A program made the translations under genes and the position numbers. This document shows, one piece after another, positions 1-20,000 of a stretch of 20,000 bases of DNA. The notes beneath the pieces were generated by a model. The model made no database searches. It was not told where the DNA came from and worked only from the letters and a program-made list of their open reading frames with translations. The DNA is taken from positions 55,021-75,020 of IMG/VR virus record IMGVR_UViG_3300002161_000007, one strand, 5' to 3'. The first letter of the stretch is position 1. Each line of letters starts with the position of its first letter. The DNA comes from an uncultured virus (IMG/VR IMGVR_UViG_3300002161_000007) (taxonomy: Duplodnaviria > Heunggongvirae > Uroviricota > Caudoviricetes).

Positions 1-111
1 AATGCTGTTCAACAAACTCCGTTTGGTCAGACCATGGGACAAGTTAGAAACCGTATTGGCGCAATTAGGAACACCCGTGCAAACCGCAGGTCTTCAGGAA
101 CGGTGATCTGA
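1..111 (+). CDS. 3' end of a hypothetical protein (runs off window)
   Basis: Frame 1 open from base 1 (NAVQQTPFGQ...SSGTVI) to TGA at 109-111, 2 nt before the next ATG. Confidence 0.6.
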   Translation, partial: NAVQQTPFGQTMGQVRNRIGAIRNTRANRRSSGTVI

Positions 112-113
112 CC

Positions 114-800
114 ATGGGTGGTATGAAAGACTTTGCAAAACTGGTTCTTCAGCAAACAGAGACAGCAAAAGCAATAAACGAAGTTAAAACAGGTATTGCT
201 GACATTAAAAAAGCAAAAGAAGACGCTACAAAACCTGCTCCCCCACCACCACCTGTTGTTCCAGCACCAGTAGTTCCAGTGCTTCCTACATCTCCATTGG
301 TTCCACCACCCCCTGGTGCTAGCCCAATGGGTAAGCCACGTCCAACTTTGCGCATATCCCCAACATTTACAAAGACACCAGTAGAGGACTTAACGCCACT
401 ACAACAACGGGCTGTTGCTGGCGTATCTGATCGCCCAATAATTGAAGTAACCCCTCCAGCGCCACGCCCAGCGCCAACACCAATTGAACGTCCTCGGCTC
501 AAAATCAACATGGAACGGGTTACTCCAGAACCACCTGCTCCTACCGTATTAACACCAATACAACAGCAGGCAGTTGCTGGGGTTTCTCAAAATAAAGCGG
601 TACCTACGTCTACCACGCCTGCGGGTCAACCAGTTAACCCATTGCCCCCAATGCAACGCCCTCCAGCAGTAACGGCAACTAACAGACCACCTCGTGCCCC
701 TTCTGCAACTGCTCCAGCCAAAACTCGTGCACAGCGCAGAGCAATGGGTGCTGACGCTATTGCTAGAATTCGTGAATCTTTAAATAATCAGAAACCGTGA
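114..800 (+). CDS. Proline-rich, probably disordered hypothetical protein with an internal repeat
   Basis: 228-aa ORF; poly-Pro tracts; repeated LTP(L/I)QQ(R/Q)AVAGVS and RP(T/R)L(R/K)I. Confidence 0.8.
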   Translation: MGGMKDFAKLVLQQTETAKAINEVKTGIADIKKAKEDATKPAPPPPPVVPAPVVPVLPTSPLVPPPPGASPMGKPRPTLRISPTFTKTPVEDLTPLQQRAVAGVSDRPIIEVTPPAPRPAPTPIERPRLKINMERVTPEPPAPTVLTPIQQQAVAGVSQNKAVPTSTTPAGQPVNPLPPMQRPPAVTATNRPPRAPSATAPAKTRAQRRAMGADAIARIRESLNNQKP

Positions 801-813
801 TAGGATTAATACT

Positions 814-1017
814 ATGGCTGTAAACGAAACCCGCTCAATGAACAACGACCTTAGCCTTGGTGCCAAGGACGGCAAGTTCAAGTCACTCACACCAGATCGT
901 GGTGGCAACGTTGACCCAACTGATGCCTCAGTCCGTGCTATGGAAGTACAGCCACAGTACGGTCTCGTAGAGCGAACCCCTTTGGCTAACGCCCCTGAAG
1001 CACATCTACACCGATAA
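814..1017 (+). CDS. Hypothetical phage protein (67 aa)
   Basis: AGGA SD upstream of ATG; tight packing between neighbours. Confidence 0.75.
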   Translation: MAVNETRSMNNDLSLGAKDGKFKSLTPDRGGNVDPTDASVRAMEVQPQYGLVERTPLANAPEAHLHR

Positions 1018-1026
1018 GGAATAACC

Positions 1027-1293
1027 ATGGCACACGACCATCGCATGAACCCAGTAGGTGAACCTCACCTCAACAAAGTAAACCGTATGAGAGCAGTAAA
1101 TCTCTCTGACATCTACGGGTATGAAAATTATATCCGACCAGGTTATCCAGATTCACCTAACAACGAACAATCGTTTGCTAATGACTCAACCCGTAAGCCT
1201 GTTAAAACGGTTATGCACGATGACGGTATCCACGGATACGAGGAATACGAAGACGGAAGCATCGTAGACCTTCCAAGAAGTATGCGTTCATAA
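1027..1293 (+). CDS. Hypothetical phage protein (88 aa)
   Basis: AAGGA SD at 1016-1020; tight packing. Confidence 0.75.
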   Translation: MAHDHRMNPVGEPHLNKVNRMRAVNLSDIYGYENYIRPGYPDSPNNEQSFANDSTRKPVKTVMHDDGIHGYEEYEDGSIVDLPRSMRS

Positions 1294-1340
1294 GTAAAAC
1301 TTGTAGTAGGCTTCGGCTAGACCGAAGTTAGGAGCACAAC

Positions 1341-1805
1341 ATGGCTAATGAACAAGCACACCGTCTTTTGGTATGCAAAACGCACGGTGTTATGTGGAAG
1401 ATGCGTCCATACGATGGACCACCAGAACACGACCAAGAGTTGCGTGAACTCTGTGACCGCCACAACGCACAGGTGCCAGACCCACAGAATTGCAGTGCAC
1501 TCATTTATCGCACAGATGAAGAGACCGCAAAGAAACTGGACTCAGAAACAGCAGTTAAAAGCGAACTAGCAAAGAACGATGTCTACATCAAAGACACTCG
1601 TGACGAACTCAAAGTAGATGCACTTAAGTGCTTTAACCGCCACAATCGCCCTAAGCAAGGTTGTATTGACTGGTGCACAGACGCTAAGACGATTGGTCGT
1701 AAAGTTGGTGTGCCACCAGAAAAGCGTCAGTATCTTTGCATGTACTGTCCAGCCGCCGAGTACTACACGCATCGTCAGCGTGTTGAAATGGGCATGTACG
1801 ACTGA
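1341..1805 (+). CDS. Cys/His-rich hypothetical protein, possibly metal-binding
   Basis: AGGAG SD; CxxH, CxxH, CxxxH and CxxCP motifs; TGATG overlap with the next gene. Confidence 0.8.
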   Translation: MANEQAHRLLVCKTHGVMWKMRPYDGPPEHDQELRELCDRHNAQVPDPQNCSALIYRTDEETAKKLDSETAVKSELAKNDVYIKDTRDELKVDALKCFNRHNRPKQGCIDWCTDAKTIGRKVGVPPEKRQYLCMYCPAAEYYTHRQRVEMGMYD

Positions 1806-2287
1806 TGATCCTGATATCGCTAGACGTTCTTTCTATACCAAGCAATGTCAGTGATGAAGTAGGAGCCAGACAACCAAGCCCAGAGGGACGTAGGTTGTGG
1901 AACACTTTCTTCCCTGCATTTAATGGTCGCATGGCAGTGTTTGCTTCAGGCGTTACCAATGAACAAGGCTGTCTTGAATGGTTAAAGCGAGAAGGCTTCA
2001 AAGCGTCAACAGTTGATTTTATTGCTGAAAGTACGGTTGAGGCTCGTGTAGAAAGAATTCAGAATTTGCATGCTGTTTATGGACGCATCAACTGGTATAT
2101 TGACATTGATCCTCGGGTAATAGCAAAGGTTTCTCACAATGGAATCCCTACACTGTTGATGACGGTGCCACACATCGTCAGACCTGAATGGTCAGAAGCA
2201 CGCACTAAAAAAGCGTGGGACACAATCGTAGAAGAAGTAGATGCACAGGCTCTTGCGAGAGCAGAAAGGAATTGGGGCAATGTCTGA
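1805..2287 (+). CDS. Hypothetical protein, possibly a degenerate HAD-like fold
   Basis: N-terminal hydrophobic strand ending in D (ILISLDVL) and a later YIDID, loosely resembling HAD motifs I and IV; coupled overlap. Confidence 0.55.
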   Translation: MILISLDVLSIPSNVSDEVGARQPSPEGRRLWNTFFPAFNGRMAVFASGVTNEQGCLEWLKREGFKASTVDFIAESTVEARVERIQNLHAVYGRINWYIDIDPRVIAKVSHNGIPTLLMTVPHIVRPEWSEARTKKAWDTIVEEVDAQALARAERNWGNV

Positions 2288-2534
2288 AATGGATTTTGAC
2301 TCGTGGCTTAAAATAGGTTTAGAGAATAAATGGGTTGGTCCCCCAGTGTGCTCAACACATGATGGGCTACCTTCAACCGAGGACGAAGACTCGGCATGGG
2401 ACGAGGGCGAAGATCCTTGCATTCACATTTTGCGTCTTTATGTAGATGACCTTGAAGCACTGCTCGTAGAGCAGAACCACAGCCCGTCAGTATGGCGTAA
2501 GGCTGGCTGGGAAGACTTACCAAAAGACGAATGA
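2280..2534 (+). CDS. Hypothetical phage protein (84 aa; start revised to MSEMDF)
   Basis: ATG at 2280 overlaps the previous stop; CSTHDG...DPCIH motif; ATGA overlap with the next gene. Confidence 0.75.
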   Translation: MSEMDFDSWLKIGLENKWVGPPVCSTHDGLPSTEDEDSAWDEGEDPCIHILRLYVDDLEALLVEQNHSPSVWRKAGWEDLPKDE

Positions 2535-3967
2535 AAGTATTCTTTGGCGGAGCGGAAAAGGGGACGTATCGCAAGATGCTGTTGACGGCTGGCGTAACTC
2601 GCCATGCCCTCAACTTGACTCACTTCCCGATCCCTAAGAAGAAAGAACTAGACCTCAGTGCCTTGTTTAATGAGGGCGAGATCATTGTGTACACATCAGA
2701 AAACGATGAGGACATAAACCGCTTTGACCAGTTCGTACGAGATCACGCAGATAATTTACACATTGTAATTGGTCGCCCTGATTATGATGGCTCGTGGCTA
2801 GGTGAGAAGTACTACCCGCTGTGGAATGATGAGCAAGATCTGGAGCGCCTGACATGGTTGTGCCAGAAGTATGGTCGGGCGGCGGTCAGTGACAAGGCGG
2901 TCACAGGACGCAACATGGGGCGCATAGCGTCTATCGCACAGCGTTGGAACGCCAAATTGATTGGCATCACCTCAAAGCCTGACTTGATTGAGCGTGTGCC
3001 ATGGGAAAGTGTCATCGTAGGCTCATGGACTAGCGCCATCCGCTACGGCGAGACACAAGTGTGGGACGGTCACGGGCTACGCAGATACCCAGCACAGCAG
3101 AAAGAGTCCTCACGCAGGAAGCATCGTGCCGACATTGTTCGTCTCAATATTGATTTTGATGCTGTAATGGATGACAACGTATCCGCAATCGGTAACCTTG
3201 CAATTGCTTCATGGCAACAATGGGAGACCCATACTTTTGGGGGCTATGACCCTATGAATGACGATGATGAGCAAGAGATCCTAACCCCAAATGATGGGCA
3301 GATAGTTGCTATACCCCCTGTAACGCATACCCCCACTTCTGTGGTTTCTGGGGGGTCAACTATTGCTATCAACACCCCAACGAAGAGGCATGAGAGTGAG
3401 CGTGTATTGCTACCAGTAATGGGTGTAGAAACCATCACCTCCTTTGGCTCGCAAACCGTTGATACAGAAGGGGATTCTATAGAAATTGATCCTGAAAAGA
3501 TCAACGTAATTCGTTACAATGCGAACCCTTTACGCCAGTGCGATAGTTGCTATCTGAGCAATAGATGTCCTAGTTTCAAGGAACATTCAGAATGTGCATT
3601 TAAACTACCGATTGAGATCCGTACAAAGGATCAGTTACAGGCGGCGATGCGTGCACTTTTGGAGATGCAAGTAGGTCGTGTGATGTTCGCTCGCTTTGCA
3701 GAAGAACTGGAAGGTCAAGGTCTTGACCCAGCCTTGTCACATGAAATGGATCGCTTGTTTAACTTGATTGATCGCTTCAAGAACATCTCTGATACCCGTG
3801 ACACCATCCGACTAGAGATGGAAGCCCGAGGATCTAGCGGTGTGCTATCTCGTTTGTTCGGTGCCAAGGCTGGGGAAACTAACCGCATGCTGGAAGGTGG
3901 CGGAATGGGACCAAATGCCACCAACGCTTTGTACTCAGATGTATTGGATCTCTCAGAAGATAATTGA
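2531..3967 (+). CDS. Two-domain protein: N-terminal possible degenerate TGT/queuine tRNA-ribosyltransferase-like barrel; C-terminal Cys cluster plus helical domain
   Basis: 478-aa ORF is certain. 'PWESVIVGSWTSAIRYG' resembles the SxDSxSW...RYG segment of TGT-like phage proteins; CDSCx4CPx7C. Family call is tentative. Confidence 0.45.
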   Translation: MKVFFGGAEKGTYRKMLLTAGVTRHALNLTHFPIPKKKELDLSALFNEGEIIVYTSENDEDINRFDQFVRDHADNLHIVIGRPDYDGSWLGEKYYPLWNDEQDLERLTWLCQKYGRAAVSDKAVTGRNMGRIASIAQRWNAKLIGITSKPDLIERVPWESVIVGSWTSAIRYGETQVWDGHGLRRYPAQQKESSRRKHRADIVRLNIDFDAVMDDNVSAIGNLAIASWQQWETHTFGGYDPMNDDDEQEILTPNDGQIVAIPPVTHTPTSVVSGGSTIAINTPTKRHESERVLLPVMGVETITSFGSQTVDTEGDSIEIDPEKINVIRYNANPLRQCDSCYLSNRCPSFKEHSECAFKLPIEIRTKDQLQAAMRALLEMQVGRVMFARFAEELEGQGLDPALSHEMDRLFNLIDRFKNISDTRDTIRLEMEARGSSGVLSRLFGAKAGETNRMLEGGGMGPNATNALYSDVLDLSEDN

Positions 3968-3993
3968 CAAACACATAGTTCACCCTGTAATAT
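3964..3993 (+). promoter_or_regulatory. SigA/sigma70-type promoter
   Basis: TTGACA (3964-3969), 18-nt spacer, TAATAT (3988-3993), in the gap before 4022. Confidence 0.6.
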
Positions 3994-4021
3994 TCGCTAT
4001 CTTTATGTAGTACGGGGGCTT

Positions 4022-4615
4022 ATGAACCGAGTAACGGATGTTGTCATTGATCTTGACGGCGTTGTCTACCCCTTTGCTGACGCTTTCAAACAGTACTGCG
4101 TCCGAGAACTGCACATGAACCCCAAGCAATTGCCGTACCCTACCCGCTGGGAGTTCTACGAGGACTGGGGGATGACCCGTGAAGAGTTTGACGCTCACCT
4201 ACTTCAAGCAACCATTAAGCACGATCTGTACGCCACCATGCCTCCCGAGTACAACGCCGACTACGCATGGAGTGTCATCAGAGAACTCAAACTAACGATT
4301 CATGTCGTAACTTTTAGACCACAAGAAGCCCACGAACAAACACGTAAGTGGCTAGACGCTCACAACCTTGCCCCTGACTACCTGTGGTTCCCATCAACCA
4401 CTAAGGGACAAGTCATTAAAGAGATCGGTAGACCAACCATTGCAATTGACGACAACGTGGAGTACTACCTAGACATGGATAATGCTGGAGCGATGTCCAT
4501 ACTTCGCACACAACCATGGAACACTTACCAAGTTGATGCTGTGCGTGTTCCCAACCTTCGCAGTTTTGCTCAGATCATTAACCTTCTCAATCCAAACAAC
4601 GAGGTATACCTATGA
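4022..4615 (+). CDS. HAD-superfamily 5'(3')-deoxyribonucleotidase-like phosphatase
   Basis: Motif I VVIDLDGV, motif II VVTFR, motif III K, motif IV IDDN, and C-terminal PWN. Confidence 0.8.
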   Translation: MNRVTDVVIDLDGVVYPFADAFKQYCVRELHMNPKQLPYPTRWEFYEDWGMTREEFDAHLLQATIKHDLYATMPPEYNADYAWSVIRELKLTIHVVTFRPQEAHEQTRKWLDAHNLAPDYLWFPSTTKGQVIKEIGRPTIAIDDNVEYYLDMDNAGAMSILRTQPWNTYQVDAVRVPNLRSFAQIINLLNPNNEVYL

Positions 4616-4938
4616 GACCACCAACATTCAATAATCGCACAGACATTCTGACGGAGGCAGAGTTGCTCGTCAACGGTGATCGCAATGACACATACGGTGA
4701 TCCAATTGATGACTTTGCCACTACGGCAGAAATGTGGTCAACATACCTTCGCCGTGTTGTAGATAAGCGAGAGTCAACACAACTCAAGCCACATGATGTC
4801 GCTGTCATGATGACCCTTCTCAAGATCTCTCGCATCTCATGGTCACCTGAGAAGCGTGACCACTGGGCAGACAGCGCTGGCTATATTGCTTGTGGTTGGG
4901 ACTGCGTAGTTCGTGAAGAGGGGTACCACAATGCCTAA
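4612..4938 (+). CDS. DUF6378-like phage protein
   Basis: A..LVNGDR...YGDP...F...A.MW...DVA.MM.LLKISR...D.W.D.AGY pattern. Confidence 0.7.
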   Translation: MRPPTFNNRTDILTEAELLVNGDRNDTYGDPIDDFATTAEMWSTYLRRVVDKRESTQLKPHDVAVMMTLLKISRISWSPEKRDHWADSAGYIACGWDCVVREEGYHNA

Positions 4939-5362
4939 TGGTCACATGTACTTCAATGAGTGGAACGAACAAAACCCACACAGTGAAAAGAAACCAAAGA
5001 AAGAACCAAACCACTGGACAATGGCACAAGAACTAGAGAACGAGCGTAGACGCTTGTCTAAAGCCCTTGGCATGATTCCACAACTTGTTCAACAACAAAC
5101 TGCGTCAACGCTGGCGGAGTTCTCGGCTCAAACGGAATTGTCTATGGCAGAGATCTTGCTAGACAATTGGGACATCATCCTTCAACTGGCTGTAGAGAAC
5201 AAGCGTTTGTCAGGTGAAGTTGTGACCCTTCTCGGACAAATTGAAAAGATGAATGAGCAAGTAGAGCGCATGAGTACAGCGATCTACACGGCAATTGAAG
5301 CAACCATCAGACCGATTCGTGATAAACGCATTCACGATGAAATTCCAACGGAAGAGTTTTAG
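4931..5362 (+). CDS. Coiled-coil hypothetical protein (start revised to MPNGHM)
   Basis: ATG at 4931 follows GAGGGG SD and overlaps the previous stop; heptad-like L/E/Q-rich sequence. Confidence 0.7.
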   Translation: MPNGHMYFNEWNEQNPHSEKKPKKEPNHWTMAQELENERRRLSKALGMIPQLVQQQTASTLAEFSAQTELSMAEILLDNWDIILQLAVENKRLSGEVVTLLGQIEKMNEQVERMSTAIYTAIEATIRPIRDKRIHDEIPTEEF

Positions 5363-5779
5363 TTGCCTCAGTTCGCAGAGGATTGGCGTAAGCAAGCACT
5401 CTGTAAAGACCGACACATTGATCTTTGGTACCCACCATTAGACACAGACGTACCAGAGAATTACTACACGATCTCTAGAGCCGTATGCAGACAATGTCCT
5501 GTATGGAAAGACTGCTTAGATGATGGCGTAGAAGAGAAATGGGGGTTGTGGGGCGGACTCACACCGCAAGAGCGAACAGCGCTTACTGTTGAACATCCGA
5601 AAGCAAGTGTACTTCGTGCACATGGTACATGGATGCGTTACAGACAAGGCTGTAGATGCACAGAGTGTGCAGACGCTGAGTCAAAAGAGATTAATGAAAT
5701 AAACATTCTAGAGATTCCTAAGATGGGTACGGAACTGAATAATTTAGAGATGCTTAAGTTTCGGTTGATTCAGCCTTAA
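5363..5779 (+). CDS. whiB: WhiB-family Fe-S transcription factor with C-terminal HGT-GCRC-CxxC extension
   Basis: W...ALC...CRQCPVWKDC...WGLWGGLTPQER; TTG start immediately after the previous stop. Confidence 0.9.
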   Translation: MPQFAEDWRKQALCKDRHIDLWYPPLDTDVPENYYTISRAVCRQCPVWKDCLDDGVEEKWGLWGGLTPQERTALTVEHPKASVLRAHGTWMRYRQGCRCTECADAESKEINEINILEIPKMGTELNNLEMLKFRLIQP

Positions 5780-5799
5780 TACCTGTAAACTAGAAGGGT

Positions 5800-5844
5800 A
5801 ACGCCCATAGAGTTCTTCATAGAATCCTGTGGGCGTTTTGCTTT
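5800..5844 (+). terminator. Probable intrinsic terminator
   Basis: AACGCCCATAG (5800-5810) pairs with CTGTGGGCGTT (5827-5837); inner TTCT/AGAA stem; T-rich tail. Confidence 0.55.
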
Positions 5845-5868
5845 ATCCGCCTATCAAGGAGAAGAATA

Positions 5869-6366
5869 TTGTTAGATCGCTCGTTAGTTATCGTTGGACT
5901 CGTGTTCACATCAATCACATCGTTGTTGGTGGGGCTGGCTCCAAATAATCAACAGTCCGAAGTAGCAACAATTCAACTAACACCACTAGTCCAATCGGTA
6001 GCACTAGAGGTAGTAAATGCAAAGGAATTGGCACCTGAACAAATGCCAACACCGAAAGGAATCCCGAAAGATAAGACAAAGCGTTGCCCACAATGGGAAG
6101 CCAAGTTCCGTGAATACGGCTTGCCTGTCGTTGCTTTTTCGTATATCAGTTGGCGTGAGTCCCGCTGTAATGAACTCGCACACAACCGCACTTTAAACCG
6201 TGATAAATCACACGACCTCGGTCTGGTGCAGGTCAACTCCAGTTGGCGAACGGTCACGAGGAACATATGTGGCACCGACATCACAGGATTATTCAATGTG
6301 GACTGCAANTTATCGGTAGCCAAATACCTGTACGACAATGGTGGTCTAGGTCACTGGAGACTGTAG
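5869..6366 (+). CDS. Secreted or membrane-anchored lysozyme-like (SLT/lytic transglycosylase) protein
   Basis: AAGGAG SD with TTG start; N-terminal hydrophobic segment; catalytic ISWRESRC, DLGLVQVN, and C-terminal A..LY..GG..HW. Confidence 0.75.
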   Translation: MLDRSLVIVGLVFTSITSLLVGLAPNNQQSEVATIQLTPLVQSVALEVVNAKELAPEQMPTPKGIPKDKTKRCPQWEAKFREYGLPVVAFSYISWRESRCNELAHNRTLNRDKSHDLGLVQVNSSWRTVTRNICGTDITGLFNVDCXLSVAKYLYDNGGLGHWRL

Positions 6367-6399
6367 ACATAACGTACACAAACAAGTAGGATGTACACA
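6364..6399 (+). promoter_or_regulatory. SigA-type promoter driving a leaderless transcript
   Basis: TAGACA (6364-6369), 17 nt, TAGGAT (6387-6392), 6 nt, then ATG at 6399. Confidence 0.55.
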
Positions 6400-6608
6400 T
6401 GACAAATCAACTACAACCCGAACACTTGGCAGGCACTAGTGAGATCGCTGTAATACTTGGCGTAACCAAACAGCGCATCCACGCCTTGCGTAAGCAGAAG
6501 AAGTTCCCACAACCGATCGCAAACTTGGCATCCACACCAATTTGGGATAAGCGTGACATTCAAGCATTCCTTGCTGAGTGGCGTCCATGGAAGGTCACAC
6601 CACAATGA
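6399..6608 (+). CDS. AlpA/excisionase-like helix-turn-helix DNA-binding protein
   Basis: LAGTSEIAVILGVTKQRIHAL...FPQPI.......W pattern. Confidence 0.75.
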   Translation: MTNQLQPEHLAGTSEIAVILGVTKQRIHALRKQKKFPQPIANLASTPIWDKRDIQAFLAEWRPWKVTPQ

Positions 6609-6742
6609 GCGACAAACGCCATTACGAATGCCCGCAATGCGGGAAGGTCATCACCGTATTTGTGAAGCCCTCGGTGCCACCAACATGCACCAACCCTGAC
6701 AGACATACCAGCGTCACTGTTGAAATGGTGGAGAAGAAGTGA
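6605..6742 (+). CDS. Small zinc-ribbon protein (45 aa, absent from the ORF track)
   Basis: MSDKRHYECPQCGKVITVFVKPSVPPTCTNPDRH...; ATGA overlap at its start and GTGA overlap at its end. Confidence 0.75.
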   Translation: MSDKRHYECPQCGKVITVFVKPSVPPTCTNPDRHTSVTVEMVEKK

Positions 6743-7812
6743 GAATTGGCTTTGCCAGTGGTGACTACGTTCCAGTACAACGCTCCACAGATGGTAAACA
6801 GCATTGGGGTGGCTCGGGCTGGGCACGCATTGGTCAGTATGTGGAGTGGTTGGAGCATTTTGAAAAAGATGTAATTGTAGGAGTGCTCACATGGAACAAG
6901 AACTACTTCTGCATCCGAGGTGCTAACGATGAGTTGATCCCCGTTGACATCATTGTGATGCAACGACTCATGCACGACTCACTAGCCGATCACATTCACA
7001 AGGCTCGTGCTGTTGGACAAATTGTAATTAATGATTTAGACGACTGGTACTGGGGACTTGATCCAGCCAACGATGCATTCATGTCATCGCACCCAAAGAC
7101 CAACCCAAAAGAGAACCGAGATCATTACAAGAAGGTGCTCGCATCCAGCACGCTGGTCACCGTGTCAACTCCGTATCTTGCCGATCGCATCAAGTCGTTT
7201 GTGCATTGCCCAATCATCACATTGGAGAACACGGTAGACATCTCACGGTTTACTCCACATGTGCACACCGATAGTTCTGTTCCTGTAGTTGGGTGGGTGG
7301 GAGCCACGAGCCATCGCTCCAGTGACTTAGAGATCATGAAGGGGATCATCAACCCTTTAATCGCTAACAACGAGATTAAGTTCCATCACAGCGGTCACTA
7401 CTCGCATGCACCATCAGTTGCCAGCAAGTTAGGACTGCACGAAGATCAGGTGACTGTTGCGAATGCAGTGGACGCCAAAGAATACCCATCGCTGTTGACC
7501 ATGGACGTGGGTATCGCACCACTGCGTGATACGCCATTCAACCATGCCAAGAGCGACATCAAGTTGTTGGAGTACTCCTCCTCGGGGATTCCATGGGTTG
7601 GTTCATCTCTTTCAGCGTATGAGGCTTTGCGTGATAGTTGGGGAGTTGGTCGTACTGCGAGTAAACCATCGCAGTGGCTCAAGCATCTGAGGGATCTTCG
7701 GGATCCAGTCAGGCGAGCAGACGAGGGAGAGGCTTTGAGAGAAGCGGTGCGCTCACGAGACATCAGCCTCGGAGCACACCGCCTCAACTTACTTATTGAA
7801 GATCTTTCCTAG
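6739..7812 (+). CDS. Glycosyltransferase, GT-B fold (GT4-like)
   Basis: IIVMQR, DLDD, VTVST..LA, VGWVG..SH..DL, DVGIAPL....FN..KS.IKLLEYS..GIP. Confidence 0.85.
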   Translation: MRIGFASGDYVPVQRSTDGKQHWGGSGWARIGQYVEWLEHFEKDVIVGVLTWNKNYFCIRGANDELIPVDIIVMQRLMHDSLADHIHKARAVGQIVINDLDDWYWGLDPANDAFMSSHPKTNPKENRDHYKKVLASSTLVTVSTPYLADRIKSFVHCPIITLENTVDISRFTPHVHTDSSVPVVGWVGATSHRSSDLEIMKGIINPLIANNEIKFHHSGHYSHAPSVASKLGLHEDQVTVANAVDAKEYPSLLTMDVGIAPLRDTPFNHAKSDIKLLEYSSSGIPWVGSSLSAYEALRDSWGVGRTASKPSQWLKHLRDLRDPVRRADEGEALREAVRSRDISLGAHRLNLLIEDLS

Positions 7813-8154
7813 ATTCAGGCGATCAACCTTTTCAAGAGACTGCATATCTCTGCCACCCCATACGCCCCAGCGGATGTCGTTCTTGACGGCATAGCGTAGG
7901 CATTGGAATGAAACAGGACAGCCTTGGCATATCTCAATGGCTTGCTTTCTTTTTAATCGTATTTCTTTGTTATGCCCTACTAATCCAGTAGCAAAGAAAG
8001 TAGTTGTGTCTTCATGTCGGCATGACGCATATTTGCGCCATGTACCTACTTCGGGGAACGGTAAAGGATCCATGATCTCTTTGTTAATGATTGTAGGTAC
8101 ATGAAGCGGGGGATTTGACTCCCCCGCATCGTTGTAGTAATCCCAGCGGTTCAT
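7789..8154 (-). CDS. whiB: Second WhiB-family transcription factor
   Basis: W...ASC...FF...AIEICQGCPVSFQCLRYA...WGVWGG; ATGA overlap with the upstream gene (true start could be later). Confidence 0.88.
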   Translation of the reverse strand: MNRWDYYNDAGESNPPLHVPTIINKEIMDPLPFPEVGTWRKYASCRHEDTTTFFATGLVGHNKEIRLKRKQAIEICQGCPVSFQCLRYAVKNDIRWGVWGGRDMQSLEKVDRLNLGKIFNK

Positions 8155-9173
8155 ACGAGGACTACATCCTCCAAGATCCGAATGACCTGACGGTCAAACT
8201 CATCGGTCTTGCCGTTGAGTGCATTCATTGCGTTGCGCTCAACACGGCTGTCGTCCTTGCCACTCATGTGGTGTTGGTAGGTGTTGAATGCTTGCAACAC
8301 TCCGAGACCAGTTCCCATCCATGGAGCGACTCGTGGGTCGTTCTTGTAGAGGTGACGGATCGCTTCCTGCTTGTTCTGTGAGCGACTGATCGCTTGTGGG
8401 CGAGCCTCACCTTCGGTACCAACAGGCACGAGACGATCCACGATGGCGTCCCACTCGGACTGGGTCACAGTGATTGACGAGAGGCGCTCAATCTCAAGCG
8501 ACACCTCATCAGCCATGCTGTGAATGATTCCGAGAGCGTCACGGATGTCTTGAATGCGTCCGTTGCTGTACTTGCTGTGACGAGTCTTGAACTCTGATCC
8601 CTGCTCACCGAGCGCTCCAGCGAGCGTGTTGTCGCAGACCACGGCGGTGACGACTCGCTTGAATGTTGTGGCAAGCGTGCCGTTGTGGCTCGTAGTTGCG
8701 AGCAAGTGTGGACGGAACTCAAAGCCCGCCTTGGTGCTGATTGTCTCAGGCATCTCAATGCTGACCCATGCGACACCGCCACTGCGAAGCAAGCCCGCAG
8801 AACCGATCTGCAAGTTGCTGTCATCAATCACGTTTGCCACGGTGCCGAGCAACCACTCCTCGTACTGGTGGATCTGATACGAATCCTTGAAGAGACCAAG
8901 CGTCTCGTAGTTGTCGTCACGAACGATTGCCTTGCGGTCATCCTGTGGGATGTACTTGAAGGTGCCATTGTTAGGCACTTGCACGAACACTGGTGCTTCA
9001 ATTGCCTTCCAGTGGAACAGACGACGCTTGACATCTTCAACAGGGATTGCCTGCTCGTAATGGTTTGGCTCAGTTCCCTGATCGGTTGCCTTGTAGTGCC
9101 ATGCGTTCCCACGCTTGGATGTAAAGCCCACCAATACATTTTGGTTGAGCCACTGGCTGGTTTCTCTTGACAT
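8151..9173 (-). CDS. DUF932 / phage-plasmid LGT_TIGR03299-like protein
   Basis: N-terminal AWH, SAGLLRSGGVAW, LLATTSHNGT, VVCDNTL, RH motifs; AAGGAG SD. Confidence 0.8.
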   Translation of the reverse strand: MSRETSQWLNQNVLVGFTSKRGNAWHYKATDQGTEPNHYEQAIPVEDVKRRLFHWKAIEAPVFVQVPNNGTFKYIPQDDRKAIVRDDNYETLGLFKDSYQIHQYEEWLLGTVANVIDDSNLQIGSAGLLRSGGVAWVSIEMPETISTKAGFEFRPHLLATTSHNGTLATTFKRVVTAVVCDNTLAGALGEQGSEFKTRHSKYSNGRIQDIRDALGIIHSMADEVSLEIERLSSITVTQSEWDAIVDRLVPVGTEGEARPQAISRSQNKQEAIRHLYKNDPRVAPWMGTGLGVLQAFNTYQHHMSGKDDSRVERNAMNALNGKTDEFDRQVIRILEDVVLV

Positions 9174-9224
9174 GATGTTTCTCCTTGTTGTTTGAGTTAT
9201 TTGGTTTGTTGTACCACTGAGATA

Positions 9225-9253
9225 AAACTACCTCCGTGGGACGGGAATTGCAA
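9225..9253 (-). promoter_or_regulatory. SigA-type promoter for the DUF932-whiB pair
   Basis: Minus strand TTGCAA (9253-9248), 17 nt, TAGTTT (9230-9225). Confidence 0.5.
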
Positions 9254-9262
9254 CTTCTGTTC

Positions 9263-9547
9263 TTATTTTGTGGGAAGGTCAATGACCTGCCCGTTTTGGA
9301 TGGTTGACCCGTAGGTCTCTACTAGGTCATTGACGGCGGACTCTATGTTGCCCGAGCAATTGCTCATAGCGATTTCCCACAGGGTCTCACCGTATGACAC
9401 GGTGTGTTGCTTTGTATTGCAGATATATGAATCCATATGCTCCGCAGACTCTTGGATTAAGAAATACACGAACGCTGTCACGAGCATCGCAAGGAACCCG
9501 TAGAACGCCCATGTAATTCTGTAATTGAGTTTTGTGTAGTCCTTCAC
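9263..9547 (-). CDS. Membrane-anchored LysM-domain protein
   Basis: N-terminal TM helix; HTVSYGETLWEIA...IQNGQVIDLP; AAGGAG SD with GTG start. Confidence 0.8.
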   Translation of the reverse strand: MKDYTKLNYRITWAFYGFLAMLVTAFVYFLIQESAEHMDSYICNTKQHTVSYGETLWEIAMSNCSGNIESAVNDLVETYGSTIQNGQVIDLPTK

Positions 9548-9702
9548 ACTTTCTCCTTAAGTTTGATGATTGCGGACAAGATGTCCTCTAATGACTTTGC
9601 TGGTAACACAAGACCTAAGTCGTACTTGAACCATGTAAACGCCATGATTCCCAATTCGTCTTGGATTTGGTTTACTAACTCAACTGTCCTCATGTTGCTC
9701 AT
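9544..9702 (-). CDS. Hypothetical protein (52 aa, absent from the ORF track)
   Basis: MSNMRTVELVNQIQDELG...KEKV; GGAGG SD; 4-nt overlaps at both ends. Confidence 0.7.
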   Translation of the reverse strand: MSNMRTVELVNQIQDELGIMAFTWFKYDLGLVLPAKSLEDILSAIIKLKEKV

Positions 9703-9854
9703 TGCTCTACCTCCTTGATGTCTATGATTTCTATGAATGACCCCAGTGTCAACAGCGCCTCTACGAGACGGATTGCATCGGGAGCATTGGTTGGTTCATC
9801 CAAGTCACAGCGCTTGCGCACTGTGACCTGAAGTGTGAATTCGGTGGTGCTCAT
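9699..9854 (-). CDS. Hypothetical protein (51 aa; start revised to MSTTEF)
   Basis: ATGA overlaps at both ends. Confidence 0.65.
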   Translation of the reverse strand: MSTTEFTLQVTVRKRCDLDEPTNAPDAIRLVEALLTLGSFIEIIDIKEVEQ

Positions 9855-10432
9855 GACAGAGCATTCTTGAGTAGAAGATAATCTCCGCCTTGCTCCATCC
9901 ATTCAATGAGCCTGTTTGGTTCAGGTGTGAGCACCGAGATACCCATGCTAAACACATTGCTCGTTGGATCAGCCACGATGGCGATTGGTATGTCGCCATA
10001 GTCAACTTCACCTGTCAGCAAGCGTTCAGCCCACTGATTGAATATCTGTTTCTTGTCAGCGATTGGGTCACCCCAGCCACCAGTTGTCCAGCCAGCCATG
10101 ATCTCTGTCCAGCCTTCAATGGTGGTCTCGTAGTGACCACGCCAGTCACTTGACTGGATGTACTCACGATTGATCGTGAGGTTGGTGTTGTACAGGTCAT
10201 CGCCGTACTCGTCCATGCGAATGTGGTCTCCGATGTAGTACTTGCGTACTGCACCATCGTGCACAAGTTGCACAGTTGACGAGTGGTTCTGATCGGACTC
10301 GTAGCAACCCCAGCAGAGGTAACCATCGTGTACATTGCTCCAGCCATGGTCACCATCGGTGTCCACGATTTCGCTACATTCACAGCACTCGTCCTTCAGA
10401 AGTTCTTTCACTTCTTGTTGAATTTCATCCAT
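9851..10432 (-). CDS. Acidic hypothetical protein with N-terminal zinc-finger-like CxxC pairs
   Basis: CCEC...CWGC; GGAGG SD; TAATG overlap. Confidence 0.8.
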   Translation of the reverse strand: MDEIQQEVKELLKDECCECSEIVDTDGDHGWSNVHDGYLCWGCYESDQNHSSTVQLVHDGAVRKYYIGDHIRMDEYGDDLYNTNLTINREYIQSSDWRGHYETTIEGWTEIMAGWTTGGWGDPIADKKQIFNQWAERLLTGEVDYGDIPIAIVADPTSNVFSMGISVLTPEPNRLIEWMEQGGDYLLLKNALS

Positions 10433-10635
10433 TACTTTGCCTCCATTACTTTGAGTAACTCGTTGGTTGTTGTGTTCTTCAATTCAATGCGACCCTTTGC
10501 CCACATGTCCTTGGTCTTTGCTTGATCAAGGATGTAGAAGATTGCAGTCATTGTTGCTTCGTTGTCATCCACATCGGTGAATGTGTGTGCCTTCACTTTG
10601 CCTAAGCGCTGTGCGGTTATTTGATAGGTGTTCAT
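10432..10635 (-). CDS. Hypothetical protein (67 aa)
   Basis: AAGGAG SD; coupled overlaps. Confidence 0.75.
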   Translation of the reverse strand: MNTYQITAQRLGKVKAHTFTDVDDNEATMTAIFYILDQAKTKDMWAKGRIELKNTTTNELLKVMEAK

Positions 10636-10844
10636 GCTGTCTCCTTTTTGGTCTTGTTCATTCTTCCGTTAAACCATGCTTCTACTTTGTCCCATTCCCA
10701 AAACAGTCCTGCACTGAGTACAAGACATGGCTCGGGGAATCCGATGTTTCGCATTCTCCATTGGTGCACGATCGTTGAGTGTGCTCGTTGGAGCCTGTCA
10801 GCGATCTCGTTGGCACCAACGATGTTGGCTGTGTCAATCATCAT
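10632..10844 (-). CDS. AlpA-like HTH DNA-binding protein (start revised)
   Basis: IVGANEIADRL...VHQWR....FPEP.......FW; TAATG overlap at 10844. Confidence 0.7.
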   Translation of the reverse strand: MMIDTANIVGANEIADRLQRAHSTIVHQWRMRNIGFPEPCLVLSAGLFWEWDKVEAWFNGRMNKTKKETA

Positions 10845-11140
10845 TAGAAGCCCCATTCCTCTTCGCTGGTGTCAATGAATGAGTCAAGGTGGTGTGCATT
10901 CACCACTGCCCACGCTGGAGCAACTGGCTGACCCCTCCACATGATGCCATCGGGGAGCGTGACATTGGTGTCGTGCTCACCTTCGGTGACCAATTGAATT
11001 GCGACCACACATGGATCAACCATGTTGAGTGGTACTGGTGGATAGTGATTGCTTTGCAGGTGCCATGCGAGCGCCTGTCGTAGTTCAATCATTCCGTCTT
11101 CCACGGCTTCCGCCATGCCTAGTGCGTTGATGCTTCCCAT
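10844..11140 (-). CDS. Hypothetical phage protein (98 aa; start revised to MGSINA)
   Basis: TAATG overlap at 11140; WHLQSNHYPPVP segment. Confidence 0.75.
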   Translation of the reverse strand: MGSINALGMAEAVEDGMIELRQALAWHLQSNHYPPVPLNMVDPCVVAIQLVTEGEHDTNVTLPDGIMWRGQPVAPAWAVVNAHHLDSFIDTSEEEWGF

Positions 11141-11274
11141 TACTTTGCCTTCCTTCTGTCTCTGAACATGTCTACTGCCCGTGTTAATACGATCCCCCAA
11201 CCGATCCCAATTACAAAAAACACAAAGCAATCAATTGCGTAACCGCTTATGTGAATGGTGAATCCGTTATCCAT
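11140..11274 (-). CDS. Small single-pass membrane protein (44 aa, absent from the ORF track)
   Basis: MDNGFTIHISGYAIDCFVFFVIGIGWGIVLTRAVDMFRDRRKAK; AGGAGG SD; TM segment plus basic tail. Confidence 0.7.
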   Translation of the reverse strand: MDNGFTIHISGYAIDCFVFFVIGIGWGIVLTRAVDMFRDRRKAK

Positions 11275-11282
11275 GTGCCCTC

Positions 11283-11489
11283 CTAAAGGCTCTTTGTTTG
11301 AATGTTGTTTGCTTTGCGGTACTCATCGCACGCATGTGCGAAGAATGCTTTGATGTCAGCCACTGAGGCTTCAGTCTTCAACTTCTGCATGTCGGGATAC
11401 ATCTCTGTGTCCCAGCAGAAGTTGTGTACTTGCTCGGCTTCCATGTCGGTAATGCCGAGCATCATGACCATCATGTCTCGGAGCCTCAT
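11283..11489 (-). CDS. Hypothetical protein (68 aa; start revised to MRLRDM)
   Basis: GGAG SD; ATGA overlap. Confidence 0.7.
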   Translation of the reverse strand: MRLRDMMVMMLGITDMEAEQVHNFCWDTEMYPDMQKLKTEASVADIKAFFAHACDEYRKANNIQTKSL

Positions 11490-11731
11490 ACTGCATCTCC
11501 GAGCCATAGACGGTCTTCATCGTCAACCCGAACGGTACGACCGTCCAGTGTCTGCACTTCTTCCACTACCCAGTCCAATGACGCTTGACCTGAGAGCAGT
11601 TGCTTAGTCAATGCATCCACAACATCTTCTATGTTGAGGTCTCCCGCAAGCAATGTTGCAGGGTCACTTGCATTGACTCCCTCTAGATACACGCCCGTTT
11701 GGAGCGAGATACTTACATTCCATTTATTCAT
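11486..11731 (-). CDS. Hypothetical protein (81 aa), first gene of a cassette
   Basis: Preceded by the SD hairpin at 11733-11750. Confidence 0.8.
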   Translation of the reverse strand: MNKWNVSISLQTGVYLEGVNASDPATLLAGDLNIEDVVDALTKQLLSGQASLDWVVEEVQTLDGRTVRVDDEDRLWLGDAV

Positions 11732-11853
11732 GATGACCTCCTCAGATCATTGTTGTTGACAGGTGTTACAAGGTTGCTTCACCCCGTGAGCACTTCCCAA
11801 GGCGGATCAAGGGAAGTGCTCACGGGGTGACACCAGCCGAGGCTGATGTCACC
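11732..11853 (-). repeat. Cassette leader, type B variant (20-bp perfect inverted repeat plus SD hairpin)
   Basis: TCACCCCGTGAGCACTTCCC/GGGAAGTGCTCACGGGGTGA at 11779-11830; hairpin 11826-11853; ATGATCT-GAGG-AGGTCAT. Confidence 0.8.
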
Positions 11854-11868
11854 TTTCGTACGAGCCTC

Positions 11869-12120
11869 TCAGGACTCGTTTAACGATGTTTCAATCCAAT
11901 CTAAGTCAATGTTGTACAGATATACGACATGACCCTCAGGTGCATAGAACTTGATGTAAGCGCCCGAGTCGTCATCTTCAAACTGCTCATTGACACTGCC
12001 GATGTACTTCATCTTGGACAGTTGTTCTTGCCCGTAGTACTCATTGGTATTGACAGAGGGGATCAAGAGATTCGCCTCCACCAAGTCCCTGCGCACTACT
12101 GGGTAACCACCGAGGATCAT
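11869..12120 (-). CDS. Hypothetical protein (83 aa; start revised to MILGGY)
   Basis: GGAGG SD; ATGA overlap. Confidence 0.75.
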   Translation of the reverse strand: MILGGYPVVRRDLVEANLLIPSVNTNEYYGQEQLSKMKYIGSVNEQFEDDDSGAYIKFYAPEGHVVYLYNIDLDWIETSLNES

Positions 12121-12317
12121 TGCTCGCCTCCACAACGGCAGTTGCCATTGCATGGTGCGAATTGAGTTTGCCGACTGTCCCAGCCGTTCTCAGCACACTT
12201 GACGCACCTCCACACATTCAGAGGTAAGTCAGGCGCTGGACGGAAGTCATGGTGACACAGGATCACCGCTGTTGGAGTCTCTCCCGTGCGATTGAAATAT
12301 TCCATGACGCTCTGCAT
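12117..12317 (-). CDS. Cys-rich small protein
   Basis: CHH...CVKC...CNGNCRC; TGATG overlap. Confidence 0.7.
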   Translation of the reverse strand: MQSVMEYFNRTGETPTAVILCHHDFRPAPDLPLNVWRCVKCAENGWDSRQTQFAPCNGNCRCGGEQ

Positions 12318-12526
12318 CAGAACACATCCACTGCGATGATCTTTGAGAGTGCGATGTCAATCTCACGCTCGTTCTCGTAGGTGTCGTATGGGCTGTCGCT
12401 AGTCCACATTGACAACTCGGTGTCGCTGATTCGTGAGACGATTCCTGAGTAGTCAAATGTCTCTATCGGAGAGATCTGCACGGATACTTCTACTTCGTCT
12501 CCTACTGCCACATTGATTGTTTTCAT
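12317..12526 (-). CDS. Hypothetical protein (69 aa)
   Basis: AAGGAGG SD; ATGA overlap. Confidence 0.75.
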   Translation of the reverse strand: MKTINVAVGDEVEVSVQISPIETFDYSGIVSRISDTELSMWTSDSPYDTYENEREIDIALSKIIAVDVF

Positions 12527-12882
12527 TTGTTGCCTCCTTCAAGGTCTAACACTGTTTCGTACATGTCTTCGTTGCTGATTACTTGAATTTCGTACTTGGT
12601 GTTGAAGTCATCGTCCCACTGGTTCTCAGTTATGAAATAACCGATGCGGTTAACGATGTGTCGTCCAGCGATGATGTATGTGCCTTCCTCGCCGTCCACA
12701 TATGTCCATGTGTAATGCAATGGCTGATCAAACACATGGTCAACTTCGGCACCGTATGTTTCAAACATGATGCCGTTGCCATCATCGTCTGACCACGATG
12801 CGTTGTCATCTAGGTGATTGTTGACAGGCTTGAACTTTGCCTCCCATTCTTCAACAGACATTTTGATTACTGGTTGTATCAT
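12523..12882 (-). CDS. Hypothetical phage protein (119 aa), first gene of a cassette
   Basis: FKPVNNH...MFETYG...WT...G.HIVNRIGYFITE; SD hairpin upstream. Confidence 0.8.
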   Translation of the reverse strand: MIQPVIKMSVEEWEAKFKPVNNHLDDNASWSDDDGNGIMFETYGAEVDHVFDQPLHYTWTYVDGEEGTYIIAGRHIVNRIGYFITENQWDDDFNTKYEIQVISNEDMYETVLDLEGGNK

Positions 12883-12992
12883 CTGACCTCCTCAGGTCTT
12901 TAGGGATTAACTAATTTATCGGGTACTAGGTACCCTCACAACACACAAACAGAATTTATGTGCTGTGAGAGCACCACGAGCCGAAGCCCGTG
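12883..12992 (-). repeat. Cassette leader, type B
   Basis: CACGGGC-TTCG-GCTCGTG; long stem 12929-12975; GGGTAC-CTA-GTACCC; GACCT-GAGG-AGGTC. Confidence 0.85.
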
Positions 12993-13001
12993 ATGCCCCG
13001 A

Positions 13002-13259
13002 TCAGGCAACATCCTCCCACCATGTCTGTGGCATGTAGAAGTATCCGCCTTCGTGCCAGCCGAATGAGTGACCGTCAGTAGCGACTTGGTCATTCAGCCA
13101 TTCCGTGGCTACCTGTTCTTGGTACCACGAGTCCTCAATGTCGGTGGGCTGGCGCCCATCCCACCCAAGTTCTCGTGCAATCCTGCACGCTTCCATGGCG
13201 CTGTACACGCCATGGTGGTCGTCAACTAACAACCCAGTGCCGATCATGACCTTGCTCAT
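13002..13259 (-). CDS. Hypothetical protein (85 aa)
   Basis: GGAGGT SD; ATGA overlap. Confidence 0.75.
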   Translation of the reverse strand: MSKVMIGTGLLVDDHHGVYSAMEACRIARELGWDGRQPTDIEDSWYQEQVATEWLNDQVATDGHSFGWHEGGYFYMPQTWWEDVA

Positions 13260-13543
13260 TGCTCTACCTCCATGTCAGCGAGCACGAATGGGATCTTGTA
13301 GTCAATGTCGTACGACAAGACATTGAAGTCTTCGCCGTTGTTGCCTACGAGTGACTTGAGTTCCTCTTCTCCGCCTTCGCAGTAGAAGAAGACCTCATCG
13401 TCTCGGTTGCCCAGCGAGTCGTACTCGCCGTTCCACTCGTTCTCATTCCATGTGCCAAACGAGATGTACACCTCGCTTTCGTCCTGCGTGTCCTTCCACT
13501 GGATGATTGCCCATGCACCAATTGGTGTTCCGATATTGCTCAT
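13256..13543 (-). CDS. Acidic hypothetical protein (95 aa; start revised to MSNIGT)
   Basis: AAGGAG SD; TAATG overlap. Confidence 0.75.
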   Translation of the reverse strand: MSNIGTPIGAWAIIQWKDTQDESEVYISFGTWNENEWNGEYDSLGNRDDEVFFYCEGGEEELKSLVGNNGEDFNVLSYDIDYKIPFVLADMEVEQ

Positions 13544-13782
13544 TAGAACTCTCCTTGTTCTGTGATGTCGTAATTGAGGTATGTCCACACATCTTGGTTG
13601 ACGCTGTCGTAACCACCGTTGGCGTCAAACACTTCAACAGCCCTGAGCCATTCTTCTGAATCTGCCGACAATGTTTCATCATTGTCACCAATGGTGAACA
13701 GGTTTGCTTCCCACCAAGAGATAGCGATCTCTTCGTCAGGATTGATCTCACTCAATAATTTAATTGCGTGACTTACTTTCAT
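13543..13782 (-). CDS. Acidic hypothetical protein (79 aa), first gene of a cassette
   Basis: SD hairpin upstream. Confidence 0.8.
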   Translation of the reverse strand: MKVSHAIKLLSEINPDEEIAISWWEANLFTIGDNDETLSADSEEWLRAVEVFDANGGYDSVNQDVWTYLNYDITEQGEF

Positions 13783-13865
13783 GGTGCCTCCTCAGGCTTT
13801 GTTTACTTCGGCGGTATTGCCTTGTCCCCAGTCGGAATTGAATCCGCACGCCTGTAGCGCTGGGG
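13783..13865 (-). repeat. Cassette leader, type A (tRNA-like core 13826-13865)
   Basis: CCCCAG-CGC-TACAG-GCG-TG-CGGA-TTCAAT-TCCG-A-CTGGGG-AC; GCCT-GAGG-AGGC. Confidence 0.9.
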
Positions 13866-13872
13866 GATCTCT

Positions 13873-14088
13873 CTAGAAGCCGTTCTTGTCACAGATCTTG
13901 CTGAGAGCGCCAATGACCTTGTCCTCTACAGCGAGATACTGCTCAAGAGAACCCCATGGATAGATGCCATCGTCACCGAGTCGGTTGTGAATCGCTTCCA
14001 TGCCGTCTCGCACCAACTGGTACAGGATGTCCAGTTCGGATCCACGGCGATCAATGCCTCCGTTGAGAGTGATATTTAAGTTGTACAT
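13873..14088 (-). CDS. Hypothetical protein (71 aa), single-gene cassette
   Basis: Flanked by leaders on both sides. Confidence 0.8.
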   Translation of the reverse strand: MYNLNITLNGGIDRRGSELDILYQLVRDGMEAIHNRLGDDGIYPWGSLEQYLAVEDKVIGALSKICDKNGF

Positions 14089-14188
14089 GGTGACCTCCTC
14101 AGGTCTTGAATGAACATCGGGTGATGTTCTGACAGTACATCAACGGTGTGTCAATGTACTGTCAGAACACCACGGGCTTGCGCCCGTG
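14089..14188 (-). repeat. Cassette leader, type B
   Basis: CACGGGC-GCAA-GCCCGTG; long stem GTTCTGACAGTACAT/ATGTACTGTCAGAAC; GAACATC-ACCC-GATGTTC; GACCT-GAGG-AGGTC. Confidence 0.85.
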
Positions 14189-14272
14189 ATGAACTGTGGT
14201 GGCTCCCGTGAGGACAAGAGTGCACCGATTGTCGCTTGTAACGCTGACCATGAAGCGCTACAGCGCCCACGA

Positions 14273-15796
14273 TTATCCGTTACCAACGATCCCGTCAATG
14301 AGGGCTTGCGTAATGCTTCCACCCTCTGCACCCATGTCTTCACCGTGACCTGTCAAGACAGCCGATACCGTCTCGTGCTTGGCGTTGAGTAGTGCCCACA
14401 TGCGATCGTCCACTGTTGGGATCTCGCTTGTGTCATCTACAGCCAACAACCACCACGCAACGACTGCGTTGTCTTGACCGATGCGGTGTGCACGGTCTTC
14501 TGATTGCACTGCTTCCGCTGGTGTCCATGGCACTTCAGCGAACACCACATGCGATGATGCGGTCAATGTAAGACCGACACCAGCACTTGTGAATTGTCCG
14601 ATGAACACCTTGGCGTCACCTTGTTGGAATGCGTCAACTGCTTCCTGCTTCTGCTCATCGGTAAGACCGCCAGCCACCTTGACTACGCCGTGCTTGTTAA
14701 GAGCACTGGCTAAGCCTGCGATGACATCTCGGTGATGTGCGAACACGATGACCTTCTCGCCTTGAGCGACAAGTTCTTCTACATGCTCAACCACATACGG
14801 GATCTTGGCGATACCGAGCAACTTGCGCAGTGCGTTGAGGCGAGTGATCACCTCAGCCTTGGATGCCTTCTGCCATGCCTCGGCACCGCCATTGGCGATG
14901 ACGAAGTCACGGAAGTCATTCTCGGCGTGACGGTATGTAGCGAGATCATCTTCTGTGATCTCTACCGCCACTTGAGCACGGCGCTTCGCTGGGAGTTCCT
15001 TCAACACATCTGACTTGTTACGCCTCACATAGCAGATGCCACGCAATTTGTCGTTCAACTCAGTGGTGTTGCTGGCTCCGTTGTACACATAACCCCATCC
15101 ATTGTGGATTGGATCACAGTAACGAAACAGGAATGCGTTGCGTCCACCGAACCCTCTGTCCAGTCTGTCAATGATTGACAGCGGAGCAACGAGTTCGCTT
15201 GGACGATTCACGATGATGGTGCCACTGAGCAATACCACATACCCCTCAGTCGGAATTGACTTGGCGATGTATGCAATACCCTTAGTGCGACCTGACTTCG
15301 CATTCTTCGCACGGTGTGCCTCATCAACGATGAGCGCTCCAAACTTGCCAGCCAACTTGAGTGACCACAGGTCAACATTGCTGTCACCAATGATCACCAC
15401 ATCAGCCTTAGGTATGGCACCGACACGACTGCCCTTCACCACGGCTACAGAGAGCCACGGTGCGAACTGCTTGAATGAGCGAACCCAGTTGGTGCGCAAT
15501 GACGGAGGCACCACGACAAGCACCTTGTGCTTCTCATTGACAGCCTGCACAGCCACTGCGATGCCCTGCGGAGTCTTGCCCAGCCCCATCTCGTCACCGA
15601 TGATGACACGGCGTTGCTTGATTGCATACGCCACGCCAGCACGCTGGAACGGGAAGAGAGGTTGAGCGAGATCTACAGCGACCTCACCATCGTGAGCGCT
15701 ACTAAGAGCAAGGAGTGATGGGTCAGCAGTGATTGCTGGCGCAACACGATCAAGCCCCGATAGCAATGCACTCAGTCCTTCTAGTTGTGTATTCAT
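14273..15796 (-). CDS. SNF2-family (SMARCAL1/HARP-like) helicase/ATPase
   Basis: FQ, DEMGLGKT, VVVPP, DEAH, SGT, GVGLTLT, QSEDRAHRIGQ. Confidence 0.93.
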   Translation of the reverse strand: MNTQLEGLSALLSGLDRVAPAITADPSLLALSSAHDGEVAVDLAQPLFPFQRAGVAYAIKQRRVIIGDEMGLGKTPQGIAVAVQAVNEKHKVLVVVPPSLRTNWVRSFKQFAPWLSVAVVKGSRVGAIPKADVVIIGDSNVDLWSLKLAGKFGALIVDEAHRAKNAKSGRTKGIAYIAKSIPTEGYVVLLSGTIIVNRPSELVAPLSIIDRLDRGFGGRNAFLFRYCDPIHNGWGYVYNGASNTTELNDKLRGICYVRRNKSDVLKELPAKRRAQVAVEITEDDLATYRHAENDFRDFVIANGGAEAWQKASKAEVITRLNALRKLLGIAKIPYVVEHVEELVAQGEKVIVFAHHRDVIAGLASALNKHGVVKVAGGLTDEQKQEAVDAFQQGDAKVFIGQFTSAGVGLTLTASSHVVFAEVPWTPAEAVQSEDRAHRIGQDNAVVAWWLLAVDDTSEIPTVDDRMWALLNAKHETVSAVLTGHGEDMGAEGGSITQALIDGIVGNG

Positions 15797-15893
15797 GGTC
15801 TGTTTACCTCCTCAGGTAATTGTTAGTGGACTTGCGTCCTCACAACACATCAGTTGCCCGATGTGCTGTGAGGGCGCCACACCTTGCGGTGTG
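15797..15893 (-). repeat. Cassette leader, type B
   Basis: CACACC-GCAA-GGTGTG; long stem 15834-15877; GGAC-GCAA-GTCC; TTACCT-GAGG-AGGTAA. Confidence 0.85.
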
Positions 15894-15904
15894 ACATCCT
15901 CGGG

Positions 15905-16630
15905 CTAGAAGCCCAATCGCTTTGCGCAGTCGTTGCCGATGCCACGCTTGCGTGTGACCTCATCGGTCAAGTGACGCCCGCACACACCACACCGCCCGAT
16001 CTCTTGACCGTACAGTGCCTGTGCATCCATGCGTTCTTGATCGCTGAGCGCAAGTAGACGCTTCACAGCGTTCACTGCACGCTCACCGTGTAGTCGCTCG
16101 TCACGATGACCACCCACGACCATGTAGATCGCACGCTGACCCTTGAGGCTTGCGTTATGCACGCCCTTGTTGGTCTTCACTGCGTAGAACACGAGATCGT
16201 TGGCGCCAGTTGATGACAGTGCGTAGAACCCATCGGCAAGTGTGCCGAAGAGTTCGTTGGTCACCGTCACTGGACGAGCAACAGGCTCCGATGAGCATTC
16301 ACCAGCCTTGTGGAATGTCTGCCACTTGCCACTGATGAGCAATGCGTGACCAGCACCGACAGGTACAGGATGCCCGCACAATGTGCACGGGTTCGCATAC
16401 TTGTTGACGATGGTGCGCTCTGCCTTAGGCAAGTGGTCAGTGCCCACACGCTTGACCTCAATCTTCTTGATTGCGTCAATGGCGAACGATGCTGACTTGC
16501 TGGACAACTCATTCAACTTCTGATCAATGATGTACTGGTCAACACCAGCCTCATCAAGACCGAGTGTTGAAGCACGCTCTAAGAGCATCGTGCGAATGAA
16601 TGCCTGTTGCTTTGGTGTTATTGCACCCAT
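15905..16630 (-). CDS. DUF6011-like zinc-finger protein
   Basis: ITPKQ..FI N-terminus; NKYANPCTLCG...H...C; C-terminal CGVCGRHLTD......GIGNDC. Confidence 0.75.
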   Translation of the reverse strand: MGAITPKQQAFIRTMLLERASTLGLDEAGVDQYIIDQKLNELSSKSASFAIDAIKKIEVKRVGTDHLPKAERTIVNKYANPCTLCGHPVPVGAGHALLISGKWQTFHKAGECSSEPVARPVTVTNELFGTLADGFYALSSTGANDLVFYAVKTNKGVHNASLKGQRAIYMVVGGHRDERLHGERAVNAVKRLLALSDQERMDAQALYGQEIGRCGVCGRHLTDEVTRKRGIGNDCAKRLGF

Positions 16631-16738
16631 GGTAAGAACCTCCTCAGATTCTGTTTTGTTGTACTGAATGGACTTGCGTCCTCGGAATGCACCGATGGGG
16701 GATCAGTGCACTCCGAGCACGCCATGGCTTGCGCCATG
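16631..16738 (-). repeat. Cassette leader, type B
   Basis: CATGGC-GCAA-GCCATG; long stem 16676-16722; GGAC-GCAA-GTCC; AGAATCT-GAGG-AGGTTCT. Confidence 0.85.
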
Positions 16739-16757
16739 ACTGCCCACTGCTACTTAC

Positions 16758-17012
16758 TCACGCATTGGCGAGTTGGGAAGTGAGTTCTGCGATTGCCTTC
16801 CATAACACTGTGTCAATGTCAGCGGTGTCACTGATAAAGAGCGTGATCGTGGACTCCAGTTTTGCGTAACCGAATGACTCTTTGTCCTGCTCCCACTGGG
16901 GACGGCTGAACGCCAAGTCTTCGTACTCAATCACGAGATCAATCGTGTGAAGTCGTGAGTCACCAGTTTTCTCAATCCGAAACCCAGTTACTTTGTGAAT
17001 AGTTGCATCCAT
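16758..17012 (-). CDS. Hypothetical protein (84 aa; start revised to MDATIH)
   Basis: ATG directly follows the SD hairpin; the ORF-track extension runs through the leader. Confidence 0.8.
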   Translation of the reverse strand: MDATIHKVTGFRIEKTGDSRLHTIDLVIEYEDLAFSRPQWEQDKESFGYAKLESTITLFISDTADIDTVLWKAIAELTSQLANA

Positions 17013-17115
17013 GGTTGACCTCCTCGGGTCTGTTAGTTGAACGGGCAATTGTATGCCCTCACAATGCACCGACACAACGCCGATGCACTGTGAGGGCACC
17101 ACGGGCGAACCCGTG
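17013..17115 (-). repeat. Cassette leader, type B
   Basis: CACGGG-TTCG-CCCGTG; long stem 17054-17098; GGGCA-TACAAT-TGCCC; GACCC-GAGG-AGGTC. Confidence 0.85.
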
Positions 17116-17125
17116 ATGCTCCCGA

Positions 17126-17344
17126 TCACGCACTGTGATCAACTGAGTGGTCGTACCCCTCGGGGTACCACGCATCACCGCATGTCGCACAGGTGTATCC
17201 ATCGGGGTATCCGATGTCGTACGCCTCAGCGAACTCCAGTGTCTCACCTTCACGAAGTGACTCGGCTTGGTAGTAGTCGGCGCACACAAGGCACACCAAC
17301 GCACCATCGTCCATCACTTTGCCAATTACGACTGGGCTAGTCAT
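17126..17344 (-). CDS. Small zinc-finger protein (72 aa; start revised to MTSPVV)
   Basis: CLVC...CATC; GAGGA SD; 8-nt overlap with the upstream gene. Confidence 0.75.
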   Translation of the reverse strand: MTSPVVIGKVMDDGALVCLVCADYYQAESLREGETLEFAEAYDIGYPDGYTCATCGDAWYPEGYDHSVDHSA

Positions 17345-17657
17345 TGTCCTCGTCCTCCTCCACATAGCCTGCTGGCATTGTGATGGATGGGAAGTAGACA
17401 ACGGCTTCATCACGACCCATGCTGTCTTGACGCACATCGTAAAGAAGTGCCCTTGTCAGGGCTTGACCTTTACTGCCCAAGTCAGCGAGTGCCGATCCGA
17501 GGATCAAGAATGTTGATGCCACATCTTCGGTCACAATGCCGAGGCATTGAGCGCCATACATCGCACGACCCGAGTACTCCATTACGGAACCCGCTTCATA
17601 CATGTCCAGTGTGTCAGTGATCTGTTCTAGATCCCAGTCGGTCAGTTGATAACTCAT
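17337..17657 (-). CDS. Hypothetical phage protein (106 aa), first gene of a cassette
   Basis: YSGRAMYG..CLGIV...RQDSMG....VYFP; SD hairpin upstream. Confidence 0.8.
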   Translation of the reverse strand: MSYQLTDWDLEQITDTLDMYEAGSVMEYSGRAMYGAQCLGIVTEDVASTFLILGSALADLGSKGQALTRALLYDVRQDSMGRDEAVVYFPSITMPAGYVEEDEDND

Positions 17658-17742
17658 GGCTATACCTCCTCAGGTATTTTGTAGTGAGCGGTTGCTCACA
17701 GTCCCCAGTACCGATTGAACGGTCACGCCTAAAGCGCTGGGG
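17658..17742 (-). repeat. Cassette leader, type A (core 17703-17742)
   Basis: CCCCAG-CGC-TTTAG-GCG-TG-ACCG-TTCAAT-CGGT-A-CTGGGG-AC; ATACCT-GAGG-AGGTAT. Confidence 0.9.
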
Positions 17743-17749
17743 GAATTGG

Positions 17750-18040
17750 TTAGTAAGAACCCCAATTTTCTTCATCGGTGACGATGTCTCGCACGACATC
17801 AGGACTGATACCGCACTTGATCAAGAATGCGCTGTTTTCTTCTGCCGTTCGGCAGTCAACGATTACAGCGTCATCCATGCCGAGTTGATCCGCAAGTGAT
17901 TGCCACAGCATCCACAGAGCGATATGTGCACGCTCATGGTGCATCACCCGCCAGACTCCGAGACTTCTTGGTGACATGGAATCAAAGTGCGCATGCCTGC
18001 GAATTGCTTTTGCAATTGTGTCTTCTATTCCGAATTTCAT
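17750..18040 (-). CDS. Hypothetical protein (96 aa), single-gene cassette
   Basis: Flanked by leaders on both sides. Confidence 0.8.
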   Translation of the reverse strand: MKFGIEDTIAKAIRRHAHFDSMSPRSLGVWRVMHHERAHIALWMLWQSLADQLGMDDAVIVDCRTAEENSAFLIKCGISPDVVRDIVTDEENWGSY

Positions 18041-18130
18041 GGCTATACCTCCTCAGGTATTTGTATTCACGACACTGGCGTGTCGCTAGTCCCTAGTCCG
18101 AATTGAATCGGCACGCCCAAGGCGCTAGGG
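18041..18130 (-). repeat. Cassette leader, type A (core 18091-18130)
   Basis: CCCTAG-CGCC-TTG-GGCG-TG-CCGA-TTCAAT-TCGG-A-CTAGGG-AC; ATACCT-GAGG-AGGTAT. Confidence 0.9.
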
Positions 18131-18140
18131 GAACGCTCAC

Positions 18141-18521
18141 TCACCCGTAGACGATGTCACCGAGCACTGCGTACTGCATGATGTTGTCAGCACCGCATGC
18201 GTCAAGGTCTTCGTGGTTGATATCCCAACCACGGGACACGAGCGCACCGTACGCCATGGCGATGTCATTCATTGACAACTTGGCGCTTTTGATGCTGGCT
18301 GGTGCTGGGAAGGTGTCCCGATCGTAACGATCAGGGTTCTCAACACCCACCAAGATGAACTTCTCACTCGGGTCAGTTGGAAGATTGTCATCGCTGTAGC
18401 CGTTCAGGTATCCGAACGCCTCCCACCAAGACCATCCCAACCACCCCGAACCGAGAACTGCGGACATGAACTCTTCCGCATCCAGTCGGACGGTGACTGT
18501 AAGTGTTGTTGCTGTTTTCAT
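18141..18521 (-). CDS. Hypothetical phage protein (126 aa; start revised to MKTATT)
   Basis: ATG follows the SD hairpin; C-terminal DLDA..AD.IMQYAVLGDIVYG. Confidence 0.8.
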   Translation of the reverse strand: MKTATTLTVTVRLDAEEFMSAVLGSGWLGWSWWEAFGYLNGYSDDNLPTDPSEKFILVGVENPDRYDRDTFPAPASIKSAKLSMNDIAMAYGALVSRGWDINHEDLDACGADNIMQYAVLGDIVYG

Positions 18522-18603
18522 GGTTGACCTCCTCAGGTCGCTTACTTCGGCGGGAATGCCTTGTCCCGTGTTGCGATTGAACGCCACACCTAAAGTGCAC
18601 GGG
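18522..18603 (-). repeat. Cassette leader, type A (core 18565-18603)
   Basis: CCCGTG-CAC-TTTAG-GTG-TG-GCG-TTCAAT-CGC-AA-CACGGG-AC; GACCT-GAGG-AGGTC. Confidence 0.9.
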
Positions 18604-18616
18604 GGAGTCGCTCACA

Positions 18617-19156
18617 TCACACAAGTGATGTGATCTTCTCACTGATTAATTGCAGAGTCTCAATGCGAAGAGTCATGAGGTCATCGTTGAGTTTGTTCCA
18701 CTCGGCATCGGTAACCGTTGGGCTACTGATGTGTCGGATGATGCCATTGACTGCCTGTTGCTTGGAGCCAGCACGCTCAATCTTTTCTTGGTGGTAAGCC
18801 TTCGCCTCGGCATCCTGTTGAGCGACCCATTCTTGAATGGTGGTCGCTTCCCAGTGAGCCATGTGAGACTGGATCTCTCGTGCTGACACCTTGCGAGTTG
18901 CCAAGCCGTACACAGGCTCTCGGTTGTCATTGGCACCCTCACTGCGCAAGTAACCACGGAAATATGTGTGGTGAGTCACAGCGAATACGAACTCAATGCG
19001 AGTGCCTGTCCGCCTGTAGTTGTCGTACACGGGAACCTCACGCTCAATCACTTCCGTGATTGATCCGTAACTCGTGCCACGACCGAAGCGTTGCTTGATC
19101 ACGAATATTGCATTCGGATCCTTGGCAATGATCTGCTTGATGTCTGATGTTTTCAT
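18617..19156 (-). CDS. Hypothetical protein (179 aa), single-gene cassette
   Basis: Flanked by leaders on both sides. Confidence 0.8.
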   Translation of the reverse strand: MKTSDIKQIIAKDPNAIFVIKQRFGRGTSYGSITEVIEREVPVYDNYRRTGTRIEFVFAVTHHTYFRGYLRSEGANDNREPVYGLATRKVSAREIQSHMAHWEATTIQEWVAQQDAEAKAYHQEKIERAGSKQQAVNGIIRHISSPTVTDAEWNKLNDDLMTLRIETLQLISEKITSLV

Positions 19157-19244
19157 GGTTGACCTCCTCNGGTCTTATNNTCACGACACTGGCGTGTCGC
19201 TAGTCCCCAGTCCCGATTGAACGGGCACGCCCTAGGCGCTGGGG
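19157..19244 (-). repeat. Cassette leader, type A (core 19205-19244)
   Basis: CCCCAG-CGCC-TAG-GGCG-TG-CCCG-TTCAAT-CGGG-A-CTGGGG-AC; GACCN-GAGG-AGGTC. Confidence 0.9.
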
Positions 19245-19268
19245 GATACTCACTCACTCAGTTTCTGA

Positions 19269-19589
19269 TCACTCACGCTCAATGCTTGCGATGTGCTTCA
19301 AGATCTCACGCTTGGCTTTACGCAATGTGTAAAGTTCCGTGAACTCTTTGCTGAAGTCATTCAACTTCTGCGTGGCGAACGGAAGGCTCCAATTGATCCT
19401 CCAATCGGCGTCTTCGTTGGTCGCATCAATCGTGACTGGCTCCAGTTGGGTGAGCAGTTCGGCAAAGAACTTGGCGTAATCGGAGACAATTCCGATGTAG
19501 TTAAGCGACCGAAGTCTGTCCTCCATCTGTTTGATCTGCCAGTCAAGAAACATAAGTGCTACTTGATCAGGTGTTGATGTGCTGTCCAT
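19269..19589 (-). CDS. Helical hypothetical protein (106 aa), single-gene cassette
   Basis: Flanked by leaders on both sides. Confidence 0.8.
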   Translation of the reverse strand: MDSTSTPDQVALMFLDWQIKQMEDRLRSLNYIGIVSDYAKFFAELLTQLEPVTIDATNEDADWRINWSLPFATQKLNDFSKEFTELYTLRKAKREILKHIASIERE

Positions 19590-19672
19590 GGTTGACCTCC
19601 TCAGGTCGTTGTAGTGAGCGGTCGCTCACAGTCCCCAGTGCTCATTGAAGAGCCACGACCTAGTCGCTGGGG
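19590..19672 (-). repeat. Cassette leader, type A (core 19633-19672)
   Basis: CCCCAG-CGAC-TAG-GTCG-TG-GCTC-TTCAAT-GAGC-A-CTGGGG-AC; GACCT-GAGG-AGGTC. Confidence 0.9.
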
Positions 19673-19691
19673 GAATGCGTTGCGGGATTAC

Positions 19692-19904
19692 TTAACGCAC
19701 TTTGTACTTGACGCAACTTGGGCACAAGGCTCGCTGTGCCCTTGTGGTTGATGACGGCACGAATCTCCAGTTGCCTGTGAATGGATTCTTGCGGGTCATG
19801 TCCTCTATCAACGATGTCACCGTTGTGTAGGTGTGGACTCCAGTTGCTTTGCACCCGTTGCAATGTGCTCGGTATGCATTACTTCCGTGTTCCCTCTTAA
19901 TCAT
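19692..19904 (-). CDS. Small zinc-finger protein (70 aa), single-gene cassette
   Basis: CNGC...CPSC; flanked by leaders. Confidence 0.8.
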   Translation of the reverse strand: MIKREHGSNAYRAHCNGCKATGVHTYTTVTSLIEDMTRKNPFTGNWRFVPSSTTRAQRALCPSCVKYKVR

Positions 19905-19989
19905 GGTGTGCCTCCTCAGGCATATTCACGGAGCGTTCGCTCCGCTAGTCCCCAGTGCGAATTGAATCGCCACGGCTGAACCGCTGGGG
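19905..19989 (-). repeat. Cassette leader, type A (core 19950-19989)
   Basis: CCCCAG-CGG-TTCAG-CCG-TG-GCGA-TTCAAT-TCGC-A-CTGGGG-AC; TGCCT-GAGG-AGGCA. Confidence 0.9.
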
Positions 19990-20000
19990 GGAAGAACTCA

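Follow-up and report, generated by a model that had tools for sequence, protein, structure and literature searches.

The systems closest to the element described here are the SAS and ESAS repeats of cluster K mycobacteriophages and the PeSL elements of T4-type phages. In the parts of the cluster K literature used here, the SAS is a repeated, fixed 13-mer with a Shine-Dalgarno (SD) core that lies 3-7 bp before strongly ATG-biased start codons, in one orientation and confined to the non-structural half of the genome in an actinophage; the bases at its outer ends are symmetric (GGG...CCC), inverted repeats often lie upstream, and as late as 2025 its function was described as unverified. In the same parts, the ESAS elements are 17-bp imperfect inverted repeats whose departures, as the authors found, give RNA pairing no support; they favoured DNA-binding proteins. 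PeSLs, in the published sections used, comprise a stem-loop, then regulatory signals, then an SD and start codon; they are repeated between small ORFs of unknown function in a region of high plasticity, where insertions and deletions end at them (PMC4122927; see also PMC2839356).

SDs held in a helix are described in phage T4 for genes e, soc, 49 and I-TevI, where the helix lowers 30S binding; in the text cited, these hairpins are gene-specific and need a late promoter inside their 5' strand (PMC3014915). The same text treats the SDs of T4 early genes as a class and reports that secondary structure shields GGAG from RegB, which targets GGAG that is unpaired and has an A-rich tract after it (GGAGRAYARAA; PMC3014915). 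In Gram-positive bacteria and mycobacteria, a strong purine-rich SD and/or an adjacent 5' stem-loop protects messages produced when a polycistronic RNA is cleaved within a single-stranded spacer, phage SP82 mRNA being one example in the sections used (PMC2358910, PMC7509114). The actinobacterial furA-katG mRNA is there described as cleaved within a spacer that is single-stranded, with its purine-rich SD as the stabiliser, and the M. smegmatis gyrase mRNA as protected by a 5' stem-loop followed by the SD (PMC2358910).

We analysed a 20,000-nucleotide stretch (the window) of the 75,020-base record of a freshwater actinophage, a myovirus that encodes two WhiB-type factors; positions are those of the window, and all features below are on the minus strand unless stated. 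On the leftward-transcribed arm, 13 cassettes of small genes are each opened by a short RNA hairpin that buries part of the SD, and we confirm that this design is real and evolutionarily maintained. The hairpin consists of a 5' arm, a GAGG loop, and a 3' arm that opens with AGG; the last three of the five GGAGG bases are paired and GAGG is left exposed in the loop, so that the ribosome binding site of this lake-water phage of actinobacteria is half buried. The gap between GGAGG and ATG is 4-10 nt, and the stems measure, in coordinate order, 7, 5, 4, 5, 6, 7, 4, 6, 6, 5, 4, 5, and 5 bp.

The form GACCU-GAGG-AGGUC is found at 12885-12898, 14092-14105, 18526-18539, and 19594-19607, before genes of 119 aa (12523-12882), 71 aa (13873-14088), 126 aa (18141-18521), and 106 aa (19269-19589), respectively. 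AUACCU-GAGG-AGGUAU precedes genes of 106 aa (hairpin 17662-17677, gene 17337-17657) and 96 aa (18045-18060, 17750-18040). UUACCU-GAGG-AGGUAA (15804-15819) stands before an SNF2-type helicase gene (14273-15796), UGCCU-GAGG-AGGCA (19909-19922) before a 70-aa gene (19692-19904), and the 4-bp GCCU-GAGG-AGGC (13786-13797) before a 79-aa gene (13543-13782). Two 7-bp stems contain one U.G pair each: AUGAUCU-GAGG-AGGUCAU (11733-11750), before an 81-aa gene (11486-11731), and AGAAUCU-GAGG-AGGUUCU (16635-16652), before a DUF6011 gene (15905-16630). The variant GACCC-GAGG-AGGUC (17017-17030), before an 84-aa gene (16758-17012), has an innermost C.A, which leaves 4 bp and a 6-nt loop; in GACCN-GAGG-AGGUC (19161-19174), before a 179-aa gene (18617-19156), the record has an N at the innermost pair.

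All 13 coordinates and their pairs, the two U.G copies on the gene strand included, reproduce exactly those of the first-pass annotation. The invariance that it ascribed to the loop and the AGG extends to all 13 copies, and the innermost pair departs at 17017-17030 and 19161-19174. It was also nearly right that the other SD sites in the window lack the hairpin: we found a 14th, variant copy, GCCUU-UAGG-AGGGC (11277-11290), before a 44-aa ORF (11140-11274), and counted this allele 11 times in relatives.

The core pattern CCTCCTCRG, which misses the N-bearing hairpin at 19161-19174, is matched 13 times in the window (0.18 expected), a number reached by none of 200 shuffles; 12 of these matches are hairpins, and the remaining one, at 7577, does not lie before a gene. 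A scan of the whole record, as the first-pass annotation had proposed, placed the motif on the minus strand at 66.7-75.0 kb, with two stray matches, and five complete relatives likewise confine it to one genome arm. The position resembles that of the SAS, here with a gap of 4-10 nt and ATG in 165 of 170 distinct contexts, and the outer bases are likewise symmetric. However, the arms covary, unlike those of a fixed 13-mer, and a search of the window with the SAS consensus GGGATAGGAGCCC, allowing up to 2 mismatches, returned one match (15902-15914, plus strand), not before a gene start; the expectation is 0.26, and 48 of 200 shuffles gave at least one match.

The covariation of the outer stem, claimed from the 13 copies, stands: none of 20,000 re-deals of the 5' arms reached the observed pairing. 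Across 36 related viral contigs the design was present at 312 of 471 NAGGAGG sites and was absent from the opposite strand. It occurs there in 24 arm variants with compensatory changes; all 24 are paired, and the complementarity of the 5' arm is kept in the leaders of relatives. In 15 more distant relatives the design is nearly absent (1 of 35 sites). For 128 strong SD sites after long spacers, picked regardless of pairing, the covariation score was 0.266 against 0.135 in shuffles (0 of 500 as high), and the two outer pairs take G-C, U-A, A-U, and C-G forms.

These data bear on whether the motif could instead act at the DNA level, as a site for a dimeric protein or a CCTNAGG palindrome, or be a passive by-product copied along with duplicated spacers. 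CCTGAGG is indeed an interrupted palindrome, and spacer modules are copied and recombined; however, arms differ within one genome while complementarity is kept, the outer arms pair across a 4-nt loop and not across the 7-bp palindrome, and the pairing exceeds that of all shuffles. Moreover, the U.G pairs, which fill 13 and 19 cells at the two inner pairs, are valid on the gene strand only; read on the other strand they would become C.A mismatches. We regard a DNA-level or by-product origin as most improbable.

The hairpin is restricted to genes with a long spacer in front. Where the spacer measures at least 60 nt, 130 of 160 GGAGG sites carry the canonical hairpin, and 15 of the remaining 30 are, by inspection, recognisable variants; where genes overlap, the hairpin was found at only 7 of 62 sites. 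When whole spacers were folded together with 33 nt of the ORF, the hairpin was within the minimum-energy structure of 12 of the 13 copies, and the spacers folded into separate hairpins with a single-stranded linker preceding the SD hairpin. The 5 nt before the stem are rich in A (49-72 in 100) and poor in G (2-16 in 100). Five full-stem copies have energies of -4.7 to -6.0 kcal/mol despite stems of 4-7 bp, and alleles seen nine or more times have -5.5 to -7.4 kcal/mol. The occlusion of the SD, 0.53 against 0.60 with shuffled upstream sequence, is not raised; thus the hairpin determines the form of the pairing without increasing it.

A short SD stem with a narrow energy range would suit an RNA thermometer, in which melting of the hairpin ties the translation of early genes to lake temperature. 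The habitat is seasonal: the runs listed as holders include 17 metagenomes from lakes, fresh water, or other sources, in which 0.29-0.55 of the sampled words were present. In known fourU and ROSE thermometers the SD is paired to a U-rich or ROSE-type strand that melts within the physiological range. Here, in contrast, the stem core is rich in C-G, CCU and a variable arm make up the pairing strand, and there is no U-rich fourU-type or ROSE-type pairing. At 15 C, the alleles seen nine or more times have computed energies of -8.5 to -10.9 kcal/mol, so the hairpin would stay closed across lake temperatures, and a thermometer is very unlikely.

The first-pass annotation treated the hairpin as the whole feature and missed the larger structured module to which it belongs: the hairpin forms the 3' terminus of an intergenic RNA that is modular and covaries strongly. 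Each long spacer begins with a very stable element directly after the upstream stop, continues with about 10 nt of A/C-rich, G-poor single strand, and ends in the SD hairpin. The first element is of one of two kinds, a three-way junction in which a UUCAAU loop is invariant, together with a hairpin (type A), or a series of paired tetraloop hairpins, H1-H2-H3 (type B). The type A junction, which is new, was found at 13826-13865 (P1 CCCCAG/CUGGGG, a small hairpin, and the UUCAAU-loop hairpin), 17703-17742, 18091-18130 and 18565-18603 (P1 CCCUAG/CUAGGG and CCCGUG/CACGGG, respectively, both compensatory), 19205-19244, 19633-19672, and 19950-19989, the record ending 11 bases further on. Type B spacers lie at 12882-12997 (H1 with a UUCG loop, a long H2, a small H3, an A-rich linker, and the 3'-terminal SD hairpin), 14089-14193 (H1 with a GCAA loop, H2, H3, linker, and SD hairpin), 15802-15897, 16634-16742, and 17014-17120. 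A B-like spacer at 11751-11868, before the gene at 11486-11731, has two long hairpins and a weak, sub-threshold Rfam match to PyrR.

As RNA, the upstream elements covary, with 95.0 in 100 cells paired against 75.6 when shuffled (0 of 500 as high) and compensatory change at 22 of 31 predicted pairs. The loop of type A is UUCAAU, 6 nt, in 55 of 55 aligned copies. A tRNA or tRNA-like identity of this junction was rejected, with no genes found by ARAGORN and a loop of 6 nt against the 7 nt of a T-loop. A search of Rfam 15 gave six matches at E up to 1, none of which reached its gathering threshold, the best being PyrR at 41.5 bits against 54. In relatives, one downstream gene carries differing upstream modules. 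Joints in contigs from DNA runs, placed at 85 in 100 likeness so that relatives are mixed in, omit whole cassettes between equivalent spacer positions (13803>14111, 17031>18066, and 17746>18038). The spacer modules have clearly spread via copying and recombination.

The layout of these spacers, an upstream stem-loop with an SD and start codon at the 3' end, is that of PeSLs. In the descriptions used here, however, PeSLs are defined by a sigma-70-like promoter and have neither an SD-enclosing hairpin nor a multi-helix covarying RNA, whereas in our spacers no such promoter was found and both structures are present. Pairing support also sets the upstream elements apart from ESAS repeats. The hairpin belongs to neither system.

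The promoter result also bears on masking that depends on the transcript, as in T4 e and I-TevI (PMC3014915), in which read-through RNA that includes the 5' arm would be poorly translated and RNA started in or beside the arm would be translated. A promoter of a type outside the scan could lie in the spacers, of which every cassette has one, and the phage has its two WhiB-type factors. However, no sigma-70-like promoter was found in any of the 13 spacers, with 7 sites in 12.5 kb (7500-20000) against 10.4 expected, and no -10-like motif is conserved at a constant spacing from the stem on its upstream side. In one relative the array's first gene, too, is preceded by this module, after about 1 kb without a long ORF. 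Such masking appears improbable, though less so than a thermometer.

The loop dinucleotide GA is found in 136 of 143 hairpin sites; of 57 coupled GGAGG sites, only 4 have it, and AA is the most frequent form there. GA is thus far more fixed than SD function requires. In one relative, L012, 7 of the 12 hairpins of the array have larger loops, reached along two distinct mutational routes; five loops gained an A, one changed T to A, and one gained T and G. The first-pass annotation proposed a shared translational operator, in which an RNA-binding protein or nuclease of phage or host would read the stem and GAGG loop and switch or destroy all first cistrons together. Its RNA-level basis holds, as a compensated structure confined to one arm, but the single trans-acting factor is unsupported. 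Arms that vary freely around a constant loop favour it, as do the L012 loops and the T4 precedents of RegB and RegA, which exert global control at early SDs in the sections used (PMC3014915). On the other side, the major capsid gene, which is late and outside the window, has a similar SD hairpin in its leader with other loops than GAGG; in relatives, a local SD-enclosing hairpin was found in 46 of 57 distinct capsid leaders, which are related by descent, under a permissive criterion that 44 in 100 leaders with shuffled upstream sequence also pass. The GAGG left exposed is also a complement of the anti-SD, and this may explain the constancy of the loop without a factor. No RNA-binding, CsrA-like, or RNase family was detected in 23 arm proteins and 70 other proteins of the record, which is weak evidence because most of them match no family. 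We consider a single-factor operator possible but rather unlikely.

CsrA and RegB, both invoked by the first-pass annotation, serve as analogies only. CsrA/RsmA sites have GGA in a hairpin loop, usually with several sites per leader. In our hairpins GGA straddles the border of loop and stem, each leader has one hairpin, and no Pfam CsrA family was found in the scanned phage proteins. The hairpin as a RegB target was rejected: the AGG of GGAGG is paired, T is the next base in 105 of 143 sites, and the scans gave no RegB-like protein. Lambda boxB, found twice per genome at nut sites together with boxA, is not an SD, and its GNRNA loop has five bases. The hairpin resembles it in a five-pair stem ending in C-C-U / A-G-G and a purine-rich loop starting with GA, but has a four-base loop and 13 copies, each at a start site.

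The reading that we favour, tentatively and at somewhat less than an even chance, is that the hairpin acts in cis as a start-site module, fixing the ribosome's access and shielding the cistron at its 5' edge, and is carried on regulatory cassettes that can be shuffled. Against it, the GA of the loop is constrained well beyond the strict needs of this model; a different partner or a different optimum could equally underlie the loop changes in L012. The one true RNA run yielded two contigs, both within the helicase gene, and no transcript ends. A weaker SD alone, without a hairpin, could set a modest level of translation, so the advantage claimed for the hairpin is an argument and not a measurement. 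Since a sense-strand RNA structure that pairs three of five GGAGG bases is kept by compensation, an effect on initiation may fairly be inferred.

As a start-site module, the hairpin would, together with its strong SD, form a 5' protective stem-loop for the downstream message, which would probably arise via cleavage in the single-stranded linker. The Gram-positive and mycobacterial stabilisers are, in the sections used, isolated examples that keep SD and stem-loop apart; in this phage they are fused and covarying, in 13 or more copies per genome, and processing and stabilisation are suggested by analogy. The hairpin would give every first cistron the same moderately stable local structure, of about -5 to -6 kcal/mol whatever the length of the stem, and the 16S tail could nucleate on the GAGG loop and then open the hairpin. 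Ribosome access would thereby be independent of whatever structured neighbour comes to lie beside a shuffled cassette.

All 13 hairpins reported by the first-pass annotation are present in the window, and on the minus strand each reads as a 5' arm, a GAGG loop, and a 3' arm beginning with AGG. The stems are 4–7 bp long, and 4–10 nt separate GGAGG from the ATG. The innermost position is C.A in the copy at 17017-17030 and contains an N in the copy at 19161-19174. The core motif occurs 13 times in the window, compared to 0.18 expected occurrences. The annotation had also described covarying outer arms and two copies with U.G pairs. The two U.G copies match its description, and when the 5' arms were re-dealt among the copies, the observed outer pairing was reached in 0 of 20,000 trials; limiting the re-dealing to the 12 distinct arm pairs likewise gave 0 of 20,000. 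Over the whole record the core was found only at 66.7–75.0 kb of the minus strand, with the exception of two strays. The claim that other Shine-Dalgarno (SD) sites lack the hairpin holds for operon-internal genes in the window (e.g., those with starts at 12526, 13259, 13588, and 12317), but it has to be amended for a fourteenth, variant hairpin (GCCUU-UAGG-AGGGC, 11277-11290, minus strand) and for the hairpin of the capsid gene.

The virus record is 75,020 bases long, with a G+C content of 47%, and the window forms its final 20 kb. The plus strand of the record encodes the large terminase, portal, major head, tail sheath, and baseplate proteins, and the replication proteins include a primase, a DNA polymerase, and a UvsX-like recombinase. 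Two WhiB-type regulators, encoded on opposite strands (window 5363-5779, plus; 7789-8154, minus), point to an actinobacterial host; a queuine tRNA-ribosyltransferase-like protein (2531-3967, plus) belongs to a family whose name suggests that the DNA may carry a deazaguanine modification. Five related viral records measure 95–97 kb and are rated 99–100% complete; the 75-kb record, which terminates within a spacer element, is therefore probably incomplete. The DNA runs containing the window stretch are labeled as lake or freshwater metagenomes, and 0.29–0.55 of the sampled words were found in 17 listed runs from 12 studies; the lineage is widespread across lake metagenomes. A megablast search of the region returned no match to cultured phages. 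The nearest cultured relatives of the capsid protein are from Streptomyces phages (about 58% identity), and those of the helicase are all distant. In the cultured Streptomyces phage BRock, no such hairpin was present in the 18 leaders read, nor in the capsid leader.

Using the SNF2-type helicase (14273-15796) of the leftward-transcribed arm as query, we gathered 51 related viral-contig loci. In the 36 loci with a helicase identity of at least 68%, 312 of 471 gene-strand NAGGAGG sites were enclosed by a stem of at least four pairs around a 4-nt loop; in the 15 loci with an identity of at most 52%, the hairpin was found at 1 of 35 sites. On the opposite strand, no site in any of the 51 loci had such a hairpin. 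Complementarity of the 5' arm, the feature from which the annotation had argued, is kept in the leaders of the relatives, with covariation beyond that of shuffles and a total of 24 arm alleles, including GACCU/AGGUC, GCCU/AGGC, GUCCU/AGGAC, AUCCCU/AGGGAU, CUCCU/AGGAG, GAAUCU/AGGUUC, and UGAAACUU/AGGUUUUA. For 128 distinct GGAGG sites located after spacers of at least 60 nt and picked regardless of pairing, the covariation score was 0.266 versus 0.135 in shuffled sets (reached in 0 of 500), and all slid controls were lower too. In this set, the fourth pair was AU in 84, GC in 17, UA in 5, and CG in 2 sites, and the fifth was GC in 62, UA in 22, AU in 7, and CG in 6. The pairing is under selection, and it is the gene strand that folds. 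Explanations that act at the level of DNA or treat the motif as passive fit less well, and we consider them barely credible. In five complete relatives, the motif is clustered on a single strand in one stretch of about 8–9 kb, with 1–4 pattern matches elsewhere. A search for the exact pattern TTCAATNNNNNACTGGGGAC in a set of viral contigs from which close relatives seem to be missing returned 33 loci, none of which had a junction or an SD-hairpin array; these were dismissed as chance matches.

The hairpin is linked to long spacers. With the rough gene calls available for the related loci, a canonical hairpin was present at 130 of 160 distinct GGAGG sites following a spacer of at least 60 nt, and at 7 of 62 sites where the gene overlaps or abuts the preceding gene. 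Reading the list of the remaining 30 long-spacer sites identified 15 variants: six with an innermost C.A, seven with the enlarged loops of locus L012, one containing an N, and one whose register is shifted. In the related locus L009, about 1 kb without a long ORF precedes the array, and even the first gene of the array is preceded by a B-like module and by the hairpin GUCCU-GAGG-AGGAC; the module is therefore not merely the tail of an upstream gene. This ORF-poor region (4000-5040 in L009), which lies between divergent gene blocks and is missing from the present record, contains repeats, among them two copies of GTTATCCACAGG and one inverted copy, and several TTGACA words. The repeats resemble the DnaA-box consensus, and the region may be an origin.

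The 13 spacers (90–184 nt from stop to ATG, the last truncated by the record end) fall into two families of structured RNA. Type A, with seven copies in the window and up to seven per related locus, is a three-way junction of about 40 nt (13826-13865, 17703-17742, 18091-18130, 18565-18603, 19205-19244, 19633-19672, and 19950-19989, all minus). Its elements are the outer helix (CCCCAG/CUGGGG), two hairpins, the first of 4 bp and the second with a UUCAAU loop, and a GGGAC tail, downstream of which another hairpin of 6–7 bp is located. In an alignment of 55 distinct copies, drawn from the window and from relatives, 95.0% of cells were paired versus 75.6% after shuffling, and the covariation score was 0.466 versus 0.141 (0 of 500 shuffles). 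The UUCAAU loop is invariant, and every cell of the outer helix is paired, with CG, GC, UA, and AU forms present; the value of 83.5% for the third helix is due to a gap column by which 20 rows are misplaced. Type B comprises five copies (12899-12997, 14106-14193, 15820-15897, 16653-16742, and 17031-17120, minus) and a B-like sixth. Its first helix reaches about 10 bp and is closed by UUCG loops, GNRA-type loops such as GCAA, or similar ones; a second helix, about 21 bp long, directly abuts it, and a small third hairpin (often GGACGCAAGUCC) comes next. RNAalifold, run on 42 of the 83 distinct copies listed, predicted the type B helices. Compensatory changes occur at 22 of the 31 predicted pairs, and many of the pairs are G.U, which could not pair on the other strand. 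The predicted helix of some 21 bp would be long enough for a double-strand RNase substrate.

Neither type was called as a tRNA in a tRNA search, and neither reached the threshold of any Rfam family; both are candidates for new RNA families. A strict pattern for the type A junction matched 11 prokaryotic sequences (one genome per species), approximately the number estimated by chance. The UUCAAU helix was never fully paired in these matches (0–3 of 4 pairs), and nine of them resemble one another and represent some other conserved sequence. A weak match to the Rfam PyrR binding site (window 11781-11890, minus; 41.5 bits against a threshold of 54, E 0.0087) coincides with the long hairpins in the spacer preceding the 11731 gene, and these helices probably account for it. 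Many upstream genes (with stops at 18141, 19269, 16758, and others) seem to end in runs like TGAGTGAG or TGAGTAAG, immediately ahead of the structured element.

When whole spacers were folded together with 33 nt of the ORF, the predicted structure was a series of independent hairpins plus a single-stranded linker, and the minimum-energy fold included the SD hairpin in 12 of 13 copies. The 5 nt before the stem are A in 49–72% and G in 2–16%, with no fixed motif; of 170 distinct contexts, 165 have ATG as the start codon. The computed stability varies little: folded alone, five full-stem copies (stems 4–7 bp) gave -4.7 to -6.0 kcal/mol, and two variant copies gave -3.5 and -4.0 kcal/mol; alleles seen at least nine times gave -5.5 to -7.4 with flanking bases. 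Richness in A-U and G.U pairs goes with longer stems. The pairing probability of the SD core in the arm was 0.53 versus 0.60 with shuffled upstream sequence, and elsewhere it was 0.49 versus 0.53; SD masking as a genome-wide habit was rejected, as neither comparison revealed an excess. In these predictions, the hairpin would exchange undefined pairing for one defined local structure without adding to the occlusion of the SD. Masking of the start as in the T4 e gene fits less well and appears quite unlikely to us; a thermometer, in which the stem would respond to temperature, also fits less well and is more doubtful still.

The loop is constrained beyond what an SD requires: GA precedes GGAGG at 136 of 143 hairpin sites versus 4 of 57 coupled sites; at the latter, AA is the most frequent dinucleotide. 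In L012 (an IMG/VR contig of 94,977 bases; locus 6051-11720), 7 of 12 array hairpins have enlarged loops and have kept their stems; five have an added A (CCU-A-GAGG), one a T to A change, and one an added T and G. This is a parallel loop change inside a single genome. The fixed loop and the L012 changes both favor the shared translational operator proposed by the first-pass annotation, through which one factor would switch the cassettes together. However, a scan of 93 proteins, in which most arm proteins had no match, recognized no RNA-binding or RNase family, and a similar hairpin is located at the late capsid gene. Outside the window, at G000 16056-16073 (L085), UAAUCCU-UAGG-AGGAUUA precedes this major head gene, which begins at 16078. 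Of 80 capsid loci, four whose match began at an unexpected place were removed, leaving 76 loci with 57 distinct leaders; a local hairpin of at least four pairs enclosing the SD core was present in 46 of these 57 versus 44% of shuffled upstream sequences, and the arms covary (e.g., UAUCC/GGAUA, AAUCC/GGAUU, and UUUCC/GGAAA). On balance, we regard the operator as unlikely, though a serious contender.

A scan for sigma-70-like promoters and U-tailed terminators found none in the spacers, nor did a fixed -10-like motif appear. The one true metatranscriptome contributed two contigs, both within the helicase gene, and two cDNA runs probably represent DNA. All the RNA evidence consists of contigs, from which transcript starts and ends cannot be read.

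Our preferred, still tentative reading is that the hairpin is a cis-acting start module. A defined, easily invaded hairpin would give ribosomes equal access to every shuffled cassette, and in combination with the strong SD it would also shield every message at its 5' edge, probably following cleavage in the linker. There are precedents in Actinobacteria: a processed furA-katG message is stabilized by a purine-rich SD, and a gyrase message is shielded by a stem-loop at its 5' end with an SD downstream of it (PMC2358910). Bacillus and phage SP82 offer further precedents (PMC7509114). Alternatively, the elements could form a previously undescribed system of punctuation at the RNA level, with types A and B as processing or anti-termination sites and the GAGG hairpin as an operator through which one dedicated protein, from phage or host, would time or silence every first cistron at once. 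We think this improbable; if true, the loop changes in L012 would record co-evolution with the partner protein.

Repeated start-associated motifs have been on record in actinophages since 2011, with no mechanism attached to them. The nearest systems are the start-associated SAS/ESAS motifs of cluster K mycobacteriophages, whose role was still open in 2025, and the promoter-early stem-loop (PeSL) cassettes of T4-type phages (PMC4122927). The spacers in the window show neither the sequence that defines SAS nor the promoter that defines PeSL, and their elements differ from both in showing compensatory RNA pairing; we therefore group them with start-associated or regulatory-cassette elements, outside both families. 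In the literature searched, which did not extend to subscription journals and supplements, the design was not described for freshwater actinophages. Compensatory evidence for action as folded RNA narrows the possibilities and provides the exact mutants to test, and the modules could act as portable, context-proof translation starts in actinobacterial engineering.

The design is carried by 36 related viral contigs. A downstream gene can retain its SD-hairpin allele in relatives that differ in the junction and third hairpin upstream of it; an instance is the gene whose product starts with MKV, which always has GCCU/AGGC. Contigs from public DNA runs, which aligned at 85% likeness and hence derive from related genomes, join equivalent points of neighboring spacers and omit whole cassettes (13803>14111, 17031>18066, 17746>18038, and 17700>18563). 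These joints hint at recombination between modules and at the gain and loss of cassettes, and the layout suggests how shuffling could move the small early genes as units ready for expression.

What the first reader, a model, noticed from the sequence alone, without database searches (positions are those of the whole stretch)
12921..17115. Type B core: tetraloop hairpin plus long stem with a conserved mutually exclusive downstream hairpin (5 copies)
Seen: copies at 12921-12992, 14112-14188, 15828-15893, 16670-16738 and 17043-17115. Each has a 6-7 bp hairpin capped by GCAA or UUCG, followed almost directly by a long stem of roughly 17-20 bp with G-U pairs valid only on the minus strand. In all five copies the 3' base of the long stem can instead pair with the downstream sequence (GGGTAC/GTACCC, GAACATC/GATGTTC, GGAC/GTCC twice, GGGCA/TGCCC). 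The competing pairing is kept although the sequence differs. There is no U-tract, so these are not canonical terminators. Established: RNase III needs about two helical turns of dsRNA; GNRA and UUCG are stable RNA tetraloops. Inference: RNase III-type processing sites where cleavage frees the 3' strand to refold into a protective 5' hairpin on the downstream mRNA, or a cotranscriptional switch.
Basis: partly seen in the sequence, partly recalled or inferred. Interest (0 to 1): 0.75.

Follow-up and report, generated by a model that had tools for sequence, protein, structure and literature searches.

The report
Bistable intergenic RNA hairpins in actinophage
Five gaps between early genes of a freshwater actinobacterial phage carry a conserved three-hairpin RNA module whose long stem of about 21 base pairs can swap partners with its two neighbours, most likely a cut-and-refold signal that separates and stabilises the phage's messenger RNAs.

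Summary
The window is the last 20 kb of a 75-kb freshwater actinophage contig. It is a myovirus with two WhiB genes and no RNase III or RNA polymerase gene of its own.

All five copies lie in intergenic gaps on the minus (gene-sense) strand. Each reads: stop codon, an 8-bp tetraloop hairpin (hp1), a long hairpin (hp2), a small hairpin (hp3), an A-rich linker, a hairpin enclosing the Shine-Dalgarno site, then AUG.

A covariance model finds 202 sense-strand copies in the window and all 36 closer relatives, none in 15 distant ones. Across 77 distinct copies, 98% of cells pair and 22 of 28 pairs show compensatory changes. hp1 loops are GNRA or UNCG in 66 of 76.

hp2 extends to 19-24 bp by pairing the hp1-hp2 spacer with the 5' arm of hp3. 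hp3 and the outer pairs of hp1 therefore compete with the base of hp2. All three pairings covary, and the two folds are near-isoenergetic.

Best reading (about 0.4): a host RNase III processing signal that refolds into terminal protective hairpins. This is untested. Against it, a different element with no long helix replaces type B upstream of an orthologous gene. No Rfam family or paper matched.

The parts
12974..12993 (-). IG1 hp1: 8-bp hairpin with UUCG loop
   Evidence: Covariation.
12930..12974 (-). IG1 hp2 (full form): core plus 5-bp lower extension, 3-nt loop
   Evidence: (22-bp perfect stem). CM match at 74.6 bits.
12921..12935 (-). IG1 hp3: 6-bp hairpin whose 5' arm is the 3' strand of the hp2 extension
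14170..14189 (-). IG3 hp1: 8-bp hairpin with GCAA loop
14124..14170 (-). IG3 hp2 (full form). The perfect stem can reach 24 bp (14121-14173) by also using the 3' strand of hp1.
   Evidence: CM match at 81.5 bits.
14112..14129 (-). IG3 hp3: 7-bp hairpin competing with the hp2 base
15876..15895 (-). IG4 hp1: 8-bp hairpin with GCAA loop
15834..15877 (-). IG4 hp2 (full form): 16-bp core, one C.A mismatch, then 3 more pairs
   Evidence: CM match at 64.8 bits.
15828..15839 (-). IG4 hp3: 4-bp hairpin with GCAA loop, competing with the hp2 base
16721..16740 (-). IG5 hp1: 8-bp hairpin with GCAA loop
16676..16722 (-). IG5 hp2 (full form): 16-bp core, one G.G mismatch, then 4 more pairs
   Evidence: CM match at 70.3 bits.
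16670..16681 (-). IG5 hp3: 4-bp hairpin with GCAA loop
17098..17117 (-). IG6 hp1: hairpin with UUCG loop
17053..17099 (-). IG6 hp2 (full form): 22-bp perfect stem
   Evidence: CM match at 72.6 bits.
17043..17058 (-). IG6 hp3: 5-bp hairpin whose 5' arm is the 3' base of hp2
12885..12898 (-). IG1 small hairpin enclosing the Shine-Dalgarno sequence, followed by the start codon at 12882
   Evidence: The flanks covary among copies.
14092..14105 (-). IG3 Shine-Dalgarno hairpin
15805..15818 (-). IG4 Shine-Dalgarno hairpin
16636..16651 (-). IG5 Shine-Dalgarno hairpin
17017..17030 (-). IG6 Shine-Dalgarno hairpin
11760..11853 (-). 'Type A' element, a diverged sixth member: CUCG-loop hairpin plus long hairpin, closed into a multi-helix junction
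   Evidence: CM match at 34.7 bits, E 1.8e-9. Fold z-score -8.58.

Best explanation
The five sites are copies of one cis-acting RNA module in the leftward (minus-strand) early-gene transcript of a freshwater actinophage.

The module can take two folds.
- Fold II: a 7-bp tetraloop hairpin (hp1) abuts a continuous helix of 19-24 bp (hp2), about two turns of A-form RNA.
- Fold I: the lowest 4-5 pairs of hp2 open. Their 5' strand lengthens hp1 by 2-3 pairs, and their 3' strand forms hp3 with the sequence downstream.

Proposed mechanism (inferred, not shown).
1. Host RNase III binds fold II and cuts both strands near the middle of hp2.
2. Once the core helix is lost, the two halves of the lower stem can no longer hold each other.
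3. Each half snaps into its alternative partner.
4. The upstream cistron then ends in a long GNRA- or UNCG-capped hairpin that blocks 3' exonucleases.
5. The downstream cistron begins with hp3, an A-rich linker and a structured Shine-Dalgarno site.

The module would thus punctuate a polycistronic transcript into separately stabilised mRNAs. The balance between folds I and II would set how readily each site is cut.

Shown here: the RNA structure, its strand, the two-turn length, the competing pairings and their covariation.
Inferred: cleavage, the enzyme, and the stabilising effect.
For: RNA-level element.
- Sense folds are 7.1-19.3 kcal/mol better than antisense.
- 181 of 190 hairpins of 13 bp or more in 51 related loci lie on the gene-sense strand.
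- The covariance model scores 30-86 bits on the sense strand (202 matches) and at most 32 bits on the antisense strand (45 matches).
- hp1 loops are GNRA in 50 and UNCG in 16 of 76 distinct copies.

Structure under selection.
- In 77 distinct copies, 98.0% of cells pair and 22 of 28 pairs change on both sides. 0 of 500 shuffles reach this, and slid controls give 29-45% paired.
- A MAFFT alignment not fitted to the structure gives the same result: 95.2% paired, covariation score 0.549 against 0.236.

Length.
- hp2 in its full form has 19-24 pairs in 75 of 76 copies.
- This is close to the 22-bp, two-turn idealised substrate of E. coli RNase III described in PMC3867540 (passages read).

Refolding design.
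- Column 26 pairs with column 81 in hp2 (UA 23, CG 16) and alternatively with column 5 in hp1 (AU 23, GC 18; 41 of 41 paired).
- hp3 starts exactly at the last core nucleotide in 52 of 55 distinct segments.
- hp3 has 12 stem variants that covary with both hp2 strands.
- The difference in free energy, fold I minus fold II, is -0.8 +/- 1.7 kcal/mol over 39 copies.

Placement and enzyme source.
- The elements sit only between cistrons of one strand. There are 4-9 per complete 95-97 kb relative, all inside one 7-9 kb arm.
- No phage RNase III is found in 5 genomes, so a host enzyme would act. The Corynebacterium control genome has one.
- PMC3867540 notes that RNase III cleavage can create 3' hairpins that act as stability determinants. 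It also notes that T7's polycistronic early precursor carries five such signals.
Against: - No cleavage data of any kind. The RNA-library contigs give no transcript ends.
- A type C element, a three-way junction whose helices are at most 7 bp, replaces type B upstream of an orthologous gene. A long duplex is therefore not needed for whatever the two types share.
- T7-type signals have an internal loop at the cut site (recalled). Here the helix is continuous.
- Two base pairs are invariant (C-G and A-U, 77 of 77). Two wobble positions are kept (G.U 57 of 77, U.G 54 of 77). This points to sequence-specific recognition, which RNase III does not usually need.
- Fold I is slightly favoured in 26 of 39 copies, and it should form first during transcription (inference). 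The full two-turn helix may therefore be the minority species.
- The host is unknown, and so is the specificity of its RNase III.
Confidence: 0.4

Rival explanations
1. The module is a generic structured block, acting as a stabiliser or insulator, and is not cut in hp2. Single-strand-specific RNases (RNase E/G or J) would cut in the A-rich linker, or not at all. The hairpin block would stop 3' exonucleases. It would also deny Rho and RNase E a landing site in the untranslated gap, and keep the linker and Shine-Dalgarno site free of long-range pairing.
For: - Type B and type C elements are interchangeable upstream of an orthologous gene, although type C has no long helix.
- Every element type ends in the same A-rich linker (46% A, 11% G over 850 nt) followed by a Shine-Dalgarno hairpin.
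- Nearly every larger gap in this arm is filled with structure.
Against: - A generic block does not explain the tight 19-24 bp length.
- It does not explain the invariant C-G and A-U pairs or the conserved wobbles.
- It does not explain selection for two competing pairings with three-way covariation.
Confidence: 0.25
2. The module is the binding site of a phage or host RNA-binding protein, for example a translational operator, a processive antitermination signal, or the target of a dedicated endoribonuclease. The protein would read the invariant C-A/U-G step and the flanking wobble pairs in hp2. The fold I / fold II switch would report binding.
For: - C38-G62 and A39-U61 are invariant in 77 of 77 copies, G.U at 35-65 is kept in 57 of 77, and U.G at 40-60 in 54 of 77.
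- The first three pairs of the core are almost fixed.
- The arm encodes many small proteins with no family match.
Against: - No candidate protein was found.
- 4-9 copies per genome, interchangeable with another element type, fit a general signal better than a gene-specific operator.
- Known cis-acting antitermination RNAs occur once or twice per genome (recalled).
Confidence: 0.15
3. The module is a non-canonical, U-tract-less terminator or attenuator. hp1 or hp3 would terminate or pause the actinobacterial RNA polymerase, and the extended hp2 would act as the anti-terminator, as in a 1:2 / 2:3 / 3:4 leader.
For: - A GC-rich hp1 lies 8-17 nt after the stop codon in 4 of 5 copies.
- The four-segment alternative-pairing logic resembles an attenuator.
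- Hairpins without U-tracts have been proposed as actinobacterial terminators (recalled).
Against: - There is no U run longer than 2 after any hairpin, and the terminator scan calls none.
- 5-9 elements in series in one arm would starve distal genes such as the helicase and WhiB if each one terminated.
- No promoter-like site lies between an element and the next start codon. Region-wide the scan found 7 sites against 10 expected, none in the five gaps on the minus strand.
Confidence: 0.1
4. The element works at the DNA level, as an operator palindrome, a cruciform, or a recombination hot spot that shuffles gene cassettes.
For: - In contigs of relatives, indel joints end at or next to elements: 17118, 17119 or 17126 joined to 17345, 18613 or 18638; 14202 to 14320; 13803 to 14111 (low-likeness metagenome joints, weak evidence).
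- Element types are exchanged between relatives.
- Repeated intergenic operators are known in actinophages (recalled).
Against: - The strand asymmetry, and conserved G.U positions that would be A.C mismatches on the other strand, cannot be explained by a duplex-DNA site.
- Copies within one genome have different half-site sequences, yet each copy is self-complementary. One dimeric protein could not read them all.
- GNRA and UNCG loops are RNA motifs.
- Recombination at the conserved flanks is more likely a by-product.
Confidence: 0.05

Closest known systems
RNase III processing signals of the phage T7 early polycistronic mRNA (five sites)
   Same: - Hairpins of about two helical turns between cistrons of a phage early transcript.
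- Cleavage leaves a 3' hairpin that stabilises the upstream mRNA (PMC3867540, passages read; site details recalled).
- The phage relies on the host enzyme. None is encoded here.
   Different: - T7 signals have an internal loop and are mostly cut on one strand (recalled). Here the helix is continuous, apart from one mismatch near the base in 23 of 77 copies.
- Here the helix is flanked by hp1 and hp3, which compete for its lowest pairs.
- The host is an actinobacterium.
- Cleavage is not shown.
[quoted passage not shown]
   Same: - Actinophage intergenic repeats in one orientation.
- A short motif containing the ribosome-binding site with complementary flanks.
- In about half the cases, imperfect 17-bp inverted repeats with a 4-13 bp spacer lie just upstream.
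- Function is unknown (PMC3203893 and PMC12699233, passages read).
   Different: - The sequences are unrelated: the SAS consensus quoted is not the motif here.
- The Cluster K authors saw little support for an mRNA hairpin. Here compensatory changes are abundant.
- ESAS has no tetraloop hairpin and no competing downstream hairpin.
Intercistronic UUCG-type tetraloop hairpins of phage T4 and REP-type mRNA stabilisers (recalled)
   Same: hp1 is a very stable GNRA- or UNCG-capped hairpin a few nucleotides after a stop codon.
   Different: Those are single hairpins. They have no adjoining two-turn helix and no alternative pairings.
Attenuator-type leaders with mutually exclusive 1:2, 2:3 and 3:4 pairings (recalled)
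   Same: Four segments each have two possible partners, and the two folds are of similar energy.
   Different: There is no U-tract terminator and no leader peptide. The '2:3' pairing is merely the base of a large hairpin. There are many copies per operon.

Membership tests
Bacterial RNase III processing signal | Double-helical segment of about two A-form turns (about 20-22 bp) | tested here: met
   hp2 in its full form has 19-24 pairs in 75 of 76 distinct copies. The 22-bp ideal is quoted in PMC3867540.
Bacterial RNase III processing signal | Cleavage by RNase III in vitro, or rnc-dependent ends in vivo | not testable with these tools
   Only assembled contigs of RNA libraries were available, with no end information.
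Bacterial RNase III processing signal | No antideterminant base pairs in the proximal and distal boxes | not testable with these tools
   The cleavage site is unknown, and the rules are defined for the E. coli enzyme. The host is unknown.
Bacterial RNase III processing signal (T7 type) | Internal loop at the scissile bond giving single-strand cleavage (recalled) | tested here: not met
   The helix is continuous. The only recurrent irregularity is a mismatch at columns 28-72 in 23 of 77 copies.
Intrinsic (Rho-independent) terminator | GC-rich hairpin | tested here: met
   hp1 has 7-8 bp, mostly G-C.
Intrinsic (Rho-independent) terminator | U-tract directly 3' of the hairpin | tested here: not met
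   The longest U run after hp1, hp2 or hp3 is 2. None of the five is called by the terminator scan.
Cluster K SAS/ESAS | 13-nt SAS consensus with at most 2 mismatches near the start codon | tested here: not met
   The start-proximal motif here is a different sequence (compared with the consensus quoted).
Cluster K SAS/ESAS | Imperfect 17-bp inverted repeats, 4-13 bp spacer, directly upstream of the SAS | tested here: inconclusive
   The layout is similar: a 15-18 bp core and a 3-8 nt loop upstream of the Shine-Dalgarno motif. The sequences are unrelated, and here the repeats covary as an RNA helix, which the Cluster K authors did not see.
Any Rfam 15 family | Score at or above the family's gathering threshold | tested here: not met
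   There were 7 sub-threshold matches in window 11000-20000: miRNA-like hairpins at 19.9-29.9 bits, and PyrR at 41.5 against a threshold of 54 on the type A element. None reaches its threshold.

The most novel reading that the evidence does not exclude
The module is a self-resolving 'cut-and-refold' punctuation signal.
- Both strands of the lower half of a two-turn helix are pre-programmed with alternative partners.
- A single RNase III cut therefore turns one intercistronic structure into two terminal protective hairpins, one for each flanking mRNA.
- The near-equal energies of the two folds would tune the cutting rate site by site.
- Together with the type A and type C elements, this would make the phage's early arm a fully punctuated operon, the first described in an actinophage.
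Probability: 0.33. Interest if true: 0.75.

Novelty: new variant of a known kind. Interest (0 to 1): 0.62.

Why it matters
- Post-transcriptional organisation of actinophage early transcripts is almost unstudied.
- The repeated intergenic motifs known in cultured actinophages (SAS/ESAS) still have no mechanism.
- This RNA family has unusually clean comparative support: 77 distinct copies, three covarying helices, and two competing folds.
- It offers a concrete, testable design principle, namely that cleavage drives refolding into end-protecting hairpins.
- If confirmed, it would extend T7-style mRNA punctuation to Actinobacteria and their abundant freshwater phages.
- It would give a natural, compact 'insulator/processing' part for operon engineering in actinobacteria.
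- It would add a new family to RNA databases.
- If hp2 is not cut, the conserved bistability still needs an explanation.

Tried and rejected
- Near-identity search of 5 kb against 50,697 deposited phages found no match. The helicase has only relatives below 60% identity there.
- Transcript ends. One sequencing-run search gave four RNA or possibly RNA runs, all kept as contigs. Laying them showed six short contigs of 99% identity or more from one metatranscriptome on the window, but no starts, ends or strand. This says nothing for or against processing. Three of the four runs are probably DNA.
- Rfam found nothing at threshold. The PyrR-like match at 41.5 bits on the type A element was rejected as chance, being below the threshold of 54.
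- Promoter idea. No sigma-70-like site lies in the five gaps on the minus strand. Reading the linkers showed no conserved -10 motif. Rejected.
- Closing helix P0 between the 5' flank and the 3' arm of hp3. It is significant only in the IG1-type and IG5-type copies, with 17 of 71 at p of 0.05 or less against a shuffled flank. It was not adopted as a general feature.
- Phage-encoded RNase III: 0 of 5 genomes. PHROGs and Pfam searches of 106 predicted proteins gave no RNA polymerase or RNase.
- An exact 22-nt hp1 motif gave 0 matches in 185,579 species genomes. It gave 19 viral contigs, all already found through the helicase. No host or prophage clue came from this.
- Earlier notes of this scan held nothing.
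- Literature. Searches listed no paper on this element. I saw only titles and abstract starts, except for passages of PMC3203893, PMC12699233 and PMC3867540. Supplements were not opened.
- Ideas considered from memory and set aside without a test: a self-cleaving ribozyme (almost no unpaired conserved core, and no Rfam match) and a CRISPR-repeat mimic for hp1.


Full report
WHAT THE WINDOW IS

The window is bases 55021-75020 of a 75,020-bp IMG/VR virus record estimated at 78% complete. PHROGs and Pfam searches of 106 predicted proteins show a contractile-tailed phage:
- terminase, portal, major head protein, tail sheath, tail tube and baseplate;
- its own replication set: DnaB-like helicase, primase, family A polymerase and a UvsX-like recombinase;
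- two WhiB-type regulators, a DUF932 protein, a DUF6011 protein and an SNF2 helicase.

WhiB marks it as an actinobacterial phage. The runs that hold the sequence are mostly labelled as lake-water or freshwater metagenomes. No deposited phage is close. Genes from 7789 to the contig end run on the minus strand, and all five sites lie in gaps of this arm.

THE OBSERVATION

Read on the minus strand, every site has the same order:
1. the stop codon of the upstream gene;
2. 8-17 nt of spacer (83 nt at IG3);
3. hp1, an 8-bp hairpin with a UUCG or GCAA loop;
4. hp2, a long hairpin;
5. hp3, a small hairpin;
6. a linker of 6-22 nt;
7. a 4-6 bp hairpin that encloses the Shine-Dalgarno sequence;
8. AUG.

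Evidence that this is not chance:
- In a scan of all 75 kb, the five stems (22, 24, 16, 16 and 22 bp with G-U allowed) include the three longest hairpins and five of the six with 16 bp or more. All are on the minus strand.
- The sense RNA folds 7.1-19.3 kcal/mol better than the antisense in all five copies, and each minimum-energy fold holds 3-6 G-U pairs.
- No U run longer than 2 follows any hairpin. A consensus scan calls no terminator or promoter in these gaps on the minus strand.

RELATIVES AND COVARIATION

The helicase gene brought in 51 loci from viral contigs, at 100% down to 32% protein identity.
- Hairpins of 13 bp or more number 181 on the gene-sense strand and 9 on the other strand.
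- I extracted 76 distinct elements.
- From these I kept 39 at under 93% mutual similarity.
- I replaced three near-duplicates from L001 with the window's own copies and added the other two window copies.
- I aligned the resulting 41 sequences with MAFFT.

On that alignment, which was not fitted to any structure:
- hp1 plus the hp2 core pair in 96.8% of cells, and 18 of 24 pairs change on both sides.
- hp1 plus the full hp2 pair in 95.2% of cells, and 22 of 28 pairs change on both sides. The covariation score is 0.549 against 0.236 in shuffles (0 of 500 reach it). Slid controls pair in 30-46% of cells.

A covariance model built from the alignment gave 247 matches at E of 1e-6 or less in 52 sources.
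- By my count of the table, 202 are on the sense strand, at 30-86 bits. These cover the window and every one of L001-L036.
- None falls in L037-L051, where helicase identity is 52% or less.
- The other 45 are on the antisense strand, at 32 bits or less, at the places of sense matches where I compared them.

The 150 best matches contain 77 distinct sequences. In these, 98.0% of cells pair and 22 of 28 pairs show compensatory change. This alignment is fitted to the model and so leans towards the structure.

hp1 loops are GNRA in 50 and UNCG in 16 of 76 copies. Swapping between these two loop classes is typical of RNA helices.

In four complete relatives of 95-97 kb, the sense copies number 4-9 and all lie inside one 7-9 kb arm.

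THE COMPETING PAIRINGS

The 4-nt spacer between hp1 and the hp2 core, plus the last G of hp1, pairs with the five nucleotides that follow the core.
- Columns 26-81: UA 23, CG 16.
- Columns 28-79: UA 21, CG 13, UG 4.
- Columns 27-80: 39 of 41 paired.
- Columns 25-82: 38 of 41 paired.
- Columns 29-78: mismatched in 14 of 41.

With this extension hp2 has 19-24 pairs in 75 of 76 copies.

The same five 3' nucleotides are the 5' arm of hp3.
- hp3 begins at the last core nucleotide in 52 of 55 distinct downstream segments. The three exceptions are type-A-like.
- Shuffled tails seldom give as long a stem there: median p 0.023, and 43 of 55 below 0.05.
- hp3 has 12 different stems. Where the hp2 3' strand differs, both the hp2 5' strand and the hp3 3' arm differ to match. 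This is three-way covariation, seen in several independent variants.

On the other side, the spacer can instead lengthen hp1. Columns 5-26 read AU 23 and GC 18, paired in 41 of 41. Columns 4-27 are paired in 36 of 41.

There are therefore two folds.
- Fold I: long hp1, hp2 core and hp3.
- Fold II: short hp1 and full hp2.

Forced folding of 39 copies gives a difference (I minus II) of -0.8 +/- 1.7 kcal/mol, with fold I favoured in 26. Replacing the tail with shuffled sequence weakens fold I: mean z is -2.2, and 23 of 39 are below -2.

A further closing helix between the 5' flank and the 3' arm of hp3 is significant only in two orthologous groups, 17 of 71 in all. I do not treat it as general.

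CONTEXT

- The arm holds at least two other element types. Type A (11760-11853) is a diverged member: 34.7 bits and fold z -8.58.
- Type C is a three-way junction followed by a tetraloop hairpin. It precedes six genes between 17658 and 20000 and fills the gap at 13783-13872.
- All types end in an A-rich linker (46% A) and the Shine-Dalgarno hairpin, whose flanks covary.
- The gene starting at window 17657 has a type C element upstream in the window and in L018 and L009, but a type B element in L012 and L036. The types are positionally interchangeable.
- Contigs of relatives show indel joints ending at elements. This evidence is weak.

HOW IT MOST LIKELY WORKS

That this is a selected RNA structure on the gene-sense transcript is, in my judgement, near certain. 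What it does is inference. I favour host RNase III processing followed by refolding, at about 0.4, for these reasons:
- The helix length sits at the two-turn optimum.
- The element lies between cistrons.
- The phage has no RNase III of its own.
- The two alternative partners for the two strands of the lower stem are just what would give a capped 3' hairpin upstream and a 5' hairpin downstream once the core is removed.

Points against this reading:
- There are no cleavage data.
- The element is interchangeable with type C, which has no long duplex.
- The helix has no internal loop.
- Invariant pairs and fixed wobbles suggest specific recognition.

The rivals are:
- a generic structural stabiliser or insulator (0.25);
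- a protein-binding regulatory site (0.15);
- a terminator or attenuator without a U-tract (0.10);
- a DNA-level element (0.05). This last is contradicted by the strand asymmetry and by copies in one genome that differ in sequence yet are each self-complementary.

COMPARISON AND NOVELTY

- No Rfam family reaches its threshold.
- The closest functional analogue is the set of five RNase III signals in the T7 early precursor (details recalled).
- The closest actinophage analogue in layout is the Cluster K SAS/ESAS pair. Its authors saw little support for an mRNA hairpin, and its function is still open.
- Five literature searches listed nothing on this element. I saw listings only, apart from passages of the three papers named.
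- An exact 22-nt hp1 motif is absent from 185,579 species genomes. In viral contigs it occurs only in the lineage already found.
- I class the element as a new variant of a known kind: an intercistronic processing or stabilising RNA, with a two-sided bistable design as the new feature.

Noticed in passing
window 17658-20000 (six gaps) and 13783-13872, minus strand: 'Type C' intergenic element. It is a three-way junction (a 6-bp closing helix and two 4-bp hairpins, one with a conserved UUCAAU loop), then a 6-7 bp tetraloop hairpin, an A-rich linker and the Shine-Dalgarno hairpin. Fold z-scores are -1.9 to -3.2 in five of six copies folded. There is no Rfam match.
   Followed up: partly
window 17657 with L012:2331, L036:534, L018:2342 and L009:2329: The same orthologous gene is preceded by a type C element in the window, L018 and L009, but by a type B element in L012 and L036. 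The two element types are exchanged between relatives.
   Followed up: yes
window 11732-11871, minus strand: 'Type A' element. A CUCG-loop hairpin plus an 18-21 bp hairpin, closed with a further small hairpin into a multi-helix junction. MFE is -74.1 kcal/mol with z -8.58. It is a weak member of the type B model (34.7 bits). A sub-threshold Rfam PyrR match there is probably chance.
   Followed up: partly
window 12885-12898, 14092-14105, 15805-15818, 16636-16651, 17017-17030, and before most genes of the arm: The Shine-Dalgarno sequence sits in a small hairpin. Its flanks covary between copies (outer pairs G-C, U-A or A-U), so part of the ribosome-binding site is paired. The layout recalls the Cluster K start-associated sequence.
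   Followed up: partly
window 17118-17126, 14202, 13803 and 11887 (joint ends): Contigs of related phages in two probably-DNA runs skip or replace stretches whose ends lie at or beside the intergenic elements. This suggests the elements mark mosaic boundaries. The joints come from low-likeness metagenome contigs, so the evidence is weak.
   Followed up: no
window 9799-9832, minus strand: A 15-bp hairpin with a GCAA loop lies inside a coding region (ORF 9699-9902). Its stem shares the UCACAGUGC motif with the hp2 stems.
   Followed up: no
window 12994-13001 with 12910-12925, and 16741-16750 with 16664-16672: In the IG1-type and IG5-type copies, the 5' flank (which includes the upstream stop codon in IG1-type copies) can pair with the 3' arm of hp3. 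This would close hp1 and hp2 into a junction. It is significant in 17 of 71 distinct copies only.
   Followed up: yes
window 2687-3967 (+), 5363-5779 (+), 7789-8154 (-): A protein like queuine tRNA-ribosyltransferase (a possible DNA 7-deazaguanine modification gene) and two separate WhiB-family genes on opposite strands.
   Followed up: no
window about 19165-19180: Four N characters lie inside one type C copy, just upstream of the gene that starts at 19156. That copy could not be analysed.
   Followed up: no

Follow-up and report, generated by a model that had tools for sequence, protein, structure and literature searches.

In phage T7, RNase III sites between the early genes cut the polycistronic message into stable units that carry hairpins on their ends. 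Plant mitochondrial t-elements are described by Forner et al. 2007 (PMC1920247) as tRNA-like folds in or between mRNAs, with borders that are mRNA ends and with cutting by RNase P and/or RNase Z proposed; they belong to an organelle and have a canonical T-arm, GGTTCRANYCC with a 7-base loop, in a near-cloverleaf of about 74 nt. Among T4-type phages, the PeSLs presented by Arbiol et al. 2010 (PMC2839356) are repeated intergenic cassettes among small accessory genes, each consisting of a sigma-70 promoter and a terminator stem-loop. In the Cluster K mycobacteriophages, the account of Pope et al. 2011 (PMC3203893) places two repeats in the non-structural arm only, in one orientation and at gene starts: SAS, which spans 13 bp, includes an SD and sits 3-7 bp from the start codon, and ESAS, a 17-bp inverted repeat.

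The window analysed here is a 20,000-nt stretch of an uncultured virus (positions 55,021 to 75,020 of IMG/VR record IMGVR_UViG_3300002161_000007), and it contains a 40-nt motif that can be set beside these systems. Like the T7 sites, the motif is a structured element between early genes; however, RNase III sites need a long double-stranded hairpin of roughly two helical turns, and identity with them was rejected because the longest helix of the motif is 6 bp. Long-hairpin modules of the same operon, here called type B, resemble the T7 sites more than the motif does. With the t-elements it has a T-loop-type sequence in common, but it is a phage element of 40 nt with a 6-base loop, and GGTTCRANYCC occurs in just 2 of 66 distinct cores. 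It resembles SAS/ESAS in its placement, and the SD hairpin that follows it is SAS-like, whereas the motif itself forms a three-way junction and keeps close to the stop codon upstream. As with PeSLs, it appears as a joint for modular shuffling, at gene ends with changing neighbours and modules; it has neither of the two PeSL components. Type II hammerheads (RF02276) share its three-stem topology and, in related phages, its intercistronic niche. The conserved bases of the motif, in contrast, lie in a hairpin loop and its flanks and not in the junction. Hammerhead identity was rejected, with the core elements CUGANGA and GAAA absent from the alignment and the Rfam hammerhead models matching neighbouring gaps of relatives and never the motif.

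Seven copies on the sense strand of a gene block

A first-pass annotation had reported seven copies of the motif in the window, and all were found, at the plus-strand coordinates given below; all seven read on the minus strand, the one that is sense for the leftward gene block 13256-19904. As the order P1-P2-UG-P3-UUCAAU-P3'-A-P1'-AC is read on the minus strand, the trailing AC lies 2 nt below the start of each core. In transcript order, copy 1, the most upstream, lies at 19948..19990 (core 19950-19989; 66.4 bits), 11 nt from the contig end, which cuts its gap (19905-20000) and adjoins a repeat. Copy 2 occupies 19631..19673 (core 19633-19672) in gap 19590-19691 (69.0 bits), and copy 3 occupies 19203..19245 (core 19205-19244) in gap 19157-19268, with N at 19171 and 19180-19181 of the gap sequence (72.9 bits). 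At 18563..18604, in gap 18522-18616, copy 4 has a 39-nt core (18565-18603; 49.3 bits) of a class, termed b and seen again in relatives, with a 3-bp P3 followed by AA; when its whole gap was folded, an alternative structure beat the motif fold. Copy 5, at 18089..18131 (core 18091-18130; gap 18041-18140; 72.1 bits), has the P1 CCCUAG/CUAGGG. Copy 6 (17701..17743) comprises the core 17703-17742 with C(-1) and AC and lies in gap 17658-17749 (69.8 bits); its whole-gap fold recovered the motif, the second hairpin and the SD hairpin. Copy 7, at 13824..13866, likewise consists of C(-1), the 40-nt junction 13826-13865 and AC; it scores 65.0 bits, folds alone into three stems and lies in gap 13783-13872, between ORF 13873-14088 and ORF 13543-13782. 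The lengths reported earlier, 40 nt in six copies and 39 nt in one, and the reported stem sequences proved correct.

The downstream half of the gap of copy 6, 17658..17700 on the minus strand, exemplifies what follows a junction: a variable second hairpin (GUGAGC..GCUCAC), then an SD hairpin (AUACCU-GAGG-AGGUAU) and the ATG at 17657. This arrangement recurs in the other six gaps. With up to one mismatch allowed, SD sequences of the CCTGAGGAGG type number 16 on the minus strand of the genome vs 3 on the plus strand. With filters off, a covariance-model search across all 75,020 bp of the genome returned only these seven copies, at 49.3-72.9 bits and E-values of 9e-11 to 5e-17; the next-best score was 10.6 bits, and the seven-copy match is far beyond chance.

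The fold and its covariation

The element is a compact three-way junction, in which P1 has 6 bp, P2 is better taken as 4 bp (last pair Y-G) with a triloop, a refinement of the earlier description, and P3 has 3-4 bp under a UUCRAU loop. Beside P3 stand a conserved U, G and A, from which a further U-A pair can form, leaving the G bulged or mismatched. An invariant unpaired A-C follows the junction, and then come the variable second hairpin, the SD-bearing hairpin and the next start codon. P1 reads CCCCAG in five of the copies in the window, CCCUAG in one and CCCGUG in one, and P3 differs in all seven. When each copy was folded alone, the three stems were the minimum-energy structure in every case, identical in six of seven; the 39-nt copy had a slightly different P2.

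The covariation noted at first reading persisted in an expanded alignment of 51 sequences, where 99.4% of stem cells are paired and 8 of 14 pairs are changed on both sides, a level reached by none of 500 shuffles; RNAalifold independently yielded the same fold. Among 54 distinct cores there are 12 types of P1, 11 of P2 and 16 of P3. Their stem cells include 33 G-U and no A-C combinations, which identifies the folding strand as the sense strand. These results confirm that the 40-nt element is a genuine covarying, strand-specific RNA fold inside a polycistronic message. We infer that the stem differences between copies favour local folding of each copy and lessen recombination between copies.

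About a dozen unpaired bases are invariant. The loop has six bases in all 54 cores, UUCAAU in 53 and UUCGAU in one, a count drawn from a scan that demanded TTCRAT; a covariance-model search free of this demand added a single, weak loop variant (20.2 bits). The pair closing the loop varies (A-U, G-C, C-G). In the flanks of 105 distinct variants, A(+1) is present in 103 and C(+2) in 104, an invariance partly imposed by the scan pattern that collected the relatives; among 20 copies found by the model only, AC is present in 18.

Distribution and genomic context

The fold was found in 54 IMG/VR viral contigs and many metagenome contigs, giving 66 distinct cores, and it occurs in phages of 39, 75 and 97 kb; copy number is one to seven per genome. 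In all 84 distinct contexts a same-strand ORF upstream stops 4-25 nt before P1 (median 7.5), and in 80 of the 84 an SD and start codon follow 13-58 nt past P1'. The 39-kb relative shows the order sigma-70-like promoter, ORF1, motif, ORF2. In the window, no promoter- or terminator-like site lies at any copy, and positions 12000-20000 hold 4 and 5 such sites vs 5.6 and 6.3 expected. Rfam gave no gathering-score match in the window, and at the motif itself it had no match when E-values as high as 10 were allowed; the motif is in no catalogue, being neither an Rfam family nor a tRNA by ARAGORN. Non-exhaustive keyword searches of the literature turned up no description of it.

A pattern scan of 185,579 prokaryote species genomes found no true copy; for copies of this pattern an origin as a host repeat or prophage element was rejected, the four matches all being chance ones in which 6-10 of 14 pairs form. 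A megablast search of 50,697 phage records gave no match to a cultured relative, and the helicase is only 31-36% identical to those of Arthrobacter, Thermus and other phages. The phage encodes two WhiB genes and an Rpf-like transglycosylase domain, which point to an actinobacterial host and hence to its set of RNases. It also encodes a RecA-like recombinase; searches of 118 ORF translations with Pfam and 77 with PHROGs found no integrase or tyrosine recombinase and no RNA-binding, RNase or RNA-ligase domain. Three sequencing runs contained 6-11% of the sampled words, judged from contigs only, and two of these are probably DNA; the sole true metatranscriptome contributed two short contigs, both inside the helicase gene, with no cover at the motif. 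Taken tentatively, the motif may well be a phage-specific, cis-acting structured RNA that punctuates the polycistronic early message.

Several other identities were tried and rejected. A promoter, including one of the N4 DNA-hairpin type, was rejected because the phage encodes no giant virion RNA polymerase, nor any RNA polymerase (the largest ORF has 902 aa), and no consensus lies at the motif; an intrinsic terminator was rejected because no U tract follows. A riboswitch was set aside, as the motif lacks an expression platform and occurs in series of up to seven copies. Complementarity of the loop to 16S rRNA was weighed and dropped, being taken for a chance 6-mer. Integron attC identity failed with no integrase in the translations searched, and PeSL identity with no strong sigma-70-like promoter plus terminator stem-loop at any copy.

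Hammerheads and other modules in the same niche

Rfam Hammerhead_II scored over threshold in two related loci (L004 and L058), in the gap preceding the motif gap and on the same strand. A full-core descriptor recovered four distinct type II hammerheads in seven of the related loci, all 0-3 nt past a stop codon and 20-30 nt ahead of an SD and ATG. The motif in locus L016 and a hammerhead in locus L003 stand behind orthologous gene ends (97.5% identity over 40 residues). The 48-nt hammerheads went unreported by Rfam at E up to 0.1 in five loci, and a 251-nt search gave just a weak Hammerhead_3 match (17.9 bits), so that they rest on our own descriptor. The same operons contain a sister family, which keeps the architecture and changes the loop to RUCRUA, and type B modules, apparently plain long hairpins, which in the window lie at 14089-14272, 15797-15904, 16631-16757 and 17013-17125. 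The presence of these hairpins indicates that the niche does not require self-cleavage.

Discussion

Because complete type II hammerheads occupy the same niche, we read the motif as an RNA module at which the message is cut and its new ends are protected, an explanation that we favour with reserve. A hammerhead cut puts a hairpin on each new end, the layout proposed for the motif; the common niche is a shared place and not proof of a shared mechanism. A host endoribonuclease would cut within the short single-stranded A-C linker, the junction would stay as a 3' cap shielding the upstream cistron from 3' exonucleases, and the second hairpin would serve the downstream cistron as a 5' cap, making every small early gene its own stable, separately translated unit. 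The cutter could be RNase E, whose actinobacterial form cuts between a purine and a C, or else RNase Z, which might recognise the stack of P1 and P3 as an acceptor/T-arm minihelix. Mycobacterial RNase E is described as cutting immediately 5' of C at 88% of mapped sites, with a weak purine preference before the cut; it acts where the RNA is single-stranded, and the enrichment of its sites is greatest between the genes of polycistrons (PMC10641625). The invariant A-C after P1' would suit an actinobacterial RNase E site and a discriminator base equally. Against this cut-and-protect reading, a plain RNase E site would not call for an elaborate junction with an invariant loop, and each ribosome terminating 4-25 nt away would melt the cap. 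The first-pass proposal that the polycistron is cut draws real support from the hammerheads in the same intercistronic niche of relatives, one of them behind an orthologous gene end, while the cleavage step is one that we infer.

That proposal had taken the form of a mini-tRNA, in which P1, P3 and the UUCRA loop copy an acceptor/T-arm minihelix and a stable RNA of about 41 nt is freed by RNase P, acting 5' of P1, and RNase Z, acting behind the A. Such a strict mimic is unlikely. The UUCRA signature of the T-loop is there in the cores collected, and the acceptor-like features observed are a 6-bp P1, a linker of 1-2 nt to P3 and an unpaired A after P1' in 103 of 105 variants; by our reading P1 and P3 with the U-A pair stack about 11 layers, or 12 with C(-1)/A(+1), as against 12 in tRNA. 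The t-elements, for which cleavage by RNase P and RNase Z at the ends of mRNAs is described (PMC1920247), and the niche held in common with hammerheads also speak for it. The likeness to a T-loop nevertheless stops at the signature, since the loop has six bases rather than seven, its closing pair varies and a canonical T-arm is rare; ARAGORN found no tRNA gene in the window, and Rfam no likeness at the motif. After the A come C and then N, never CCA, position -1 is C and not U, and P2 joins P1 with no linker, favouring a P1/P2 stack. The sister family carries RUCRUA on the same architecture, and cleavage by RNase P would give the upstream cistron a bare 3' tail. The mini-tRNA as first worded is not supported. 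It is quite unlikely that the junction itself is catalytic, as a new class of small self-cleaving ribozyme interchangeable with hammerheads, or is a mini-tRNA, excised from the early message in up to seven copies, that would act in trans to decoy a host factor recognising the tRNA elbow.

A new small self-cleaving ribozyme, whose junction with its invariant loop and flanks would cut itself as the neighbouring hammerheads do, is very unlikely indeed, in spite of a position interchangeable with hammerheads (once behind the same gene), a hammerhead-like topology of two hairpins on an open stem and the dozen or so invariant unpaired bases. Weinberg et al. 2015 were reportedly led to new ribozyme classes by association with known ribozymes, a precedent that we counted in its favour. 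However, the junction offers just three unpaired bases from which a catalytic core could be built, no Rfam ribozyme family resembles the motif, the loop is changed in the sister family and type B hairpins share the niche. A site for a phage or host protein through which the neighbouring genes are controlled in their translation or decay, or a fold that stays uncut and stops exonucleases, is very unlikely too: protein operators typically show such an invariant loop and bulged G on stems that vary freely, one to seven copies per genome would fit, and SAS/ESAS are likewise proposed as possible binding sites (PMC3203893), but the translations searched hold no RNA-binding, RNase or RNA-ligase domain, the motif occurs across phages of 39, 75 and 97 kb, and at 13-58 nt it is too distant to occlude the start codon. 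At the level of DNA, the motif might be a cassette-recombination repeat, PeSL-like or similar to a single-stranded attC, with its RNA fold incidental. One upstream gene end is found with differing motif variants and differing downstream genes, the joins in contigs from relatives, 17700 with 18563 and 17746 with 18038, fall at the edges of copies 17703-17742 and 18565-18603, orthologous gene ends bear different modules, assemblies break at the repeat, and the phage has its RecA-like recombinase. We nevertheless hold this to be highly improbable, as homologous recombination needs neither compensatory changes nor an invariant loop, the excess of G-U over A-C and an orientation that is strictly sense are what an RNA would show, the translations searched contain no integrase or tyrosine recombinase, the promoter and terminator of PeSLs are missing, and the niche is held in common with hammerheads, which are active only as RNA. 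The swapping of cassettes is probably just a by-product of the repeats.

In uncultured phages that infect freshwater actinobacteria, the early genes appear to be arranged as swappable single-gene units, with a few interchangeable RNA modules between them: the three-way junction, its sister junction, long hairpins and minimal hammerheads. This would be a concrete case of mRNA punctuation in a bacterial virus and could account for the long-unexplained start-associated repeats of actinophages. Should the motif turn out to be a ribozyme, or a tRNA-like decoy that is released, it would represent a new class of RNA. Read as a module that cuts the message and protects its ends, it would provide compact parts of 40-48 nt for insulating genes in synthetic actinobacterial operons.

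A covarying RNA fold between genes

Each of the seven copies of the 40-nt motif reported in the first-pass annotation was found in its place when the coordinates were re-checked, and the description given there, a three-way junction of stems P1, P2 and P3 (P1-P2-UG-P3-UUCAAU loop-P3'-A-P1'-AC, primes marking 3' strands), holds when read on the minus strand, the sense strand of the leftward genes. In the sense direction the gap runs from the stop codon through 7-24 nt, a C, the 40-nt fold and A-C to a variable second hairpin, a hairpin whose GAGG loop and 3' strand are occupied by the Shine-Dalgarno sequence (SD), and the ATG. The three stems are the minimum-energy structure of every copy folded alone, and whole-gap folding recovered them in four of five gaps. 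The motif covariance model R1, run on the whole genome with filters off, gave exactly seven matches (49-73 bits), the next best scoring 10.6 bits. The SD of most leftward genes lies in a small covarying hairpin, NACCU-GAGG-AGGUN, on the minus strand (e.g. 17658-17680, 18041-18062 and 19590-19612); allowing at most one mismatch, the genome has 16 copies of CCTGAGGAGG on its minus strand versus three on the plus strand, and this hairpin resembles start-associated sequences of Cluster K mycobacteriophages.

Searching IMG/VR with a pattern of 18 fixed bases, among them the terminal CCC/GGG of P1 as well as UG, the loop, the A and AC, gave 71 loci on 55 contigs, one locus being a chance match. Metagenome contigs yielded 46 distinct matches, of which 36 form 9-10 of the ten unfixed pairs and ten form only 1-7; this division is a clean internal control. 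No true copy fitting the pattern was found in prokaryotes (185,579 species, one genome each), where all four pattern matches were chance. In an alignment of 51 sequences, pairing holds in 99.4% of stem cells and 8 of 14 pairs have changed on both sides; none of 500 shuffled controls matched the observed covariation, sliding the partner lowered pairing to 21-49%, and RNAalifold independently returned the same fold. The 54 distinct motif sequences (cores) from the window and viral loci, which become 66 once metagenome loci are added, comprise 12 P1, 11 P2 and 16 P3 types and contain 33 G-U cells but no A-C cell; therefore, the sense strand is the folding strand. The invariance of the P1 ends, UG, loop, A and AC is partly built in, because the pattern fixed them; twenty further copies, found by the model only, tolerate GCCCUA, GCCUAU or CCCGCA as P1 and a UUCGAU loop, and AC is retained in 18 of them.

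A same-strand ORF stops 4-25 nt before P1 in all 84 distinct contexts (median 7.5; 6-9 nt in 59), and an SD and start codon lie 13-58 nt past P1' in 80 of the 84, so the motif is anchored to where the upstream gene ends and lies between cistrons in every case. None of the copies coincides with a promoter or terminator consensus; in a complete 39-kb relative, a sigma-70-like promoter is followed by the first small ORF and then by the motif. The complete relatives (the 39-kb record and four of 97 kb) carry 1-4 copies each, and the seven of the present phage are the upper end of the range.

Refined anatomy of the motif

P2 consists of four base pairs, C-G first and Y-G last, and a triloop whose first base is U (49 of 54 cores). 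Two length classes were distinguished: in 35 cores P3 has 4 bp and an A comes after it, and in 16 cores it has 3 bp and AA, GA or AG comes after it. In both, the U of 'UG' could pair with the last junction base (A; G in two cores), which would extend P3 to five layers, the G being bulged or mismatched; as these positions are without covariation, we only infer this U-A pair. Of 105 distinct variants, 96 have C at position -1 and 103 have A at +1; C occupies +2 and a purine +4 in 104 variants each.

Other modules in the same niche

The modules that replace the motif in relatives are the most informative result. Rfam Hammerhead_II scored above threshold in loci L004 and L058, on the motif's strand and in the gap immediately upstream of the motif-bearing gap. 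A descriptor that accepts only an entire type II core with all three stems paired detected four distinct hammerhead sequences, spread over seven loci that each lie on a separate contig; by our estimate, chance would give about 0.002 matches. Stems I and III covary among the four, and all seven hammerheads start 0-3 nt past a stop codon and finish 20-30 nt short of an SD and ATG. Three 48-nt forms fall under the Rfam thresholds and are supported by the descriptor alone; these minimal type II hammerheads (L003 1996-2043 (-), L010 2185-2232 (+), L011 1945-1992 (+), L013 3795-3842 (-) and L069 2857-2904 (-)) contain the entire core, have an open stem II of 3 bp and show covariation in stems I and III.

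Equivalent gene ends (97.5% identity over 40 residues) are followed by the motif in L016 and by the hammerhead in L003. At other orthologous gene ends, where one phage has the motif, others have a type B module. Behind the gene upstream of the L004 hammerhead, type B stands in the counterparts L001, L037 and L042; in L004 and L058 a hammerhead replaces type B behind an orthologous gene. Type B modules (window 14089-14272, 15797-15904, 16631-16757 and 17013-17125, all minus strand) consist, in order, of a hairpin with a UUCG/GCAA-type tetraloop, a long, imperfectly paired hairpin (about 15-17 bp), a GCAA hairpin and the SD hairpin; they sit before larger genes (SNF2 helicase, DUF6011 protein) and look like RNase III-type sites.

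More distant relatives have, in the same operons as the motif but in other gaps, a sister three-way junction of 41 nt, built on the motif's architecture, in 11 variants (L005, L010-L013, L020, L031, L032, L043, L055-L057 and L063). It starts with GCCUAG and a triloop hairpin of 4 bp; UA leads into a 5-bp stem capped by an RUCRUA loop, after which come A, CUAGGC and AC. A GNRA hairpin follows in four of four gaps read. Loop bases 1 and 5, U..A in the motif, become G..U or A..U in the sister junction, which suggests that they pair. A further variant lies behind an orthologous gene end (L065 2486-2533 and L053 3130-3177, sense opposite to the model match), with P1 CCCCUAG/CUAGGGG, then AC, and two 4-bp hairpins with five-base loops, UACAG and UCAUG.

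Alternative readings of the motif

The proposal that the motif mimics a tRNA stood in part: the loop carries UUCRA, the stack has about 11-12 layers, and the A after P1' is unpaired. However, neither ARAGORN nor Rfam has a match at the motif, the loop has six bases with a variable closing pair, a canonical T-arm occurs in just 2 of 66 cores, there is no CCA, the base at -1 is C, P2 abuts P1 with no linker, and the loop of the sister junction is RUCRUA. The motif is thus a tRNA mimic only in part, and a strict tRNA-mimic model is unlikely.

Gene-cassette swapping at the motif repeats is real: one gene end can be found beside different neighbours, contigs of relatives contain the junctions 17700/18563 and 17746/18038, at the borders of two copies, and assemblies break at the repeat. 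If recombination alone were at work, neither compensatory changes nor an invariant loop nor the G-U strand bias would be selected, and we therefore regard swapping as a consequence of the repeats. A purely DNA-level role is the least probable of the readings weighed here. That the motif is a protein site or a nuclease block that stays uncut seems improbable, and that it cleaves itself about equally so.

Phage genome and probable host

The window covers the final 20 kb of one record of 75,020 bp, in which terminase, portal, capsid, sheath, tube and baseplate genes indicate a contractile tail. Replication genes encode a family A polymerase, DnaB-, DnaC- and DnaG-like proteins and a RecA-like recombinase; no RNA polymerase or integrase was found by Pfam on 118 ORF translations or PHROGs on 77. 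The leftward block spans window positions ~7789 to 19904. The host is probably an actinobacterium, judging from two WhiB-family genes (5363-5779 (+) and 7789-8154 (-)), from DUF6011 and from an Rpf-type transglycosylase domain; the WhiB pair within one phage genome is the main clue. A DpdA-like queuine tRNA-ribosyltransferase homologue (PHROG 887; 2531-3967 (+)) suggests 7-deazaguanine modification of the phage DNA, and two SNF2-family helicase genes (genome 41715-43274 (+); window 14273-15796 (-)) each match PHROG 62.

The record terminates 11 nt past a motif copy (window 19990-20000), and its opposite end (genome 1-700) holds no continuation of the operon; no terminal repeat was found at these ends. 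It was probably cut at the motif repeat and may lack the promoter-proximal portion of the early operon.

Proposed cutting and capping of the message

Taking into consideration that a self-cutting RNA is interchangeable with the motif in position, we infer that the motif most likely marks a cleavage point in the polycistronic message, the folds capping the new ends. When a type II hammerhead cleaves, the 3' end that it creates carries stem III and the 5' end stem I; a cut in the A-C linker would leave the motif on one end and the second hairpin on the other, a hammerhead-like layout. Host enzymes that would fit the A-C bond are actinobacterial RNase E and RNase Z. One study describes actinobacterial RNase E as cutting single strands immediately 5' of C, with a weak preference for a preceding purine, and its sites as most enriched between genes of polycistrons (PMC10641625). 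RNase Z cuts past the discriminator where an acceptor stem and a T-arm stack, and such cleavage has been proposed for plant t-elements (PMC1920247). The sole true RNA run with sequence of this phage contributes two short contigs, both inside the helicase gene.

The motif matches no Rfam 15 family, and keyword searching of the literature found no published description of it. The RNase III sites of T7 are structured intercistronic processing elements in phage message, and the motif would share this kind of signal with them; structured processing elements are familiar from t-elements too. The type of signal is thus familiar, while the fold itself is new.
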